Of a stretch of 64,000 nt of DNA, positions 1-64,000 are shown piece by piece. A model generated the notes under the pieces. That model saw only the letters and a list, made by a program, of their open reading frames with translations, did not search any database and was not told where the DNA came from. The number at the start of each line of letters is the position of its first letter. Position 1 is the stretch's first letter. The stretch is from positions 129,084-193,083 of the forward strand of contig JBAZSE010000001.1 in assembly GCA_041662565.1 (NCBI GenBank). The letters are read 5' to 3'. The position numbers were made by a program, and so were the translations under genes. The DNA comes from Patescibacteria group bacterium. GTDB lineage: Bacteria; Patescibacteriota; Patescibacteriia; UBA1558; UBA10009.

Positions 1-3000
1 TGCCGCCGAGTTAGCTAAAAGCGGGCCTGTTGCCGAAACCGTTAGTACCGGAGATATTGTAGCCGATTCTATTGGTATTTTTACCAATACCTTGGCTTCC
101 AAATTATTAAAACAATTATTTGATAAGGGCTTAACCAGCGGCAAACGTGCCCAAAGCACCCTAACCTTTAACTGGGTTAACACTCAAGTTGCCCGAACCC
201 AAGCCACTTCGGTTTTTGCCAATTTAGCCGAGGTTAGTTATTCTTCGGGCCAAGAACGGTTGTTGGAGCCGTTAAGCACTTGCCAAAATCCTTATAACCC
301 CGGCCCTACCGAGTGTGTTTTTAGCCCAAAGCTGGTTGGTGCTATTGAACAGGGTTTAACGGTTAAGGAGGCCTTAGCCAAGGGCCAACTTAGAGCAGCA
401 GGTTTGGTTGGCTACAAAAGCAACGGCAATTTAAGTTGGTTGGATGATTACCCCTACCGTTCGTTGTTAATTATGAGAATCCAGCGGATTTTGCCGGTTG
501 GCTGGGAGCAGGCCGCATTGTATAACCAAAAAGTTTTTAAAGAAGTAACGTTGGGTCAAATTGTAGATTGTTTTGAAGATCCTGCTGATCCGGAAAATCC
601 TAAAAAACCAACCGGTTGTAGGCAGGATATAAATGGCGATAGCTTTATAAATGAAGAGGATTTTAATCCCTATTTTCATTTAATTGATCCTAATTGGGTT
701 TTAAAGGCGCCGGAAAGTTATTGCGTTAAAAAGAGTTTTGGGCCAAACATTGTTAGCAGTGCCAGTGAATGTTTGGAAGATAACGTGGCTGAAACCAGAG
801 ATCCTAATAACAATAATGAGCTTGTTGAAGGACCGGCTTGCGAAACAACTTTGAGCAACCCCGATAAGCCGGTGCAAACCGTAGTCAGGGGTGATGAATA
901 CTGTGCTGACCGTAAAACTTGTTTGGAAGATGATGCTTCCGGCAACTGTACTTCCGGCGAATACGGCTACTGTGTTAAAGAAAAAGAGGTATGGCGTTTC
1001 CCCGGCGGAGAAAGTTGTCAGCCCTACTATAATACCTGCGAAACCTTAAGCAGAAATGCGGACAGTAAAAGTTTTTCTTACTTAAGAAATACGCTTAAAG
1101 AATGTTCTGCTGGCGCTGCCGGCTGTTTATGGTATTCCACTAATCAAACCAAGGCCTCGGGCTCTTGGCAATGGCAAGATGAGGCCAGGGTTTATTTAAA
1201 TGAAAAGGCCTTAAATTGCGGAGCCAATGAAGTTGGCTGTACCCAATTAACCGTTCTTAAGCCCGGCGTTAATACTATATTTAACGGCGATTTTGGTTCT
1301 AGCGAAAATAATTTAACCCCCGATGGCTGGCAAGGAACTAATGGTTGCGCTATTGTTTTGGATTCCGAAGGGAAAAATAATAATGGCTTAAAAATTACGG
1401 CTGCTGGCAATTCTTGTTCGGCTTCAACCATCGGTTTTATCCCGCTTAATTCCAGATTTGGTTATACTTTTGTAGTTTCTTTTAAATCCCCTGATCAAGC
1501 AACAGCGGGGGCCAGTTTGAATTTTTATGAACGCGCCGCAGACAATTCTTTAATCAATAACGCCACTCAAGCCATGAATTTGCCGGACGTAACCGGCCAA
1601 TGGCAAACATACAGTGGAGTTGTTAGTAATATTCCCAGCAACGCCAATTTTGTTAAAGTTAATTTAACAGCCACTGGCAATGGCGATTTGTTTTATGATG
1701 AGGCGCAATTGATCATTAGCCAATCGCCGATTGTTAAGGATCAAGAAATTAATTTTAGCGTTGACCCATCAAGATACCAAATTGATTACAGCCATGATGA
1801 TTCGTATGCCAGAACATTTTTAAAAACCCCGCCCGATTATTTGGCCTGCGAGGGCTATAACCAAGTAGAAAGGCGTTTTGCCACTCAAGAGGCCTGTGAA
1901 ACAAATAGAAAAGTTTGGCGCCAAGATATTAAATTATGCGTTAGCAGCGGCAGCACAAACTGTAATAATTACGCGGCAGTTTGCCAAGCTCAAGAAATCG
2001 GCTGCCAAGGTTATAAGCCCTTAAGTGGCGATCCGGAGGTTTCGGCCGTAGCCGGTGAGGGCGATGTTTGCCCGGCGGTCTGTGTTGGTTTTGAAAGTTT
2101 TTTGCAACAACCCAACTATTTTGATGTGGCCGAAAATGCCAATGTTCAAGCCAGCTACCAAAACTTTATTCCCAATACGGCTGCTGTTTGTTCGGCTAAC
2201 AATAACGGCTGTGAACAGTTTACCAATTTGGACGAAGTAGCCAAAGGCGGCGAGGGCATTGAATACTTTAAGCAGTTTAGACAATGTGTTTCTCCTAATA
2301 ACGCTAACATTAAAACCTATTATACTTGGGAGGGTTCCGATACCACGGGTTATCAGTTAAAGAAATGGGAATTTTTAGGTAGCAGTGTTGATGAGGGCCC
2401 TTGTACCAATATTGGCATGAACAGCGAAGAATGTACGGATACGCAGGATAATATGTTTAGATGCACCCAGGCCGATATTGATAATGGTATTTCGGATTGC
2501 CGGCATTTCTTTAATAAAGATAATGAACCATTCTTTGTTTTGGAAAGCAAGGCCATTACCGCTTCGGTTTCGTGCAGGCCATACCGCCGAACCTCAACCG
2601 GCCAGGTTTATAATGCCGATCCTCGGCCGGGTGATACTTGCCCCGCGGCCGCTAACAACTGCCGTGAGTACAGCGGTAATAGAGGCAACAATGTTAAAAC
2701 CATTTTAACCGATACTTTTGAAAAGAAAACTTTGGGCGATTGGGAAAATATTGTTGGTTCTACTTATGGTTTAATTCCTTCCAACGAAGCGATTTATCAA
2801 GGCGGACATTCTATGCTGGTGGCCACGCCAAACGCCGCTGTTTACTATCCATTAAATAATAAATTGGTTTCTGGACATGAATATTTATTAAGCTTTTGGG
2901 CTAAAAAAGCCAATGGTTCCAAGGTATCGCCAAAAAATAATAATCCGCAGGGCCAAACTGTTGATCTTTTAAATTTCTCTTTAACTAATGATAATTTAAC

Positions 3001-6000
3001 CAATGATTGGACATTATATACTGTTGGCCCGATTTTGTTTACCTCAAATGGCGCCAATCTTGCCAAATTAAAATTCTCCATTGAAGGATTAGGTAATGAT
3101 GAAGTTTATTATTTGGATAATGTTGTCTTAAAAGAATTTACCAACAGCTTTTACGTTATTAAGGATTCTTGGGAAACCGAGCAGGTTTGTAATGATCCAT
3201 ACCCGGGCGCTTACCTTGGGTGCCAGGCCTACACCGATAGGCAAGGCCAGAGCAATAACTACTTTAAGGGCTTTGCCAACTTATGTTCTCCGGCCGCCAT
3301 TGGCTGTGAGGCCTTTATAGATACTCAAAACAATAGCAATTACCAAGCCAGCCATTTATACAGAGTAAACGACCAAGATATTGTTACAGTGGCTAACGAT
3401 CGATTGGTTTACTTGGTTAATGATGTTACCAAGCAATGCAGCGCCGAAAAACAGGGCTGTTCGCTATTAGGTAAACCAACGTTGGATAGGCAAGAAAGTG
3501 AAGCAGGAACAGTTGTTGGTTATAATGATATTTACAAAATTAATAATCCCGATTCATATAGTGCGCATCTTTGCAGTGAGAGCGGATTATTCTGTACAAC
3601 CTTTAAAGGTGAAACCGGCGCTAGCAACCGGTACTATTATGATCCCGAGGCCTTAAGTGGCAATGGCGCCAATATGGTGCAAAGTTGTTACTACGCCAAT
3701 GGCCATTGGTATAAGAGCGGCAGTACCGGAGGCAATGCCGAGCCCTGCCCTGGTTCTTATAACTTCCATATGCTGGCTTCAAACCAAGAGGGCTATAGCA
3801 ACTGGGTCGGGGTTTGCCCGGCCAATCAATCAACTTGTACCGAATTTAGGGATCCCAGCGCATCAATCAACGAAGAAGTTAAACAGTGTGACGCGCAAAT
3901 TTCACCTACCATGTTGGGCACTTGTGTTGTTGGCCAAAATGGAGCGGAAGAACAAAACAATGATGACTATTGCAGTTTGAGCATTAATGGAGTGCGCCAT
4001 AAAGTTTGTAAATTAAATGGTGCTGATCGATGCGCCTACACGGCCAGCGATTGGACGTGTTTGAGCGAGCCAGCCCAGTATAATGATCAGGGTCAGCTTG
4101 AAGCTGGTACTGGCAATTGCCAGGTTAACAACCAAAAAGTTTGTTTTATTCCTTCGGGCAATACCACATCCTGTACCTATTCATTATTATGCAGTTCGGA
4201 TTCTTATTATTATCTGCATAATTCTTTGGATACCACGGCCACCTGCAATACAGTGGATAGGGAAGCGGGTTGTTTACTATTTAACGATACCTTAAACGGC
4301 AATTTAAGTTATAGCAATAAGGGCTCTAATGATGGCGCCGAAGCGAGCGGTTGCGATGCTTGGGAAAATTTTGGTTCAAACAGATATTGCGATGCCAATA
4401 AAATTATTAAAGTTAAAAAAGATAGGCAGTGCGGCGAGTGGCTGGAATGCAAAACCGGTTTTGAACAGCCCAAAGTGGGCAAGAGCGGAGAAAAAGAATT
4501 TGTTTGTTTGGATTTATACCGCTGTTCGCAAAAAGGAACCGGTGATAGGGATTGCGTTAAAATTATTTCCCAAGCAGGCGCTGATACATCTATATATACC
4601 TTACCGGCCGATATTGATAAAATCCGCAACTTATCCGGCTATAGCCATCCGGGCTTAAAATGGAACGATAACATTCAAACAGTTGGCTATGCTTCACCCG
4701 AGGCCATGACCCAAAAAGGCCAGCCCTTGGAAGTGGTTAATGGCGGTTTTGAAACCTACCTTGGCGGTGATCTTTCTAAGCCGGAAGGTTGGAAAACATC
4801 TCATAGGAATGAGGATGAAATTAATTCCAGCTATATTAGTAATGCCTGTTCGGCAAGTTTGGATCAAGATTCTGGCAATGTCCATTCGGGACGATATAGT
4901 TTGCGCTTAAGTTTAATCAGTTTACAGCATCCTGACGGCAATGACGGCAATGTTTATTGCGATTTTAGATCCGATGCCGGTGAAGATAAGTATTATCAGA
5001 TAATAGACAGTAGCAATTATAATTTGTCTTTTTGGGCAAAGAGTGAAAATAATGCCCAAGCAGCGGCTGTAACTTTGGCGTTTTACAATAATAGCAGGTA
5101 TCTTGGAGGTGATGATTTGCGTTTGGATATTATGCCTTCTACCAAATGGCAAAAGTATGTTATCAGTTACGGTAATCTTACTCGTCCGATTCCCAATAGC
5201 GCTAATCAGGCCAGGATCTTCTTTTACAATTATGCCGGCCCGAATTTTAGTGGTGTTTCTAACGGCTCAATTTGGTTTGATGATTTTGCCATAGAACCGG
5301 TGTTGGTTTTGGATGAACGCAATAACATTTCCGTTGCCAAAGATTGCCGCTTGTATCCAACCGAAGAAGCCCCCGCTTGTTCGTATCAAGGTTTATCCAG
5401 CAAATACGAGGGCTGGCAAGGTTATTGCTTAGAGCCGGATCCGGCCAATGCCGAACAATGTTTGCAATGGTATCCTGTTGATTCTTTAATGGGTGATCGC
5501 TTAAGCGTTTTTAGCACCCAAAGCACCATTAGTTACACCGATAGGTCGCCTTTATATTATTGCGCCCAAACAGCGGGGATGTATAATTTTGCTCCTGATT
5601 TACAGGGGAATTATTTAGGTACCGTGGGTTATAAATATCAGCCAATAGTAAATATACAACAAGGCGGTCCTCATGACCAATGTAATGATAATCATGCACT
5701 AGATGGCGGTATGGGGAGTAATTTGAGAATTTGTGTAGATAATGATGCTGATCCAGCTAATAGTAATTTTCCTGTATGGTCGAATTCATGTGGTAGTAAA
5801 GATTCCTCTTTTTGTAACGTAAATCAGCAAGTTTGTGAAGATCAAAATCATATTAATTATTGTAAAGTGAAGGAATCGCAAGGTTGTAAAGATGTTTGTC
5901 CCACGTTAACTCAGGAGGCATGTAGTGCGCATAGGGGATGTGTTTGGAATTATAGTTGTATACGAGTGGAAGACGCAAATCATCATGCATGTATTAATGC

Positions 6001-7657
6001 GCAAAATCAAAACACCTGCGATTATAATTGGCAATACGATGGTTGTGGTTGGGATCAGCCATGTGAATCAAAAACAACAAACGCGATTTGTAGTTCTTTG
6101 AGTCCTAGTCAATGTTTGGCTCCTTGTGTATTTACTAAAACTATAGATAATGGCAACAGCTCTTATTTGTATACTATTCATGATTGGTTAACTTTGGACG
6201 AAATAGGTGCCATTAAATTAGAAATAACTGGAAATTCGGGTAGTGATTTTGGCACAGGCGTTTATTTTAGCGATGTTACGGATCAATTAGATTCAGTGAC
6301 CGCATGGGGCGGTTTTAAGCCGGAAGACCTAAGTAAATATAAAAAAGTTTTTAATGCTTATGATAATTCAACGGGTCAAGGTGGCTATTCAATATTTTTC
6401 TCTTTTGATGAGGACCCTGGAACAAATAATTTGCGTTTACAAAGAGTAGATGTTACGGCGGGTGATTCAGACCAATTCGGAGGTTTTAGTGGCAAATTAT
6501 ATTTTTATTTAAAAGAACAATGCTCCTTAATCGCCCAAGTAGTTAAAACTGAAGGCAATGTGGTAAAAGAAAAAACCTGGCTCGGGCGTTTTAGCGCTTG
6601 GACGGATATGGCCAGCAACGTTTTGGGCTTAAATAAAAAAATCGATCAATCTCCTTACGGCAGTTTTTACGCGCCCAAAAACACCACGCCCGATTATTGG
6701 AGCGAGTTAGGGGCAAATGGTCGTAAAGATGCTCCGGTGTATATTTATAATGGTGGAAGCTTTGATTTTGGCCCTGGCACCCCGCTGGCTTGGTCGGTGC
6801 CCGAAAGATCGGCTTTTATAGCCGGAACGCCTGGTAGAATCTGTGCCTCTTCGGAAAATAAAAGCTTAATTGGCAAAGAATGTAGAACCTCCAGTGATTG
6901 CGGAACCAATGGCGTTTGTAGCGGTATTGGCAAGTATTGCTATAGTGCTCAAGGTATTACCAATGGCAAGGCCTGTAATGGTGATAATGATTGTTCCGTA
7001 ACACAAGGATTTAGATGTGAGAATCCGGAAAATTTGGTCGCTGCGCCGACGCAGAATATGAGCTCGGAAGCTGTAGCTATAAGCCGACTGCAACAATTAT
7101 TTGCCAAGGTTTATGGCGTGTGGCAATGGGATCAAAATGAAGGAATCTATAAAACGTTGGAGATGGATAATTTGGATATTAGCCCCAATAAGCCTGGCGG
7201 CTGGGCTGGTTCTGATTGGCCAAAAGTTGATTCAGCTATTATTACCGATAATATTCTTAATGCCCCGGGCGGCAAAGTAGAACTTAATTTTACCGCCAAT
7301 GGCAGTGTTGATCAGTTGCCTATTGATGGCATTTGGATAAACTGGAATGATGGCAATGTAGATTACTTTAAAGGGCCTTTGGGATATAAGCCCAGCGTTA
7401 GTTCGCCTTATAAGGCCTACCATGTTTATACTTGCCAAACCAATGATCGGGGCGATAGGTGTGTTGCTTGTCTTGGTGCAGGTACTTTAGATGACGGTAG
7501 TTGTTCTTACCCGGCACCAGTGATAACTTTCAAAGATCATTGGGGTTGGTGTTCTTATAATAGTTTTCGAGGCCAGGCCTATGTTGATCAAGGGGTCTGT
7601 AATTCGTTGTTCGGCAAGCAAGCGGATAAAAGCGTTACTATTCAACGTATTCAATAA
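1..7657 (+). CDS. Giant cysteine-rich secreted/surface protein, 5'-partial (more than 2521 aa). Carries several CBM4/9-like (galactose-binding-like) modules and recurring Cys-rich 'hydrophobic-G-C' repeats
   Basis: The frame is open from nt 2 with no stop, so the gene starts upstream of the window (first Met at 92). 'NGDFE/NGGFE ... GW' motifs recur around nt ~1270-1560, ~2700-3130 and ~4740-5300, which is typical of CBM_4_9. Cys content is very high and there is no long hydrophobic core. Confidence 0.7.
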   Translation, partial: AAELAKSGPVAETVSTGDIVADSIGIFTNTLASKLLKQLFDKGLTSGKRAQSTLTFNWVNTQVARTQATSVFANLAEVSYSSGQERLLEPLSTCQNPYNPGPTECVFSPKLVGAIEQGLTVKEALAKGQLRAAGLVGYKSNGNLSWLDDYPYRSLLIMRIQRILPVGWEQAALYNQKVFKEVTLGQIVDCFEDPADPENPKKPTGCRQDINGDSFINEEDFNPYFHLIDPNWVLKAPESYCVKKSFGPNIVSSASECLEDNVAETRDPNNNNELVEGPACETTLSNPDKPVQTVVRGDEYCADRKTCLEDDASGNCTSGEYGYCVKEKEVWRFPGGESCQPYYNTCETLSRNADSKSFSYLRNTLKECSAGAAGCLWYSTNQTKASGSWQWQDEARVYLNEKALNCGANEVGCTQLTVLKPGVNTIFNGDFGSSENNLTPDGWQGTNGCAIVLDSEGKNNNGLKITAAGNSCSASTIGFIPLNSRFGYTFVVSFKSPDQATAGASLNFYERAADNSLINNATQAMNLPDVTGQWQTYSGVVSNIPSNANFVKVNLTATGNGDLFYDEAQLIISQSPIVKDQEINFSVDPSRYQIDYSHDDSYARTFLKTPPDYLACEGYNQVERRFATQEACETNRKVWRQDIKLCVSSGSTNCNNYAAVCQAQEIGCQGYKPLSGDPEVSAVAGEGDVCPAVCVGFESFLQQPNYFDVAENANVQASYQNFIPNTAAVCSANNNGCEQFTNLDEVAKGGEGIEYFKQFRQCVSPNNANIKTYYTWEGSDTTGYQLKKWEFLGSSVDEGPCTNIGMNSEECTDTQDNMFRCTQADIDNGISDCRHFFNKDNEPFFVLESKAITASVSCRPYRRTSTGQVYNADPRPGDTCPAAANNCREYSGNRGNNVKTILTDTFEKKTLGDWENIVGSTYGLIPSNEAIYQGGHSMLVATPNAAVYYPLNNKLVSGHEYLLSFWAKKANGSKVSPKNNNPQGQTVDLLNFSLTNDNLTNDWTLYTVGPILFTSNGANLAKLKFSIEGLGNDEVYYLDNVVLKEFTNSFYVIKDSWETEQVCNDPYPGAYLGCQAYTDRQGQSNNYFKGFANLCSPAAIGCEAFIDTQNNSNYQASHLYRVNDQDIVTVANDRLVYLVNDVTKQCSAEKQGCSLLGKPTLDRQESEAGTVVGYNDIYKINNPDSYSAHLCSESGLFCTTFKGETGASNRYYYDPEALSGNGANMVQSCYYANGHWYKSGSTGGNAEPCPGSYNFHMLASNQEGYSNWVGVCPANQSTCTEFRDPSASINEEVKQCDAQISPTMLGTCVVGQNGAEEQNNDDYCSLSINGVRHKVCKLNGADRCAYTASDWTCLSEPAQYNDQGQLEAGTGNCQVNNQKVCFIPSGNTTSCTYSLLCSSDSYYYLHNSLDTTATCNTVDREAGCLLFNDTLNGNLSYSNKGSNDGAEASGCDAWENFGSNRYCDANKIIKVKKDRQCGEWLECKTGFEQPKVGKSGEKEFVCLDLYRCSQKGTGDRDCVKIISQAGADTSIYTLPADIDKIRNLSGYSHPGLKWNDNIQTVGYASPEAMTQKGQPLEVVNGGFETYLGGDLSKPEGWKTSHRNEDEINSSYISNACSASLDQDSGNVHSGRYSLRLSLISLQHPDGNDGNVYCDFRSDAGEDKYYQIIDSSNYNLSFWAKSENNAQAAAVTLAFYNNSRYLGGDDLRLDIMPSTKWQKYVISYGNLTRPIPNSANQARIFFYNYAGPNFSGVSNGSIWFDDFAIEPVLVLDERNNISVAKDCRLYPTEEAPACSYQGLSSKYEGWQGYCLEPDPANAEQCLQWYPVDSLMGDRLSVFSTQSTISYTDRSPLYYCAQTAGMYNFAPDLQGNYLGTVGYKYQPIVNIQQGGPHDQCNDNHALDGGMGSNLRICVDNDADPANSNFPVWSNSCGSKDSSFCNVNQQVCEDQNHINYCKVKESQGCKDVCPTLTQEACSAHRGCVWNYSCIRVEDANHHACINAQNQNTCDYNWQYDGCGWDQPCESKTTNAICSSLSPSQCLAPCVFTKTIDNGNSSYLYTIHDWLTLDEIGAIKLEITGNSGSDFGTGVYFSDVTDQLDSVTAWGGFKPEDLSKYKKVFNAYDNSTGQGGYSIFFSFDEDPGTNNLRLQRVDVTAGDSDQFGGFSGKLYFYLKEQCSLIAQVVKTEGNVVKEKTWLGRFSAWTDMASNVLGLNKKIDQSPYGSFYAPKNTTPDYWSELGANGRKDAPVYIYNGGSFDFGPGTPLAWSVPERSAFIAGTPGRICASSENKSLIGKECRTSSDCGTNGVCSGIGKYCYSAQGITNGKACNGDNDCSVTQGFRCENPENLVAAPTQNMSSEAVAISRLQQLFAKVYGVWQWDQNEGIYKTLEMDNLDISPNKPGGWAGSDWPKVDSAIITDNILNAPGGKVELNFTANGSVDQLPIDGIWINWNDGNVDYFKGPLGYKPSVSSPYKAYHVYTCQTNDRGDRCVACLGAGTLDDGSCSYPAPVITFKDHWGWCSYNSFRGQAYVDQGVCNSLFGKQADKSVTIQRIQ

Positions 7658-7659
7658 AA

Positions 7660-10600
7660 ATGCCTAATCGTTTTTACAACTTAATTAAAAAAAGTAAAAA
7701 ATGGCCATATATTACGGGCGTGGCGCTATTTTTGCTGATCATTTTGTTATTACCCAATTCAGCAGGCGCGGAAAGTAATGTTATCATGGGTACCTTAATT
7801 TCGTGGGTTGGTTCGGCCATGCTGTTGTTGATTAATTTTTTGGGCACTTGGTTATTGTTGCCATTAATCAATTTGGTTATTTGGATATTCAGTTATAACA
7901 GCTTTTTAACTTCCAATGCCGTGGTGGTTGGCTGGCCCTTGGTTAGGGATTTATCCAATATGTTTTTTGTGGTGATTTTACTATTTATCGCATTTGCCAC
8001 CATTTTAAACATTTCCAATTACAGCTACAAAAATACTTTTTTTAAACTGATCTTAATGGCCATTTTGGTTAATTTTTCCAAAACCATCATGGGCTTTTTT
8101 ATCGATTTTTCGCAAGTGATAATGCTCACATTTGTGAGTGCTTTTAGGGATGCGGCTGCTGTTAATTTGATCCACGCTTTTGGCATTAGGGATATTTTAA
8201 AACTAAACGTTAATGGCGGGGATTTTAGCAATACTCACGCTATTGGCGTGGTAATTTTGGCGGTTATTTTACTAGTGGTAGCCATTGGCTTAATGTTGGC
8301 TTTTGCCGTTATCCTGTTGTGGCGCATTTTAACTTTATGGGTTTTAATTATTTTATCGCCCTTGGCCTTTTTACTTTCTTCCATTCCGGCTGGGCAAAAA
8401 TACGCTTCCGAAATCTGGAGCAAGTTTACCGAACAGCTCGTAACTGGTATTGCTTTGGCATTTTTTACCTGGCTGTTTTTTACCGTTTTAGCCGCCGGAT
8501 ACAGCACGGATCAGCAAAAAATTGATAATAACAGCGTTTTAACCGGCAGTAATCCGGGTGCTGGCCTTACTTCTGACAAAACAGCTTCAATTGCCGGTAC
8601 TGCTCCGATTTCCAATGATGTTGATTGGGAACGCCTGTATACTTTTATCGTAGCTATTGCGTTGTTGTTTTTGGCTTTAGAATACGCCCAAAAAGCCGGT
8701 GGGCATGCGGGCAGTATGGCGGGGAAGATTTCTGGGCACATGTCAAAGATTGGAGCAAAGACGGCTGGCGGTTTTGGTTTGGTTGGGTTAGGAGCGAGAT
8801 CTTTGCCGAAAAAATTTGATCAAGGATTAGTAAGATTTCAAAAAAGCGGAGTTTTGAAAAGATTTGGAATGAAAGGGTTGGGCACCAAGCTTCAAGAAAG
8901 ACCTATTTCTTTAAGACCAACTGTTATTAAAGAAGCGATTGCTAGATATACCAAAGAAAGGGAAAGCCAATATTACACAGGTGTTGCCGAAGGCATGACC
9001 GATAATTTGCTCAAACAATTTGCCGGCAGAAAATCTGATTACGCCGGCATAGCTTATGATTCCAGAGTTAAAGAAAAGGCCCATGAAATAGGTTTGGGAG
9101 GTGAAACTCAGGAGCAGATGAGGGCTTATTTAAAAGAAGATCATTTAGAAAAATATGAAGGAACAGATCAGGACGGCAATAGGGTAACAAAGTATAAGGT
9201 TAAACAAGGTCATGAGGTTGAGGCAGAAGCCATCTTAGAAATTATGACCAAAAATCATGATCTTAATGAAATTTTTAAGGATCAAGATATAGGAGCTGCT
9301 TACAACAATGAATATTCAGCCATTAATGTTAGAGATTTGATTATGGATTTATTTCATGATCAAGGGCATGAGTTTGCCGGCAGGGTAGCAAAAGATGTTG
9401 GTATAGTTGGTTTTGAAAATAAAGATGCTCATTTGTATGGCATGGGTTCAAAAAATGTTAAAACTGGAGAATTTGAAGTTTTTCAGGAAACAACTAGAAA
9501 TGAAGAGGGTGATGAGAGTATTGTAAAAAAAGTTTTTGGCATTAATAAAAAAGAGAATCCGGAGGAATTTAGGAAGAAAATGGATTATGTAAAAGATTTG
9601 CGGCAGCGAGGTGCTCAAGGTGATAAATCGGCTGAAAAGGAATACAGAGGTTTGGTTAGGGATGAATGGAGTGTTTCTCAGGGTGCATTGGCTACCGCTT
9701 TTATGCTTAAAAAAGGTGGCCGCGCCGGATTGGGCAAAATTACTGCTCAGAATATCGTTGATGAAGGAGTTGTTCATGATGAACAGGGTAATGTTCAGGT
9801 TGGCGAAGACGGTGAAACCAGCCGTAGTTTCTTAACTTATAATTTGAATGAAACCGGCAGAGGAATAATTGAAAAAATGGCCGGTGTTATGACTAAAGAA
9901 TTTTCTCATATTATTGATGAAACCAAAATCTATGGTATAAACCCTGCTCTTGATACAATTTTAAAATTTGCCGAAGCCCAAACTTTAGCTTCTGAAAGAG
10001 CTAAGATTATGGATTTTGTGGCCAAAGTCGCTGGTATGGGAGAAAAGGTGCCTAGTGACATTAACGGTGTTAAAATTGATTCATCTCTAATTAAAAAACA
10101 AAGTAATGATTATCTTCAAGATGAGGGCTATAAAAAATTTAAGGAGCAGATTGTTAGGGTTTCCCAGGAATCAAGGTTAATTTCTCAGGGTGATGCGCGG
10201 CATGCAAGAATTGATGAACAAGACGGCAAATGGAAAAGAGATAGGTATTCAGTATTTGCAGAATATGAAAATGAAGATTTAACGCATAAGGCAAATGGTT
10301 CTAATCAGGAGCAATCGAGTTCCAATGCACCATCTACAAATCAGCCAACTATTCAGGCCGCCGTCTTTCAGCCACAATTAGCGAGATTAGATCAGATTAA
10401 TCAAAGATTAGCCACAATAGCTGATAAAATCGGTCAGCCGCCAATTGACGCAGAACGAGCAATTTTGCTTAATGAAAAGAACGGTTTAGAAAAACAAACT
10501 TCTATTTCCGTAACTTCAAATTTGATTAATAATATTATCAGCGGTAATCCTTCCACTTACGGGCCCAATTGGATGAAAGATCGGGCGACCAGGGATTTAT

Positions 10601-10782
10601 TTATCAGGACTTTAGACGAACATTTGCAGCCGATTAAAGATGAGGATGTAAGATTGCATGAAATTACCATGCGCCATCTCCAGGAGAGTTTTAGCACGCT
10701 TGATGACAGGTTTAAGAATTTGATTAATAATGAGGATGCTATGGTTAAATTTATCACTGAGCATAAAAGTGAAAAAAAATAA
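7660..10782 (+). CDS. VirB6/TrbL-like polytopic membrane protein. Signal peptide plus at least 6 TM helices, then a ~700-aa highly charged hydrophilic tail
   Basis: N-terminal signal 'LLLPNSAGA|E' followed by many hydrophobic helices over aa 40-350. The ATG is 2 nt after the upstream stop. It sits in a T4SS context. The VirB6 assignment rests on topology and context, not on a recognised motif. Confidence 0.45.
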   Translation: MPNRFYNLIKKSKKWPYITGVALFLLIILLLPNSAGAESNVIMGTLISWVGSAMLLLINFLGTWLLLPLINLVIWIFSYNSFLTSNAVVVGWPLVRDLSNMFFVVILLFIAFATILNISNYSYKNTFFKLILMAILVNFSKTIMGFFIDFSQVIMLTFVSAFRDAAAVNLIHAFGIRDILKLNVNGGDFSNTHAIGVVILAVILLVVAIGLMLAFAVILLWRILTLWVLIILSPLAFLLSSIPAGQKYASEIWSKFTEQLVTGIALAFFTWLFFTVLAAGYSTDQQKIDNNSVLTGSNPGAGLTSDKTASIAGTAPISNDVDWERLYTFIVAIALLFLALEYAQKAGGHAGSMAGKISGHMSKIGAKTAGGFGLVGLGARSLPKKFDQGLVRFQKSGVLKRFGMKGLGTKLQERPISLRPTVIKEAIARYTKERESQYYTGVAEGMTDNLLKQFAGRKSDYAGIAYDSRVKEKAHEIGLGGETQEQMRAYLKEDHLEKYEGTDQDGNRVTKYKVKQGHEVEAEAILEIMTKNHDLNEIFKDQDIGAAYNNEYSAINVRDLIMDLFHDQGHEFAGRVAKDVGIVGFENKDAHLYGMGSKNVKTGEFEVFQETTRNEEGDESIVKKVFGINKKENPEEFRKKMDYVKDLRQRGAQGDKSAEKEYRGLVRDEWSVSQGALATAFMLKKGGRAGLGKITAQNIVDEGVVHDEQGNVQVGEDGETSRSFLTYNLNETGRGIIEKMAGVMTKEFSHIIDETKIYGINPALDTILKFAEAQTLASERAKIMDFVAKVAGMGEKVPSDINGVKIDSSLIKKQSNDYLQDEGYKKFKEQIVRVSQESRLISQGDARHARIDEQDGKWKRDRYSVFAEYENEDLTHKANGSNQEQSSSNAPSTNQPTIQAAVFQPQLARLDQINQRLATIADKIGQPPIDAERAILLNEKNGLEKQTSISVTSNLINNIISGNPSTYGPNWMKDRATRDLFIRTLDEHLQPIKDEDVRLHEITMRHLQESFSTLDDRFKNLINNEDAMVKFITEHKSEKK

Positions 10783-10785
10783 ATT

Positions 10786-12015
10786 ATGGATTTTCAGGAA
10801 TTCAATAAAGCATACGAAAAGATACTATTAACCGCTGATTCGCAGAAGGCCATGCAGTTATTAACTTTGCTTAATAAAGGCGGATTTAATGTTTCGGCGG
10901 ATAAAGTAGTTATTTTAAAATGGATTGCTTTAGACCGTTTATCTGATCGGGAAATTTTAGAATTATTCCAAAATTATTTTAAAGAAGGTTTAGAGTTGGA
11001 ATTTTATGATTTAAAAGATCAGGTTAGAAATAAATTTCTTACTAGCGTGCCTGAATCCAAGCGTGATGATTATAAAAAAGAAATACTAAAAGCCATTAGC
11101 AATAATCAGCAAAAAATCAGCAGCCAAAATTATTTAACTGGCAATAATCAGTCTGTTGCAAATTCCATTGGCGTTTGGCTTAAAGATTATCTTGTTTTTG
11201 GTGGAGCGGAACCGTTGACCAATATTAAGGAATTAGAGTTTTATAAGTCAAACAAAAATTGGGGCTTATTAAATAATCAACAAAGGGAACAGTTGCGTTT
11301 GATGTTTAACTTAGTTGAATGGCTTAAGCATTCCAATTTTTCTTTACGAGGCGATTCTGAACCGGCATTTTTAAATTATGACGGAGAATATTACGGCATT
11401 ATTGACGGCAGGGTTTATAAGGCAAAAGATTTAATTGATGATTTGTCTTTAAGTTATTTTGCTCAAATTTCTGGAAACCAAAGTAATGCTTTACCAAAAA
11501 CATCGTTTTCCATAAATCCTCAAATTTTACGTTCTCGTTACCAAGAAATTTTAAAGCAATTATTGCCTGCTAACGGCGTTGCAAAAAAACCTGCCAGCCA
11601 TGAACCGGAGGTTTTATTAAACCAGCTTAATAATGATTTGGCCTTACGCGATGCCGGTGCTGTGGTTGCTGATCTGGAAAATTTAATCCAGTTAAAAGGT
11701 TTGTTAAAATTGTTAAAGAGCAAAAACTTTTCCAGTGATTTTATAATTTATTTAGAAGCCCATTTGGGCATGGGGCTTGAAGATCAAGCTACCCGCTTAT
11801 CTCCAGAATCTTTATCTTTATTTTTGCAGTTTTTACTGATTAATAAACTTCAACTTAGTTTGGAGCAGTCGGCAGTTATCGGATTATATTTGGCTAATGT
11901 TTTAGCCAAGCAAAATCAGCGGGAGTTTTTACCCATTGCCTACTGTGATTTATCTTCAAACACCTTTAAATGGCGGGAAGTGATAGGGGAGAATGGGAAG
12001 TTGAAGTTTAAGTAG
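10786..12015 (+). CDS. Hypothetical soluble protein (409 aa), translationally coupled to the VirB6-like gene
   Basis: Long ORF starting 4 nt after the upstream stop. No TM segment and no recognisable motif. Confidence 0.5.
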   Translation: MDFQEFNKAYEKILLTADSQKAMQLLTLLNKGGFNVSADKVVILKWIALDRLSDREILELFQNYFKEGLELEFYDLKDQVRNKFLTSVPESKRDDYKKEILKAISNNQQKISSQNYLTGNNQSVANSIGVWLKDYLVFGGAEPLTNIKELEFYKSNKNWGLLNNQQREQLRLMFNLVEWLKHSNFSLRGDSEPAFLNYDGEYYGIIDGRVYKAKDLIDDLSLSYFAQISGNQSNALPKTSFSINPQILRSRYQEILKQLLPANGVAKKPASHEPEVLLNQLNNDLALRDAGAVVADLENLIQLKGLLKLLKSKNFSSDFIIYLEAHLGMGLEDQATRLSPESLSLFLQFLLINKLQLSLEQSAVIGLYLANVLAKQNQREFLPIAYCDLSSNTFKWREVIGENGKLKFK

Positions 12016-12033
12016 TTTGGTTTAATAGATTTT

Positions 12034-12077
12034 AAAAAACGGATTGCACTGATATTTATCAAGGCAATCCGTTTTTA
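12034..12077. terminator. Bidirectional intrinsic terminator between the convergent hypothetical gene and efp
   Basis: Stem ACGGATTGC / GCAATCCGT around a 16-nt loop. It is flanked by an A-tract on the 5' side and TTTTT on the 3' side. Confidence 0.7.
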
Positions 12078-12094
12078 ATATAAATTGATTTAAT

Positions 12095-12652
12095 TTAAAC
12101 CCTTTCTACGTATTCTTCCGTTTCGGTATTAACTCTGATCATTGTGCCTTGGTTTACAAACAAGGGCACTCGAATTTCCTTACCGGTTTCCAAAACAGCG
12201 GTTTTCATGGCTGCTCCGGCCGTATCGCCCTTAATACCGGGAGGAGCATCAACTACCATTAATTCAACTTTAACCGGCAGTTTAACGCTAACCGGGCGGC
12301 CTTCAAAAATCAGCACATCCACGGTTAAGCCGTCTTTTAAAAACTCCGCGGGAGCGCCGATAACTTCCTTATCCAGTTCAAACTGCTCAAAGGATTCGTT
12401 ATCCATAAAAAAGCACTTATCGCCTTCTTTGTACAAAAAGTTGGCTTTGGCTCTTTCTAAATCAGCTTCTTCGGCTTTATCGCCACCGGCGTAGGTGATT
12501 TCCAAATTTTGCCCGGTAATTAAGTTACGCAGTTTGGTTTTTAAGGTTGCTCCGCCCCTTCCTTGCTTGGCATGCAAAGCCGAAATAACCACATACGGCT
12601 GTCCGTTGTGATTAATAGCGGTTCCCAGTTTAATGTCACTGATACTTAACAT
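12095..12652 (-). CDS. efp: Elongation factor P
   Basis: 185 aa. 'GGATLKTKLRNLITGQ' and the overall EF-P KOW / OB architecture are recognisable. Confidence 0.93.
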   Translation of the reverse strand: MLSISDIKLGTAINHNGQPYVVISALHAKQGRGGATLKTKLRNLITGQNLEITYAGGDKAEEADLERAKANFLYKEGDKCFFMDNESFEQFELDKEVIGAPAEFLKDGLTVDVLIFEGRPVSVKLPVKVELMVVDAPPGIKGDTAGAAMKTAVLETGKEIRVPLFVNQGTMIRVNTETEEYVERV

Positions 12653-12653
12653 A

Positions 12654-12893
12654 TTATTTGGTAGTAAAAGGCAAAAGGGCCATAAAACGGCATCTTTTAA
12701 TGGCTTCGGCCAATGATCTTTGGTGCTTGGAGCAAACGCCGGATCTTCTTCTGGGCACTATTTTGCCGTAAGAAGAAGTAAAGCGCAAAAGTTGTTGGGA
12801 ATTTTTGTAATCAATTTCATCCTGGCCGTTAACGCAAAAATGGCAGTATTTGTCTTTATTGGCCGGGACTTTGGTTTTATTGTTATTGAGCAT
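12654..12893 (-). CDS. rpsR: 30S ribosomal protein S18
   Basis: 'YCHFC ... IDYKN ... LRFTSSYGKIVPRRRSGVCSKHQRSLAEAIKRCRFMALLP' matches the S18 signature. Confidence 0.93.
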   Translation of the reverse strand: MLNNNKTKVPANKDKYCHFCVNGQDEIDYKNSQQLLRFTSSYGKIVPRRRSGVCSKHQRSLAEAIKRCRFMALLPFTTK

Positions 12894-12917
12894 AGAGTAT
12901 TAATTTATAATTTAAGT

Positions 12918-13016
12918 ATTGTCATTTCGAGCGAGGCGTAAGCCGAGTCGAGAAATCTATGTTGTAGAACGAGAGGGATTTCTCCGTTCCGCTATCGCTT
13001 CAGTCGAAATGACAGA
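12918..13016 (-). ncRNA. Structured intergenic element in the ssb-rpsR spacer. Nested stem-loops, possibly a regulatory leader or processing site
   Basis: Outer stem GTCATTTCGA (12921-12930) pairs with TCGAAATGAC (13004-13013). Inner stem GAGAAATC (12950-57) pairs with GATTTCTC (12977-84). A further imperfect hairpin TCGAGCGAGGC / GCCGAGTCGA lies between them. Confidence 0.4.
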
Positions 13017-13028
13017 GAACATTTGAAT

Positions 13029-13511
13029 TTAGAAAGGAATATCTTCCACGTTAATTTCTTCTTCGCTTGAGGCGACCGGCCTGCTGGGAGAAGAATTTTG
13101 GGCATAATCATCAACCGGTGAAGGTTGCGAAGTCGGCGAACCAGCTGGTTCATAATTGCTTCTGCCGCCGCCGGCATTACCGGCCCTATCTAACATAATA
13201 ATGTTATCGGCAATAATTTCACTGCGGTATTTTTTAACGCCTGTTGCCTGATCATCCCAGGATCTGGTTTGCATTCGGCCTTCAACGTAAATTTTAGCGC
13301 CTTTTTTAAGGTATTGGCCGGCAATTTCGGCTAGCTTGCGCCAGGCCACAATGTTATGAAATTCGGCTTTTTCCTGTTTGTTGCCCGCTTGGTCTTTCCA
13401 AACCAAATTGGTTGCCACGGCAAAGCTGGCCACAGTTTGGCCGCCTGGGGTGGTGCGAACTTCCGGATCGCGGGTAATGTTTCCGATAATCATGGCTTTA
13501 TTGAGATCCAT
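13029..13511 (-). CDS. ssb: Single-stranded DNA-binding protein
   Basis: OB-fold N-terminus 'MIIGNITRDPEVRTTPGG', a Gly/Pro/Ser-rich linker and the C-terminal acidic tip 'DDIPF'. Confidence 0.93.
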   Translation of the reverse strand: MDLNKAMIIGNITRDPEVRTTPGGQTVASFAVATNLVWKDQAGNKQEKAEFHNIVAWRKLAEIAGQYLKKGAKIYVEGRMQTRSWDDQATGVKKYRSEIIADNIIMLDRAGNAGGGRSNYEPAGSPTSQPSPVDDYAQNSSPSRPVASSEEEINVEDIPF

Positions 13512-13554
13512 ATTATTAAATCGGTTAATTGTTTAATAGGATAATTGAACTTTA

Positions 13555-14040
13555 TTAAATAACTTTTTCGTCCAAAAGTTCATCAAGTTTTTTATCCAAA
13601 TCCTCCAAACTAATTTTGGGCTTGGCGGTTTTAACCGGCTGGGCCTGTCTGATTTCTTCTTTTTCAGCTTCTTTTTTAACCACTTCTTCTCTGATTTTGC
13701 CGGATTTGATTTTTTCCTGGCGGGCAATTTCGGCCGCAGTTTTAACTTTCTTTTTAATAACCAAATGCCTTAACACATTTTTATTCAGCTTTAAGGCGTT
13801 ATCAATCGCGGTTAAAGAAGCCGGGATCAAATCAAATTCGTAAGAAAAATAAAAGCCATGCTTTAAGTTTTTAATAGCATAGGCCAATTTTTTCCTGCCC
13901 AAATCCAAAACTCTGATGTTTTGGGCGCTGTTTTTTTCCAACAAATTTTTAACTTCCGCTAAAATAGCGGGATGTTCGTTTTCCGAGGCAGTGGCGTTGA
14001 TAATCAACGTTAGCTCGTAATGGGTGGCGTTTTCTTGCAT
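13555..14040 (-). CDS. rpsF: 30S ribosomal protein S6 with a Lys/Glu-rich C-terminal extension
   Basis: The N-terminal ~95 aa read 'HYELTLIIN ... GRKKLAYAI'. Gene order rpsF-ssb-rpsR is conserved. Confidence 0.85.
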   Translation of the reverse strand: MQENATHYELTLIINATASENEHPAILAEVKNLLEKNSAQNIRVLDLGRKKLAYAIKNLKHGFYFSYEFDLIPASLTAIDNALKLNKNVLRHLVIKKKVKTAAEIARQEKIKSGKIREEVVKKEAEKEEIRQAQPVKTAKPKISLEDLDKKLDELLDEKVI

Positions 14041-14260
14041 TTTTATAATGCTCGGCTGAGAAAAATATGGTTAATTTCTCGTCAGCTTGGCTTGATTACC
14101 CCGATTTTATAGAAAATTGGGGGTTTCGATAGATTTCTCTTCCGAAACTCGGTTAATTAAGCAGCAGCTTGCAGGGGTATTGTGGCAGATTGTCGGTCGA
14201 TTGTCAAGAATCAGCCGTTCTATTGCCAATCACCCTAAAAATCAGTAAGATATATCTATT

Positions 14261-15442
14261 ATGCTAAATTCAAATTCCAACAAATACGCCTTTATTTTAG
14301 GCCATGTGCCGGAACTTTCTGGGGCCGAAATTATTAAAGTGTTAGGGAGTCAAAATATCATTTTTGAAACAGTTTTGTCGTCTAAAGATTTTTTATTGGT
14401 TGAAGTAGGTGGGGAATTGGATGTTAAGGCGTTGCAGGAAAGGTTAGGGGGAACGATAAAGATATCACGTATCATGTATCATGTATCACAGGAAGAATTA
14501 GGTGATAAGGTTGAAGAAATAATAGCAGCGAAAAGGCCAAATAACCAAGAACAAAAATTTCAGTTCGGTTTCAGTTTGTATGGAAAAATGGATTTAAAGG
14601 AATTTCAGAATATGGGTTTAGCTCTTAAGAGGAAATTAAAAAACAGCGGAGTTGTTTGTAGGTTTGTTGTTTCTAAAGAAAAAAGTTTATCTTCCGTAAT
14701 TATTATTAAAGAACATCTTATTGGTCAGGGTTTGGATGTGGTAATTATAGAAGACGGTCAAAAGTACTATTTAGGTTACACGGTCGCTGTTCAGGATTTT
14801 AGGGACTATTCGGATCGGGATTTTGGCCGGCCCATGCGGGATAGTAAAAGCGGGATGATACCGCCAAAATTGGCTAAGATAATGCTTAATTTGTCCGGTG
14901 TTAATCCGCTGGCGGTAATTTTGGATCCTTTCTGCGGTTCCGGAACAATTTTGCAAGAGGCCTTGTTGATGGGTTATAAAAATCTGATCGGTTCTGATCT
15001 TTCGATAAAAGCCGTAGATGATACTAAAAATAATTTAAACTGGTTAAAAGCCAAATATAACTTGGATATATCTGGTATTAAAGTTTTAGAATTGGATGTT
15101 AGGAATTTGTCTAAAAAAGTTGTTGCCGAGTCAATTAATGCTATTGTCACGGAGCCGTATTTAGGAGAGGCCAAAAGTTCAAAGCTCAAAACTCAAAACT
15201 TTCTGGCACTAGCCGAGCTTTACATCCAAAGTTTTAAGGAATTTTATAAAGTTTTAAAGCCAAATGGAAAGGTTGTGATGATTTTGCCGATTATTGAAGG
15301 CCAAAAAATGGAGATTTTGGATCAAGTTACAAAAATCGGTTTTACCATGGAAAATTTAAGCGATAATCCCAGAAGTTCCATTGTTTATGGCAGGGAAGGA
15401 ACAAGGGTAGAGCGGGAAATCTTCGTTTTTAAGAAAAAATAA
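14261..15442 (+). CDS. Trm11 / UPF0020-like SAM-dependent RNA (m2G-type) methyltransferase
   Basis: N-terminus 'FILGHVPELSGAEI' is of the Trm11/Trm-G10 type. Motif I 'DPFCGSGT' and motif IV 'TEPYLG' are present. Confidence 0.6.
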   Translation: MLNSNSNKYAFILGHVPELSGAEIIKVLGSQNIIFETVLSSKDFLLVEVGGELDVKALQERLGGTIKISRIMYHVSQEELGDKVEEIIAAKRPNNQEQKFQFGFSLYGKMDLKEFQNMGLALKRKLKNSGVVCRFVVSKEKSLSSVIIIKEHLIGQGLDVVIIEDGQKYYLGYTVAVQDFRDYSDRDFGRPMRDSKSGMIPPKLAKIMLNLSGVNPLAVILDPFCGSGTILQEALLMGYKNLIGSDLSIKAVDDTKNNLNWLKAKYNLDISGIKVLELDVRNLSKKVVAESINAIVTEPYLGEAKSSKLKTQNFLALAELYIQSFKEFYKVLKPNGKVVMILPIIEGQKMEILDQVTKIGFTMENLSDNPRSSIVYGREGTRVEREIFVFKKK

Positions 15443-15443
15443 T

Positions 15444-16913
15444 ATGCCGACTTCTTTTAAAAAGGTTATTCATAAGGTTAGAACGGAAAAATGGTGGCTC
15501 GAAGAATGTCCGACCTCTTTTTTTCTTTTTGATTATATTATGAAAACTTTTGTTTCCGCTGGTCGTTTATTGGGCCGGCCCACGCTTAAACAATCAGTTT
15601 TTATTAATAAAAATAATTTGGGCATGGAGCTGAACCCTTACGATGAAAGGAAAAATAATTTTATAGATATTTATCAGCATGAGCTCAAAACTCAGGGGTA
15701 TTTTAAAAAATTATTTTTACCTTGGTTTAAAATTCGTCAAAATTTGGCAAAACTTAATGATTTAGCTATTAATAAAATTAATGGCTATTCTTCAGTTGAA
15801 CTATTAAGGTTTGCTAAAGAATTTCTTCAATTAGGTTTTGATTCGGTTGTTTATGGAGCGCTATTGGAGTGCGTTGATCCTTTTACCGAAAGTTTACCAA
15901 GAGATTTAAAATTAAGATACAATTTAACCAACGAGCAGGCACGCGATTATTCATCAATTTTATCGATCCCATTAGAAAGAAGTTTTTTAACCCAAGAAAA
16001 ATTGGATTTTTATTCACTTTGTTTGCATAAGCTAACGATCGTACAGTATATAGCAAAATATTATTGGATTAATTCCAACTATCGCCAATCTGGAGAACTA
16101 GAATTAGCTGATTTAAAAAAAAGAATTAAAAATGAATTGAAAATTTTTGGTGGCTCTGCTGGCATTAAAAAAGAAATCAAAAAAACCTTAAGGAACGAAA
16201 AAAAACTATTTTCTGATAAAAAAGCTATTTCTCAAAAACTTAAATTAATTAAGGCAGATAAAAAACTTTTTAAATTACTGGAGATTTTTGGCCATTATAT
16301 TGATTTAAGAAAAGAAAGCATGCTTCGACATACTTATGCCAGAGATAAGTTTTTATTAGAAATTAGCCGTCGAACTAATTATAAGATGGATGATTTAAGT
16401 GATTTGGATGACCAGGAAATTATTAAAGTTATACAAAAAAAACCTGTTAATTGGCGTCAAATCCGTTTAAGGCATAAGCTGTGCGTGGCTTATTATACCC
16501 CCTTTGAACGAAAAATATTTTATGGAAGTGAAGCAAAAAAAATTTATCAAACTTTCATTTTAAGTTTAAAAAGTGATCAATTAAAAGGCATGGTTGCTCA
16601 GCTCTCATCTCGGCTTATTAGAGGCAAAGTTTCTTTAGTTTTAGACATTTTTAAGGATAAATTTAAGCCGGGCAATATTTTAATTACTACTATGACTCGT
16701 CCGGAGTTTATGCCTCTAATGAGGCGAGCTAAAGCGGTGATTACCGATGAGGGAGGTTTAACCTGTCATGCTGCTATTATTTCTCGTGAATTAAAAATCC
16801 CCTGTATTATTGGAGTAAAAAACGCTACTAAAGTTTTAAAAAATAATGATTTTGTGGAGATGGATTTAAAAACAGGAGTAATTAAAAAAATAATCAATGA
16901 AAATAAACATTGA
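15444..16913 (+). CDS. PEP-utilizing-enzyme mobile (phosphohistidine swivel) domain protein, paralog 1 of 5. It has a unique N-terminal domain of about 380 aa
   Basis: C-terminus 'TTMTRPEFMPLMRRAKAVITDEGGLTCHAAIISRELKIPCIIG' is nearly identical to the PpsA / PPDK / rifampin-phosphotransferase His domain, with the catalytic His in 'TCHAAI'. Confidence 0.85.
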   Translation: MPTSFKKVIHKVRTEKWWLEECPTSFFLFDYIMKTFVSAGRLLGRPTLKQSVFINKNNLGMELNPYDERKNNFIDIYQHELKTQGYFKKLFLPWFKIRQNLAKLNDLAINKINGYSSVELLRFAKEFLQLGFDSVVYGALLECVDPFTESLPRDLKLRYNLTNEQARDYSSILSIPLERSFLTQEKLDFYSLCLHKLTIVQYIAKYYWINSNYRQSGELELADLKKRIKNELKIFGGSAGIKKEIKKTLRNEKKLFSDKKAISQKLKLIKADKKLFKLLEIFGHYIDLRKESMLRHTYARDKFLLEISRRTNYKMDDLSDLDDQEIIKVIQKKPVNWRQIRLRHKLCVAYYTPFERKIFYGSEAKKIYQTFILSLKSDQLKGMVAQLSSRLIRGKVSLVLDIFKDKFKPGNILITTMTRPEFMPLMRRAKAVITDEGGLTCHAAIISRELKIPCIIGVKNATKVLKNNDFVEMDLKTGVIKKIINENKH

Positions 16914-18354
16914 TTTAAAGCATGAACTATTTCAGTGGGGTCCGATTGACGCTAAATTGATTTATCCCGATTATTTTAGCTGGTCTTTTGTTAATTACGC
17001 CAAAAAATTTATTAGTTGGTCCGACCTTGTTGGTATTTTTAGTCAGGGCAAGGTAGTTTATTTCGGCGATAATCCTAATTTGAGAGAAAGAGGCAGAAAA
17101 AACTTTTATCGTTATATTCTACCCAATGAACAATTTAAAAAATATTATCAAGAATGGCAAAAATACCTTAAACATTTGATTAAGCTTCAACACAGTATTA
17201 CTCCAAAATATTTGCAGGCGCTGGATAACCATAACCTTAATCAATTATACCAGAAGTGGGTCAGGGCCTATCTTAATTTTTGGACAGTCGGCCTGTTGCC
17301 GGAATTATCTAACTGGGGCACTGAAGAGATTTTAAGTGAACGTTTGCGTCTAATCGTGCCTCAACAATATTTTAGCAAAGTTTTTGAAAAATTATCAGCT
17401 CCGTTAAGTTTGTCATTTTATCAGAGATCAGATTTGGAGTTATTGGCTTTAAGAAAATATTTTAAAAATAAAAAAGAATTTGATAAAAAATTATTCAAGT
17501 TTCAACAAAACCATTTTTGGCAATTAAATAGTTACGGCCATAGCCGTGTTTTACCAGTTGCATATTTTAAACAAGAGTTTTTGAAATATTCATCATCATC
17601 AGCAGCTCAAAAAGTTAGAGGATTAAAATTGTATAGCCAAAGAGTTAAATTGGTCAAGAAAAAAATAATAAAGCAATATCAGCTTGATGGCCAAACTGCT
17701 AAAATTGCCGATCGTTTAAGTTTTTGTGTTTGGTGGCAGGATCTAAGGAAATTTTACATTTTTTGGGCCAATCATTGTATTGATGTTTTTCTTAAAGAAT
17801 TTTCCAAAAGATATAAAGTTAGTTTTTTAGACCTTCATTTTTACAATGCAGAAGAATTATCAAAGTTGTCAGTCCAAGGCTTAAAAATCAATAGTCAGAT
17901 TATTTGGGCAAGAAAAAAATTAGTTGTTTGTCATTATGCAGAAAAAAATAATAAGCTTGATTATATCATTGGTGCTCGAGCAAAAACAATTAAGAAAAAA
18001 TTTACCAATTCAAAAGAAAAGCCTAATAATCTTCAAGAAATAAACGGTTTAACTGTCAGTTTGGGCAAAACAATCAGGGGCAAAGTTAAAATAATTACTT
18101 CGCCAAAAAATATAGGTAAAATGCAGCCAGGCGATATTTTAGTCGCTTCCATGACCAGTCCGGATTATATTGTGGCCATGAAAAAGGCCTTGGCGATTAT
18201 AACTGATGCTGGAGGCATGACGGCTCACGCGGCCATTGTTAGCCGTGAATTAAAAATTCCCTGCATTGTTAACACTAAAATCGCTACTAAAGTATTGCGC
18301 GACGGTGATTTAGTGGAAGTTGATAGTAAACATGGTGTTATTAAAAAATTGTAA
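16897..18354 (+). CDS. PEP-utilizing-enzyme mobile domain protein, paralog 2
   Basis: C-terminus 'MTSPDYIVAMKKALAIITDAGGMTAHAAIVSRELKIPCIV'. It overlaps the upstream gene by 17 nt. Confidence 0.85.
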   Translation: MKINIDLKHELFQWGPIDAKLIYPDYFSWSFVNYAKKFISWSDLVGIFSQGKVVYFGDNPNLRERGRKNFYRYILPNEQFKKYYQEWQKYLKHLIKLQHSITPKYLQALDNHNLNQLYQKWVRAYLNFWTVGLLPELSNWGTEEILSERLRLIVPQQYFSKVFEKLSAPLSLSFYQRSDLELLALRKYFKNKKEFDKKLFKFQQNHFWQLNSYGHSRVLPVAYFKQEFLKYSSSSAAQKVRGLKLYSQRVKLVKKKIIKQYQLDGQTAKIADRLSFCVWWQDLRKFYIFWANHCIDVFLKEFSKRYKVSFLDLHFYNAEELSKLSVQGLKINSQIIWARKKLVVCHYAEKNNKLDYIIGARAKTIKKKFTNSKEKPNNLQEINGLTVSLGKTIRGKVKIITSPKNIGKMQPGDILVASMTSPDYIVAMKKALAIITDAGGMTAHAAIVSRELKIPCIVNTKIATKVLRDGDLVEVDSKHGVIKKL

Positions 18355-18360
18355 GGATAC

Positions 18361-19806
18361 ATGAATCAGGCCAAATTAATAAAAAAAGTTAAATCAACCA
18401 ATTGGTACCGTCAGGGCGGAGGCATTAACATGCTGTATTGTTCTGTACCTTATCGTTCGGGCGCTAAAACTTTTGATTGTCAGATTTTTTTCAAGGGTCA
18501 TAATAATTACGGTTATTTTAATAAAGATAATGAAAGGCGCTTATTAAATTATTTTATTAGACGTCACCTTAAAGATAAGAATTATTTGACTAGTAAAATT
18601 AATCGTTGGCGGGTTTTGGTAAAACATCAACAGTCATTTTTAAGCCAATTGAATGCAATTTACCTCAAAAAGTTAAGTAATGCCGATTTTTTTAATGTTT
18701 ATCGCAAATTTTGTTTGTTCCAACTGGCCTATTGGCAACCGACTTTAATGATTGAATACTCTGATCCTTGGAGCGATAAAATTATTAGTGATTACCTAAC
18801 TAAATATCGACTTAAATTATCGGCTCAAAATTTATCGATTTTGACCGCTCCCAAGCTTTTAACTTTTGCTCAACAGGAAGAGCTAGATCTTTTATCAATT
18901 GTGAAAAATTATCTGGCTCACAGGAATATCAACAGACAATTAGCAAATCACGCAAAAAAATATTCCTGGCAGAGTATTACCTGGCTCAAGGCAAAAATGT
19001 TGTCGCAAGTATATTTTTTAAAGCGCCTAAAAGAGATGGCCAAACTTTCACATCAACAGATTAATGAAAGAATTAGGAATTTAAGCGGTTATTCATTAAA
19101 AATCAATAGATCTAAATCTACGATTGTTTCCAAAAATCATTTAAACAGCAGTCAGGTTGCCTTATTTGATTTTTTTGCATGTTTGTGCGATTGGCGTGAG
19201 GAAAGAAAAAAGTATGGCATGCTTAATAATAAACTGACTGAGAATTTTGCCGAAGAACTGGCTAAGCGGAGCGGCGTGGATAAGCATTTATTGTATTTTT
19301 TGGATGGTTTTGAGATTACTAGTTTACCTAAGATTGTTAAAATGACGGTGGAACTTAAAAAGCGGCAGAGAGCAGTTTTTTACAATTATACTTCCATGGG
19401 AATTTGGCGCTTGGTAGGCCAAGAAGCGGAAAAAATGAATAAGATTTTTGAAAACCGGATTAATTTGAAAAATGAGGAATTACAGGGTTTTATTGCCTGT
19501 CGGGGGATGGCATTTGGCCGGGTTAAAGTTATTATGTCCCACTCTGAATTTAAGAAATTTAAGCCAGGCGATGTTTTAGTTACCCAAATGACCAGGCCAG
19601 AGTTTGTGCCATTGATGAAAAAAGCGGCCGCAATTATTACCGATGAAGGCGGTATTACCTCACATGCCGCGGTAATTTCCAGAGAACTTAATAAGCCCTG
19701 CATTATCGGCACTCAAGTGGCTACCAGTTTATTAAAAGATGGTGATAGGGTAGAAGTGGATGCTAATAAGGGGATTGTAAAATTGTTAGAAAAAGCATTC
19801 CAATGA
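18361..19806 (+). CDS. PEP-utilizing-enzyme mobile domain protein, paralog 3
   Basis: C-terminus 'MTRPEFVPLMKKAAAIITDEGGITSHAAVISRELNKPCIIG'. Confidence 0.85.
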   Translation: MNQAKLIKKVKSTNWYRQGGGINMLYCSVPYRSGAKTFDCQIFFKGHNNYGYFNKDNERRLLNYFIRRHLKDKNYLTSKINRWRVLVKHQQSFLSQLNAIYLKKLSNADFFNVYRKFCLFQLAYWQPTLMIEYSDPWSDKIISDYLTKYRLKLSAQNLSILTAPKLLTFAQQEELDLLSIVKNYLAHRNINRQLANHAKKYSWQSITWLKAKMLSQVYFLKRLKEMAKLSHQQINERIRNLSGYSLKINRSKSTIVSKNHLNSSQVALFDFFACLCDWREERKKYGMLNNKLTENFAEELAKRSGVDKHLLYFLDGFEITSLPKIVKMTVELKKRQRAVFYNYTSMGIWRLVGQEAEKMNKIFENRINLKNEELQGFIACRGMAFGRVKVIMSHSEFKKFKPGDVLVTQMTRPEFVPLMKKAAAIITDEGGITSHAAVISRELNKPCIIGTQVATSLLKDGDRVEVDANKGIVKLLEKAFQ

Positions 19807-19807
19807 T

Positions 19808-21268
19808 ATGAAGAAAATAAAAGAAATTTATTGGGAGCAACTTTATACCAGGCGTTTTAGTATTCATAAACTTGATGTTTTTTTATCGCATATAGGCAAA
19901 GAGCTGAAAAAAAATTTTTCCGCCGATCTGACCAATATTTTAATTATCGGCCAAGGCTTGGAAGCTAAATGGTATTTTGACAAAAATCAATTTAAACGGT
20001 TTGGCGAAAAGGTATTGCGCAAAACAATAAATGATGCAAGAAAAGACGGCAATCACATAAGGGCAATGGTTAACCGAGCTAAGGACGCTCTTAAATCTAT
20101 TTTGAGTTTTAAGCAAATTGATTTTAAAAGTTTAAGCCCAGCTGAATTACTTAGGCATTACCATCATTTTTTACAGGCCGCGGATAGCGCCATTCCGATT
20201 ATTTACGCTCCATTGACGCTTGACAATCAATTATTTGTTTACCTGAAAAAAATATTGGATGGAGTTTATCAAAAGGATCAATCAGAAGCGGTTTTTCATT
20301 TTATAACCCAACCGATTAAGCGTATTCCGATAATTCAACTAGAGATTGATCTTTTAAAATTTTTAAATAAAAATCAGCGATCTAAATTTAGCCATAATAG
20401 TTTGGAGCGATTACGTAAAAAATATCTCTGGTATGGCATGAGTTTTGTTGATAGCCGACCAGCGAAGATCGAGGATTTTATTAAGCTTTTAAAAAAGTAT
20501 AAAAAAAGTCAGTCGCAAGGTAAATTGGCGTTATATCTAAAAGAATCCCAAAAAGTAAGGGTAAAATTCCATAAGATTGTATCTGCTTTTTCGCAGCCGG
20601 ATCGCCGTTTTTTGCGTCTGATAAACCAATATTGTTATTTAATGCAATATCGTGATGTCTGCCGTAGCCTTGTTTTCTATTATGGCCACTTTCTTTATCA
20701 GGAAATTTCCAGAAGATTTGGAATCATTATTAATGATTTAATGTTCTATACCATTGATGAGATGGCCAAGCTTATCGGAACAGGCAAAAGACAGGATAAG
20801 CCGGAAATTCAAAGAAGAAAGAGGCGTTTTATTTATCTAATGATTGATAATCGGGTTAAACTCATTAGTCAGCCTCAAAAGATAAAAAACATCATGACGA
20901 TAATTAATCGGCAGTCTGATAAACCAAGTATTAATAAACACCATAAGTTATTTGGCCACAGTGCCTATCTGGGTAGGGTCCAGGGAAAGGTTAGGATTAT
21001 TAGGATTAACCGCCTGTATCAAGATTTGCTTAGAATCAAAAATGGTGAAATTTTAGTGGCTCATAGCACAAAACCTGATTTTGTGCCGGCAATGAAAAAA
21101 GCGGCGGCAGTTATTACCGATGAAGGCGGAATTACCTGCCACGCGGCGGTTATCAGTCGGGAGCTAAAAATTCCCTGTGTTGTAGGCACTAAAATCGCTA
21201 CTAGGGTTTTTATAACCGGCGATATGGTGGAAGTGGATGCCGACAAAGGCATAGTCAGGAAATTATAA
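19808..21268 (+). CDS. PEP-utilizing-enzyme mobile domain protein, paralog 4
   Basis: C-terminus 'STKPDFVPAMKKAAAVITDEGGITCHAAVISRELKIPCVVG'. The start is 2 nt after the upstream stop. Confidence 0.85.
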   Translation: MKKIKEIYWEQLYTRRFSIHKLDVFLSHIGKELKKNFSADLTNILIIGQGLEAKWYFDKNQFKRFGEKVLRKTINDARKDGNHIRAMVNRAKDALKSILSFKQIDFKSLSPAELLRHYHHFLQAADSAIPIIYAPLTLDNQLFVYLKKILDGVYQKDQSEAVFHFITQPIKRIPIIQLEIDLLKFLNKNQRSKFSHNSLERLRKKYLWYGMSFVDSRPAKIEDFIKLLKKYKKSQSQGKLALYLKESQKVRVKFHKIVSAFSQPDRRFLRLINQYCYLMQYRDVCRSLVFYYGHFLYQEISRRFGIIINDLMFYTIDEMAKLIGTGKRQDKPEIQRRKRRFIYLMIDNRVKLISQPQKIKNIMTIINRQSDKPSINKHHKLFGHSAYLGRVQGKVRIIRINRLYQDLLRIKNGEILVAHSTKPDFVPAMKKAAAVITDEGGITCHAAVISRELKIPCVVGTKIATRVFITGDMVEVDADKGIVRKL

Positions 21269-21318
21269 CACTTATGTCTAAAATTTTATATCTTTGGGAT
21301 TTGGCCGACACATGATTT

Positions 21319-21897
21319 TTGGAAAAATGGAATGCCCAGTTAACTGGTTATGCCACTTTTGATGACTATGCCAAAGCTAAGATAAAAAATCCAACTGACC
21401 CCAGGCAATATGAAAATGCCTTTAAGGAGCCATATATAAATGGAGAAATGTATAATTTGACTTTGGCTGAAGGTTTTAAAGAAGTTTTAACTTGGACCAA
21501 AAACAACGAGGCCTTTACTACCGGCGTTAAAGAGCAAATGGATTGGCGGGCGAGTTATTTAAATCCCAAGGAAGGTTTAGATGTTAGGAGTTTTTTTAAA
21601 AATATAAATACCACTTTTGATTATGCAAAAACCAATATTAAAACCAAGAAAATGTTGATTCAATATTTAAAAAGCAAAATTGACGAAGGTTATAAAACAG
21701 TAGTTTATACCGACGATAAGCTGAAAAATTGCCAGTTATTTAAAGAAGCCATTGATGCGGTTAAGCAACAAGGTTTAAATTTAAATTGCCGGATTTATCA
21801 CATTTTAAATAGTGCCAGTCGTGTTGATAATCAGGGGTGGTATACAGTAATAGGGAACTTGAAAGATTTATTAAAAAGTGAGAAGCTATATTTGTAA
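21319..21897 (+). CDS. Hypothetical protein (192 aa) inside the paralog array. The start codon is uncertain (TTG in the ORF track)
   Basis: ORF only, with no recognisable motif. An ATG at 21312 lies in a different frame and stops quickly. Confidence 0.35.
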   Translation: MEKWNAQLTGYATFDDYAKAKIKNPTDPRQYENAFKEPYINGEMYNLTLAEGFKEVLTWTKNNEAFTTGVKEQMDWRASYLNPKEGLDVRSFFKNINTTFDYAKTNIKTKKMLIQYLKSKIDEGYKTVVYTDDKLKNCQLFKEAIDAVKQQGLNLNCRIYHILNSASRVDNQGWYTVIGNLKDLLKSEKLYL

Positions 21898-21914
21898 CAA
21901 TTAACCATAAGTAT

Positions 21915-23417
21915 ATGTCTGGAGCAGTTACACATTCGGGAAAATGGCGGATTAAGCCCTCTGGCCAACTGCCAATTTTCTTAAGATTTATCATCAATTC
22001 TTCATTTACTAAGGCCAATGCCAATAAAGCAGGGATTAAAACTGCCATGCCTAACCGTACATATTTAAACCACATGATGTATTGGCGAGCCGAGGAATAT
22101 AATGCTTTTGAAGATGAAATTCTCGGTTATATGAAATCAAATAACGGATGGTTTGAAAAATTTTGTAGTCAACAGTTAAAAATTTGTGAGCAAACATACC
22201 AAACGGGCTTGGAGTTGAAAAAAATTGATTGGTCCATTAAAACCAATCAGCAAATAGCCGATATTTTAGAAAAGCTTCTTCAAGAATATCGTGAGCTGAC
22301 TTGCCCGTGGTATACCCAGTATCCTCTGGATGAATATTTTGAAACAATCATTGAGCAGAAATTATCGGAATATATCAAGGCCGATGAACCGGATTTTAGA
22401 AAATGCGTTTTAATTTTTAGCGATCCCAAAGAAATGACCGAGGTGGCGGAAGAACGTTGGCGCCTGATGCAAATGGCAAAGGATTTTTTTGCCGCTAAAG
22501 AAGATCTGGATCATTTATCGGCTTCATCTCAAGCCAAGATTAATAACCATTTAGATAAATTTGCCTATATCAATCGAGGTCTGGCAACAAGCAAACCATA
22601 TTCTTACGATGATATAATTAATCGTTTAAAAGAGGTTAAACATCAATTGGCAAATGGTAAAAAAATTAATGATTTGATTTATGAAGTTTCCGCAGAAAAA
22701 ATAGCGGAAGATTATGCTTGGGCGTTGAAAAAAATCAAGCCCAAGAAGGATTTTAAGAGAATCATTGATTTGGCCAGGTTAAATTCCTATTTCCGAAATC
22801 GTAGGGTTGAGGCCTTTTTTAATGCCGATTACGGCGCTAGTTTTGCTTATGCCGAAGTGGCTAAAAGAAATAATTTTAATCCTGATTGGATTATGGAAAT
22901 TTCCGTTCCGGAAATGATGGCGGCTTTAAAAGAAGGCAAGCCATTGCCCAATGATAAAGAGATGAAAATGCGATTAAAAAACTACGCTATGTTGGTTAGA
23001 AATTCGGAAACAGAATTAATTACCGATCCGCAAAGGATCAAAGACCTGGAAAAGGAGTACTCGGTTGAGGTGGAAGAAGCGGAAGAAATCCAGGGTCGCA
23101 TGGCCTGTTTGGGCGGAATTATCAGGGGCCATGCTAAAATTTGTTTGGATAAATCGGAAATCAGCAAAGTTTTAAGAGGGGATATTTTGGTAGCACAATT
23201 TACCACGCCGGATTTTGTGCCAGCCATGGAAAAAGCCGCGGCCATTGTAGCTGATCAAGGCGGCCTTTCTTCGCACGCGGCCATTGTTTCTCGAGAATTA
23301 GGGGTGCCTTGCGTGATTGCCACTAAAAATGGTACTCGGGTTATTAAGGAAAATGATTTATTGGAAATTAACGGTCAAACTGGATTGGTAAAAATTATTA
23401 AAAGAGCTGATAAGTAA
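21915..23417 (+). CDS. PEP-utilizing-enzyme mobile domain protein, paralog 5
   Basis: C-terminus 'FTTPDFVPAMEKAAAIVADQGGLSSHAAIVSRELGVPCVIA'. Confidence 0.85.
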   Translation: MSGAVTHSGKWRIKPSGQLPIFLRFIINSSFTKANANKAGIKTAMPNRTYLNHMMYWRAEEYNAFEDEILGYMKSNNGWFEKFCSQQLKICEQTYQTGLELKKIDWSIKTNQQIADILEKLLQEYRELTCPWYTQYPLDEYFETIIEQKLSEYIKADEPDFRKCVLIFSDPKEMTEVAEERWRLMQMAKDFFAAKEDLDHLSASSQAKINNHLDKFAYINRGLATSKPYSYDDIINRLKEVKHQLANGKKINDLIYEVSAEKIAEDYAWALKKIKPKKDFKRIIDLARLNSYFRNRRVEAFFNADYGASFAYAEVAKRNNFNPDWIMEISVPEMMAALKEGKPLPNDKEMKMRLKNYAMLVRNSETELITDPQRIKDLEKEYSVEVEEAEEIQGRMACLGGIIRGHAKICLDKSEISKVLRGDILVAQFTTPDFVPAMEKAAAIVADQGGLSSHAAIVSRELGVPCVIATKNGTRVIKENDLLEINGQTGLVKIIKRADK

Positions 23418-23421
23418 TAAT

Positions 23422-24432
23422 ATGGAAAAAGAACAAAATTTAGGCCAAGTAGAACTAGCTAATGAAGCTTCCATTGAGTCCGAAGCAAAGCCACGCTATC
23501 AGATTTATATTACCAGGCATGCCGAACGCCTGCCGTCCGGCGAACTTACTCCGGAAGGCATTGCACACGCCAAGGCCAAAGGCGAGGCCTTTAAAGATGT
23601 GGAAGTGTTAAAGCAATACGCCAGCGATCATCCCAGTGGTCGGGCTTATGAAACTGCCGAAAATATTGGCGGTCAGGCTAATGTAACTTCATTGCAGACC
23701 GACGAGCGTTATAAAACCAGAAAGGTTAAGGGTATTCAGTACGATCAGCTCCCGCCTAACGTTCTTAAAGACGCTAAATTGTTGATTGAGGGAGCGACTT
23801 TGGCTGAAATTTACCAAGAACACGTTGAATTGGCCGCTTTAATCGACGAGGCAATTGCCAATGACACAACGGGCGCGATGATAAAAAAAGACGTCAGCGG
23901 TCAGCCGATGGTGGATATAGAAAAGCTGCCTAAGGATATTCAGTTAAAAATCGGACCAATCAGGCAAAAACATCAAAAAGAGGGTTTTCAACAGGTAATT
24001 GAAAATCCAGAAGCAGTTAATAATTTGGCCAGTGATTTATCGCATCAGCTTATTGAAAAACAAGAAATTTTAGCCAGGTATGCTTCCGGAAGAGAGAAAA
24101 AGAAAGTTACTACTAAAAAAGATGTAGTGATTAATATCAACACTCATGGTTTATTTGCCGAATCATTACTTAAAACAGCGGGTATTTTTGTGCGTGCCGA
24201 CGGTACGGAAATTCACGGAATTGCTGACCTGGATACACCGGAGTTTGGCGGCTATATTCAGCCGGCCGAGTCGATTATTTTGGATTTAGGCATTGATCCT
24301 AATAACACGCCCGAACGCATTCCAGTTATTTTTGAAGGCAGGCAAATAAAAGGGCGTGTTTATCTTGATAAATCAAAATTACAAGCGCTCGATCAAGTCT
24401 ATCGTTTAGCGCATCAGAGTGATAGAGAATAA
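23422..24432 (+). CDS. Hypothetical protein, possibly of the histidine-phosphatase (PGAM-like) superfamily
   Basis: N-terminus 'IYITRHAERLPSGELTPEGIAHAKAKGE' resembles the RHG ... LT ... G core, but the canonical G and N residues are missing. The call is weak. Confidence 0.3.
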   Translation: MEKEQNLGQVELANEASIESEAKPRYQIYITRHAERLPSGELTPEGIAHAKAKGEAFKDVEVLKQYASDHPSGRAYETAENIGGQANVTSLQTDERYKTRKVKGIQYDQLPPNVLKDAKLLIEGATLAEIYQEHVELAALIDEAIANDTTGAMIKKDVSGQPMVDIEKLPKDIQLKIGPIRQKHQKEGFQQVIENPEAVNNLASDLSHQLIEKQEILARYASGREKKKVTTKKDVVININTHGLFAESLLKTAGIFVRADGTEIHGIADLDTPEFGGYIQPAESIILDLGIDPNNTPERIPVIFEGRQIKGRVYLDKSKLQALDQVYRLAHQSDRE

Positions 24433-24474
24433 AAAATCAATAAATTTTTATTAATTTTTGACCGGTTAGAGGAA

Positions 24475-24530
24475 GAACTCTGGCCGGTTTTAAAATATTG
24501 TAAGAAAACCCATTTTTGTGTTATAATTAG
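24475..24530 (+). promoter_or_regulatory. Weak terminator hairpin followed by an extended -10 promoter (TGtTATAAT at 24519-24527). This is upstream of the PPDK_N gene and so upstream of the T4SS operon
   Basis: GACCGG ... CCGGTTTT hairpin at 24468-24490, then 'TGTTATAAT', 28 nt ahead of the ATG at 24556. Confidence 0.5.
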
Positions 24531-24555
24531 TCATGAAATATGGTTTTTAAAAGTT

Positions 24556-25524
24556 ATGAACACCTTTGTTTTACCCTTTTCCAAAATAAATAAAAAAAGC
24601 GTGGCAATAGCCGGAGGCAAAGGCGCTTCGCTCGGAGAAATGACAACCGCAAAACTGCCTGTTCCGCCAGGATTTGTGGTTTTAGCCAGCACTTTTGATC
24701 AGTTTTTAAATAATACCCCTCCGCCAGTTGGGTGTGGGCAGGATTTAAACGTTTATATCGAAGCGGAGTTAAAAAAAGTTAATCATCAGGATGTTAGTTC
24801 GGTTGATAAGGCATCGCATGTTATTCAGGATATGATTCATAAGGCAACGATGCCTGTTTCAATGGCAGAGGCCATTGTTAAAGAGTATAAAAAATTAAAA
24901 ACCAAGTGGGTGGCAGTCCGTTCATCGGCTACTGCGGAGGATTCTTCAATTGCCTCCTGGGCAGGCGAGTTGGACACTTTTTTGTTCATTGACGATAAAC
25001 ATTTGGTAGAAGCGGTAAAAAAATGCTGGGCCAGTTTATTTACTCCACGCGCCATTTTTTACAGGTTTGAAAAAAAATTGCATAAAACAGCGGTGAGTGT
25101 GGCTGTAGTGGTTCAACAAATGGTTGATTCTCAAATTTCCGGCGTGGCTTTTTCGGTCCACCCGGTTACTAAAGACAAAAATCAGCTGATTATTGAAGCC
25201 GGCTACGGTTTGGGTGAAGCTATAGTTTCGGGCACCATTACGCCCGATAGCTATGTAGTCCATAAAAAAGAAGGTACAATTTTGGATATTAATATTTCCA
25301 AGCAGGAAAAACAGATTATTTTAAAAGCAGGGGGGGGTTCGGTTTTAAAACCTGTAGCCAAGTCAATTCAGGAAAAACAAAAATTAACTGGCAAACAAAT
25401 TATTGAATTGGCCGAAATTGTTAAAAAGATAGAAAAACATTACGGCAAACCCCAGGATATAGAATGGGCCTTATTTAAAAATAAATTTTATATATTGCAG
25501 TCCAGACCAATTACTACTCTATGA
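24556..25524 (+). CDS. Stand-alone PEP synthase / PPDK N-terminal ATP-binding (ATP-grasp, PPDK_N) domain protein
   Basis: 'AIAGGKGASLGEM', 'LPVPPGFVV', 'AVRSSATAEDS', 'GVAFSV', 'EAGYGLGEAIVSG' and 'IEKHYGKPQDIEWA' are collinear with the PpsA N-domain. No His or TIM-barrel domain follows. Confidence 0.85.
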   Translation: MNTFVLPFSKINKKSVAIAGGKGASLGEMTTAKLPVPPGFVVLASTFDQFLNNTPPPVGCGQDLNVYIEAELKKVNHQDVSSVDKASHVIQDMIHKATMPVSMAEAIVKEYKKLKTKWVAVRSSATAEDSSIASWAGELDTFLFIDDKHLVEAVKKCWASLFTPRAIFYRFEKKLHKTAVSVAVVVQQMVDSQISGVAFSVHPVTKDKNQLIIEAGYGLGEAIVSGTITPDSYVVHKKEGTILDINISKQEKQIILKAGGGSVLKPVAKSIQEKQKLTGKQIIELAEIVKKIEKHYGKPQDIEWALFKNKFYILQSRPITTL

Positions 25525-26783
25525 CAGCAAATAGTTTACAATCTACTAATGATGAAATCCTGGTTATGGATGAAACCGGCCAGTTTCAGGTTTTATCTAA
25601 TGGCGAGCTAAAACCTTTTAATGGCGCTTCTTATCAAACAATTGGTAATGAAGTTGAGGCGACCGAAGAGAAATTACAGCCGATTTTGCCAATGGATACA
25701 GGTTATGAAGAAAAAATGATCCAGCCCCCGCCTCCTGCTTTATATAAACAAACTTCCAGTTTTTATTTTCATCCCGAAGATGAAGAAGAAGCTGCCAAAC
25801 ATAAAGCCAATATACCGGCATCTGGTCCGCAAAAAAAATATTCTTTGGATAAAATCGTTGCCAAAATAGTTGAAAATTATAAATTAACCTTAACGCCCGA
25901 ATTAAACAACAGATTAAGGTCATTGGTTTACAGTTTTTTGCGCGATCGTCGGAGCGAAGCCGATGCCAAGGGTTTGCTGGAGCGGCCGGTTACCGAAGCC
26001 GGTTTGGATTTTGAAAACGGCTTGGCGGAAAATTTATTGGAATTTTTAAAGGAAATTAAAGGTAAGATTTTAACAGCCGGCGGAATAGTGGTTGACGAAA
26101 ACCAGGAGGCGCCTCAAGTTGCTGTTGGTAATATTTCTTCGGTTTCATTGCCCGAAGTTAAAAAGGCCATGCCTGTTGAACTGCCTAAAGATAAGCCGGT
26201 GGCACCAATCCAGCCGGAAGTAAAAATTGAACTGCCAACAAGCCGGCCAACTCCGATTATTAAAACCGTTTCGGATGCTGTTTCTTTAAATCAAGTTGAA
26301 AGTCGTGTGCCCTATGTAACAGAGCCCTTGGTACAGCGCCAGCCCTTGCCTGATTTGCCAGTTGGGGCTTTTAAGCCGTCTATGCCCATTTACACCAAAA
26401 TGGCTCGGCCCGAAAAGCAAGGCGCCAGCCGGATTAACGATATTAAAAAGGATTATAAGCTGGTTGGGCCGGTAGAAGAGTTATCCATATTAACCTTGGA
26501 AACTTTTAGAAGATTGGGCGCTACTACCCAGGAAAGAGTTCAAAAAATCATGAGCAAAATAGATTTGCTAAGCAAAGATTCTTTGGCTAAAAAATCTTTA
26601 GGAATTTCGGCTTGGCGCACCAGTTCGTTATACAAAATGTATGTTTCTTTGGGGCATGCTAGCATGGAGCATAATTTGGATTTAGCAGGCGTAATTAAAG
26701 AATATTCCGCCCAAGGCCAAGAAATTTTAACCATGGAAGAGTTTAATGCCATTACCGATTTAAATAAGCAATTAAGATTCTAA
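25521..26783 (+). CDS. Hypothetical protein (420 aa) with a Pro-rich central region. It forms ATGA and TAATG overlaps with its neighbours
   Basis: ORF with operon-style overlaps on both sides. No recognisable motif. Confidence 0.5.
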   Translation: MTANSLQSTNDEILVMDETGQFQVLSNGELKPFNGASYQTIGNEVEATEEKLQPILPMDTGYEEKMIQPPPPALYKQTSSFYFHPEDEEEAAKHKANIPASGPQKKYSLDKIVAKIVENYKLTLTPELNNRLRSLVYSFLRDRRSEADAKGLLERPVTEAGLDFENGLAENLLEFLKEIKGKILTAGGIVVDENQEAPQVAVGNISSVSLPEVKKAMPVELPKDKPVAPIQPEVKIELPTSRPTPIIKTVSDAVSLNQVESRVPYVTEPLVQRQPLPDLPVGAFKPSMPIYTKMARPEKQGASRINDIKKDYKLVGPVEELSILTLETFRRLGATTQERVQKIMSKIDLLSKDSLAKKSLGISAWRTSSLYKMYVSLGHASMEHNLDLAGVIKEYSAQGQEILTMEEFNAITDLNKQLRF

Positions 26784-27241
26784 TGCGCCAATTTACCGTT
26801 CCTCAATTTATTGATGTGGAAGATAAAATCATCGGCCCGATTACCGTTAGGCAGTTTGTGATTTTAATTGTCGGCGGGTTGTTTATATTTTTGGAATACA
26901 AGCTTTCCGATATCACCTTTTTTTTATTCATCGGCATCCCAACAGCTTTGCTGTTTGTGATTTTTGCTTTTGTTAAAATTAACGGAGTGCCTTTTCATTA
27001 TTTTTTATTAAATGTCGGCCAAACCTTTAAAAAACCGGCTTTGCGGGTTTGGCAAAGAACCAGTGCTTCATTTCACCGCCAAGAAAAAGCTGATACAAGT
27101 GTTCAAGCGGCCATAGCACCTTATGTTGCCCGCTCTATGGATAAATCCCATCTTTCCGAACTGGCTTTATTAATTGATACCGGTGGTGTTTATCAGGGCG
27201 AAGGCAGGGGCCAGGATGCTAATTTTAAATTGGAAATTTAA
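26783..27241 (+). CDS. PrgI-family (VirB3-like) small membrane protein of a type IV secretion system
   Basis: 'FTVPQFIDVEDKIIGPITVRQF' followed by two TM helices is typical of the PrgI family. It lies immediately upstream of the VirB4 genes. Confidence 0.7.
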   Translation: MRQFTVPQFIDVEDKIIGPITVRQFVILIVGGLFIFLEYKLSDITFFLFIGIPTALLFVIFAFVKINGVPFHYFLLNVGQTFKKPALRVWQRTSASFHRQEKADTSVQAAIAPYVARSMDKSHLSELALLIDTGGVYQGEGRGQDANFKLEI

Positions 27242-27251
27242 ACAAATCGTT

Positions 27252-27935
27252 ATGTCAGAAAATAAAAATATCGGCAGTAAAATAAAAACCCCTACTCAAA
27301 AATATTTGGATATCGCCGAAATTAAAGACGATACGGTTATTTTGCGCGATGGCGGTTTGCGTTCGGTTTTATTGGTTTCTTCCATTAACTTTGCCTTAAA
27401 AGGTGAAGATGAGCAAAATGCCATTATTCAGGCCTATGTTGGCTTTTTAAATTCTTTATCATTTCCCTTGCAGATCGTGATTCAATCCAGGAATTTAAAT
27501 ATTGACGGTTATTTAACCAAACTGGAAACCTTGGAAAAAGAGCAAACCAATCAATTGTTGCGCATGCAAATTGCCGATTATCGGACATTTTTAAAAGAAC
27601 TTTTGGATCTGGGAGAAATTATGACTAAAAAGTTTTACGTGGTGGTGCCTTACAGCGGTTCCAGTAGGGAAAAAAAGAAATTTTGGGAAATGTTTTTGGA
27701 TTTATTCGCTCCGGCTAGAACCATCAGCTTAAGCCAAAAAAAATTCAACCGCTCTCGCGAGGAATTATTCAAGCGTTTGGATTTTGTTATTTCGGGGCTA
27801 TCCAGCATTGGTTTACACGCTGTACCTCTTGATACCCAAAGTTTGATTGAGCTTTTTTACAATACTTATAATCCCGAAGTAGCCGATGCTCAGAAAATGA
27901 CCAATATCAATAAATTAAGAGTAGAAGAGAATTAA
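27252..27935 (+). CDS. Orphan VirB4/PrgJ N-terminal-domain paralog (227 aa). It has no ATPase domain
   Basis: 'LDIAEIKDDTVILRDGGLRSVLLVSSINFALKGEDEQNAIIQAYVGFLNSLSFPLQIVIQ' matches the CagE/TrbE/VirB4 N-domain pattern. The start is taken at the first ATG after the PrgI stop, since the ORF-track start at 27174 overlaps prgI. Confidence 0.55.
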   Translation: MSENKNIGSKIKTPTQKYLDIAEIKDDTVILRDGGLRSVLLVSSINFALKGEDEQNAIIQAYVGFLNSLSFPLQIVIQSRNLNIDGYLTKLETLEKEQTNQLLRMQIADYRTFLKELLDLGEIMTKKFYVVVPYSGSSREKKKFWEMFLDLFAPARTISLSQKKFNRSREELFKRLDFVISGLSSIGLHAVPLDTQSLIELFYNTYNPEVADAQKMTNINKLRVEEN

Positions 27936-28049
27936 TGCAGTAATCCCTTGAATTATGATGTAGGCCTTGAGCGCAGTCGAAAGGCCGATGCTCAAAAGAT
28001 GGCTAATATTACCAAACTACGGGTAGAAGAAAATTAGAAATTAAAAATT

Positions 28050-29912
28050 ATGGCATTTAAACCAACACAACTTACTTCCAACTCTTCGGCCAATCTTGGT
28101 CCGGCCAAACTTAAAGCCCAAGAACAGAGGGAGATTTTAGAAGCGGAAAAAATTTACCGCCAGGGAGTAACTTCGGTTAAAGATTTAATCGCCCCGGCCA
28201 GTTTAAAAGTGGAACCCCGGTTGGTAGAACTTAACGGCAAATATCTTACTACCTTGTTTGCCATTAATTATCCTCGTTACATTAATGTTGGCTGGTTTTC
28301 GCCGATTATTAATTACAGTTCGCCTTTGGATATTTCCATGTTTTTTTACCAGGTAAAAACGGAAATTATTTTAAAGCAATTAAAAAATAAAGTTGGCGGT
28401 TTACAGGCCCAGTTAATGGCTGATTCCGAAAAAGGTGCTCCTAGGGATCCCTTGCGGGAAACCGCTTTAAGGGATATTGAAACTTTGCGGGATGATTTAA
28501 CCCAGGGCACCGAAAGGTTTTTTCAATTTGCATTGTACGTTACCATTTACGCCGATACCAAAGAACAGTTGGAATTGTTGGTGGAAAAAATGGAATCGTT
28601 ATTCGGTTCCAAACTGGTTTATTCCAAGCGGGCACTGTATCAGGCCGAACAGGGTTTTAATTCCTGCTTGCCTTTGGCAAACGATGAATTGCAAATTTCT
28701 TTTAACATGAATTCTTCGCCAGTGGCTTCTTCTTTTCCGTTTATTTCTTCGGAATTAACTTCCAATGACGGTATTTTATATGGCATTAATCGGCATAACA
28801 ACAGTTTGATAATTTTTGACCGATTTAGTTTGCAAAACCCCAATTCTGTGGTGTTTGCCACGGCAGGTGCCGGCAAAAGCTACGCTATTAAGTTGGAAGT
28901 GTTGCGCAGCATGATGATGGGCACCGATGTGATTATTATTGATCCCGAAAGCGAATACAAATATTTGTGCGATGCTGTTGGCGGGGCCTACATTAATATT
29001 TCCCTTAATTCCGAAACCAAGCTTAATCCGTTTGATTTGCCTAAAAATGTTTTGGGCGACGATGCCAAGCCGGCCGATATTATTCGGAGCGCGGTTATAA
29101 CCTTAAAAGGTTTGATTCGGCTGATGCTGGGGGATTTAAGCCACGAAGAGGATTCTTTGGTTGATCGAGCGCTTTTGGAAACTTATGCCAAAAAAGATAT
29201 TACCCCTCAAAGCGATTTAACCAATGTGGAACCGCCGTTAATGAAGGATTTTGAAGAAGTTTTATCGGGCTTGGCCGGTGGCGAATCATTGGTTATGCGT
29301 TTGCGCAAGTATACTACGGGTACTTTTGCCGGCTTGTTTAATAGCCCGACCAATATTGATGTTAAAAACCAGTTGATTTGTTTTTCGGTTAGAGATTTAG
29401 AAGACGAGTTAAAACCCATTGCCATTTATTCCATTGTTAATTACATCTGGACGGTCGTAAGGTCGGAACTTAAAAAAAGGATTTTGGTTATTGATGAGGC
29501 CTGGTGGCTGATGCAACGGGAAGATAGCGCCAAATTTATTTTTGCGCTGGTTAAAAGGTGTCGTAAATATTATTTGGGGGTAACTACCATTACCCAGGAT
29601 GTTAATGACTTTTTAAGTTCACCCTATGGCAAGGCCATCATTACCAACTCCTCGCTGCAATTATTGTTAAAACAATCTCCGGCAGGCATAGAAATGATTA
29701 AAAACACTTTTATGCTAACGGAAGGCGAAAAATACCTGTTATTGGAAGGCAATGTGGGAGAGGGCATCTTTTTTGCCGGCGATAAACATGTGGCCATTTT
29801 GGTTAAGGCCAGCTATACCGAAGATCAGATAATAACTTCCGATCCCAAGCAGTTATTGGAAATTGAAGCTGCTAAAAAAGAGTTTGATGCCAGTTTAACT
29901 AATCAACAATAA
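28050..29912 (+). CDS. virB4: VirB4 / TrbE / PrgJ-type type IV secretion ATPase
   Basis: Walker A 'ATAGAGKSYAIK', 'IIIDPESEY' and 'VIDEAWWLM' (Walker B) follow a VirB4 N-domain. Total length is 620 aa. Confidence 0.88.
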   Translation: MAFKPTQLTSNSSANLGPAKLKAQEQREILEAEKIYRQGVTSVKDLIAPASLKVEPRLVELNGKYLTTLFAINYPRYINVGWFSPIINYSSPLDISMFFYQVKTEIILKQLKNKVGGLQAQLMADSEKGAPRDPLRETALRDIETLRDDLTQGTERFFQFALYVTIYADTKEQLELLVEKMESLFGSKLVYSKRALYQAEQGFNSCLPLANDELQISFNMNSSPVASSFPFISSELTSNDGILYGINRHNNSLIIFDRFSLQNPNSVVFATAGAGKSYAIKLEVLRSMMMGTDVIIIDPESEYKYLCDAVGGAYINISLNSETKLNPFDLPKNVLGDDAKPADIIRSAVITLKGLIRLMLGDLSHEEDSLVDRALLETYAKKDITPQSDLTNVEPPLMKDFEEVLSGLAGGESLVMRLRKYTTGTFAGLFNSPTNIDVKNQLICFSVRDLEDELKPIAIYSIVNYIWTVVRSELKKRILVIDEAWWLMQREDSAKFIFALVKRCRKYYLGVTTITQDVNDFLSSPYGKAIITNSSLQLLLKQSPAGIEMIKNTFMLTEGEKYLLLEGNVGEGIFFAGDKHVAILVKASYTEDQIITSDPKQLLEIEAAKKEFDASLTNQQ

Positions 29913-29913
29913 T

Positions 29914-30492
29914 ATGTCCCGTAAAAAAATTATTATCATTGCCATTTCCGTTTTGGTTTTAGCCGGCTTAGCTGTTGCTTTATTATTAATGGACGGTTCT
30001 TGGTTTGCGCCAAAAGTTGCTCCTGTTAACAATAATAATAACGCTACCACTACCTTGCCTCAGGTAAATAAAGGCGCAATACCTTTGGTGCCAAAAATTA
30101 CCTTAAAACCGCAAGAGCAGGCAGTTAGCACGGTGGCGCGCAATTTTGCCGAACGTTTTGGTAGTTATTCTACCGATAGCCAAATGGTTAATTTGGATGA
30201 GCTGGGCTTGATTTCCACCGCTAAAATGCAAACAACGCTTGTTTTGTTAAAAACGGAATTAAAAAAACAATATGATCCGGCAAAGGGTTTTTACGGCGTT
30301 TCTTCCAGGGCTTTAAAAATAGCTATTAATGATTTGGATGAAAATCAAGGTACGGCACAAGTAACTGTTAGTTTACAGAGGTCGGAACGCAAGGATGGCG
30401 CCGTTGATTATGTTTATTATCAAGATGTTGTGTTATCGTTAGTTAAATCAGGCGATGTTTGGCTGGTTGATAGCGCTAAATGGCAAGAATAA
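29914..30492 (+). CDS. Bitopic membrane protein (N-terminal TM plus a ~150-aa globular domain), possibly VirB8-like
   Basis: A single TM 'IIIIAISVLVLAGLAVALLL' and a compact alpha/beta C-domain. Context only. Confidence 0.3.
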   Translation: MSRKKIIIIAISVLVLAGLAVALLLMDGSWFAPKVAPVNNNNNATTTLPQVNKGAIPLVPKITLKPQEQAVSTVARNFAERFGSYSTDSQMVNLDELGLISTAKMQTTLVLLKTELKKQYDPAKGFYGVSSRALKIAINDLDENQGTAQVTVSLQRSERKDGAVDYVYYQDVVLSLVKSGDVWLVDSAKWQE

Positions 30493-30496
30493 TAAT

Positions 30497-31306
30497 ATGG
30501 CCGTTGCCCGTAAATTAGATCCGAAAGAAGAACAAGAATTAGCCCGTTTGTTGGCAGTGGTAAAAAAGGCAGACAGGAACAAACCTGCCAAAAGATTGGG
30601 TTCATCATCTGGCAATTCCACCAAACCGTTAACTCCCATGAATCCATTGGCTCAATCATCCGGATTTGATTCAGAGAACGACCAAGAAGAAATGGGTGAT
30701 CAAGAAAACACGGATCAATCCCCAGTGGGTGAATCTGAACAAGCAGGGAATCGTCCACAAGGCAGACAAGCAGCAGTTAGATTTGTTAATAATGCTCGGA
30801 ACCTAATTGAAAATAACGATTTGCCTGCTTTTGGTGATAAGAAGTTTAGGGAGGACTATGATAATTTTAAAAAAACCTCATTTGGACTAAAAACGCCTGC
30901 TGGCGCCATTAAAGAAGGTATAAAGCTGGGTTTAAGTTTAAGGCGGGGTTTGGCCGAAGGAGCATTTAGCTCATTTTTACTTATCTTATTGTTGGCCGTG
31001 ATTAAGGACTTATGGGATGTTTTGGATGTATCCACTTTAACAGGCGATATAGTTGGTTTGTTTATCACTACCACTGTGCTGGTGGCTTTATCTTTCCAGG
31101 GCACCTGGTTTAAGCGCTGGCTGATTAAAAAGTATTTAAAAAAATATATTTTGGCGATTTTGGCGGAACTGATTCCCGGGGTGGCTATTTTTCCTACTTT
31201 TACCATTATGGTGTTAATAATTAAATTCCAAAATGATAAAAGAATGGGTCAGCAAAAATTAATGGTAGAAGATTACGAAGAAGAGCTGGCTAAGTTGAAA
31301 GTTTAA
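30497..31306 (+). CDS. Membrane protein with an acidic low-complexity N-terminus and C-terminal TM helices
   Basis: Start taken at the ATG at 30497, because the ORF-track start at 30455 overlaps the upstream gene. Hydrophobic segments run over aa 165-250. Confidence 0.45.
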   Translation: MAVARKLDPKEEQELARLLAVVKKADRNKPAKRLGSSSGNSTKPLTPMNPLAQSSGFDSENDQEEMGDQENTDQSPVGESEQAGNRPQGRQAAVRFVNNARNLIENNDLPAFGDKKFREDYDNFKKTSFGLKTPAGAIKEGIKLGLSLRRGLAEGAFSSFLLILLLAVIKDLWDVLDVSTLTGDIVGLFITTTVLVALSFQGTWFKRWLIKKYLKKYILAILAELIPGVAIFPTFTIMVLIIKFQNDKRMGQQKLMVEDYEEELAKLKV

Positions 31307-31323
31307 GGGGGATGAAGAATAAT

Positions 31324-31361
31324 GAATAAGGAATAATGAATTTTCAAATTATTCCTTATTC
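31324..31361. promoter_or_regulatory. Perfect 14-bp inverted repeat with a 10-nt spacer, plus an extra direct copy of the half-site. Terminator or operator
   Basis: GAATAAGGAATAAT (31324-37), loop gaattttcaa, then ATTATTCCTTATTC (31348-61). It is followed by CTAATTCCTTATTC, which repeats the TTCCTTATTC core. Confidence 0.5.
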
Positions 31362-31382
31362 CTAATTCCTTATTCTATTCAT

Positions 31383-32632
31383 ATGAACGAACGTTTTAAA
31401 AAAATTATCATAGTTATCCTTTTTGCCGCCGCGGTTTTTACCATGGCTTATCTTATTTATTATTATTTTTTTAAGCCGGTCCAACCGGATGTTTTGCCTT
31501 TAAATAATAATCAAAACCAAAATTTCCCAGGGGGCCAGCTTCCGTTGATTAATTCAGGAGATGTGAATCGCATTGGCAATACCAATGTTAACGGGGCGCT
31601 TCCTAGCATCAGCCAATTGCCCGAAGGCGTAATTATTTCCGAAACAGCCACCGGCGGTTATACCCGGGTTAACTCGATTGGTAGTTCAAAACTTATTTCG
31701 CCCCAGCTTAACAGCAGTGGAGGTTTTAATTATTTTAATTCTGCTGAAGGCCGGTTTTATAAAATAGGCGCCGATGGCACAGCTACCCAGCTTACTGCCG
31801 AACGTTTTTACGCTGTGCAAAAAGTAACTTGGTCTCCGGGCGGGGCCAGCGCTGTTTTGGAATATCCCGATGGCTCCAACATTGTTTACGATTTTGCCAA
31901 AAATCAGCAATATAGTTTGCCTAAAGAATTGGAAAATTTTTCTTTTTCTTCCAGCGGAGGCGAACTGGCCGCCTCGGCCATTGGGCAGGGCGAAGAAAAC
32001 AATTGGATAGTAACCGCTAATCCGGATGGCTCCAATATTCAATTTGTGGAACGCTTGGGCGCTAACGCCGATAAGGTGGATATTAATTGGTCTCCCAACG
32101 GCCAAATGGTGGCTATGTACAAAAAAAATGTTGGCACAGACGCGCAAGAATTATTTTTATCGGCCGGAACGAAGAAAATTTTCAATCATTAACCGTTAAT
32201 GGCGGGGGATTTACGGGCAAATGGGCGCCTACAGGCAATAGATTGTTGTACAGCGTTTATCGCCATGATAATGATTTAAAGCCCATTTTACAATCGGTTG
32301 TTGCCGGGGGTGATAATACCGGTTCGAATAATATTGATCTAGGGTTAAACACTTGGCCCAATAAATGTGCTATTGCCAATGATGGTGTTACGGCTTACTG
32401 CGGGGTGCCGGATTATTTGCCAAAAGGCAGCGGCTTGTATCCTGTTTTAGCCAATGATTCCAGTGATATGTTTTATAAAGTTAATTTAGCCACAGGCGAA
32501 AAGTTTTTATTAGCCCAGCCAGTTGGCGAAGCCAGTAGTTATTCGGCTGATAAGGTATTTTTATCTGCCGATGAAAAAACTTTGTATTGGCAGGATGCCA
32601 AATCCGGGCGGATGTATAATATAAAGTTATAG
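31383..32632 (+). pseudogene. TolB-like / PD40 beta-propeller periplasmic protein with an N-terminal TM. It is split by an apparent frameshift near 32120-32175
   Basis: Frame 0 (31383-32192) ends 'NWSPNGQMVAMYKKNVG ... KKIFNH*'. Frame 2 continues 'NEENFQSLTVNGGGFTGKWAPTGNRLLYS' with the same 'WSPxG' repeats. An A8 homopolymer sits at 32121-32128. Confidence 0.55.
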
Positions 32633-32637
32633 TATAA

Positions 32638-33324
32638 TTGTTTATGTCCGATTTAAATCCAAAACAGCTTAATTTATTCATCAAACTGGCTTTGTTAGTT
32701 TTGGTAATTTTTACGATCCTTATTATTGTTCGTTCTTTTTACGGTTCCAAGGCCTTAAAAGATAGCGAAGAATATTTAGCTTCTTTAACTAATGTGGCTG
32801 TGCAAACAAGTGAACCATCCTTAACGGAGCCAATAACCCGGGCCACTGATCCAACTTTAGGCAATGCGGATGCTAAAAATAAAATAGTTGTTTACAGCGA
32901 TTTTCAGTGCCCTTATTGCGCTACCGCCATGCAAGTTTTAGCCCAGCTGTTAAAACAACATCCGATTGATTTATTGATTACTTGGAAGGATTTTCCCAAT
33001 CCCGATCATCCCCAAGCTCAAGGTGCAGCTGTAGTCGCCAGGTGCGCTGCTGCACAAAATAAGTTTTGGGATTTTCATGATTATCTTTATGCCAACCAGG
33101 ATCAACTCGGCCCTTCTTTGTATCCGCAAATCGTCGCTAGTTTAAAAATGGATCTTAATACCTTTAACCAATGCAATGACAATCAAATAGGCCTGCCTTT
33201 GGTTGAAGAAAACTTTACTGAAGCCATGGGCTTGCGTTTAGACGGCACGCCATATTTGTTTGTTAATAACCAAAAATATGTAGGAGCCATTAATGTGGCC
33301 GAATTGGAAAAAATGCTGAAGTGA
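32638..33324 (+). CDS. DsbA-like thiol:disulfide oxidoreductase (thioredoxin fold, CPYC active site) with an N-terminal TM anchor
   Basis: 'VYSDFQCPYCATA' and the downstream 'GTPYLFVNNQ' (cis-Pro region) follow an N-terminal TM helix. Confidence 0.75.
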   Translation: MFMSDLNPKQLNLFIKLALLVLVIFTILIIVRSFYGSKALKDSEEYLASLTNVAVQTSEPSLTEPITRATDPTLGNADAKNKIVVYSDFQCPYCATAMQVLAQLLKQHPIDLLITWKDFPNPDHPQAQGAAVVARCAAAQNKFWDFHDYLYANQDQLGPSLYPQIVASLKMDLNTFNQCNDNQIGLPLVEENFTEAMGLRLDGTPYLFVNNQKYVGAINVAELEKMLK

Positions 33325-33398
33325 GATATAATAGGCATATAACCTAAAGGGTAGATAGTGTATCAATTTTACTCGTTTTACGGCTAAAAACAGCAACT

Positions 33399-35156
33399 AT
33401 GAAATCCACTAAAATCTTATTATTAACTTTTTACTTTCTTGGATTAGGATTCTTAGCTTTGCCTCAAAATGCTATAGCGCAAGACTTAACAGGTCAATGC
33501 TGTGTTTGCATAACTGCCACTGGGGATGTTGTTAATGATACATCCTGCACATTTTATTTAACAGCTGATCAATGTCATGCCAAGAGTACCACTCCTCCCG
33601 ATGTAGGCGAGCAAACAGGAGACATACAAAGGGAGTATACAGCAACAACTTGCAGTTTAGCTGCTTGCTCAAACCCATCATGTCCTGCTTTACCTCAAAA
33701 TCCGCAAGATAGTCAAAGGATTAAACAATCCAATCTAAAATTTATTCCTAATATTTCTATTCCGGGAGCTTCAAAATTTCAACAAGGCGTGGGCACTGAT
33801 GTTACTCAAAGCTTATTGCCCGAGTATATTCAATCTTTGTATAAATTTTTTGTGGGCATTGCGGGAATTTTGGCAGTAGTAATGATTGCCATTGGTGGGT
33901 TAATATGGTTGTTTTCCGGCGGTGATTCCGGAAAAATTACAAAGGCCAAAGAAATAATAGTTGGCGCCATTGTTGGTTTAATTTTGGTTTTAACTTCATA
34001 TTTAATTTTAAATACGATTAATCCCAAGCTGGTCAGTTTTGCACCTTTAGGAGTGTATAAATTTAGTGAATTGCATGTGGGTACTTTTTGCGAGCCAAAC
34101 GAAAGAGTTTTGGTAGATGGCAAGCCAACAGTAGGCAATACTTTAAGATGCGGTCAAAAAGCCACGGTTGAAGGTAGTAATGAATCGTGCTTAGGTTATG
34201 GCTGTCCTAATTATCAAAATGGCGAAGTGTGTTATTTTAATCCAGGTATGCAGGAGGCAAAATGCTTAAGCTGTAATACTACAGATGATGATTTAATGTC
34301 TTTGTATAATATATCTCAAAATGACGCTGGTTGTTCGGCCTTAACGCCGCCTAAAGAGTATCAACCAATTGATCATAAGCAGTTATGTGTTTTTACCGAG
34401 GCTAGTCATGTTGACCCTAATGATGACACTTGTGCCTTAATTGATGTTGATTGTGGTAATGTTAATTCTTGTAGCAGTTATGATGATGCAAAGATAGGGG
34501 ATTTATATTTTGGTCATGGTGTTGGAATAGATTGGGCTGAAAGAAGCCATTTAGAAAGAATTTGTACTAATGACATTAATAATAATCCCAGTAGAACCGG
34601 TATTTGTGAGGCGGAGAATCCTTCTACCGGACAATTTTGGCTGAACGCCAATAAGACCTGTTACATACAAAATGATAGCGATTGCCGAGAAAGAATTGTT
34701 AATCAAGGCGAGCAACAAGTTGTTTCTGGCTGGACATATGATCCTGGTATTCAAGATCAAATGGTTGATGCTTCTGATGATTTAAAACAACTATTAAATT
34801 GTTTAAGGCCTAAATTGGATGAATTTGAAAAACAGCTTAGTCAGCCAGGCAGACCTCTTAAGATCGGTCGGATTTCTTCCATTAGTGACGCTGATTACAT
34901 TGGTAATGTAGGAGCTTGTAAAGTTACACCTAAGCCGGCTAAGTGCGATCATAGTGGAGCTTCATGCCATTATGGAGGAGATCAAAATGACGGTAAATCA
35001 TATGGAGTGGATATTGGCGATGAAGCTAATGGTCAGTATATTGAGCAAGCAGCTTCCGAATGCCAACATGGCTATATGGCTTTAGAGGGTACTCCTGGCC
35101 AACCGGGAGCGCATTATCATATTTCTACAGCTAGTTGTCGCATCCAAGGAGAATAA
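33399..35156 (+). CDS. Cys-rich secreted protein with an internal TrbC/VirB2-like pilin hairpin (two TM helices) and a C-terminal LAS/M15-like metallopeptidase signature
   Basis: Signal peptide present. 'FVGIAGILAVVMIAIGGLIWLFSGGDSGKITKAKEIIVGAIVGLILVLTSY' parallels the pilin domains at 52650 and 54444. The C-terminus carries 'SCHYGGDQNDGKSYGVDI ... AHYHIS', an H-x-n-D ... HxH pattern. Confidence 0.5.
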   Translation: MKSTKILLLTFYFLGLGFLALPQNAIAQDLTGQCCVCITATGDVVNDTSCTFYLTADQCHAKSTTPPDVGEQTGDIQREYTATTCSLAACSNPSCPALPQNPQDSQRIKQSNLKFIPNISIPGASKFQQGVGTDVTQSLLPEYIQSLYKFFVGIAGILAVVMIAIGGLIWLFSGGDSGKITKAKEIIVGAIVGLILVLTSYLILNTINPKLVSFAPLGVYKFSELHVGTFCEPNERVLVDGKPTVGNTLRCGQKATVEGSNESCLGYGCPNYQNGEVCYFNPGMQEAKCLSCNTTDDDLMSLYNISQNDAGCSALTPPKEYQPIDHKQLCVFTEASHVDPNDDTCALIDVDCGNVNSCSSYDDAKIGDLYFGHGVGIDWAERSHLERICTNDINNNPSRTGICEAENPSTGQFWLNANKTCYIQNDSDCRERIVNQGEQQVVSGWTYDPGIQDQMVDASDDLKQLLNCLRPKLDEFEKQLSQPGRPLKIGRISSISDADYIGNVGACKVTPKPAKCDHSGASCHYGGDQNDGKSYGVDIGDEANGQYIEQAASECQHGYMALEGTPGQPGAHYHISTASCRIQGE

Positions 35157-35241
35157 ATTTTATTTTTAAAAATCCTCAATTACTTTATTTTTTGGGGATT
35201 TTTGATTTGCGGAAAAAGCCAAAATCTGTTAATTTTACCCT

Positions 35242-36585
35242 ATGAATTCAACAATCTTTACTTGTTCAAAGTGCGATGGGCAAGCCCTAAAATGGGCTGG
35301 CCGTTGTTTGGAATGCGGTGCCTGGGGTACTCTGACGGAAGGGACAAATAACAAGATACAATCAACAAGGAAAACTCAAAAATCAAATACTAAACCATCA
35401 AACGAGGTGGTGGACTTAACTCAAAACTCAAAACTCAAAACTGGCAATTATCATAAGTTGGTTACCGGTTTTACCGAATTTGATAAGGTGTTGGGAGGCG
35501 GTATTACTCCAGGCAGCTTGATTTTATTGGGTGGAGATCCGGGGGTTGGTAAATCCACCATGGCTTTACAGCTTGCCAGTGGTTTTAAGGAAGAAGTTTT
35601 GTATGTTTCCGCCGAAGAATCAGCCGATCAAGTGTCGGGCCGACTCTCTCGTTTAGTTAAAGGCCAAGGCAGTTTAAAATTTTTAAAAGAAGATGATTTG
35701 GAAACTATTTTAGCCACTATTGAAGATAATCAACCGCAATTGGTAATTATTGATTCCATTCAAACCATTTACTTGGATGAGGTTAAATCTTTAGCCGGCA
35801 GTATTAACCAGCTTAAGGCCTGTACGGTCCGGCTTTTGGAATGCGCCAAAAATAACAATATCAGCATTATTTTAATCGGCCATGTTACTAAAGAAGGCGA
35901 ACTGGCCGGACCTAAAACCACCGAACATTTGGTGGACGTAGTATTATATTTAGAAGGCGATAAATACAAGCAGTATAGATTACTTAGGGCGGCTAAAAAT
36001 CGTTTTGGTTCAACCGATGAAGTGGCTATTTTAGAAATGACTAAAGAGGGCTTAACGGCAGTGGCTAACCCTTCCAAAATATTTTTAGCCGAAAGCCATC
36101 AACAGCCGGGCGCGGTTATTTGCGCCGTCGCCGAGGGCTCGCAGATTTTTTTGGTGGAAGTTCAGGCCTTGGTAAGTAAAACAACTTTTAATTATCCCAA
36201 GCGTTCCAGTTCGGGGTTTGACCAAAAGAGATTGGAATTATTAACCACTATTTTAAGCAAACGAGCTAACATTAATTTGGCTAACTTTGATGTTTATTTA
36301 AATATTGCCGGTGGCTTAACTTTAAAAGAGCCCGCCTTGGATTTGGCTGTTTGCGCCGCGATTAACAGCGCGTATCATGATAAGGTCTGGCCGGCAAAAA
36401 CCGTTATTTTTGGCGAGGTTGGTTTGGCGGGCGAAGTGCGAACTGTGGCCAAAACCAAAGAACGCTTAAAAGAATCTTTAAAGCTTGGGTTTACTAAAAT
36501 TGTTTTACCCTCTTTTGAGGGAGAAATTAAAGGCGTAACGGCAATTAAGGTAAAAGAGGTTAAAGAGATTGCTAAATTATTCTAA
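35242..36585 (+). CDS. radA: DNA repair protein RadA/Sms
   Basis: Zn-finger 'CSKCDGQALKWAGRCLECGAW', Walker A 'GGDPGVGKST', KNRFG motif 'NRFGSTDEVAI' and a Lon-like C-domain. Confidence 0.93.
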   Translation: MNSTIFTCSKCDGQALKWAGRCLECGAWGTLTEGTNNKIQSTRKTQKSNTKPSNEVVDLTQNSKLKTGNYHKLVTGFTEFDKVLGGGITPGSLILLGGDPGVGKSTMALQLASGFKEEVLYVSAEESADQVSGRLSRLVKGQGSLKFLKEDDLETILATIEDNQPQLVIIDSIQTIYLDEVKSLAGSINQLKACTVRLLECAKNNNISIILIGHVTKEGELAGPKTTEHLVDVVLYLEGDKYKQYRLLRAAKNRFGSTDEVAILEMTKEGLTAVANPSKIFLAESHQQPGAVICAVAEGSQIFLVEVQALVSKTTFNYPKRSSSGFDQKRLELLTTILSKRANINLANFDVYLNIAGGLTLKEPALDLAVCAAINSAYHDKVWPAKTVIFGEVGLAGEVRTVAKTKERLKESLKLGFTKIVLPSFEGEIKGVTAIKVKEVKEIAKLF

Positions 36586-38643
36586 ATGAATACCGTGATT
36601 TGTTTTAAATTCAAGCAGTAATTCCGGAAAGTCGCTGGCAATAATTTGAGCGGCTTTTTTTGTTTCTTCAATCAATTGCCAATCATTCCAGGAAGCGATT
36701 TTAAAGGGGTTTAACCAGCCGGATTGCTCTTGGCCGCTAATGTTGCCCATGCCTCTTTGTTTTAAATCTTCTTCAGCCAATTTAAAGCCGTCATAACAGC
36801 CAATTAGCGCGCCTAAACGGTTTAATGATTTTTCGTTATTACTGTTGGAAAATAACAAGCAATAGGATTGATGGGCGCTGCGGTTAACCCGTCCTCTAAA
36901 TTGATGCAATTGAGCCAAGCCAAATCGTTCAGCCGATTCAATAATAATCACGCTGGCATTGGGCACATTAACTCCGACTTCCACTACCGAAGTTGCCACC
37001 AAAATATCAATTTTGCCGTTAGCAAATTCGGCCATAACTTTGTCTTTTTCTTTGGCTTTAAGTTTGCCATGCAACAAACCGATTTTAAGCTGGGGAAAAA
37101 TTTCATCAGCTAAACGTTGGTATTCTTCGGTGGCCGCCTTAACGCCAAGTTTATCGGATTCTTCAATCAGCGGGCAAATGATAAAGGCCTGTCTGCCTTC
37201 TTTAACTTTTTCCAAAATAAATTCGTAAGCCTTATTCCTACCTGCTTGGTTAATCATTTTGGTAATGGGTTTTTTACGGTCCGGAGGCAATTCATTTAGC
37301 ACGCTTAAATCAAGGTCGCCGTATAAAGTTAAAGATAAGGTTCTGGGAATCGGAGTAGCTGTCATGGATAGCAAATGGGGGGTATATTGGGAATTAATGG
37401 ATTTTTCTTTAAGCCCTTTTCTTTGTTTAACACCAAAACGATGCTGTTCATCTATAATTACCAAACCAAGATTGGCAAACATCACAGCTTCTTGGAGCAG
37501 GGCTTGGGTGCCGATAACCAAATGAATTTCGCCCGATTGAATTGTTTTTAACAACTTGCTTTTGGTTAAATTAGAGATAGTTTCATCCTTGGTGTTATAA
37601 ACCTGGGCTTTGCTCCGGCTTAACAGAGCCACATTGCCGTTAATGGGTTTTAACAGTTCTTTCATGGTTAAAAAATGCTGATAAGCCAAAATTTCCGTAG
37701 GTGCCAGCATGGCGGTTTGTAAATTGTTTAGAGCAACATTGGCAATGGCCAAAGCCGCTACCACTGTTTTACCGCTGCCCACATCACCTTCCAGCAACCT
37801 GTTCATGGGTTTATCTTTGCTCATATCGATTAAAATCTGCCAAGCGCCCTTTTTTTGAGCAGTTGTTAATTGGAAATTCAAATTAGCCACCATGGCCTTG
37901 GTTTGATCTTCATTAAATTGAATTGGCAAGGCGCTGCTTTGCTGCCTTTCTTGCTTCATTAAAATATTTTGCAGTTGCAGTTGTAAAAGTTCATCAAATT
38001 TTAACCGTTTGGTTGCTTGTTGCAAATCATTTTGATTATTGGGAAAGTGAATGGCTTTTAAAGCGGGCGATAAATCCATTAAACCATAATTTGATTTGAT
38101 GGTTTTGGGCAGCCAATCGGCAACTTCATCAACAGCCATTAGGGCCTGTTTAATTAAAAACCGCAATTGTTTTGATGTTAACCCTTCGGTTAAAGAATAA
38201 ATCGGCACCAGCCGGCCGGTGTGCGTTTGTTCGCTTTGGGATTTTTCAAAAGCCGGGTTGATAAAATAGGTATTAAATAAATCGCCTTCAACTTTTCCGG
38301 CAAAAGTAACTTCATCCCCGTTTTTTAAGGTCTTGCCAATGTAGGGTTGCCTAAACCAAACTGCTTTAATGGAACCGGTATTATCGCTTAAAAAACATTC
38401 CGTAATCATCATCTTTTTTCGGGGCGATCTTTTGGTGGCTAAAAGTTCAATCTTTCCCTGGACCGTAGCTACCTCTCCTGCCGCCAGCTCATTAATTTTT
38501 TTTAGCCGGGAAAAATCATCATATCGAAAGGGAAAATAATTAAGCAAATCAAAAACGTTAAAAATCCCCAAGGTTTTTAAGCGTGAGGCCACGGTTTTGC
38601 CCACCTTGGTCAGTTCGGCTACCGGAGTATTAAGGTTAATCAT
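36577..38643 (-). CDS. recG: ATP-dependent DNA helicase RecG
   Basis: N-terminal wedge domain, 'GDVGSGKTVVA', 'DEQHRFGV' and a C-terminal helicase domain 'QFRGRVNRS'. Confidence 0.92.
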   Translation of the reverse strand: MINLNTPVAELTKVGKTVASRLKTLGIFNVFDLLNYFPFRYDDFSRLKKINELAAGEVATVQGKIELLATKRSPRKKMMITECFLSDNTGSIKAVWFRQPYIGKTLKNGDEVTFAGKVEGDLFNTYFINPAFEKSQSEQTHTGRLVPIYSLTEGLTSKQLRFLIKQALMAVDEVADWLPKTIKSNYGLMDLSPALKAIHFPNNQNDLQQATKRLKFDELLQLQLQNILMKQERQQSSALPIQFNEDQTKAMVANLNFQLTTAQKKGAWQILIDMSKDKPMNRLLEGDVGSGKTVVAALAIANVALNNLQTAMLAPTEILAYQHFLTMKELLKPINGNVALLSRSKAQVYNTKDETISNLTKSKLLKTIQSGEIHLVIGTQALLQEAVMFANLGLVIIDEQHRFGVKQRKGLKEKSINSQYTPHLLSMTATPIPRTLSLTLYGDLDLSVLNELPPDRKKPITKMINQAGRNKAYEFILEKVKEGRQAFIICPLIEESDKLGVKAATEEYQRLADEIFPQLKIGLLHGKLKAKEKDKVMAEFANGKIDILVATSVVEVGVNVPNASVIIIESAERFGLAQLHQFRGRVNRSAHQSYCLLFSNSNNEKSLNRLGALIGCYDGFKLAEEDLKQRGMGNISGQEQSGWLNPFKIASWNDWQLIEETKKAAQIIASDFPELLLEFKTNHGIHLE

Positions 38644-38758
38644 GGTTTGATTTTATCAGATTTTACTTATAAAAAATAGATGTTCACCCGATGCTTAGTT
38701 GATATTGACAAATAGGCCAAACTGTAATAAAATTCAAACCATCTTCCAGTATAAATGG

Positions 38759-38845
38759 GCCGAAGTGGCGGAATTGGTAGACGCGCACGACTCAAAATCG
38801 TGTGGGCTTACGCTCATGAGAGTTCGATTCTCTCCTTCGGCACCA
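38759..38845 (+). tRNA. tRNA-Leu (anticodon CAA), type II with a long variable arm. 3' CCA is encoded
   Basis: Acceptor GCCGAAG / CTTCGGC, anticodon loop CUCAAAA, T-arm GAGAGTTCGATTCTCTC, 87 nt. The ORF-track CDS start at 38699 runs across this tRNA and is rejected. Confidence 0.85.
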
Positions 38846-39013
38846 CGGGTCATCATTTGCTTCAGGTTCCGTTTTTTGAATGAAATTCAAAAACTTCACC
38901 TTCCGCAAATGTGCCCCTTTCAAAAATCCCTTTCGCTAAAGCTCAAGGGATTTTTGTTTTGGTTATCTGTGATTGAAAGTTTTTCAAAATTTCAGTATAA
39001 TAAGAGCATTAAT

Positions 39014-39787
39014 ATGGCAAGAATAATTTCTATTATCAATCAAAAGGGCGGAGTAGGTAAAACAACCACGGCTATTAATTTAGCCGCCTATTTGGCCGCT
39101 TACGGCAAAAAGGTTATGTTGATTGATATTGATCCTCAAGGCAATGCTTCTTCGGGTTTGGGAGTTGATTACCAAAATTTGGAAAAAGGCATTTATGAAG
39201 TAATGATGCATGATCCAATAACTTTTGAAGATGTTTTGGTTAAAACCAGAATTGATAATTTGCATTTGGCTCCCGCGAATTTGAATTTAGCCGGCGCTAA
39301 CGTGGAACTGGTAAATACCAGTCGGCGGGAATTTCGTTTAAGCGATAATTTACGATCCATTGCCGGCGATTATGATTTTATTTTAATCGATAATCCGCCC
39401 AGCTTGGGCCTACTAACCTTAAACGGCATGGTAGCGGCTGATGAGCTGTTAATCCCTGTCCAGTGCGAATATTTTGCCTTGGAAGGGCTTTCCCAGCTTT
39501 TGTACACCATTAATTTGATTCAAAACAATTTAAAGCCCAATTTAAATATTTTAGGGGCGGTTTTAACCATGTATGATGGCCGAAATGGCTTATCGGAAGC
39601 GGTCTTTAACGAACTTTATCAGCATTTTCCCAGGCGCATTTTTAGGTCCATTATTCCACGCAATGTTAGGTTGGCCGAAGCACCTTCTTACGGGCAAACA
39701 ATTTTGGAATATGATCCCGCCGGCAAGGGAGCTCGTGCTTATGAAAGATTAGCCAGGGAAGTGATTTTATCAAAAGGTAATTTATAA
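39014..39787 (+). CDS. parA: Chromosome partitioning ATPase ParA/Soj
   Basis: 'IISIINQKGGVGKTTTAINLAA' deviant Walker A. Start taken at the ATG at 39014 downstream of the tRNA. Confidence 0.92.
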   Translation: MARIISIINQKGGVGKTTTAINLAAYLAAYGKKVMLIDIDPQGNASSGLGVDYQNLEKGIYEVMMHDPITFEDVLVKTRIDNLHLAPANLNLAGANVELVNTSRREFRLSDNLRSIAGDYDFILIDNPPSLGLLTLNGMVAADELLIPVQCEYFALEGLSQLLYTINLIQNNLKPNLNILGAVLTMYDGRNGLSEAVFNELYQHFPRRIFRSIIPRNVRLAEAPSYGQTILEYDPAGKGARAYERLAREVILSKGNL

Positions 39788-39791
39788 TTTT

Positions 39792-40670
39792 ATGCAAAAA
39801 GGCGGACTGGGAAGGGGGCTTAATTCCCTTATTCCCAATAAATTAATCGCAGAAAATGTTTCAGCCCAAACTTTAGAGCAAGCTTTTGATTTGGACGAAA
39901 GAGTTAGGCAAGTAAAGCTTGCAGATATTACAGCCAATCCTTGGCAGCCACGCAAGCATTTTGATTACGGCGAGCTGGAAGATTTGGTTAATTCCATAAA
40001 AAAACACGGCATTCTTCAGCCATTGATTGTGATTGGTGCTGGCGAGGGAAAGTATCAACTAATTGCCGGAGAACGCCGTTTTAGAGCCGCTCAAATTTTG
40101 GAATTAGCCACTGTGCCTTGTTTAGTGCGCGAAGCTGAAAAGCTGGAGCAGTTAGAACTGGCCTTGGTGGAAAATTTACAACGAGCCGATCTTAACCCAA
40201 TAGAAGAAGCCAGGGCGTACCAGCAACTGATTGATGAATTTAATTTGACTCAAGAAGAAGTTGGCCAAAAGGTGGCCAAAAAAAGAGCCACGATTGCCAA
40301 TAGTTTGCGCTTGTTGGAACTGCCTGCCGAAATTCAAGATGCTTTAAGTGAAAAAAAGTTTTCACCCGGACATGCTAAAATTATTTTGTCGGCTGCAAGT
40401 GCTCCGGAACGCCTAAGATTATTCAAGAAAATTTTAGAATTTAATTTAACCGTCAGGCAAGCCGAGGGCGAAGTAAAAAAAATATCTGTTAGGTCGCACA
40501 ATCGTGTGAGCGGTAAATCATTGGATATCCAGGATAAAGAAGATGCCTTAAGAAAGGCCTTGGGCACCAAAGTGGCCATTAATCAAAAAGGCAACGGCGG
40601 AACCGTTACCTTGGAATATTATTCGGCTGAAGAATTAAATGCCTTAGTGGCCAAGTTGAGCGGGGATTAA
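39792..40670 (+). CDS. parB: Chromosome partitioning protein ParB/Spo0J
   Basis: 'ITANPWQPRKHFD ... LIAGERRFRAAQ' ParB box plus an HTH. Confidence 0.92.
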   Translation: MQKGGLGRGLNSLIPNKLIAENVSAQTLEQAFDLDERVRQVKLADITANPWQPRKHFDYGELEDLVNSIKKHGILQPLIVIGAGEGKYQLIAGERRFRAAQILELATVPCLVREAEKLEQLELALVENLQRADLNPIEEARAYQQLIDEFNLTQEEVGQKVAKKRATIANSLRLLELPAEIQDALSEKKFSPGHAKIILSAASAPERLRLFKKILEFNLTVRQAEGEVKKISVRSHNRVSGKSLDIQDKEDALRKALGTKVAINQKGNGGTVTLEYYSAEELNALVAKLSGD

Positions 40671-40686
40671 ACCTGTACTTTTGCCA

Positions 40687-42159
40687 TTAATTATTTTTGG
40701 AATTAAGCAGCTTACTGATTTTACCTTGTTGTTTTTGCCTTAAAGATTGCCGGATTTTATCTTTAGCCAAGTTGGTTTTAACAAAATTAAGCCAATCTTC
40801 ATTGGGCGTTACCCGGCTTTTATTAATGATAATTTCCACCACATCGCCGCTTTTTAGCTTGGTGTGCAAAGGGGCAATTTGTTCGTTAACAATGGCGCCC
40901 GAACACTTGTCGCCGATATCGGTGTGGATATGGTAAGCAAAATCAACAGCCGTGGCGTTTTCGGGCAAATCAATAACATCGCCTTTAGGGGTAAAAACAA
41001 AAATCCTGTTTTGGAAAATATCCACTTTAACTTCGGCTAAATAAGAATCGTTATCAGCGATTTTTTTTTGAACCTCCAACAGTTTTTTAAGCCATTCGGT
41101 TTTTTCTTTGGTTAGCTTTTTATTATCCAGTTCTTTATAGTGCCAATGAGCGGCCACACCGTATTCTGCCAATTCATGCATTTCTTGATCTCTAATTTGA
41201 AATTCAATGATTTTGCCTTTTTCGGCAAAAACCGTGGTATGTAAAGATTGGTAGCCGTTGGGCTTGGGTTGGGCAATGTAATCTTTAATCCGGCCTTTTA
41301 AGGGCACCCATTGCTTATGGATGATGCCCAAAACGCGATAGCAATCGGCAACGCTTTTGGTAATTACTCTGACGGCGATTAGATCGTAAATTTTATTGAT
41401 ATCCTGATCTTTTTCCAGAAGTTTTTTATAAAGGGAAAAAAGGTGTTTAACCCGGCCATGAAGGGAATTAATGGCAATATTATTTTCCAGCAGTTTTTTT
41501 TGCAAAATCCTTTTGATTTTTTCAATGTATTTTTTTTCAATTTTAAGGCGGTTTTGTGAGGCATTAATGACCCAGGCGTATTCTTTGGGCATAGCATAGG
41601 GAAAAGCCAAATCTTCCAGCGTGCCGCGCATTTCACCCATACCCAAACGATTGGCAATGGGCGCGTAAATTTCTAGGGTTTCCAAAGCCACTCTTTTTCT
41701 TTTATCCGGCCTTAATGAACTTAATGTTTGCAAATTATTTAAACGGTCGCAAAATTTAATGATGATAATCCTGATATCTTCGGCCATGGCAATAAACATC
41801 CGGCGCAAATTTTCGGCATATCTTTCCAAGCCGCGGTATTTTAAAGTGCCCAACTTGGTAATGCCTTCAACCAATTTAGCCACTTCTTTGCCGAATTTTT
41901 TTTTGATATCTTCCAAAGTAAAACTGGTATCTTCGGGCACATCATGAAGCATGCCGGCAATAAGCGTCGGCATATCCATTTTAAATGATGCCAGGTTATA
42001 AGCGGTAGCCAAACAATGCTGGATATAATCCTCGCCGGAAAGCCGTTTTTGGCCGGCATGGGCAATGGCGGCGAATTCGTGGGCTTCCCGCAGAGCTTTT
42101 TCGTCCAGCAAGGGATTATATTCCCTAACTTTATTGATAATGTCTTCTATGGTTATCAT
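40687..42159 (-). CDS. rel: (p)ppGpp synthetase/hydrolase of the RelA/SpoT family (HD, synthetase and TGS domains; no ACT/C-terminal regulatory region)
   Basis: HD motif 'LHDVPEDT', synthetase 'GRVKHLFSLYKKL ... DLIAVRVI', TGS 'VFTPKGDVIDLPENATAVDFAYHIH'. The protein stops about 40 aa after TGS, at 490 aa. Confidence 0.88.
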   Translation of the reverse strand: MITIEDIINKVREYNPLLDEKALREAHEFAAIAHAGQKRLSGEDYIQHCLATAYNLASFKMDMPTLIAGMLHDVPEDTSFTLEDIKKKFGKEVAKLVEGITKLGTLKYRGLERYAENLRRMFIAMAEDIRIIIIKFCDRLNNLQTLSSLRPDKRKRVALETLEIYAPIANRLGMGEMRGTLEDLAFPYAMPKEYAWVINASQNRLKIEKKYIEKIKRILQKKLLENNIAINSLHGRVKHLFSLYKKLLEKDQDINKIYDLIAVRVITKSVADCYRVLGIIHKQWVPLKGRIKDYIAQPKPNGYQSLHTTVFAEKGKIIEFQIRDQEMHELAEYGVAAHWHYKELDNKKLTKEKTEWLKKLLEVQKKIADNDSYLAEVKVDIFQNRIFVFTPKGDVIDLPENATAVDFAYHIHTDIGDKCSGAIVNEQIAPLHTKLKSGDVVEIIINKSRVTPNEDWLNFVKTNLAKDKIRQSLRQKQQGKISKLLNSKNN

Positions 42160-42277
42160 ATGTTAAATAATACAGTTATTGTAATTATAAAAGCGATTCT
42201 AGTCAAACCAAGAAAACAAAAAAATCAAGAAACAAATTTATCATCAATCGTTTTCTTGATTTATTGATTTTTTGGTA

Positions 42278-43540
42278 TTAAACGCTATTTCGTTTTTTAA
42301 GAATTTGTTCTTCGCTGATCCAATGGGTTCTAAGTTCTCCGGCCAAAAAAAAGGAGCCGGTAATAATCAAGCAATCGGTCGGCTTGATTTTTTTGAGTGC
42401 GGTATTTAAAGCTTGCCAAGGATCGGTATGGGTAGAAATTTTAATTTGTTTGCTAGAATCCAATTGCTTGGCTGTATCCTGTAAAATTTTTAGATCAGTT
42501 GATTTGCGGCTGGGCAATAAAAATCTGGTGAAGAGTAAATTTTTAGCCAAAGGGATAATTTCTTTAAGGGAATTTTTACAAGCTTTATCCTGGGCCAGGC
42601 CAAAAATTACCCAGCATTTTTTTGGGTAAAGCGCTTGAATTTTTTCCCGCAAAAATTTTAACTTGGCCGGATTGTGCGATCCATCAACAATAACTAAGGG
42701 TTTGGTTTGCAAAATTTCCACTCTGGCCGGCAATCTAAGTTGAGCCAATCCTTGTTTAATAAATTTCTCTTGAATTTTTAAATAATTGGCAATGCTGATG
42801 GCCAAATTTTCATCAGGCAGTTTTTGGGGCAAAACGGCCTTAAAGGGCACGTTTAATTTTTGGCATTTTTGGGCCAAAAGGCCGTTTATTTTTTTATTAT
42901 TTTCGGTTGTAAAAAATACCGCGCCCTTTTTAATAATACCCGCTTTATCCAAGGCAATTTTGGTTAAAGTTCTGCCTAAAATTTCCTGATGATCGTAACC
43001 GATGTTGGTAATGGCGCAAACCAATGGGTGTTTAACAATATTGGTAGCATCGTGCTTGCCGCCCAAACCGGCCTCTAAAATAACATAACGGCAACGTTGT
43101 TTTTTAAAATATAAAAAAGCCATGGCCAGCAAGGTTTCAAAATATGAGGGTTGGCCGTAGGGCGAAACCAAAGCCGCTTGGTTTAAATAAGGTTTAATTT
43201 GATCGGTTAAATCAACCAGTTCAGCGGGCGCGATGTATTTTTGATTCACTTTGATTCTTTCAATAGTGGTAGTGGTATGCGGCGAATAGTAAGAACCCAC
43301 TTTAAATCCGGCGGCCAATAACATTTGGTGCAACAAATGAGTGGTAGTGCCTTTGCCGGCTGTTCCGGCTATGTGAATGATCTTGTAAGATTTTTCGGGA
43401 TGGTTAAGTTTTTCCAACAGCCAGTTTAATCTTTTTAAATAAAAAGAGCGGCCTTTGGTTTGGCCTAAATAATCCCTGATTGGCAAATTAAAAAGCGATT
43501 CTAAAAATTTAACCGCTTGCTGGTATTTAGTAAAATCCAT
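42278..43540 (-). CDS. folC: Folylpolyglutamate synthase / dihydrofolate synthase (Mur ligase family)
   Basis: 'IHIAGTAGKGTT' P-loop, Mur-ligase middle and C-domains, about 420 aa. Confidence 0.75.
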   Translation of the reverse strand: MDFTKYQQAVKFLESLFNLPIRDYLGQTKGRSFYLKRLNWLLEKLNHPEKSYKIIHIAGTAGKGTTTHLLHQMLLAAGFKVGSYYSPHTTTTIERIKVNQKYIAPAELVDLTDQIKPYLNQAALVSPYGQPSYFETLLAMAFLYFKKQRCRYVILEAGLGGKHDATNIVKHPLVCAITNIGYDHQEILGRTLTKIALDKAGIIKKGAVFFTTENNKKINGLLAQKCQKLNVPFKAVLPQKLPDENLAISIANYLKIQEKFIKQGLAQLRLPARVEILQTKPLVIVDGSHNPAKLKFLREKIQALYPKKCWVIFGLAQDKACKNSLKEIIPLAKNLLFTRFLLPSRKSTDLKILQDTAKQLDSSKQIKISTHTDPWQALNTALKKIKPTDCLIITGSFFLAGELRTHWISEEQILKKRNSV

Positions 43541-43555
43541 CGTTGTTAAATATTT

Positions 43556-44188
43556 TTAAGAAGCGATTTTTTCCTTGCCCCTTAATAATTTAATGCCTAA
43601 GTAACTTAATGGGGTATAAAGCACGCCCATACCGAATTTAAACAACCACCAGGGAATAACCATTAAGATAATGGTTTTAACAGGGTAAACTCCGGCAAAA
43701 GCAATGGTAAACCAAATGGCGCTATCCAACAGCTGGCCCCATAAATTAGACAAGTTGGATCTAAGCCAAAAATATTTTCCGCCAAGTTTGGCTTTTAAGA
43801 AAAAGAAAGAAAATACATCTTGGTATTCGCCAATAATAAATGCCACCAACGAAGCCAGAGCAAACCTAAACGATAAGCTGAAAATTTGGTTATAAGCCTC
43901 TGCTTGGTAAAAATCCGGCGAGGCCGGCATAACATTGCCGATTAAATTAAAGAACAAATAAACTATCAAGCTAAATAGCCCCATGGACACGAATTTTTTA
44001 GCCATAATTTTGCCGTAAACTTCACCAATCACATCGGTCATTAAAAAAACAATGGGAAAGGCAAAAATGGCCGCCGAAAGGTGCGTGCCAAAAATAAAGG
44101 GCATGAGCTTGATGCCTATGGTATTGGAGGCAAAAAGGGCGGTTAAGTAAAGAGTTAAAGCAATAAAGATTTTTTTATCCGTCAGCAT
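43556..44188 (-). CDS. YhhQ/DUF165-family membrane transporter (putative queuosine-precursor transporter)
   Basis: Six TM helices. 'TDVIGEVYGK' and the overall YhhQ-like layout. Confidence 0.55.
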   Translation of the reverse strand: MLTDKKIFIALTLYLTALFASNTIGIKLMPFIFGTHLSAAIFAFPIVFLMTDVIGEVYGKIMAKKFVSMGLFSLIVYLFFNLIGNVMPASPDFYQAEAYNQIFSLSFRFALASLVAFIIGEYQDVFSFFFLKAKLGGKYFWLRSNLSNLWGQLLDSAIWFTIAFAGVYPVKTIILMVIPWWLFKFGMGVLYTPLSYLGIKLLRGKEKIAS

Positions 44189-44219
44189 GATTTTTTATGT
44201 TAATATTGATTTATTGGGT

Positions 44220-44342
44220 AATTTCAGGTAAAAAATTATTTTTACTTGCTCATATAACTCGCTTGCCCGATTGCGCCTACGGCTTATCGGGCTGCACTCA
44301 AACAGATATTCGCTTCGTTAAAATATTTTTTTACCTGAAATT
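44220..44342 (-). promoter_or_regulatory. Long inverted repeat enclosing an internal hairpin, in the 5' leader of the YhhQ-like gene / 3' of dprA
   Basis: AATTTCAGGTAAAAAA (44220-35) pairs with TTTTTTACCTGAAATT (44327-42). The inner hairpin is GCCCGAT (44265-71) / ATCGGGC (44286-92). Confidence 0.45.
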
Positions 44343-44350
44343 GTGATGAT

Positions 44351-45445
44351 TTATATTTTGATGTAAATTTGGCCACCAAGGTTTTTTATTAGGCCTTTAA
44401 TCTCCAGTTGGATTAGCAAACCATTAACTAAAGATGTCTCTAGATTACAGTTTTCTATGATTTTGTCAATGTGGATAGGGCTAAAGCTTAAAAGTTGATA
44501 AATTATTTTTTCCTCTTGATTAAGGCCAATTACGGTTTTTTCTAAGATTGGATTTTGTTCTAAGCAAGGAGCGGTTAAATTAAAAAGTTCCAAAATATCA
44601 TTAGCGCCAGTAACCACTTTGGCACCGTTTTTAATTAAATTATTAACGCCAACCGAATTTGGGGTATTGATGTTTTGAGGCACCACCAAAACCTCCCTAT
44701 TTTGCTCCAAAGACGAGCTGGCTGTTATTAAAGCGCCGGATTTTTGGGCCGCTTCAATAATTAACGATGCTTTAGCAAGGCCTGAAATAATCCTATTGCG
44801 TCGGGGAAAACTATAAGGCATTGCAACAGAGGCGGGCGGGTTTTCGGAAATTAATAAACCTCCTTGTTCCAAAATTTTTTTTGCTAAATTAACATTAGCT
44901 TGGGGATACAAATATTCCCAAGACAGACCAGAGCCAACTACGGCAATGGTTTGTCCTCCATTAGCTAAAGCCAACTGATGAGCCAACTGATCAACCCCAA
45001 ATGCCAGGCCGGAAATAATAACCACGCCCTGGGTTATGGCTGGTGCTAAAATATTCGGCATAATGGCCGTGGCATAGTTAGAAATTTTTCTAGAACCCAC
45101 AACCGCCAAGGTTAAAGGATTATTGGTCAGTTTAAGATTGCCTCTGTAATAAAAAAGCACCGGAGGATCAAAAATCTCTTTTAGCAATGGCGGATAATCA
45201 GCTTCAAAAACAGAACAAACGGCAATTCCTTGATCAACTATTTTTTTAACCTCTAAATCCGGATCAAGATTTTTTTTGGCGTTAAGTAGTAGGGTAATAA
45301 TTTTATCAGGCACGCTTTTATTTTTTAAATCTAAAAAAGAGGCCGAATACAAAATTTCCGACGAGCCAAAAAGATCAATTAGTTTTTTAAGAGTAGCAGG
45401 GCCAAGGCCGTCTACCTGGCTTAACGCCAAAAGATATTTGTCCAT
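44351..45445 (-). CDS. dprA: DNA processing protein DprA (Smf)
   Basis: 'LAVVGSRKIS ... GLAFGVDQLAHQ ... AVVGSGL' Rossmann-like DprA core. Confidence 0.9.
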   Translation of the reverse strand: MDKYLLALSQVDGLGPATLKKLIDLFGSSEILYSASFLDLKNKSVPDKIITLLLNAKKNLDPDLEVKKIVDQGIAVCSVFEADYPPLLKEIFDPPVLFYYRGNLKLTNNPLTLAVVGSRKISNYATAIMPNILAPAITQGVVIISGLAFGVDQLAHQLALANGGQTIAVVGSGLSWEYLYPQANVNLAKKILEQGGLLISENPPASVAMPYSFPRRNRIISGLAKASLIIEAAQKSGALITASSSLEQNREVLVVPQNINTPNSVGVNNLIKNGAKVVTGANDILELFNLTAPCLEQNPILEKTVIGLNQEEKIIYQLLSFSPIHIDKIIENCNLETSLVNGLLIQLEIKGLIKNLGGQIYIKI

Positions 45446-45540
45446 AAATCGCTTTTCAGTTGATTATGCGACAATCTTAATTTATTTATTTCTTGCAGTC
45501 AAGGTCTTGACAGCTGGCTAATTTTTGTTAAGATGGAGTA

Positions 45541-45766
45541 TCGTAATTTGCCTATTTGTGGGGCTAAATCGAGCAAATTAAGCTTAAGCTTCTATTTGCC
45601 AGCGGCCAAACCCCGGGTTGCCCTCCTAGCCCTGGGGCTGTAGCCACCAAGTTAAGTTCTAAGCCCTTGTGGCTTTAGTGCTTACGCTGGCAGGTAGTAT
45701 CTTGCGCTAAATTAAAATAAAAGAAACCGAGCTCGCTCGGTTTCTTTTATTGTTGCAATCAAGCGC
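45541..45766 (+). ncRNA. Candidate structured small RNA of unidentified family. It has its own sigma70-like promoter and ends at the bidirectional terminator
   Basis: -35 TTGACA (45507-12), 16-nt spacer, -10 TAAGAT (45529-34). GC-rich internal stems: CTATTTGCCAGCG / CGCTGGCAGGTAG, CCCCGGG / CCTGGGG and GCCACCAAG / CTTGTGGC. No ORF is present. Strand is uncertain. Confidence 0.45.
45713..45755. terminator. Bidirectional intrinsic terminator downstream of pth
   Basis: GAAACCGAG - CTCG - CTCGGTTTC hairpin flanked by an A-tract and TTTTATTGTTG. Confidence 0.8.
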
Positions 45767-45779
45767 CTTAATCTACAAA

Positions 45780-46346
45780 TTAATTATATTTATTCATCAC
45801 CTTATCCATGGGTTCGGCCAGTAACATGGCAGCGGCATTAGTAGTATCGGCTAAGGATTGTTTGATTTTATTTTTTTCCAAAAAGCCAAATTTTTGCAAA
45901 ACAAATTTTTCCAGCTCAATTTTACCGGGATGATTTTCGGCAATGCCGATCCTAAATCTGATAAAGTTTTTAACACCCAAACATTCAATAATTGATTTAA
46001 GGCCGTTATGTCCGCCGGCGCTTTCAAATTGGCCAATCCTGATTTTTCCCAAAGGCAAATCCACATCATCGTAAATAACCCAAATATCTTCGGGCTTAAT
46101 TTTAAAATAAGCCACAATAGCTTGAATCGCTTCTCCCGAAGCATTCATAAAAGTTTGCGGTTTAGCTAAAATTATTTTTTGGCCGTTCGTTTCCAATTCC
46201 GAAATTTCCGCTTTAAATTTTTTATTTAAGCTAAAATTAGGCGCGTGCCAATTTGCCTGCAGTGCATCTAACGCCATAAAGCCGGTGTTATGGCGGGTTT
46301 TAAGGTAATCTTTGCCGGGGTTGCCCAGGCCGATAATCAATTTCAT
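45780..46346 (-). CDS. pth: Peptidyl-tRNA hydrolase
   Basis: 'KLIIGLGNPGKDYLKTRHNTGF' signature. Confidence 0.93.
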   Translation of the reverse strand: MKLIIGLGNPGKDYLKTRHNTGFMALDALQANWHAPNFSLNKKFKAEISELETNGQKIILAKPQTFMNASGEAIQAIVAYFKIKPEDIWVIYDDVDLPLGKIRIGQFESAGGHNGLKSIIECLGVKNFIRFRIGIAENHPGKIELEKFVLQKFGFLEKNKIKQSLADTTNAAAMLLAEPMDKVMNKYN

Positions 46347-46351
46347 AGTTT

Positions 46352-47680
46352 TTACAGCTTTATTCTTCTTACCCTAAGTATAACAGGCGTACCTAAAAAG
46401 CCAAATTTTTCCCGTAACTGATTTTCCATAAATCTGAAATAAGAAAAATGAATATCAGAGGCAAAATCTTTGATGATTTCAAATTCTGGCGGATTTATTC
46501 TGGTTTGCTTAAGCCCTAAAATGCGAGGATGATTAGTGCCCTTGCCCCGCGAGGGAGCGTGTTTTTTAATAATGTTTTTTAAGAATTTATCCAAGGCGTT
46601 CTCTGTAATTTCGCGTGAGCGTTCCTGATAAATTTCTTTAGTTAATTCCAGAATCTTTTTAACTCTTTGGCTTTCTTTGGCCGAGGTAAATAAAATAGGG
46701 GCGTAAGCCAAGTAGGGGAAAAACCGGCGGTAGTAATCGGTAAATTTATTTATGGTGGCGACGTTTTTATCATCAACGGTATCCCATTTGTTGGCAATGA
46801 TAATTAGGCTTTTTTTGGCATCCAAAATAATTTCCGACAAATGCTGATCTTGCTTGCCCAAGGGCTTATCCACTTCGGTAACCAGCAAAACCACATCGGC
46901 TCTATGAATGGTATCCACGGCTTTATCTACGCTGTATTTTTCCAAACGATCGTTGATATGGCTTTTTTTTCTAATGCCGGCCGTGTCTATTAATAGGTAG
47001 TTGTTGCCTTGATAAGTAAATTCCATATCCTGGGGATCGCGCGTGGTGTAGGGAATGGGCGAAACAATAACACGTTCGCTGTCGGTAATGGCATTTAATA
47101 AAGATGATTTGCCAACATTGGGCTTACCGATTATGGCAATTTTGATTATTTTTTCATCCAGCATCGGGGCTTTAGCTTTTTTATTTAATTTGGTTTGAAT
47201 CACATCCAGCAAGTCGCCCGTGCCGCTGCCATTGGTTGCGCTAACCGGCTGAGGAACGCCCAAGCCCAAACGATAATAGTCGGCTAGGTTTTTTCTGGTT
47301 GCTGGATTGTCTGCTTTATTTATCACCACCAAAACAGGTTTTTTGCTTTTTCTTAAAATTTTAGCCACTTCGTTATCTTGGGGCATTAAGCCGTCTTTAG
47401 CTGAAAGCATAAACAGCACTAAATCCGCTTCAGCTAAGGCAAACTTGCTTTGTTTAATAACATCTTCGGTAAAATGTTTTTCGTGAACAATATCCAATCC
47501 TCCCGTATCAATCAAAGTAAAATTTAAACCGCGCCAAGAAACCAAACCATAATTGCGGTCTCGCGTTGTTCCGGCTACGGTGGAAATAATGGCTTTTTTT
47601 TGTTCGGTTAAGCGATTAAACAAAGTTGATTTGCCAACGTTGGCTCGGCCGATTAAAGCGATTTTAGGCAGTTTGTCCAT
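46352..47680 (-). CDS. der: Ribosome-biogenesis GTPase Der (EngA), with two GTPase domains and a KH-like domain
   Basis: 'IALIGRANVGKSTLFN' and 'IAIIGKPNVGKSSLLN' Walker A motifs, followed by a KH-like C-domain. Confidence 0.92.
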   Translation of the reverse strand: MDKLPKIALIGRANVGKSTLFNRLTEQKKAIISTVAGTTRDRNYGLVSWRGLNFTLIDTGGLDIVHEKHFTEDVIKQSKFALAEADLVLFMLSAKDGLMPQDNEVAKILRKSKKPVLVVINKADNPATRKNLADYYRLGLGVPQPVSATNGSGTGDLLDVIQTKLNKKAKAPMLDEKIIKIAIIGKPNVGKSSLLNAITDSERVIVSPIPYTTRDPQDMEFTYQGNNYLLIDTAGIRKKSHINDRLEKYSVDKAVDTIHRADVVLLVTEVDKPLGKQDQHLSEIILDAKKSLIIIANKWDTVDDKNVATINKFTDYYRRFFPYLAYAPILFTSAKESQRVKKILELTKEIYQERSREITENALDKFLKNIIKKHAPSRGKGTNHPRILGLKQTRINPPEFEIIKDFASDIHFSYFRFMENQLREKFGFLGTPVILRVRRIKL

Positions 47681-47699
47681 GAAAATGATTTGTTAAAAA

Positions 47700-49349
47700 T
47701 TATTGAGCCAAGGGTGCGGTTGAAGTTGCTAGTTGGGGAGTGGAAGTGGTAGTGATAACGGGTTTTTCTTCCGGCAGTTTAAAAGAATCGGCATAGTCGG
47801 TGCCTAAAATAATTAAAAAGTCAGGTGTTTTGCCGTCATCTATTGCAGCAGTATTGGTATTATTAGCGTTAATTTCGGCTTGCGTTGAGGCAGGCAAATC
47901 TTGAGGCAAGGATTTGGCAACATAGGCGTTAAGTTCCGCCTTAAGCCATTTAAGGGAATTATTTTTTTGGCCGTTGGTTAAATCATAAATAACGGTCCGT
48001 TCATAATCCTGGGTGGCGGCGTTGCCGTATTTAACTATTTTATAGCCAAGTTTTTCTAAAGCCACCGTTGTCCAATAGGCCAAACCATCCTGGGGCGTGC
48101 CGTTTTGAATGGCAATTTTAGCCGCTTCTTCTTTAATTTTGCCGGTATTAAAAATATTTTTAAATTGCCTGGACAAAGAATCAAAGTTGCCGTCTTTGGG
48201 CTGTAAAATCCAGGCGCCATCCGAACTAAAACCCGGTTCCAATATGCTATCGGGCGCATCATCCAAAGTTAAACGGTAAATTTTACTTTCATCGGTATTT
48301 TTTAGCATTTGGGAAATTTTTAAGGCCTGCCAAACCGACAGATTGGTTTCCAACGAACTGCCCAACAATTCTTTGATAGCCGAAAGCTTGGTAGGTGAGA
48401 GCAAAGTGGAAAATTTAAACAGCTTATCTTTAACGGCTTGCAGGATTAATTGCTGTCGCCTGCTTCTGGCAAAGTCCGAACCTTCAAAGTTATTGCCATG
48501 CCGGCTGCGGGCAAAAATTAAAGCTGTTTTGCCGTCCATTGTTTGCTCGCCGGCTGTAAAACTTACCGTGTGGGTTTTATAATCATCGGTCGGATAAAGA
48601 TTATCGGTAAAAGCAACCGGCACATTAACGTTAATCCCGCCGATTTCATCGATAAATTTTTCAAAGCCGTCAAAGGTTACCAGGCCAAAGTAATGGATGG
48701 GCAAATCAAAATTGTTTTCCAAAGTTTGGATAAAATAACGCGCCGCCTGATCTTTATTTTGGCTTCGGCCCAAAGCGTAAATGGAATTTATTTTTGGCCA
48801 TTGGCCGTCTTTAAGCTTAATAACCATATCGCGGGGGATCGAAAGCAGGCCAACTTCGCCGGTAGAGGGTTTTAAGCTGATGATAATAATGGTATCCGTT
48901 AAGTATGGGCCATCGTGGCCTTCGCCGCCAACACCCAAAGCCAATAAATTAATTCTGTCTTGCAGCTCGCCATCCACTCTTTTATCGCTCGAGGTAATCA
49001 AGTAGGCCAATTGGGCAAAAGGATTAAATTTAGCCAAGCCCGCTATATTGCCACCGCTCGGAGAAAAAAGCTTTTCGGATAAATACATGACTCCGGAAAT
49101 TATAATAATCAAAGAAGTGATCAAAATTATTTTAGCAATCGTGTATTTTTTTTCGCTGTAATTTGAATTTTTGTCAAAACGGAATTTAGGCCTGGTTAAA
49201 ATTCCTGGTTTTTCTTCAATAGTATTTTGTTGTTCTATTGGGTCCGAAGCAACAGGAGGTTGGTTAATTAAAAAATTAATCCGGCTGGATGGTCGGTAAA
49301 CTTTATTGTTTTTGGGCAGAATTCTTTTTAAGCCGTCAAGCGGAGACAT
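47700..49349 (-). CDS. LytR-CpsA-Psr (LCP) family cell-envelope protein with an N-terminal TM
   Basis: 'NLLALGVGGEGHDGPYLTDTIIIISL ... LLSIPRDM' LCP core, TM near aa 80-100, and a LytR_C-like tail. Confidence 0.8.
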   Translation of the reverse strand: MSPLDGLKRILPKNNKVYRPSSRINFLINQPPVASDPIEQQNTIEEKPGILTRPKFRFDKNSNYSEKKYTIAKIILITSLIIIISGVMYLSEKLFSPSGGNIAGLAKFNPFAQLAYLITSSDKRVDGELQDRINLLALGVGGEGHDGPYLTDTIIIISLKPSTGEVGLLSIPRDMVIKLKDGQWPKINSIYALGRSQNKDQAARYFIQTLENNFDLPIHYFGLVTFDGFEKFIDEIGGINVNVPVAFTDNLYPTDDYKTHTVSFTAGEQTMDGKTALIFARSRHGNNFEGSDFARSRRQQLILQAVKDKLFKFSTLLSPTKLSAIKELLGSSLETNLSVWQALKISQMLKNTDESKIYRLTLDDAPDSILEPGFSSDGAWILQPKDGNFDSLSRQFKNIFNTGKIKEEAAKIAIQNGTPQDGLAYWTTVALEKLGYKIVKYGNAATQDYERTVIYDLTNGQKNNSLKWLKAELNAYVAKSLPQDLPASTQAEINANNTNTAAIDDGKTPDFLIILGTDYADSFKLPEEKPVITTTSTPQLATSTAPLAQ

Positions 49350-49519
49350 GTGAATTTTATAGGGAATAAATAATAAGTAATTTTGAATTAAGATGGGTCT
49401 ATTATAATGGGAATTAGGTGTTTAGTCAATCAATGGTGCACTACCCTTGATTTTAATGATTTTGGCTGTTATAATAGCTGTAATTTACTTTAAATATAAG
49501 GTATTTTAAGAATAAGGAT

Positions 49520-49596
49520 GCGTAGCTCAGCTGGTTAGAGCGCTGCATTCACATTGCAGAGGTCAGAGGTTCGATCCCTCTCGCGTCCACCACGCT
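49520..49596 (+). tRNA. tRNA-Val (anticodon CAC). CCA is encoded
   Basis: Acceptor GGATGCG / CGCGTCC (one G-U pair), D-arm GCTCAGCTGGTTAGAGC, anticodon loop TTCACAT, T-arm AGAGGTTCGATCCCTCT, 77 nt. Confidence 0.8.
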
Positions 49597-49723
49597 TAGC
49601 GTGGTGGAAGTCGCGCTAAGCGCGACACCATCGAGCTTAGCTCGACACCACACGTCTTTGCTTTATATAGCGTTTTCTGTTACATTGTTAGATAGTTTAT
49701 CTTCATAATTCAATATTTTTTTC

Positions 49724-50365
49724 ATGAACATTCTTGATTTAAGGCAGCCAGAAGAACAAGAGCCAACAGAGCCCGTTGAGCCAACTGGTTATAATCAAAT
49801 TGCCCCTCGCCATGGCTTTAAAGAATATTTTTTTGAAATAGTAAAAATCATCATTTTTTCCTTGGCCATCATCGTACCGGTTAGAATGTTCGTTGTTCAG
49901 CCGTTTATTGTGGAAGGCGATTCCATGTTGCCTAATTTCCATGACGGCGAATACTTGATTGTTGATGAAATAAGCTATCGCTTTACCGCACCGGTTAGGG
50001 GAGAGGTAGTGATTTTCCATCCACCGCTTTCGCCAAAAACCTATTACATCAAAAGAATCATGGGTTTGCCCAATGAAACGGTGGAATTAAAAGACGGCAA
50101 TATTTATATTTATAATGCCCAGTTTCCCCAAGGCCAATTGGTTGATGAATCCGCCTACTTAACCAATGATAAGGTTAATGAAACCAGCCGGGTGGAATTA
50201 AAAGACGGTCAATATTTTGTGATGGGGGATAACCGTAATAATAGCTTGGATTCCAGGCGCATCGGCCCCATTACCATGAAAAATATCAAAGGCCGGGCTT
50301 TAATTAGGGCTTTTCCTTTTAACAAATTTACTTTATTTAAAGCACCCCAAAATATTTTACCTTAA
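49724..50365 (+). CDS. lepB: Signal peptidase I (S26)
   Basis: 'VEGDSMLPN', 'YIKRIMGLPNE' and 'GDNRNNSLDSR' boxes with an N-terminal TM. Confidence 0.9.
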   Translation: MNILDLRQPEEQEPTEPVEPTGYNQIAPRHGFKEYFFEIVKIIIFSLAIIVPVRMFVVQPFIVEGDSMLPNFHDGEYLIVDEISYRFTAPVRGEVVIFHPPLSPKTYYIKRIMGLPNETVELKDGNIYIYNAQFPQGQLVDESAYLTNDKVNETSRVELKDGQYFVMGDNRNNSLDSRRIGPITMKNIKGRALIRAFPFNKFTLFKAPQNILP

Positions 50366-51684
50366 TGAATACACCTAAAAAAGAATTCAAAAAAAAGAAA
50401 TCCTTACAACTCGTTCGTGGCATGAAAGATATTTTGCCCGAAGAACAGCGTTATTGGGATTTTTGTCGCGATTTGGTTGATAAATTGGCCCGGGCTCATG
50501 GTTTTGAAAGAATCGATACGCCGGTGTTGGAATTTACCGAACTTTTTGTGCGGGCGGTTGGCCAAGTAACCGATATTGTGGAAAAAGAAATGTATTCCTT
50601 TGTTGATCAAGGGGATGATCATTTGGCTTTGCGCCCCGAAGGCACGGCCGGTGTGGTTAGATCATACATTGAACACGGCATGTTAAATTTGCCCCAGCCG
50701 GTAAAGCTGTATTATTTTGCTCCCATGTTTAGGCGTGATAAGCCCCAGGCCGGCAGATACCGCCAGCATTTTCAATTCGGTTTTGAAATAATCGGCGAAG
50801 CCGAGGCCGTGGTTGATGCCCAGGTTATTTTAATCGCTTACAAAATTTATCAAGCCATAAATTTGCCGGTTAATATTCAAATCAACAGTATTGGCTGCCC
50901 TTCTTGTAGGCCGGAATACGAAAACGAACTTAAAGATTATTTAAAAAAGCAAAAAAACAAGTTAAGTGAAATTTCCCAGGCGCGTTTGATTAAAAATCCT
51001 ATGCGGGTTTTGGATTCCAAAGAAAAAGAAGATGCCGAAATTATCGCCGAAGCTCCCCAACAGATTGATTTTTTGTGCGAAAATTGCCGCAACCACTTTA
51101 CTCAAGTTTTGGAATATTTGGATGAATTGGAAGTTCCTTATTCTTTAAATCCCACTATCGTGCGGGGTTTGGATTATTATACCCGCACTGCTTTTGAAAT
51201 TTGGGCCGGCACCGAAGAAGGCGGCAGACAAAGCGCTCTTGGAGGCGGTGGCCGTTATGATGGCTTAGTGGAACAGTTGGGCGGTAACCCCACGCCGGCT
51301 GTTGGTTTTGCTTGCGGAGTAGAGCGTTTTGTTTCGCAAATCAAAGAAACCGATTTTAAAGTTCCTGATCGTTTGCGCCCGGAGATTTTTTTGGCGCAAT
51401 TAGGCATTGAGGCCCGAAAAAAGGTCTTGGCTTTGTTTGAAGATTTGCAGGCCGCCGGTATTAAAGTGGTGGAAAATTTTTCCAAAAGCGGGCTTAAGCC
51501 CCAATTGGAAATGGCCAATAAACTGGGGGTAAAATTCACCATGATTTTAGGGCAAAAGGAAATTATAGACGATACCATCATGATTCGGGATATGGAAAAC
51601 GGTATACAGGAAGTGGTTGATTTCCATAAAGCCGTGGCGGAAATTAAAAAGCGCTTGGAAAAATCAGTGGTGAGTGATAAATAA
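50365..51684 (+). CDS. hisS: Histidyl-tRNA synthetase
   Basis: 'VRGMKDILP', 'LRPEGTAGVVRS' and 'YYTRTAFEI' class II motifs plus the anticodon-binding domain. TAATG overlap with lepB. Confidence 0.93.
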   Translation: MNTPKKEFKKKKSLQLVRGMKDILPEEQRYWDFCRDLVDKLARAHGFERIDTPVLEFTELFVRAVGQVTDIVEKEMYSFVDQGDDHLALRPEGTAGVVRSYIEHGMLNLPQPVKLYYFAPMFRRDKPQAGRYRQHFQFGFEIIGEAEAVVDAQVILIAYKIYQAINLPVNIQINSIGCPSCRPEYENELKDYLKKQKNKLSEISQARLIKNPMRVLDSKEKEDAEIIAEAPQQIDFLCENCRNHFTQVLEYLDELEVPYSLNPTIVRGLDYYTRTAFEIWAGTEEGGRQSALGGGGRYDGLVEQLGGNPTPAVGFACGVERFVSQIKETDFKVPDRLRPEIFLAQLGIEARKKVLALFEDLQAAGIKVVENFSKSGLKPQLEMANKLGVKFTMILGQKEIIDDTIMIRDMENGIQEVVDFHKAVAEIKKRLEKSVVSDK

Positions 51685-51738
51685 TATAATTATTTAAGTA
51701 GCTTTTAAACTGAGCGGTGCCCCTCGGCAAGCTCGGGA

Positions 51739-51823
51739 CAAATAGTTTTCAGCAAAGCTGAAAACTATTTGACTATTATTTTTAAATATGTTATTACTAT
51801 ATAAGAATATAGTAATAATTTTT
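51739..51823. promoter_or_regulatory. hisS terminator hairpin, then a perfect 12-bp palindrome and a third copy of the half-site, in the rpsU promoter region
   Basis: Terminator stem AAATAGTTTTCAGC / GCTGAAAACTATTT (51740-70). Palindrome TTATTACTATAT-aaga-ATATAGTAATAA (51791-51818). ATTACTATATA recurs at 51831. A strong SD AAGGAAGGTGA precedes rpsU. Confidence 0.5.
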
Positions 51824-51869
51824 TGTAAAGATTACTATATAAATCTTAAAGAAAGGAAGGTGAGTTATC

Positions 51870-52130
51870 ATGTTGGAAGTAAAAAAGAAAGATAATGAAA
51901 ATTTTGAATCGCTAATCAGGCGTTTTACCAGAAAAACCATTCAGAGCGGCAAGTTGATTCAAGCCAAAAAAATCAGGTTTCACCAAAAACCCATTAGCAA
52001 AGTGGCCACAAAAGCCAAGGCTATTAGGCGTGGCGAACTTAGAAAAGAGCGCGAATACTTAAGAAAAATCGGCAAACTTGATGATTTATTGGAAAAAAAC
52101 AGCCGCCGGGGCTTTAAAGGTAGAAAATAA
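51870..52130 (+). CDS. rpsU: 30S ribosomal protein S21 with a basic C-terminal extension
   Basis: 'ENFESLIRRFTRKTIQSGKLIQAKKIRFHQKP' matches S21, and there is a strong RBS. Confidence 0.8.
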   Translation: MLEVKKKDNENFESLIRRFTRKTIQSGKLIQAKKIRFHQKPISKVATKAKAIRRGELRKEREYLRKIGKLDDLLEKNSRRGFKGRK

Positions 52131-52165
52131 CGCCTTGTTCAGTATTCAACTTCTAAAGAAATATT

Positions 52166-52609
52166 ATGTCTAATTTATCGGCTCGTTTGGAAGAGGATTT
52201 TACCATTGCCCTTAAAAGTAAAGATGCGATTAAAGTTGGCGCTTTGCGTTTATTGAAAGCGGCCTTAAAAAACGAGCAAATTCAAAAAAAAGCCGAATTG
52301 CTTGATGAAGATATAGTCAAGGTTTTGCGGCGCGAACTTAAAGCCAGGCAGGATTCTATAACCAGCTATTTGGCTGCCAACAGGCAGGATTTAGTTGCTC
52401 AAGAACAACTGGAAGCCGATTTAATAAGCGCTTATTTGCCGGCAGAAATGCCTGAAGAAGAGTTGAGTAAAATAATTGATAAGATATTGTCTGAAAACAG
52501 TTTTACGGCCAAAGATTTTGGTCAAGTCATGAAATTGGTTATGGCTCAAACCAAAGGCAATGCCTCGGGTAATGCCATTAGCGCTTTGGTTAAAAAAGCG
52601 CTTAAATAA
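52166..52609 (+). CDS. GatB/YqeY-domain protein
   Basis: 'LLKAALKNEQIQKK ... LRRELKARQDSI ... ISAYLP' YqeY pattern, 147 aa. Confidence 0.8.
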   Translation: MSNLSARLEEDFTIALKSKDAIKVGALRLLKAALKNEQIQKKAELLDEDIVKVLRRELKARQDSITSYLAANRQDLVAQEQLEADLISAYLPAEMPEEELSKIIDKILSENSFTAKDFGQVMKLVMAQTKGNASGNAISALVKKALK

Positions 52610-52649
52610 GTTAATTTGATTTAAGTTAAAAAGCGAAAACAGCAACCCC

Positions 52650-54431
52650 ATGCTATTTAGAGCTTTTAATCGGAATATTAAAACAGCTACTTTACTAACA
52701 AGTATGGTTATTTTAGTAGCTGTTTTTGTTTTGCCAATACTGGCTTTAGCCCAAACTTCTTTAGGATTTGAACCCGTTGGATCAACAGGTTTGGGAACCC
52801 GTGATCTTAAAGATATCATCATCCTGATTATTAAAATCTTTTTGGGCTTTTTAGGCATTATTGCCGTTGGCTTAATTATCTGGGGCGGTTATACCTGGAT
52901 GACTTCCGGCGGAGAAGAAGACAAAATTTCCGAAGGCAAAAAGATCATTACCAACGCCGTTATTGGCTTGGTTATTATTTTATCTTCTTACGCGATTGTG
53001 CTATTTGTTGTGAGCAAATTTGATGTTGCCAATCAGCCGGGAGGAAATGTGCCTAACAGAGATCGGCGTGAATTTGATGTTAATATCGGAGCTTTTGGCG
53101 GCGGAATTTTAAGGAGCGTTTACCCGGAGCCGGGCGATCGGGATGTGCCCAGAAACGCCATGATCATGGTTAGCTTTAAAGAAAGAATGGATATCTCTTC
53201 CATTATTGAAAGCAATAATCAGCCGGTTGCTTGCGCCAACTTGCCCGAAAATATAACTTGCGGTTATTTAAAAGAATTTACTTTGCCCGATGAATCAGTT
53301 GTGCCGGCAGTTAAAATCATCAATCAAAATGATGATTCAAATTGGCTTTTGGCTAATCAAGTGGTGGTAACTACCGTTGACCGCCAAAATTTTGTTTTTA
53401 ATCCCGCTCCGCTTTTGGGTTCGGCGGATGGAGAGACCGCTTATTCGGTTAATCTTTCGGAGAGGATATTAAAAGATAATGGCCAGGCGGCTTTTTATTC
53501 CGGCGGCTATACTTGGTCGTTTGAAGTCAGTAATGTTTCGGATGTAACCGGGCCTCGAGTGGAAAGCGTATTGCCTAAGGCCGGTTCCACGGTAGCCAAA
53601 AATGCGGTTATTCAAATAAATTTTAATGAGGCCTTAAGCTTAATTTCCGCCACCGGGCATTCAACCGGTAATCCGGGTGAGGCATTTAATAACTTGTTAA
53701 TTAGCTATATCAATGATCAAGAAGCTCCGCAATATTTAAGTGGAGAATTTACCATCAGCAACAGGTTTAGAACAATAGAATTTTTACCCGATCAGGCCTG
53801 CACGGTTGATGGCCAAGAAGTTAGGGCAAATTCTTGTGGGGTTGCGCCAAAGTGTTTGCCAGCCAGCCAAATTATCACTATTTTAGCCAAAGCCGCCACG
53901 GTTAATGAAGCAGGCGAAACCGTAGATTTATTTTCCGGTTTAACCGATGCTTCCGGCAATTCATTGGATGGCAATGCCAATGGTGATTCTCAAGGCCAGC
54001 CAACTGATAATTTTACTTCAAGTTTTAATACTAATAACGAATTGGATTTAACTCCGCCGGTTATTGAAAACATTACTCCGGATCAGGGTTCGGCTAACTC
54101 CCCTAAAAACAGCAGGATTAATGCCGGTTTTAGTGAACAATTAAGAAGCAGTACCGTTAACAGCGATAATTTTAAGGTTTACAAATTTGCTTGCGACGGA
54201 CCTGCTTTCCCCGAGCAGTTAAGCTGTTATCCCGAAGGCGGTTTTAATGTTTATAAGGAAAATAGGGAAAATAAAACCAAAGCGATTTTAAGAACTTACT
54301 ATCCGTATCTGGATCCTTTAACCGTTTATAATCCCAGGTTAACAGCCGGCATCCAAGATTTGTATCAAAACTGTTTTAATCCGGCAACCGGCCCATGCGC
54401 AGAGGGGCAAGTGAGTCCAGGTTGCAGATAA
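52650..54431 (+). CDS. Surface protein with an N-terminal VirB2/TrbC-like pilin domain fused to three Big_5 (SbsA-type Ig-like) domains
   Basis: Signal peptide plus a two-helix hairpin 'IIAVGLIIWGGYTWMTSGGEEDKISEGKKIITNAVIGLVIILSSY'. Big_5-like 'SVYPEPGDRDVPRNAMIMVSFKERMD', 'VESVLPKAGSTVAKNAVIQINFNEAL' and 'IENITPDQGSANSPKNSRINAGFSEQL'. Confidence 0.7.
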   Translation: MLFRAFNRNIKTATLLTSMVILVAVFVLPILALAQTSLGFEPVGSTGLGTRDLKDIIILIIKIFLGFLGIIAVGLIIWGGYTWMTSGGEEDKISEGKKIITNAVIGLVIILSSYAIVLFVVSKFDVANQPGGNVPNRDRREFDVNIGAFGGGILRSVYPEPGDRDVPRNAMIMVSFKERMDISSIIESNNQPVACANLPENITCGYLKEFTLPDESVVPAVKIINQNDDSNWLLANQVVVTTVDRQNFVFNPAPLLGSADGETAYSVNLSERILKDNGQAAFYSGGYTWSFEVSNVSDVTGPRVESVLPKAGSTVAKNAVIQINFNEALSLISATGHSTGNPGEAFNNLLISYINDQEAPQYLSGEFTISNRFRTIEFLPDQACTVDGQEVRANSCGVAPKCLPASQIITILAKAATVNEAGETVDLFSGLTDASGNSLDGNANGDSQGQPTDNFTSSFNTNNELDLTPPVIENITPDQGSANSPKNSRINAGFSEQLRSSTVNSDNFKVYKFACDGPAFPEQLSCYPEGGFNVYKENRENKTKAILRTYYPYLDPLTVYNPRLTAGIQDLYQNCFNPATGPCAEGQVSPGCR

Positions 54432-54443
54432 TATTTTTAAACA

Positions 54444-57400
54444 ATGTTTTTAAAACAAAAATCAGCAATCATTTTAGCGGGGCTCTTCCTAATCATACTG
54501 GGCGTTTTGGTTATTCCTCAATTATCCTTAGCCCAAACCTCTTTAGGGTTTGAACCTGTTGGATCAACCGGTTTGGGAACTCGCGATCTTAAGGATATTA
54601 TCATCCTGATTATTAAAATCTTTTTGGGCTTTTTAGGCATAATTGCCGTTGGCTTAATTATCTGGGGCGGTTACACTTGGATGACTTCCGGCGGAGAAGA
54701 AGACAAAATTTCCGAAGGCAAAAAGATCATTACCAACGCTGTTATCGGCTTGATTATTATCTTATCTTCCTACGCGATTGTGTTATTTGTTGTTAGTAGA
54801 TTTAGTCCTGCCACTCTTAATTCCGGTAATATTAATGTTAATGAAGATAATGGCAATGGAGGCAATGGTGATGGCGGAAATAATGCTATTTTTAGAGTTA
54901 CTAACCTTCGGCCGCGCGGTAATTTAAGAATCCGCAATGTGGTTGTTCAGGCCTCATTTAATAAGGTTATCAATCCGGTTTTAATCGGCGAGAATAATGT
55001 TTTAACCAATCAACAGGCCATTAAGTTAGAAAGAGCCAATGCCAATGGCGGTTTTGAAAGGGTTGAAGGCAGTTTAACCATTGATCCTAATAACCATCAA
55101 CGGGTTTTATTTACTCCCAACTCTACTTGCCCCGAACCAAACCAGAATTTATTCTGTTTAAATTATGACGAAAATAATCCAGATTTAAACAGGTATAAAA
55201 TTACGGTGGAAAATGATCCGGCAATTTCTTTGCGGAGTGTCGGGGGATTAGCCGTTAGCTGTGTTGCCAATAGTTGTAGTGCGGAATTTACTGTAGGCGG
55301 TATTGTTGATACGCAAAACCCGGAAGTGAATTTTACCGAAGCCATTAACAGGGCTAATAATCATTTGGCTTTAAATAATAATGTAATTTTATCTCTTGAT
55401 GAAGCGTATCAATTATTAGCTCGGGCTACTGATGATGGCGGTTTAAGTGGAGTTGATTTTTATATTGTCAATGAATTTTTATCTTTTAGCGAACCTGCCG
55501 AAGAAGAAATTTTGGATTTTGTTGCCCAGGCCCAATGGGCCACCAACGGCTTGGAGTCAGGTACATTACAATTGGGCGCCAGGGCCTATGATTTAGCCGG
55601 CCAACAATCTGGTTTGGAGCAAGTAACTGTTCGCCTAAGGCCGGCTTATTGCTTTAATAACCAATTGGACGAACAACAAGGAGAAACCGCGGTTGATTGT
55701 GGCGGTTCTTGCGGGGCTTGCGATGGCGGAAGTTGTGGCGCCATAGTAGAAAATCAATGCACCCAACCGGATAACAGTTCTTGCGCTTCCAATGTTTGCA
55801 ATGTTGAATCCTGTTTGTGCCAAGGGGGCCCAAGAATTATAGCTGTTAATCCTGGTAATGGGGCTATTGGTAATTGGATTACCATAACTGGCAGAAATTT
55901 TGGTGATCAAGTCGGGCGGATTTATCTTGGAGAAACGGAAGCCCATTTGCCACCGAGGAATTTTTGCCCCACTACCTGGTCCAATGAGCAAATTATTATT
56001 GAATTGCCGGTTGGGATATCCGTCGGCAATGGCCAAATCAGAGTTGTTACCAGTGATGGCTTAATGAGCAACCAAACCGATTTTTTGGTTAACAATGTTG
56101 AGCGCCCCGGTTTATGCGCTCTTAGCCAACAGTCAGGTAGATTTGGCGATCGTTTGAATTTAGTTGGTTATCAGTTTGGTAATTTAGCGGACCAAAATAT
56201 TTCTAAAGATGTTTATTTTGGACAGGTTGAACAAAATTTTTCTTTAAGCAATCAGAGCTGGCGAACGGTTATTGGCCGAGGAATTATTTCCGGTAATTTA
56301 CCTAATTTAAGCGCTGGGCAAACTTCGGTTAAAATCAGGGTTAATGGCCAAGATAGCAATGCTTTGCCATTTACAATTTTGGGCGAACAAAATGTTCCGC
56401 GGATTACAGATTTTGAGCCCAAATTTGGCAATGCCGGAGAATATATAAATATTTACGGTTCGGGTTTTGGCGAATATAGAGAAGGGCAATCTTTAGTTAC
56501 TTTTGCCCAAAACGTTTCCGGCAGTTTTGATTTTCCTGACGAATGCCGGGCTGGTAATTCTTTTTGGCAAGACGGTCATATTATTGTTAAAGTGCCCGAA
56601 GGGGCATCAGACGGCATTTTTAAGGTGATAACCTTTGATCAGCAGCAAGTTGAGGCGCCAGCCAGTTTTGATTTTCAAGCCGAAGCCGAACTGACTCCGG
56701 GCATCTGTAGTTTGTATCCCCGGGAAGGTTTGGTAGGTTCGGTTTTTGATGTGGCGGGAGAATATTTTAATAACGGAATTTTAAAACTAGGTGAACTTGA
56801 TTTAAATGTTGAACCCGATAACGCCCAGAGGCATTTTAATAATGTAAGAGTTCCGGTGGGAGCGCAGTCGGGTCAAGTTAAAGTTGTCAGAGGGGATTTG
56901 GTCAGTAATGCTCTTGATTTTATAGTGACTCCTGCTGTTGGTCAGGAACCGCAAGAACCCAATGGTTATTATCAATGGCAATTTACCACTTGTGATAATT
57001 GCTTGGTGCCCGAAGTGGTAGAAAGCCAAAGCTGTCAGCTTGGCTTGGCTTCGCCTACGCCCAGAAAAAACAGCCAGGGTAATTTTGTTGATACTTTAAT
57101 TTCCGCCGCTTTTAATACGGATATGAACAATGATTCATTTGATCTTGGTGCAACCGTAGTTATTAGTTATTGTGGTAACGGGCAAGAACCGGCTAATTGT
57201 TCGCAGTTGGATAATTTAAACGGTAATTTTAATTTCGCCGAAACCAATACTGGCGAAAATTTCACTTTGGCTTTAACCAATCCGCTTAATACTTCAAGTT
57301 GGTATCGGGTAGTTTTGCAGAATTTAACAAGCCAAGCGGAAAATTTGCCTTTGGCAGAATCTTATATTTGGAATTTTAAAACCAAAGATGATAACAGTTC

Positions 57401-60400
57401 TTGCCAAATTACCAATGTGGGCGTTAATCCCAGACAACGTTTGATTAGCAATAATTCGCCTGTTTATGTAAATGACAATATTAAATATCAAGCCAATGCT
57501 TATAATTTGGAAAACTGCAATATTTGCCCGGATCGTTTTACTTGGTCTTGGGATTCTTCCAATCAAGATAAAGCCCAAATAGATAAAGCTTCCCATATTA
57601 ACCAAAGCATGTTGCAAGCTAAAGCGGTAACGGAAATTTCGGCTGTGATAACCGCTACGGCCCAAGATAACCAAGAACATAGCGCCACCGGCCAAGCCAG
57701 TTTGGATATTGTGCCCAAGGATTTTAGCATTTTATCGGATGCTTCCTGCCTTAATAAACCGCAAAGCCCAAGCCCGGCGCCATCATTTACCAAGACCTGT
57801 TTAAACGCTAAAATTTCCGTGCAGTTTGATTCTTTAATGCCGGATAGCTTGCTTGGCGGCGCTCCCTTAACTTTAACGCAAACAGCCGCTAACGTTACCG
57901 TGCCTTTGGTTTTGGAAAGCGGTCTTTATTATGAAGTAGGCGGACGCCATGGCTTAAGAGGTTTAGTGGCTTCGCCCGAACAAAATTTGTTGCCAAACAC
58001 TTGGTATGAGGTTGCTGTTAATCCTAATTTAAAAAATCTTGCCGGCGGCTGGCTGGTGGGCAAAACCAGCTGGCAATTTAAAACCAAAGCCAGTAATGAA
58101 CTTTGCCAGTTTGATAAAATTTTGGTTAATCCTGCTTCGGCCGTTTTGCAAATAAATGCCAATCAAAATTATACTGCCCAAACATTGGATGGCGCTTCTT
58201 GCCAATTGTTAAAAAATCCAGAAGATTTGCGTTTTTCGTGGCGAGTGGAAAATGAGGCCATTGCCAGTATTGCTCCCGGCAATCAAAATCAAGCTGTAGT
58301 TAATGCCAAAGAAATTGGTGAAACTTATATCCGCGCCACAGCCGCTGGCAAAGAAAATAGCGGAGAAAACGGCCGTTTAAGAGTTAATAATAATGAAGTA
58401 GAAGGCCCTGTTGATTTAACCATTACCAGGCATCAGCCAATAGGCGAACTGGTTTGCCCCAATGCTTTGGTACAAGTGCGGTTTAATTTAGAGCTTAATT
58501 CGGCAACATTAACCGAGGCTAATTTTACGGTTTTAGCCACCAGCCAGGCCTGCCCCAATGGCTGCCCTGTCCGCACTCAAATTACCGCCAATCAAAATAA
58601 AACAGTAGTTAATTTATTGCCAGCTTTAAATGCCAATTGGGATCAAGGTACGGTTTATACGGTTAAGGTTCATGGGGGCGAAGCCGGAATTAAGGCCAAA
58701 ACAGGAGAATCGTTAAATAATACCGGCTGTTCTCAAGGAATGGCTTGGGAAGATGGCCAAAGTTGCAATTGGTCGTTTACCACTAAAAATGATATTTGCC
58801 AGCCAAAACAGGTGGTTGTAGAACCGGCAACGGCAACAATAAATGCCGGCAGTACCCAGGATTGGTTGGGTTCAGTTTTAGCTCAAGATGGCACTTTATT
58901 GATGGATAAAATCGACAGTTGGGTTTCAGGCGATGATCGTTTTGCCGATGTTACCCAGTCGGTAGACGATAAATCACTGGCAGTTTCTACCGGCAAAGCT
59001 GAAGGCCAGGCAATTATAACCGCTTCCATTGGACAAATTAAAGGCCTTGCCATTTTAACCGTGAATGATTTATTAAACGGCCCTCATATTTTAAGTAACA
59101 TCCCCATTGATGGGGCAACCCAAGTTTGCCGCAATGCTTTAGTTAAAGTTGAGTTTGATAAATTGCTAGATGTTAAAACAGTTAATGCAAATACTTTTAA
59201 AATAGAATATCAATCGCCTCAACAATTTAACGGTTGCAGCCAGGTAGCGGTAAATAAAAAATTGCCAACTTTGTGGCCTACTCAAGGGTTTATTGGTAGA
59301 TTATTTAACAACCTGGTTGCCGATGCCTTTAATTGGTTGAAAGATAAATTGTTTAGCAGGGTCAGCGCTGCTGTTTATTGGTGCCCGGTATCGGGCCAGT
59401 GGTTAAGTGAAAATTATCAAGGCCAAACAGCGGTCCATTTTTCCTTAAGCAAAGAAATGGAAAAAAACACCTTGGTTCGGGTAACGGTGAGGGGAGGAGT
59501 AGCCGGTGTTAAAGCCACCAATGGTTTGCCTTTGTCTGGAGAACTTAATGAGCAGGGAAATTACAGTTATCAGTTTACTGCCGGAGAAGATGTTTGTAAT
59601 TTGGCTTTTGTAACTGTGTCGGCAAACCAAGTTTCGGGTGCTTCAGATTGGACTTTTATCACCAGTTTTGATAATCAAACTGATAATAATTTAAATGATG
59701 GCGCAACTTTTGATACGATTTCTGATCGGGATAAAAAATATCAGGCCGCCGGTTTTAGTTCGGCCGGCGAATTGTTAGTGCCAATTGCCGGCTTGGCTGG
59801 CCATGATTGGAGTTGGGAATGGCAAACTTCGGATAACAGCGTGGCTTCATTATTGGCTACCCAAGATGACTTTTTAGTGGTGGGAGCTAATAATAAAAAT
59901 GGCGAAGCCAACATTACGGCCATTGCCAAGTATCCCGAAAATTATCCTAAAAAATCTTTATCTGCTGTTGGACGGGCTGTTGTTGATTTATGCGTTAATC
60001 CTTGGAATCCTGCCGGTCAACAAGGAACAGACGTCAAATTTACCGATCAGACCTATAATTTTTCCATAAAGTATTGCCGGGATAATGGAGCGGTGGGTCT
60101 TGAAGATGATTTGCCGACACTTGGTTTGCCGCAGGCCATTGAACATAATGCCAACGATCCGGCTAAAGATGATTTAAAGAGAGAATATTTAATTCCGGTG
60201 CCTACAACCGGCGATGTGGTTGGTTTAAGGATTTATACCAATGACTCCCATTTATCGCCCTTGGCCTGGTATCAAAAAAACATTACCGTTAAGGGTAGGC
60301 CTAATGCCGGCACGGTTGATGGTTATCAATCCATTACCGATGGCCGAACTGTTTATGTGGCCGCGGCTAACGCTCATATTGGTCAAAATTTATTGGGCTT

Positions 60401-63400
60401 TAATTCTCAAATTAACCGCAGTTTGGCTAATTTGCCTGTTAAAACCTATAAAGCAGATAATTTTTGGAGCCATGCCGCTGGCCTGGTTGCCAGTTTGTTT
60501 ACGCCTGCCAAAGCTGCAGTTGCTCCAGGGAATAATAATGGTAATGCTTTAAATGCCTTAAATTTTGCGCAAAATCTAAAGCAATTGGAGAATTTAAACA
60601 ATCAGCTTTATCAGGGCTCATTAACAGCTCAAGAGCAAGCGGATTTTCGCCAAAATTTAAATGATTTCAACCAAAATTATAACAGGCAAGAACTGCTTAA
60701 TGCTGGGGTTGATCAAAATCAGCTTAACGCTTTTGAGGCCAATTTAAATAATTTAAATCAAGGTTTTAATCAGCAGAATAACAATCAAAACAACTTTGAT
60801 GATAATTATTTAAATGATCAAATTAATAATATTGATTGGGCCTTTACCAATATTTATCTGCTTTCTTATAACCAAAACGCCAATCCGGCAACTTTGGAAA
60901 TAGTTAAGCGTTTGCTAGACAATTGGAATTTTAATACCAACATCAATAATCCCGTACTTAAAGATAAGCTCATTAGGGATACGATTCGTTTAGCCGATCT
61001 AACAGCTGTTGCGGGCAGTTTGGATAGTTATCAATCTTCCCACGGAGCCAAGTATCCGACTCTTTCGGCTGGCACTTTTTTAAGCGGCCGAACCAATAGC
61101 AAGTGGCCTTCTTGGAATCAAGGTTTGGCTTCCGAATTAAAATCAGGCGGACTGCCGGTTGATCCGATTAATAAATTCAACCAATGTATTGTTTGTACCG
61201 AACCGCAATTATTAAATTCCGGTTTTGAAGAAAATGAGAATTTTAATGACCAATCGGCTTGGAGAAAAGTTGGCGAAGAAAGAGTAGGAGATCAAATTGC
61301 GGTAACGCAAAATCAAAATCAATCATATATTAAAGAAGGCAATTCTTCATTATCAATTTTAGCCCCCAGTGCGCGAGGAGGCGTAGCCCAATCAGTCAAT
61401 TTACTGCCTAACACCACTTATGAACTAAGTGCCTGGGTTTATCTTGTTTCTGGCCGGGCACACCTAACCTTTAATGGGGCGGATTACGGCAATGAATGGT
61501 TAAGCCCGCCGGATAAAACCGGCTGGGTCATGCTTAAAAATCGGTTGGTAACCAATGCTTTTGCCGGCAACGGCCAAAACGGCACTGATAACTTTATTTT
61601 TATCCGCTCGCACGAAGGCGGAGCCCAATTTTATGTTGATCAAGTAAATATTCAAACTCAAGGCGGTAATTGCGGTTATGACAGAGAAACATGTTGGAAT
61701 CCTAATGCCAACCAAAGCCAGGGCGCTTTTGCTTGCGATGCCGAATCCTATTTTTATTCCTATCAAAGCTTGGGTCAAAGCAACTACCTCTTGGCCGCCA
61801 AAATGGAAACAACCGCTGATTGGCGTGGCGGACAGTTAAACAATCATTTTCGTTTGGATATTGAAAAAGTTTTAGGTTGCACTACCCAAGCCGTTGGCGG
61901 CTACTGCGGGGATGCCCAAATTAATGATCAAGAACAATGCGAACCGGGTATGAGTTACAATTATTGCCCAGGTGGGCATAATTGGAATAGTCCGCTGGTG
62001 CTGGGTTGTTATGAAATGGGAACGCCCAAACAGTGTACTTGGGTAAATCCCGATGATGATGTTAATTTTTCGTGTTATGGCTTAAGCCCAGAAGAATGTT
62101 GCGGCGGTTATTGCGGGGATGGCATTTTAAATACCCAAGAGGCCGGTTACGCCAATTTGGCTCTTGATGAAGAATGTGATATTTCCGCCAGAGGCAATGA
62201 AGGTTTTGCCAAGGGCGCGCGTGTAGGTAGTGCTGATGATAATCAATATGCTTGTAGCCAAAATTGTAAGGATGTTGGCGGTTGGTGCGGTGATGGCCGG
62301 GTACAAAGCGTTTATGGAGAAAACTGTGATGGTTCGGCTGCTGGCTGGGCCTGTACTGGCGGAGGCGTGCCAAGCTGTTCAGCCCAGAGTTGCCAAATAT
62401 CTTGTAATAGAGGTGATCCTTACCAAGGCCAATGCAATGATGGCATTAAACAGCCCCAGGAATTTTGCGACGGCCAGATTGGAGTTGGTGCTAATGAAAT
62501 TTGCAATAATACTTGTAGCGATTCCATTTGCGTTGATGGATATAGAAAATGCGGCGATACTTGTGTAGCGATAGATGTTAATAATTGTGCCAGTTGCGGT
62601 AATCAATGCGCTGACCCTGCAAGCGGCAATGGCCGAGCACAGTGCCGAGAATTTGATCATGAATATCCTTCTTGCGGCGTAGTTTGCTATAATGGTTTTC
62701 ATCTGGATGGCGGCAGGTGCTTGCCCGATGCGGTTTGTGGTAATGATATTATTGAAGAAAACGAGGCCTGCGATGACGGCAATCATAATGGCAGTAATAA
62801 TTATTGCAAGAGGGATTGTTCCGGTTTTGATTTGGGTAACAGGATTTTCTTGGATAATTTTGATGATGGCGGTGTTTGGGCTGTGCCGGGCGGGCAAACT
62901 TGGGTAGCCAGAGAACATGGAGCTTTTGAAGAGGCCATTTGGTCGGTTGTTGATTTGGCAAATGACAGCAATCCATATACTTTGCAAGGAACCAACCAAA
63001 CCGACGGTGATCCTGCTTGTGGAAATTCCGAAAGATGGTATTTAAAATCTTTAGTGCCGGCTAGTTTTAATAACCAAAATGTGACAATTGTTTCCAGAAT
63101 TAAAATTAAACCCGGCAACCCCAATACTTTGATTTTAGGCAATTATACTTATAATCAAAACAATCCCGGTCAAGAATCCGCTTATGCATTGTGGGCTAAT
63201 TACCGAGGCACTCATCGGTTAAGTTTGATTAAAGTTAACCGCATGGATAGGCCGTTAAATGATGAAGGGCTGGTAACTCTTTTGGATAATTTTGGCGCCG
63301 GCCAAGCAATCCCAACCGATGAATGGTACTGGCTGGCCTTAAAAATAACCCATAACGGCAATAACGCAACCATTAACTATATTGATTGGCAGGATGGCCA

Positions 63401-63542
63401 AGCCATGCCAGATGTGGCAGATTGGCATGAAGCCGGTGATAATAATAACAATGCTTTAACCGGCGGAACTTTTGGCTTAGCCGTTTGGGGTGACTGCTCA
63501 ACCAGCTGGTATGATGATTTTCAAGTTTATCAGAATCAATAA
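54444..63542 (+). CDS. Giant (3032 aa) multidomain surface protein. N-terminal VirB2/TrbC-like pilin domain, then Big_5, four IPT/TIG, Big_2, an Asn/Gln-rich region, CBM4/9-like, Myxococcus-type Cys-rich repeats and a C-terminal LamG/ConA-like domain
   Basis: The N-terminal ~115 aa are about 90% identical to the 52650 gene. IPT runs over ~55825-56950 ('GPRIIAVNPGNGAIGNWITITGRNFG', etc.). Big_2 runs over ~58100-59080. N/Q-rich region over 60530-60960. 'NSGFEENENF ... AW ... YELSAWVY' (CBM) near 61200-61640. 'CGDGxxxxxExCD' repeats over 62100-62830. A jelly-roll tail over 62850-63540. Confidence 0.75.
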   Translation: MFLKQKSAIILAGLFLIILGVLVIPQLSLAQTSLGFEPVGSTGLGTRDLKDIIILIIKIFLGFLGIIAVGLIIWGGYTWMTSGGEEDKISEGKKIITNAVIGLIIILSSYAIVLFVVSRFSPATLNSGNINVNEDNGNGGNGDGGNNAIFRVTNLRPRGNLRIRNVVVQASFNKVINPVLIGENNVLTNQQAIKLERANANGGFERVEGSLTIDPNNHQRVLFTPNSTCPEPNQNLFCLNYDENNPDLNRYKITVENDPAISLRSVGGLAVSCVANSCSAEFTVGGIVDTQNPEVNFTEAINRANNHLALNNNVILSLDEAYQLLARATDDGGLSGVDFYIVNEFLSFSEPAEEEILDFVAQAQWATNGLESGTLQLGARAYDLAGQQSGLEQVTVRLRPAYCFNNQLDEQQGETAVDCGGSCGACDGGSCGAIVENQCTQPDNSSCASNVCNVESCLCQGGPRIIAVNPGNGAIGNWITITGRNFGDQVGRIYLGETEAHLPPRNFCPTTWSNEQIIIELPVGISVGNGQIRVVTSDGLMSNQTDFLVNNVERPGLCALSQQSGRFGDRLNLVGYQFGNLADQNISKDVYFGQVEQNFSLSNQSWRTVIGRGIISGNLPNLSAGQTSVKIRVNGQDSNALPFTILGEQNVPRITDFEPKFGNAGEYINIYGSGFGEYREGQSLVTFAQNVSGSFDFPDECRAGNSFWQDGHIIVKVPEGASDGIFKVITFDQQQVEAPASFDFQAEAELTPGICSLYPREGLVGSVFDVAGEYFNNGILKLGELDLNVEPDNAQRHFNNVRVPVGAQSGQVKVVRGDLVSNALDFIVTPAVGQEPQEPNGYYQWQFTTCDNCLVPEVVESQSCQLGLASPTPRKNSQGNFVDTLISAAFNTDMNNDSFDLGATVVISYCGNGQEPANCSQLDNLNGNFNFAETNTGENFTLALTNPLNTSSWYRVVLQNLTSQAENLPLAESYIWNFKTKDDNSSCQITNVGVNPRQRLISNNSPVYVNDNIKYQANAYNLENCNICPDRFTWSWDSSNQDKAQIDKASHINQSMLQAKAVTEISAVITATAQDNQEHSATGQASLDIVPKDFSILSDASCLNKPQSPSPAPSFTKTCLNAKISVQFDSLMPDSLLGGAPLTLTQTAANVTVPLVLESGLYYEVGGRHGLRGLVASPEQNLLPNTWYEVAVNPNLKNLAGGWLVGKTSWQFKTKASNELCQFDKILVNPASAVLQINANQNYTAQTLDGASCQLLKNPEDLRFSWRVENEAIASIAPGNQNQAVVNAKEIGETYIRATAAGKENSGENGRLRVNNNEVEGPVDLTITRHQPIGELVCPNALVQVRFNLELNSATLTEANFTVLATSQACPNGCPVRTQITANQNKTVVNLLPALNANWDQGTVYTVKVHGGEAGIKAKTGESLNNTGCSQGMAWEDGQSCNWSFTTKNDICQPKQVVVEPATATINAGSTQDWLGSVLAQDGTLLMDKIDSWVSGDDRFADVTQSVDDKSLAVSTGKAEGQAIITASIGQIKGLAILTVNDLLNGPHILSNIPIDGATQVCRNALVKVEFDKLLDVKTVNANTFKIEYQSPQQFNGCSQVAVNKKLPTLWPTQGFIGRLFNNLVADAFNWLKDKLFSRVSAAVYWCPVSGQWLSENYQGQTAVHFSLSKEMEKNTLVRVTVRGGVAGVKATNGLPLSGELNEQGNYSYQFTAGEDVCNLAFVTVSANQVSGASDWTFITSFDNQTDNNLNDGATFDTISDRDKKYQAAGFSSAGELLVPIAGLAGHDWSWEWQTSDNSVASLLATQDDFLVVGANNKNGEANITAIAKYPENYPKKSLSAVGRAVVDLCVNPWNPAGQQGTDVKFTDQTYNFSIKYCRDNGAVGLEDDLPTLGLPQAIEHNANDPAKDDLKREYLIPVPTTGDVVGLRIYTNDSHLSPLAWYQKNITVKGRPNAGTVDGYQSITDGRTVYVAAANAHIGQNLLGFNSQINRSLANLPVKTYKADNFWSHAAGLVASLFTPAKAAVAPGNNNGNALNALNFAQNLKQLENLNNQLYQGSLTAQEQADFRQNLNDFNQNYNRQELLNAGVDQNQLNAFEANLNNLNQGFNQQNNNQNNFDDNYLNDQINNIDWAFTNIYLLSYNQNANPATLEIVKRLLDNWNFNTNINNPVLKDKLIRDTIRLADLTAVAGSLDSYQSSHGAKYPTLSAGTFLSGRTNSKWPSWNQGLASELKSGGLPVDPINKFNQCIVCTEPQLLNSGFEENENFNDQSAWRKVGEERVGDQIAVTQNQNQSYIKEGNSSLSILAPSARGGVAQSVNLLPNTTYELSAWVYLVSGRAHLTFNGADYGNEWLSPPDKTGWVMLKNRLVTNAFAGNGQNGTDNFIFIRSHEGGAQFYVDQVNIQTQGGNCGYDRETCWNPNANQSQGAFACDAESYFYSYQSLGQSNYLLAAKMETTADWRGGQLNNHFRLDIEKVLGCTTQAVGGYCGDAQINDQEQCEPGMSYNYCPGGHNWNSPLVLGCYEMGTPKQCTWVNPDDDVNFSCYGLSPEECCGGYCGDGILNTQEAGYANLALDEECDISARGNEGFAKGARVGSADDNQYACSQNCKDVGGWCGDGRVQSVYGENCDGSAAGWACTGGGVPSCSAQSCQISCNRGDPYQGQCNDGIKQPQEFCDGQIGVGANEICNNTCSDSICVDGYRKCGDTCVAIDVNNCASCGNQCADPASGNGRAQCREFDHEYPSCGVVCYNGFHLDGGRCLPDAVCGNDIIEENEACDDGNHNGSNNYCKRDCSGFDLGNRIFLDNFDDGGVWAVPGGQTWVAREHGAFEEAIWSVVDLANDSNPYTLQGTNQTDGDPACGNSERWYLKSLVPASFNNQNVTIVSRIKIKPGNPNTLILGNYTYNQNNPGQESAYALWANYRGTHRLSLIKVNRMDRPLNDEGLVTLLDNFGAGQAIPTDEWYWLALKITHNGNNATINYIDWQDGQAMPDVADWHEAGDNNNNALTGGTFGLAVWGDCSTSWYDDFQVYQNQ

Positions 63543-63660
63543 TTGTGGTATAATAAACAGAGAATTTCGAATACTGAATTCTGAATTTCGATTAAATTTT
63601 GAAATTAGAAATTTTGAATTCTTAATTCATTCCAAATACAAAATTAAACATTAAACCCTT
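63543..63660 (+). promoter_or_regulatory. Extended -10 promoter (TGgTATAAT, 63546-63554) followed by an AT-rich leader with repeated GAATTTCGA / AAATTTTGAA motifs
   Basis: 'ttgTGGTATAATaaac' directly after the giant gene's stop. Direct repeats 'gaatttcgaata ... gaatttcgatta' and 'aaattttgaaatt ... gaaattttgaatt'. Confidence 0.4.
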
Positions 63661-64000
63661 ATGTTTGATCCTAAAACAATTTCCAAAGCCCCTAATTTGG
63701 TGGATGGTATAGGCGTGGAGCCAATGGCGCCTGTTCTTCCTTCAATGCCTTCAACTCAAGCTGCGGCAGGAACCGAAGATATTTTTGCCGAGGCCGATCC
63801 AACAGCAAATATGTCCGCCTTAAAGCCAAAAATCAATCCAATCAACGCTTCTGCTCCGGTGTATTCTGCTGCCCCGCCTGAACCTTTAATGCAATTGCCC
63901 GATGACGCAGAAGAAGAAGGCGAGGGACATAAAAAGTTTTTCTTTATCGGATTAATTATCTTATTGGCCATACTCGCGGCCGGAGGTTATTTTGTCTATG
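63661..64000 (+). CDS. Hypothetical Pro/Ala-rich protein with a TM helix, 3'-partial (runs off the window end)
   Basis: ATG at 63661. 113 codons without a stop, ending in 'KKFFFIGLIILLAILAAGGYFVY'. Confidence 0.45.
   Translation, partial: MFDPKTISKAPNLVDGIGVEPMAPVLPSMPSTQAAAGTEDIFAEADPTANMSALKPKINPINASAPVYSAAPPEPLMQLPDDAEEEGEGHKKFFFIGLIILLAILAAGGYFVY

Follow-up and report, generated by a model that had tools for sequence, protein, structure and literature searches.

The window is a 64-kb stretch of DNA from the genome of an ultrasmall bacterium of the Patescibacteria (CPR). An ORF of 585 aa with an ATG start forms the last gene of a PrgI/TrsD/VirB4 cluster within it. The cluster genes, and the parts of the protein encoded by the ORF, are the following.

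26783..29912, + strand: T4SS core genes upstream, namely PrgI/VirB3-like (26783-27241), TrsD-like (27174-27935) and VirB4-like ATPase (28050-29912)
32638..33324, + strand: DsbA-like thiol-disulfide oxidoreductase, directly upstream of the ORF
33399..35156, + strand: ORF of the fusion protein, 585 aa
33399..33479, + strand: signal peptide, aa 1-27
33480..33812, + strand: N-terminal extracytoplasmic Cys-rich region, aa 28-138, with 8 Cys
33813..34016, + strand: VirB2/TrbC-type pilin hairpin (T4SS_pilin), aa 139-206, two TM helices with a short loop, SGGDSGKITKAKE
34017..34703, + strand: middle Cys-rich, strand-rich domain, aa 207-435, with 16 Cys (from homologues and an AF2 model)
34704..35153, + strand: C-terminal LAS-like (Hedgehog/DD-peptidase-like) domain, aa 436-585 (assigned from its family, AF2, hhalign and Foldseek)
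34950..35012, + strand: putative metal site, first half, H518 (34950-52), H524 (34968-70) and D538 (35010-12)
35085..35120, + strand: putative metal site, second half, E563 (35085-87), H572 (35112-14) and H574 (35118-20)

The public gene call (P0001) begins at a TTG, codon 21 of this ORF. We favour the ATG at 33399 because the N-terminus it adds (MKS.KILLL..Y.LGLGF) is conserved in homologues (P0002, P0005, P0006 and P0028). The core genes were recognised by profile matches (PrgI, 4.2e-9; TraG P-loop, 1.3e-29; TrsD, 6.5e-7) and precede the ORF, in the same orientation, by 3.5-6.6 kb, so that a pilin-like gene stands here together with VirB4- and VirB3-type genes; the order PrgI/TrsD/VirB4 recurs at two related loci (L029 and L045). 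The oxidoreductase matched Thioredoxin_4 (1.2e-23) and DSBA (4e-14), and 16 related loci likewise have a homologue of it upstream of their fusion gene. RadA and RecG follow downstream. Domain scans detected no hydrolase domain in the other ORFs of the cluster, and a promoter and terminator scan gave nothing above chance.

Genomes were scanned with a 6-sequence alignment, and 46 related loci were compared. Most of them sit amid housekeeping genes: VirB4 was present within 10 kb in only 7 of the 46, and one further locus has only PrgI and a TrsD-like gene, at its edge. A search of the conserved neighbours for an immunity or partner gene returned only lineage-specific housekeeping synteny, DsbA and extra pilins.

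The original prediction described a signal peptide, a Cys-rich N-region, an internal TrbC/VirB2-like hairpin and a C-terminal H...D...HxH pattern, and each of these features was recovered. A hydrophobic segment at aa 3-22 is followed by two hydrophobic helices (aa 143-176 and 180-209) separated by a short polar loop, the signal peptide and two-helix hairpin expected of a pilin; cleavage is predicted after A-I-A from the AxA rule. The hairpin matched Pfam PF18895 (T4SS_pilin) well above its cut-off (E = 1.8e-11, 44.4 bits versus 26.6), whereas the TrbC/VirB2 profile remained below threshold. The 30 Cys of the protein (8 in aa 28-125, 16 in aa 215-435 and 6 in aa 436-585), together with the adjacent DsbA-like gene, favour an extracytoplasmic location.

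The protein thus shares with the VirB2/TrbC-type pilins of Patescibacteria (PF18895; PMC12102498) the signal peptide, hairpin and Pfam match, as well as location in a VirB4/PrgI cluster and the presence of several paralogues per genome. In contrast, typical pilins of this type are small stand-alone subunits of ~100-140 aa; here the hairpin is flanked by large domains, with ~110 extra residues on its N-terminal side and ~380 after it, including an enzyme-like domain. Homologues of the N-terminal Cys-rich region were found at two related loci only (L001 and L029). The middle domain has only ~7 homologues, each C-terminal to a pilin hairpin, in which the sole invariant residues are Cys, Gly and Pro; its AF2 model (pLDDT 71.8) gave no significant structural match in Foldseek. 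A Hint/intein-like autoprocessing module was considered for this domain since 8 Hint-superfamily entries appeared among 33 weak Foldseek hits. That reading was set aside for now given the quality of the hits (TM ~0.1, E > 1), the comparison with Hedgehog-C (hhalign P = 0.63) and the pattern of invariant residues.

The C-terminal domain belongs to a much larger family. An exhaustive profile search recovered at least 248 clusters at 50% identity (321 at 90% identity), all of them restricted to Patescibacteria. A word-indexed search with aa 215-585 retrieved only the protein itself and one relative at 59% identity; the family is visible only by exhaustive profile search. A scan of viral contigs detected no relatives. 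In every member the domain is C-terminal, and in 227 of 244 a pilin hairpin precedes it, across a linker that ranges from 2 to 514 aa; each locus encodes exactly one such protein even where several pilin paralogues are present. The fusion of a pilin hairpin to a putative zinc-peptidase-like domain therefore recurs in hundreds of related bacteria, in a family that has no Pfam model and that public records label only "hypothetical protein" or "pilin."

In a protein of 585 residues, H...D...HxH by itself might be a coincidence; what lifts it above chance is its conservation in an alignment of the 244 family members. In the first half of the putative metal site, within C..H...SCHYGG-x7-SYGVD, H518, H524 and D538 are conserved in 99%, 100% and 100% of members; in the second half, the figures for E563, H572 and H574 are 88%, 100% and 100%. 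The corresponding motifs are SCHYGGDQNDGKSYGVDI (aa 522-539, 34962..35015) and AHYHIS (aa 571-576, 35109..35126). The domain also has six conserved Cys and a disulfide loop of ~20 residues ahead of H518.

We next consider what this domain is. The original prediction placed it among LAS/M15 peptidases, and the curated profiles did not bear this out: Peptidase_M15 (including Peptidase_M15_2, _3 and _4), VanY, Peptidase_M23 and HH_signal were unmatched by the protein and by 63 family members, even at E <= 10. Scans of the same sequences against Pfam, NCBIfam and PHROGs returned the pilin hairpin only, with no PHROG lysin family among the matches; phmmer of the protein against PDB sequences returned nothing, and for the last 150 aa none of the sequence models of Pfam, NCBIfam, PHROG or PDB gave a match. 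The family HMM run against PDB sequences aligned only Hedgehog N-domains, at their zinc motifs (E ~0.8), and hhalign against Hedgehog-N gave probabilities of 41-64% across runs (P = 2.8e-4 to 6.6e-5; best runs, 61-64%, P = 6.6e-5 to 8.2e-5). The score was 34.3; none of 200 column shuffles exceeded 21.7, and the reversed profile scored 17.5. In this alignment H518, H524, D538, E563, H572 and H574 fall on Sonic hedgehog (Shh) H135, H141, D148, E177, H181 and H183, respectively. The invariant triad H524, D538 and H572-x-H574, which the original prediction had picked out as putative ligands, thereby coincides with the Shh zinc ligands, and E563 and H518 coincide with the catalytic positions; the H518-x5-H524 spacing is also that of Shh H135-x5-H141.

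The AF2 model of the domain is of high confidence (pLDDT 95.4, pTM 0.90), and its order of elements (helix, strand, His-bearing loop, Asp-bearing strand, helix, Glu-bearing strand and a last strand that holds HxH) resembles that of Hedgehog/DD-peptidases. The Foldseek matches were all nonsignificant (E >= 0.06). The top PDB match was the zinc D-Ala-D-Ala carboxypeptidase of Streptomyces albus (1lbu; TM 0.24), and 11 of the 22 top matches in BFVD were M15 or endolysin (phage) peptidases (TMq 0.37-0.47).

Canonical spacing is H-x(6)-D for M15/Hh and H-x(3)-D for M23 (PMC6027127), whereas in this family it is x13 in 188 of 244 members (range, x11 to x21), which hhalign treats as a 7-residue insertion relative to Hedgehog. 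Alignment to E. coli MepK was weak (P = 0.014), and no significant alignment was obtained to E. coli MepA (M74) or DdpX (VanX-type M15D). The noncanonical spacing, the silent curated profiles, the nonsignificant Foldseek E values, the low TM to 1lbu and an hhalign probability below 65% would fit a domain that is instead a lineage-specific Cys/His-rich metal- or redox-binding one, with some other function, and that had acquired HYGG...D...HxH by convergence. We regard this as unlikely: three independent methods (HMM against PDB, profile-profile alignment and Foldseek on two libraries) reach one superfamily, six functional positions align in the expected sequence, the x5 spacing and the order of secondary-structure elements agree, and the hhalign score lies far outside the shuffle controls. 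Profile-profile alignment and weak structural similarity, from which the LAS link is drawn, together suggest that the LAS assignment is probably right, with the domain closest to Hedgehog/M15A rather than to M23 (the latter compared by a scan with the Pfam M23 model).

Hedgehog-N, which stands with the bacterial Hh-like M15A DD-peptidases in the Hh/DD-peptidase family (Roelink 2018, PMC6027127), is the only relative found at sequence level; the domain shares with it H-x5-H...D...E...H-x-H, all six Shh site residues and a similar helix/strand order. It differs in the insertion that turns H-x6-D into H-x13-D, in the disulfide loop and conserved Cys, in scoring below every Pfam threshold and in its fusion to a pilin hairpin. 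If the kinship holds, the H-x13-D variant would extend the Hedgehog/DD-peptidase family into the candidate phyla radiation.

What such a protein might do is less certain: the architecture, the family, its conservation and a remote similarity to Hedgehog-N are shown by the analysis, whereas zinc binding, peptidase activity, the substrate and a connection to T4SS assembly are inferred. As our best, tentative explanation, we propose a hairpin-anchored envelope protein whose divergent LAS/Hedgehog-type zinc peptidase cuts the cell's own wall on behalf of the T4SS. The protein would be exported by Sec, rich in disulfides and held in the membrane by the VirB2-type two-helix hairpin, and the stretch ahead of the hairpin, like the 380 residues that follow it, would be outside the cytoplasm. 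In the last 150 residues, the putative divergent zinc peptidase of the LAS or Hedgehog/DD-peptidase kind, H524, D538 and H574 would bind zinc, and E563, H518 and H572 would serve catalysis. Whether tethered beside the T4SS machinery or borne as a minor pilin-like subunit, the peptidase may cleave stem peptides or cross-links in the cell's own peptidoglycan and so open a way through the wall for the T4SS and its pilins, the job done elsewhere by VirB1, PrgK or CwlT.

The original prediction called the fusion an unusual substitute for VirB1. The substitution is plausible, and VirB1 homologues are rarely near VirB4 in CPR (PMC12102498). The fusion is widespread in Patescibacteria, however; VirB4 is near few of the related loci, which counts against the T4SS role; and a Hedgehog/DD-peptidase-fold protein beside VirB4, a precedent for the proposal, is already tabulated for "Ca. 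Southlakia" (PMC10633639). No lytic transglycosylase/lysozyme-like or CHAP/NlpC domain was found in the protein by Pfam and NCBIfam scans, and it could therefore only be a functional analogue of VirB1. The tabulated protein, SEML1_0007 of the "Ca. Southlakia epibionticum" ML1 T4SS cluster (Wang et al. 2023, PMC10633639, Table S2), is likewise a Patescibacteria protein by VirB4/PrgI, occupies the same position downstream of VirB4 and has, by the annotation in that table, an ECOD "Hedgehog/DD-peptidase" domain at its C-terminus (aa 951-1105). Growth as an epibiont requires it (PMC10633639 supplement). It differs in its length (1113 aa), in having no T4SS_pilin hit listed and in being accompanied by a separate lysozyme/CHAP-like protein, SEML1_0006, of which the window cluster has no equivalent. 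The wall hydrolases of monoderm T4SS, PrgK (pCF10; LytM+SLT+CHAP), CwlT and TcpG, along with VirB1, offer a second comparison: they too are membrane-anchored, multidomain extracytoplasmic hydrolases (here putatively so) from MPF_FATA-type clusters, and PrgK also has a LAS-type (LytM) domain (PMC11323569). In contrast, the window protein has no glycosidase or CHAP domain, and its anchor is a pilin hairpin instead of a single TM helix.

The same enzyme could also have another target, the wall of the epibiont's host bacterium, which it would cut from the cell surface or the T4SS pilus to allow attachment, nutrient uptake or passage of effectors or DNA. This is possible but improbable in our estimate. 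Patescibacteria are obligate epibionts that cannot grow in this way without their T4SS and pilins (PMC10633639, PMC12102498), the structural neighbours of the domain are phage lysins, and the location of most family loci away from VirB4 fits a role untied to machine assembly. Two further pilin-hairpin proteins in the window, moreover, carry adhesin-type Ig and carbohydrate-binding domains. Against a host target, no immunity-like gene is adjacent (RadA and RecG lie downstream, and housekeeping neighbours at the other loci), a 380-residue appendage on each subunit would presumably be hard to fit into VirB2-type helical packing, and nothing points to release of the protein or to its incorporation into a pilus. 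In a bolder version, which we consider rather unlikely, the hairpin is a true pilin and the protein part of the T4SS pilus, for example a tip or minor subunit that carries an active Hedgehog-like zinc peptidase through the host wall. If true, an enzymatically armed conjugation-type pilus would underlie the epibiotic lifestyle, and the Hedgehog signalling domain would have in this CPR family a prokaryotic relative that is tethered to the membrane.

Cleavage of the cell's own wall also presumes an active enzyme, and T4SS proteins can have a LAS fold without being active: the LytM domain of PrgK is catalytically dead, lacks metal and is regulatory (PMC11323569). The domain might have the LAS fold but bind rather than cut, in a zinc-dependent manner, as an adhesin or receptor whose ligand is the peptidoglycan stem or something else. 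This would agree with the classical view of Hedgehog-N, the closest sequence relative, whose peptidase activity is debated (PMC6027127), and with the binding domains of the sister pilin fusions in the window. Loss of ligands is the rule in inactive LAS domains, as in Drosophila Hh, which has lost D148, H183 and E177 (PMC6027127), and in the degenerate LytM of PrgK, yet the site residues are intact in this family and all six positions are 88-100% conserved in 244 diverged sequences. We therefore consider a nonenzymatic role quite unlikely.

A peptidase working in cis, as a built-in protease that matures its own polypeptide by trimming the pilin portion or setting it free, in the manner of TraF processing and cyclisation of TrbC/VirB2, appears very improbable. 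VirB2-family pilins undergo C-terminal processing, and the hairpin lies upstream of the domain in nearly all members, with one such pilin per locus; however, LAS enzymes typically cut D-amino-acid or Gly-Gly bonds, the linker is highly variable with no conserved cleavage motif seen, and other pilins in the same arrays have no such domain, so that it cannot be generally required in cis. In favour of this reading, self-directed ("cannibalistic") proteolysis has been described for Shh-N (PMC6027127).

Under the favoured reading of a hairpin-anchored wall peptidase, the family is of interest for the biology of the group. The few Patescibacteria in cultivation need their T4SS and pilin arrays to grow as epibionts, and recognisable VirB1-type hydrolases are rarely linked to them (PMC10633639, PMC12102498); a lineage-wide pilin-hairpin family with an apparently intact putative zinc peptidase site is a candidate for breaching the wall, whether the cell's own or that of the host. 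Considering the other hairpin proteins of the window with their adhesin-type and binding domains, the hairpin seems to be widely used to display domains that face outward, and the VirB2 hairpin may serve these genomes as a general anchor for large surface proteins.

The gene for the fusion protein (window positions 33399 to 35156, + strand) is an ORF with an ATG start that encodes 585 amino acids. Its N-terminus is a hydrophobic, signal-like segment with A-I-A at its end (aa 25 to 27), and hydropathy places two more hydrophobic helices at aa 143 to 176 and aa 180 to 209. The Pfam T4SS_pilin model (PF18895) matched aa 139 to 206 (E = 1.8e-11; 44.4 bits, gathering score 26.6), TrbC/VirB2 (PF04956) matched the same stretch below threshold, and an NCBIfam scan of the hairpin returned weak pilin-like matches only. 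Of its 30 cysteines, 8 precede the hairpin, 16 fall in aa 215 to 435, and the last 150 residues contain the other 6. The original prediction of a signal peptide, a Cys-rich N-terminal region, a pilin-like hairpin, and two C-terminal motifs (aa 522 to 539 and aa 571 to 576) was therefore correct as written. The protein is unusually long for its family and has additional N-terminal and middle domains. In the public record of the same contig (ENA ERZ27249449 k141_1565377, 809 kb), the gene is called as P0001 (565 aa) from a TTG, codon 21 (window position 33459 versus 33399), and so loses the signal peptide. Because the longer N-terminus is conserved among homologues, the ATG at 33399 is the better start. 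Two short opposite-strand ORFs within the gene (33830 to 34138 and 34551 to 34760) are without support.

The last 150 residues (aa 436 to 585) constitute a real domain family that lacks annotation. Apart from the query protein, a word-indexed search with aa 215 to 585 recovered a single relative, at 59% identity. An exhaustive profile search yielded 248 representatives at E ≤ 1e-3, nearly all of which match just profile positions ~232 to 356 (aa 446 to 570). The C-terminal domain is present in 244 of these, always at the extreme C-terminus; 227 of the domain-bearing sequences also have a pilin hairpin, which in every case precedes the domain, with a linker of 2 to 514 aa (median, 43) and a median protein length of 310 aa. 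Searching again with a domain alignment of 63 sequences (A4) gave 321 clusters at 90% identity, whose source names are Falkowbacteria, Komeilibacteria, Terrybacteria, Moranbacteria, Paceibacterota, and Parcubacteria. These relatives are publicly annotated as "hypothetical protein" or "pilin," with no Pfam domains recorded besides PF18895 and PF04956. Species-representative genomes contained 46 loci, essentially all in Patescibacteria, a few with implausible bin labels; a scan of viral contigs found no relatives. Several MAGs with this Patescibacteria-type gene are recorded as Gammaproteobacteria, Pacearchaeota, Altiarchaeota, or Bacillota (loci L007, L015, L023, L028, L035, L040, L043, L046, and L048); these are probably mis-binned or mislabelled assemblies.

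The domain had been proposed to be a LAS/M15 peptidase. Curated models for the M15 families, VanY, M23, and HH_signal matched neither the fusion protein nor any of the 63 A4 members, even at E ≤ 10, so direct profile matches did not bear the proposal out. PHROG lysin families did not match the domain family, and phmmer with the fusion protein against PDB returned nothing. Across 244 sequences, H524, Y525, S534, D538, H572, and H574 are 100% conserved, H518 is 99% conserved, E563 is 88% conserved, and Q454, S494, and D497 are 97 to 98% conserved. Searched against PDB, the family HMM recovered Sonic and Desert hedgehog N-domains only (E about 0.8, not significant alone), and the alignment falls exactly on "SLHYEGRAVD" and "HIHCSV." Profile-profile comparison by hhalign matched A4 to the Sonic hedgehog N-domain (P = 2.8e-4; sequence 100% identical to a database SHH) and to a 23-sequence Hedgehog-N alignment (probability 60.8%, P = 8.2e-5). 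A rerun of the latter scored 34.3 (P = 6.6e-5), against at most 21.7 for 200 column-shuffled templates and 17.5 for the reversed template. When aligned in this way, H518, H524, D538, E563, H572, and H574 fall on Shh H135, H141, D148, E177, H181, and H183. In Shh, zinc is bound by H141, D148, and H183, with E177 as catalytic base (PMC6027127). The H518-x5-H524 spacing is the same as in Shh.

A highly confident AlphaFold2 model of the domain built on A4 (pLDDT 95.4, pTM 0.90) shows, in order, a long helix, a strand (GRISS), the H518/H524 loop, the D538 strand, a helix, a strand with E563 at its end, and the H572/H574 strand. M15 and Hedgehog-N domains have their elements in this order. Foldseek matches were not significant: the top PDB match was the Streptomyces albus zinc DD-peptidase 1lbu (E = 0.52, TM = 0.24). 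Against BFVD, 11 of the top 22 matches were phage peptidases (TMq 0.37 to 0.47, E 0.06 to 1.5), comprising M15B, L-alanoyl-D-glutamate peptidase, D-Ala-D-Ala carboxypeptidase, endolysin, and one protein labelled Sonic hedgehog. The LAS partners aligned were Hedgehog-N, MepK, MepA, and DdpX, with M23 covered by the curated-model scan. The alignment of Escherichia coli MepK was weak (P = 0.014) and covered the Asp and HxD/HxH strands, and neither MepA (M74) nor DdpX (VanX-type) aligned significantly. Singly weak or moderate, these lines of evidence (conservation, HMM search, profile-profile alignment with residue mapping, modelled element order, and Foldseek ranking) are nevertheless independent and converge. 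The original structural interpretation as a LAS-like domain is probably right, and a convergent non-LAS domain is unlikely.

The domain departs from the canonical family in three ways. The site reads H-x13-D in 188 of 244 members, whereas Hedgehog and M15 have H-x6-D; a ~20-residue disulfide loop lies ahead of H518; and the fusion protein and its closest relatives carry an 8- to 22-residue insertion between E563 and H572. Between hairpin and C-terminal domain lies a further region:

34017 to 34703, + strand: Cys-rich middle domain (aa 207 to 435)

Only about seven homologues of this region were found, every one behind a pilin hairpin. It was modelled with moderate confidence (pLDDT 71.8), and the model has no significant Foldseek neighbor. 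Eight of 33 weak matches were Hint/intein folds (Hedgehog C-domain, BIL2, and inteins); with TM ~0.1, P = 0.63 by hhalign against the Hedgehog C-domain, and no sequence support, this assignment was not adopted, and the matches are probably noise.

The fusion gene is the last member of a same-strand block beginning at 25521:

25521 to 26783, + strand: 420-aa ORF without assignment, first of the block
26783 to 27241, + strand: PrgI/VirB3-like gene
27174 to 27935, + strand: TrsD-like gene
28050 to 29912, + strand: VirB4-like ATPase gene
between the VirB4-like and DsbA-like genes, + strand: two ORFs without assignment, then a PD40-looking gene
32638 to 33324, + strand: DsbA-like oxidoreductase gene, directly upstream of the fusion gene
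downstream of the fusion gene: RadA, then RecG on the opposite strand

This block is an MPF_FATA-like T4SS as described for Patescibacteria, a type that commonly includes VirB2-like pilins and seldom has a VirB1 homologue linked to VirB4 (PMC12102498). A "Candidatus Komeilibacteria" MAG (L029) and locus L045 have these genes in the same order, the fusion gene and RadA among them; the window accordingly derives from a Komeilibacteria-like patescibacterium. A DsbA-like gene also precedes the fusion gene in 16 related loci. No peptidoglycan hydrolase domain was found in the unassigned ORFs of the block.

The protein begins with a Sec-type N-terminus, is rich in cysteines, and has a VirB2-type hairpin with a topology that leaves the regions on either side of it outside; its putative metal and catalytic site is conserved. 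We infer that it would be membrane anchored or ride with pilins and that its C-terminal domain may be an active zinc peptidase cutting peptidoglycan peptides. A link to the T4SS is suggested because the fusion gene ends a VirB4 cluster here, as it does at 7 of the 46 related loci (VirB4 within 10 kb), because the window cluster has no other hydrolase, and because of the Southlakia precedent SEML1_0007. That essential gene adjoins VirB4, encodes an ECOD Hedgehog/DD-peptidase domain, and neighbors a lysozyme/CHAP-like protein (PMC10633639 supplement). PrgK of pCF10 is an example of a monoderm T4SS hydrolase with a LAS-type domain (LytM), although this domain is degenerate (PMC11323569). One further related locus has PrgI and a TrsD-like gene only, at the locus edge. 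What speaks against a strict VirB1 role is that most family loci sit among housekeeping genes (such as LepA, oxidoreductase subunits, ParB, and RelA), often with a second pilin paralogue (29 of 47 loci) but with no VirB4 within 10 kb.

Two further window proteins lead with the hairpin, so in this genome it looks like a general means of presenting or anchoring surface domains and adhesin-like giants. The two proteins are a 593-aa protein with T4SS_pilin and then Big_5 (52650 to 54431) and a 3,032-aa protein with T4SS_pilin, then TIG, three Big_5, Big_2, and CBM_4_9 (54444 to 63542). Such general presentation makes an attack of the C-terminal domain on the host wall conceivable, and we consider it improbable. 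A non-catalytic binding module is less probable still, and cis-maturation of the pilin by the domain is very unlikely. Hardly any family matches were obtained for other giant ORFs, at 92 to 7657 (2,521 aa, with CBM_4_9), 7660 to 10782 (1,040 aa), and 10786 to 12015 (409 aa).

The three components are not new in themselves: CPR bacteria are known to have VirB2-like pilins, LAS peptidases are known, and so are wall hydrolases encoded in T4SS clusters. A protein with the Hedgehog/DD-peptidase fold has also already been tabulated for a T4SS cluster of CPR. Within the literature searched, a Patescibacteria-wide domain family without a curated model, its near-obligate fusion to a pilin hairpin, and the H-x13-D variant of the site appear to be new.

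Within the block, the PrgI-like and TrsD-like ORFs overlap by 68 nt when the latter is begun at its mechanically assigned TTG, and the true start of the TrsD-like gene probably lies further downstream. At 32148 to 32151 the window reads GAATT, one A fewer than GAAATT in ena:ERZ27249449:k141_1565377; the gene is one uninterrupted ORF of 416 aa in the public record, where PD40/TolB-like repeats can be seen by eye, and in the window it is broken into two overlapping ORFs (31383 to 32192 and 32087 to 32632). At 15444 to 25524, directly upstream of the block, lie five tandem ~485-aa paralogues (15444 to 21268 and 21915 to 23417), each with a PEP-utilising mobile domain as its last part, followed by a histidine-phosphatase-like gene (23422 to 24432) and a gene for a stand-alone PPDK_N ATP-binding domain (24556 to 25524).

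Follow-up and report, generated by a model that had tools for sequence, protein, structure and literature searches.

On the forward strand of a Patescibacteria contig, within the window (the whole stretch of DNA analyzed, 64,000 nucleotides), two adjacent genes begin with almost the same pilin-like module and continue into entirely different bodies. What might a pilin head do on such proteins, and why are the two heads so similar? The genes, A and B, lie on the same strand with a gap of 12 nt and comprise the following features:

52650..54431, + strand: gene A, predicted modular pilin, ORF of 593 aa (NCBI MFA6304274.1, named 'Ig-like domain-containing protein')
52650..52754, + strand: signal peptide of A, aa 1-35, ending in ...LALA before Q (hydrophobic segment aa 9-41; model helix 7-36)
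52746..53021, + strand: mature pilin module of A, helix 53-84, loop TSGGE, helix 90-127 (repeat copy 1)
53022..53099, + strand: flexible linker of A, aa ~125-150 (pLDDT <50 at aa 126-147; alignment with ~120-aa pilins)
53100..54428, + strand: predicted extracellular body of A, Ig-like Big_5 array (two Pfam Big_5 matches; beta-rich model, pLDDT 85-96)
54444..63542, + strand: gene B, predicted modular pilin with giant multi-domain body, ORF of 3032 aa (NCBI MFA6304275.1; Pfam)
54528..54803, + strand: mature pilin module of B, aa 29-120 (repeat copy 2; PF18895, 28.4-31.9 bits)
54804..54890, + strand: Gly/Asn-rich linker of B, aa ~121-149 (sequence SPATLNSGNINVNEDNGNGGNGDGGNN)
55830..59540, + strand: stalk of B, Ig-like TIG/Big_5/Big_2, aa ~463-1700 (Pfam)
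61209..61457, + strand: carbohydrate-binding-like domain of B, CBM_4_9, aa 2256-2338 (Pfam, at the cut-off: 24.4-25.8 vs. 25.9 bits)
61760..63539, + strand: Cys-rich repeat region and unassigned C-terminal domain of B (from sequence)

Pilin heads and their bodies

Gene A, a 100% match to P0121, consists of a signal peptide, a VirB2-like pilin hairpin, a disordered linker, and an Ig-like Big_5 body. The Pfam profile PF18895 (T4SS_pilin; gathering cut-off 26.6 bits) scores above its cut-off in A (31.9 bits), in B, and in a third gene, C (33399-35156). The preliminary description had placed a T4SS-pilin module, made of signal peptide and two-helix hairpin, at both N-termini, and this assignment holds; that the region is only a generic signal peptide plus TM segment can be dismissed, because the module passes the PF18895 cut-off. 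Its expectation of a T4SS pilin/TrbC profile match was borne out for PF18895, whereas TrbC/VirB2 (PF04956) stayed below cut-off in A, B, and C. In an alignment of the module, all 35 members match PF18895 and 24 also match TrbC/VirB2 at E ≤ 1e-3; in addition, the Mycoplasma ICE pilin-like family NF045849 matches the module below threshold.

Three hydrophobic segments are predicted, one for the signal peptide and one for each TM helix of the hairpin, as the preliminary description had suggested, and the AF2 model (mean pLDDT 79.7 for A) contains a helical hairpin (pLDDT 93-97 in A), followed by a disordered linker and Ig-like domains. The peptide WGGYTWMTSGGEEDKISEGKKIITNAVIGL occurs in both proteins. 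Their signal peptides are homologous, yet diverged, and the AxA motif of A falls, in alignments, on the region where free pilins are cleaved. These free pilins of 107-141 aa share 48-65% identity with the module and end ~8 aa past helix 2; the C-termini of free-standing ~120-aa pilins coincide with the points at which the linkers of A and B begin. Free pilins and the A family have invariant Gly, Trp, and Lys positions in common; the best-conserved portion of the A family is the pilin module, and the residues invariant in module and free pilins lie in the loop and N-terminal part (GLGT.DL, LGFLG, W.TSGG.E.K..AKK).

A disordered, low-complexity linker exactly at the natural pilin C-terminus is what would be expected if linker proteolysis split the pilin from its body, yielding a normal pilin and a surface protein that is either released or retained separately. 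C-terminal trimming by an S26-family peptidase occurs in RP4 TrbC, and 2.3 kb upstream of A lies a conserved gene of the signal-peptidase family. However, the linkers contain no conserved cleavage motif and are entirely different in A and B, as they are from ortholog to ortholog, and the upstream peptidase resembles an ordinary LepB; we consider such processing unlikely.

Downstream of the module, the A body (Big_5, 77 bits) matches Ig arrays such as SbsC, cadherins, and titin in Foldseek. Gene B, a 100% match to P0241, combines T4SS_pilin, Big_5, TIG, Big_2, CBM_4_9, and DUF4215 Pfam domains, and its body amounts to ~330 kDa. The stalk contains TIG at aa 463-547 (two stretches), Big_5 at aa 869-980, 1110-1214, and 1546-1598, and Big_2 at aa 1035-1080. 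The DUF4215 match (aa 2747-2792) is sub-threshold at 19.5-22.7 bits vs. a cut-off of 27, but the domain is precomputed for many B homologs. No significant similarity between A and B was found past residue ~125, apart from weak Big_5 repeat matches (E ~0.05), in agreement with the earlier view of a 593-aa and a 3032-aa multi-domain protein with unrelated bodies. A search of both proteins for a C-terminal sorting signal or TM segment found neither, and the Ig-like, carbohydrate-binding, and Cys-rich bodies are predicted to lie outside the cell.

The shared repeat and gene conversion

The repeat search yielded one long direct repeat, 52722-53021/54504-54803, of 300 nt with 90% ungapped identity. 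The preliminary description had located it at 52749-53010/54529-54800 with ~90% identity; the repeat and its similarity are real, but these coordinates deviate by a few bases, and the first interval is ~10 nt short. The core (52746-53021/54528-54803; 276 nt, 92 codons, 92.8% identity) differs at 20 positions, 18 of them synonymous and two conservative (V/I, K/R), which leaves the A and B modules 97% identical.

Beyond the existence of a repeat, nothing speaks for an assembly artifact, which the preliminary description had considered. The copies differ at 20 sites, i.e., at 7% of bases, each protein has two NCBI accessions with identical sequence on two contigs, and analogous repeats recur in other species: tracts of 251-323 nt with 88-97% identity are present in loci L045, L050, L074, and L011. 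Co-evolution at the protein level without DNA exchange fares no better. Between the A and B modules dS is 0.33 (dN 0.01), compared to 1.2-2.3 between orthologs, which rules out selection on the protein alone. Both explanations are thus refuted, and we assign them next to no probability.

The near-identity of the modules instead results from episodic, homology-limited gene conversion restricted to the 5' ~250-320 nt, which has occurred independently in several lineages. Module identity between A and B averages 0.61 within genomes vs. 0.47-0.49 between genomes, and reaches at least 0.82 within nine genomes, none of which are each other's nearest relatives. Among 53 pairs of nearest-neighbor genomes, the pattern is concerted in both members of 16 and orthologous in 19. 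In about one third of lineages the A and B modules have diverged to 37-55% identity, and near-identity is therefore not required. Gene conversion is explicable without any function, since adjacency and similarity suffice.

The preliminary description had interpreted the repeat as part of a cassette system, in which recombination exchanges the cargo carried by a shared pilin head and thereby varies the surface. A 276-nt direct repeat with equally oriented copies at a spacing of 1,782 nt would suit such a system, as would the many differing bodies headed by this one module across the phylum and the domain content of B-type bodies, which varies between lineages. Nevertheless, A and B are orthologous and in fixed order, A followed by giant B and both with the module, in 75 of 82 loci drawn from different species of Patescibacteria, and recombination affects their conserved anchor rather than the variable body. 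A module HMM scan of the whole 64-kb window detected exactly three copies (A, B, C) and no silent extras, recombination between the repeats could only delete the body of A without exchanging cargo, and copies that are 7% diverged indicate no recent exchange. The cassette interpretation is not supported and very unlikely.

Genomic context and conservation

The surroundings of A and B include a T4SS-like cluster at a distance of 17 kb and a block of housekeeping genes directly upstream:

26783..29912, + strand: monoderm-type T4SS core (Pfam PrgI, TraG P-loop, AAA_10; NCBIfam TrsD and VirB4_plasma, both sub-threshold)
26783-27241, + strand: PrgI/VirB3-like, T4SS core
27174-27935, + strand: TrsD-like, T4SS core
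28050-29912, + strand: VirB4-like ATPase, T4SS core
32638..33324, + strand: DsbA-like thiol-disulfide oxidoreductase directly upstream of gene C (Pfam Thioredoxin_4, DSBA)
33399..35156, + strand: gene C, 585 aa, closing the T4SS-like cluster (NCBI MFA6304258.1, named 'pilin')
49724..52609, + strand: conserved upstream synteny block of A-B (Pfam)
49724-50365, + strand: signal peptidase I (LepB; Pfam)
50365-51684, + strand: HisRS (Pfam)
51870-52130, + strand: S21 (Pfam)
52166-52609, + strand: YqeY (Pfam)

The third module copy reported inside gene C was recovered with 44.4 bits for PF18895 and 46% identity to A over 54 aa. Here the hairpin is internal (aa 139-206, nt 33813-34016; hydrophobic segments 143-176 and 180-209) and flanked by two Cys-rich domains. 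The DsbA-like oxidoreductase could serve Cys-rich exported domains.

A and B, which are probably co-transcribed, form an ancient, fixed gene pair across many Patescibacteria. PF18895 is carried by 474 A-type and more than 100 B-type homologs, and the A-family profile retrieves 2,585 cluster representatives at E ≤ 1e-30. LepB-HisRS-S21-YqeY precedes A-B in 63-67 of 81 related loci, with identical synteny in locus L001, and a free pilin gene sits between A and B in three species. Lineages with the pair include Komeili-, Falkow-, Uhr-, and Magasanik-bacteria and relatives.

The T4SS cluster (PrgI, TrsD, VirB4) and the pilin-bearing gene C in the same window speak for a link to a pilus, whereas the fixed neighbors of A-B are housekeeping genes. 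A serious rival, possible although less than probable, is that the pilin-like hairpin was co-opted as a general two-helix membrane anchor and that A and B never enter a pilus, being T4SS-independent core envelope proteins such as surface fibrils, an S-layer-like coat, or adhesins. Their location in the housekeeping block in at least 63 of 81 loci would fit this, as would the lack of VirB4, PrgI, and TrsD within 10 kb of A-B in all 81 related loci, the resemblance of the A body to S-layer SbsC and other Ig arrays, the very large size of both bodies, and a module without detectable sequence or fold similarity to solved T4SS pilins. Yet the invariant loop and N-terminal residues held in common with free pilins exceed the needs of a lipid anchor, free pilin genes occur within the A-B operon in three species, and gene C, with the same module, closes the T4SS cluster.

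Proposed modular pilins of a type IV secretion system

The best reading, on which we are evenly poised, is that A and B act as 'modular' VirB2-like pilins whose adhesin bodies are displayed either in the membrane or on a putative pilus of the Patescibacteria T4SS. Each would represent a complete Patescibacteria-type VirB2-like T4SS pilin whose C-terminus is extended by a flexible linker leading into a large extracytoplasmic body. Once the protein is exported through Sec and cut by signal peptidase, its hairpin would remain in the membrane with both ends outside, from where the Ig-like stalks and the distal carbohydrate-binding and Cys-rich domains could project from the cell. The T4SS pilus-assembly machinery would probably still handle the module, since it retains the residues that are invariant in free pilins. 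A VirB2-type lattice would not accommodate a 330-kDa body on each of its subunits, and any incorporation should therefore be sparse; A and B might enter the pilus as minor subunits at its tip or base, or dock beside it. Gene conversion may keep both anchors compatible with one partner.

The closest known systems are the Patescibacteria VirB2-like pilins and tandem 'VirB2 arrays' (Wang et al. 2023, PMC10633639; Quinonero-Coronel et al. 2025, PMC12102498), which like A and B exceed the PF18895 cut-off and have in common with them the signal peptide and two-helix hairpin, the phylum, tandem module genes, and a monoderm-type T4SS (PrgI, TrsD, VirB4) in the genome. However, the described pilins are free-standing and ~100-140 aa long, whereas A and B carry predicted extracellular bodies of 470 and 2,900 aa. 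Array members share on average 25% and at most 54% identity, vs. 97% for the A/B module, and the survey reported no T4SS adhesins (PMC12102498); moreover, A-B lies in its housekeeping block and not beside virB4. VirB2-like pilins are reported to be essential in a Saccharibacterium, and no adhesin to have been found for this T4SS (PMC10633639, PMC12102498, PMC12857230), and T4SS pilins are among the most-expressed genes in Patescibacteria cultures (PMC10936435). We found no paper on pilin-body fusions, while both domains are already annotated in databases.

PrgB-type adhesins of Gram-positive conjugative T4SSs are likewise large multi-domain surface proteins thought to provide cell-cell contact for a monoderm T4SS, but are attached to the cell wall via a C-terminal LPXTG and have no pilin module, while A and B are held by their N-terminal pilin hairpin. 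The amplified VirB2 paralogs of Bartonella (trw) and Anaplasma, like pilin antigenic-variation systems, resemble A and B in their tandem pilin-module genes and inter-copy recombination. There, the exposed pilin is varied; in A and B, the buried anchor is homogenized and the exposed bodies are stable orthologs. PilB and PilC of Streptococcus sanguinis are modular type IV pilins, which join a pilin module to an adhesive one. Such proteins match A and B in design, with a polymerizable pilin head and a C-terminal adhesin or lectin module that acts in attachment as a minor subunit, but belong to an unrelated filament system, with a class III signal peptide, a single N-terminal helix, and much smaller bodies, and their incorporation into the pilus is established, whereas that of A and B is predicted. 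A and B might act as host-cell adhesins of the Patescibacteria T4SS, and it is plausible that they are host-attachment parts of a secretion machine in an ultra-small bacterium.

Pilin modules of genes A, B and C

Two plus-strand open reading frames of the window, A and B, are separated by a gap of only 12 nt, and each begins with a module that comprises a signal peptide and a two-helix T4SS_pilin hairpin and is connected by a linker to a long C-terminal body. A third copy of the module lies in a more distant gene, C. The features concerned are:

52650-54431, + strand: gene A, 593 aa (MFA6304274.1, database name 'Ig-like domain-containing protein')
54444-63542, + strand: gene B, 3032 aa (MFA6304275.1, database name 'Ig-like domain-containing protein')
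33399-35156, + strand: gene C, 585 aa (MFA6304258.1, database name 'pilin')
52722-53021 and 54504-54803: direct repeat at the starts of A and B, 300 nt, 90% identical without gaps, the sole long direct repeat in 52000-64000
52746-53021 and 54528-54803: core of this repeat, 92 codons with 20 differences, 18 of them synonymous and 2 conservative

Upstream of the repeat core the signal-peptide regions of A and B have diverged, with their kinship still recognisable, and downstream of it the two proteins are unrelated save for weak matches between Ig-like repeats. According to Pfam, the body of A contains two Big_5 domains, and that of B a TIG domain, several Big_5 domains, a Big_2 domain, a borderline CBM_4_9 and, within a Cys-rich region, a sub-threshold match to DUF4215. 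All three proteins have a second NCBI accession as well and are on record for two contigs; that the arrangement is an artefact carries small weight with us.

The sequence places the module in PF18895 (T4SS_pilin; gathering cut-off 26.6 bits), which is matched above cut-off by A (31.9 bits), B (28.4 bits; 31.9 for its N-terminal piece) and C (44.4 bits, aa 139-206), and with 35.7 bits by the isolated module of A. The related profile TrbC/VirB2 (PF04956; cut-off 27.9 bits) stays below cut-off in all three (A 21.0-23.7, B 16.5 and C 16.7 bits). The preliminary description had reported a VirB2/TrbC-like pilin domain repeated at the start of both genes and a divergent third copy inside the gene that starts at 33399. 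The shared repeat and all three modules are real, C being recovered by the module HMM too, and the assignment holds for the T4SS pilin profile but not for TrbC/VirB2. That A and B carry both kinds of domain is already known, in the sense that databases annotate them on these proteins.

A search with the module alone retrieved free-standing Patescibacteria pilins of 107-141 aa with 48-65% identity. When the N-terminus of A was aligned with 34 of them (n = 35), it matched in the signal peptide, the AxA site, an N-terminal GLGT.DL motif, the two helices and the loop between them, and the free pilins ended about eight residues past helix 2, at the very point at which A and B pass into their linkers. 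PF18895 was matched by 35/35 members of the alignment and TrbC/VirB2 by 24/35 (E ≤ 1e-3). A sub-threshold match to the 'pilin-like conjugal transfer protein' family of Mycoplasma ICEs points the same way.

Hydropathy of A reveals segments at residues 9-41, 52-84 and 98-127, corresponding to the signal peptide and two transmembrane segments, and in the AlphaFold2 model residues 53-84 and 90-127 form helices (pLDDT 93-97), residues 126-147 are a disordered linker, and the body is beta-rich and confidently predicted. Together with the AxA site aligned to the free pilins, this bears out the earlier proposal of a signal peptide and a two-helix hairpin. Since a cleaved signal peptide is followed by two transmembrane helices, the predicted topology would put the C-terminal body outside the cell, which fits its Ig-like, carbohydrate-binding and Cys-rich composition. 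Structural searches were less informative and brought out no direct kinship with a solved T4SS pilin: the 35-member module profile retrieved nothing from the PDB but a chance GPCR match (E 1.2); for the hairpin model, the PDB matches of Foldseek all had E values of 0.6 or more, with 8dfu, a conjugative pilin from an archaeon, in 28th place (E 2.7), and a hairpin is too simple a fold for such a test; and the whole A model matched generic Ig arrays only, with no specific adhesin. A type IV pilus pilin was considered and rejected, because the module has no class III signal peptide and forms a hairpin instead of the single N-terminal helix of that pilin type.

Conservation and concerted evolution of the A-B pair

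A and B, with 593 and 3032 aa, are far above the size of free pilins (about 100-140 aa in described PF18895 members), but their fused architecture is common to hundreds of database proteins; that they are pro-proteins cleaved between module and body is a reading to which we give small weight. Searches with full-length A yielded 474 homologues, nearly all of 530-690 aa with PF18895 and Big_5, and an exhaustive profile search of the A family 2,585 cluster representatives at E ≤ 1e-30. Full-length B retrieved more than 100 proteins of 1,700-4,700 aa with PF18895 heads, whose domains vary as mixes of Big_5, TIG, DUF4215, LamG-like, fn3 and VWA. An A-like sub-family of about 840-950 aa (e.g., P0392, P0401 and P0408) aligns with the A profile over two stretches, which suggests that a body domain was inserted or duplicated.

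In a Komeilibacteria relative the gene order is kept from a Mur ligase through A-B. Eighty-two loci including the window, 80 further ones of which came from different species and were fetched with the A-family alignment, were scanned with the module HMM. In 75 of them an A-type gene is followed at once by a giant B-type gene, with the module at both starts, and in the remaining seven the pair is cut off by contig ends. Of 81 loci from different species, 63-67 have LepB, HisRS, S21 and YqeY immediately upstream of the pair. The A-B pair is ancient and widespread: most of the species sampled in a large branch of the phylum have it, and in these very small genomes its two members rank among the largest genes. 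'Uncultured Gammaproteobacteria bacterium' is the title given to many related MAG records, and one is filed as 'Candidatus Kapaibacterium'; their A-B pair and upstream block are as in the loci labelled Patescibacteria, which suggests that the source records are taxonomically mislabelled. In three related genomes a free-standing pilin gene of 125-170 aa lies between A and B (L048, labelled Uhrbacteria, 8735-9247; L062, 11914-12321; L072, 7065-7439), and these pilins share 0.52-0.55 identity with the B module vs. 0.39-0.46 with the A module.

According to the preliminary description, the pilin heads with their interchangeable cargo formed a cassette system for surface variation. This reading, to which we now attach small weight, was suggested by the recombinogenic repeat, but the sole product of an exchange between its two copies would be the loss of the body of A. 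Moreover, in 75/82 loci A and B are present as orthologues in fixed order, so that each 'cargo' is stable and in a set place, and no reservoir of silent or alternative cassettes is seen in the 64 kb, where the module HMM finds three copies only (A, B and C), all within full-length genes. A target of a diversity-generating retroelement was likewise rejected, as no reverse transcriptase is among the Pfam hits of the window; short internal repeats of B (D2-D6), considered in this connection, look like chance or domain repeats.

The two modules of one genome are on average more alike than modules of different genomes, with a mean within-genome A-B identity of 0.61 (75 species, range 37% to 99%) vs. 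0.47-0.49 between genomes. In nine genomes, spread over the group, the identity is at least 0.82, whereas others have an A-B identity of just 0.37-0.50 and clear A-A and B-B orthology. If the likeness were simply old, A modules would group with the A modules of other species, and this is not consistently so: among 53 pairs of genomes that are nearest neighbours by their A bodies, the modules were concerted in both genomes in 16 cases, concerted in one in 10, orthologous in 19 and mixed in 8. Several related loci carry 5' repeats of their own, the end points of which differ by species and none of which extends into the bodies.

Within-genome identity of the A and B modules in the nine most similar cases, and length and identity of the 5' repeat in four related loci (L numbers denote loci from genomes of other species)
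L050: 0.99; repeat 306 nt, 92%
Window: 0.97
L045: 0.95; repeat 323 nt, 97%
L074: 0.91; repeat 304 nt, 88%
L011: 0.89; repeat 251 nt, 90%
L001: 0.85
L063: 0.83
L003: 0.82
L079: 0.82

Between A and B of the window, synonymous divergence of the module is 0.33 and dN 0.01, as compared to synonymous divergences of 1.2 and 2.3 between the orthologues of the window and L001 and of 0.9 for the A-B pair of L001 itself. Because selection at the protein level cannot lower synonymous divergence, the substitution pattern identifies the likeness of the modules as the product of episodic gene conversion, which would have been confined to the sole stretch with enough homology and followed by strong purifying selection. 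With 7% divergence, the event in the window would not be recent. Read in this way, A-B is a clean natural case of gene conversion limited to a single domain, the two neighbouring genes being unrelated in all else.

Genomic setting and the T4SS-like cluster

The window is chromosomal Patescibacteria (CPR) DNA that encodes EF-P, SSB, S6, RecG, ParAB, RelA/SpoT, DprA, Der, HisRS, S21 and YqeY. The block at 49724-52609, with the genes signal peptidase I-HisRS-S21-YqeY in this order, directly precedes A-B. A scan for promoters and terminators around A-B found terminators no better than in shuffled sequence, and operon boundaries were not clear.

A monoderm-type T4SS cluster, 17 kb from A-B, consists of genes for a PrgI/VirB3-like protein, a TrsD-like protein and a VirB4-like ATPase; beyond these come several ORFs without assignment, then a DsbA-like gene (32638-33324) and, directly downstream of the latter, C, which closes the cluster. 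As listed, the PrgI-like ORF (26783-27241) shares 68 nt with the TrsD-like ORF (27174-27935, start codon TTG), and the real TrsD start probably lies further downstream. The hairpin of C is internal (aa 139-206), with a Cys-rich N-domain of about 110 aa before it and a Cys-rich C-domain of 380 aa after it; the latter (378 aa as query) has neither a PDB nor a Pfam match. In none of 81 related loci did tblastn with the T4SS proteins of the window detect VirB4, PrgI or TrsD within 10 kb of A-B.

The T4SS-like cluster is directly preceded by a block (15444-25524) that begins with five tandem paralogues of about 480-500 aa (15444-23417), each with a C-terminal PEP-utilizers mobile domain and interrupted as a series by a 192-aa ORF, continues with a histidine-phosphatase-family gene (23422-24432) and ends with a stand-alone PPDK_N ATP-grasp gene (24556-25524). 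Such an expansion is unusual in a reduced genome. A second giant-protein locus occupies 1-12015; its first ORF, open at the window start, encodes more than 2,550 aa with a CBM_4_9 domain and contains neither a pilin module nor a hydrophobic segment, and is followed by a polytopic membrane protein of 1040 aa (7660-10782) and a 409-aa protein without a family match. In L047 a homologue of this giant ORF is found within 10 kb of the A-B pair.

Possible roles of the pilin-headed proteins

In the literature, the Patescibacteria T4SS is essential in the one species tested and has essential, VirB2-like pilins, which are unusual among monoderm systems, but it has been assigned neither an adhesin nor a function (PMC10633639, PMC12102498, PMC12857230, PMC11665869). 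High pilin expression was observed in Patescibacteria cultures (PMC10936435). Against this background our preferred reading, for which we see about an even chance, takes A and B for modular pilins, which the membrane pool of T4SS pilins would carry and which would be displayed, as host-binding proteins, either in the pilus at low density or next to the machine. This agrees with the retention in the module of invariant residues of the free pilins, beyond mere hydrophobicity, with the free pilin gene between A and B in three species, and with the membership of C, which has the same module, in the T4SS cluster. Set against it are the position of A-B in a housekeeping block that never adjoins T4SS genes in the 81 loci, bodies too large to pack densely in a filament, and the divergent modules tolerated in many lineages. 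The main rival, a serious possibility of somewhat less than even probability, is that the hairpin is a mere anchor for envelope proteins. If so, a pilin fold has found new use as an anchor for surface proteins in general, and protein length should be checked before PF18895 matches are counted as pilus subunits.

Patescibacteria VirB2 arrays contain two to eleven tandem genes with the pilin module, the mean identity of which is 25% and the maximum 54% (PMC12102498). A and B resemble these arrays in being tandem and both bearing the module, but differ in the 97% identity of their modules in the window. Unlike described Patescibacteria pilins (about 100-140 aa), they bear bodies of 470 and 2,900 aa and are not located beside virB4. 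They are not adhesins of the PrgB type, the LPXTG-anchored adhesins of Gram-positive T4SS, because an LPXTG signal is lacking: A ends in ...GQVSPGCR and B in ...DDFQVYQNQ, neither with a C-terminal LPXTG motif or hydrophobic segment. The modular type IV pilins of Gram-positive bacteria share the design logic of A and B, but belong to an unrelated filament system. A full-text literature search found no paper on giant proteins with a fused pilin, nor one on the conserved A-B pair or the concerted evolution of this pair.

A bolder form of the modular-pilin reading, which we consider rather unlikely, makes A and B true subunits of the T4SS pilus of Patescibacteria, with a VirB2-type pilin as the bearer of grafted giant adhesins, and has recurrent gene conversion ensure that the two carriers go on fitting one and the same filament or assembly platform. 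If this were true, an essential secretion system would gain its 'missing adhesins', target-cell recognition by a type IV secretion machine would be of a new kind, and the host-specificity determinants of a whole class of uncultured epibionts would be identified. As a conserved pair that welds a complete pilin to Ig-like, carbohydrate-binding and Cys-rich bodies, A and B are the most direct candidate so far for the means by which these organisms may grip their hosts, and they provide two named proteins to seek in metaproteomes and cryo-tomograms.
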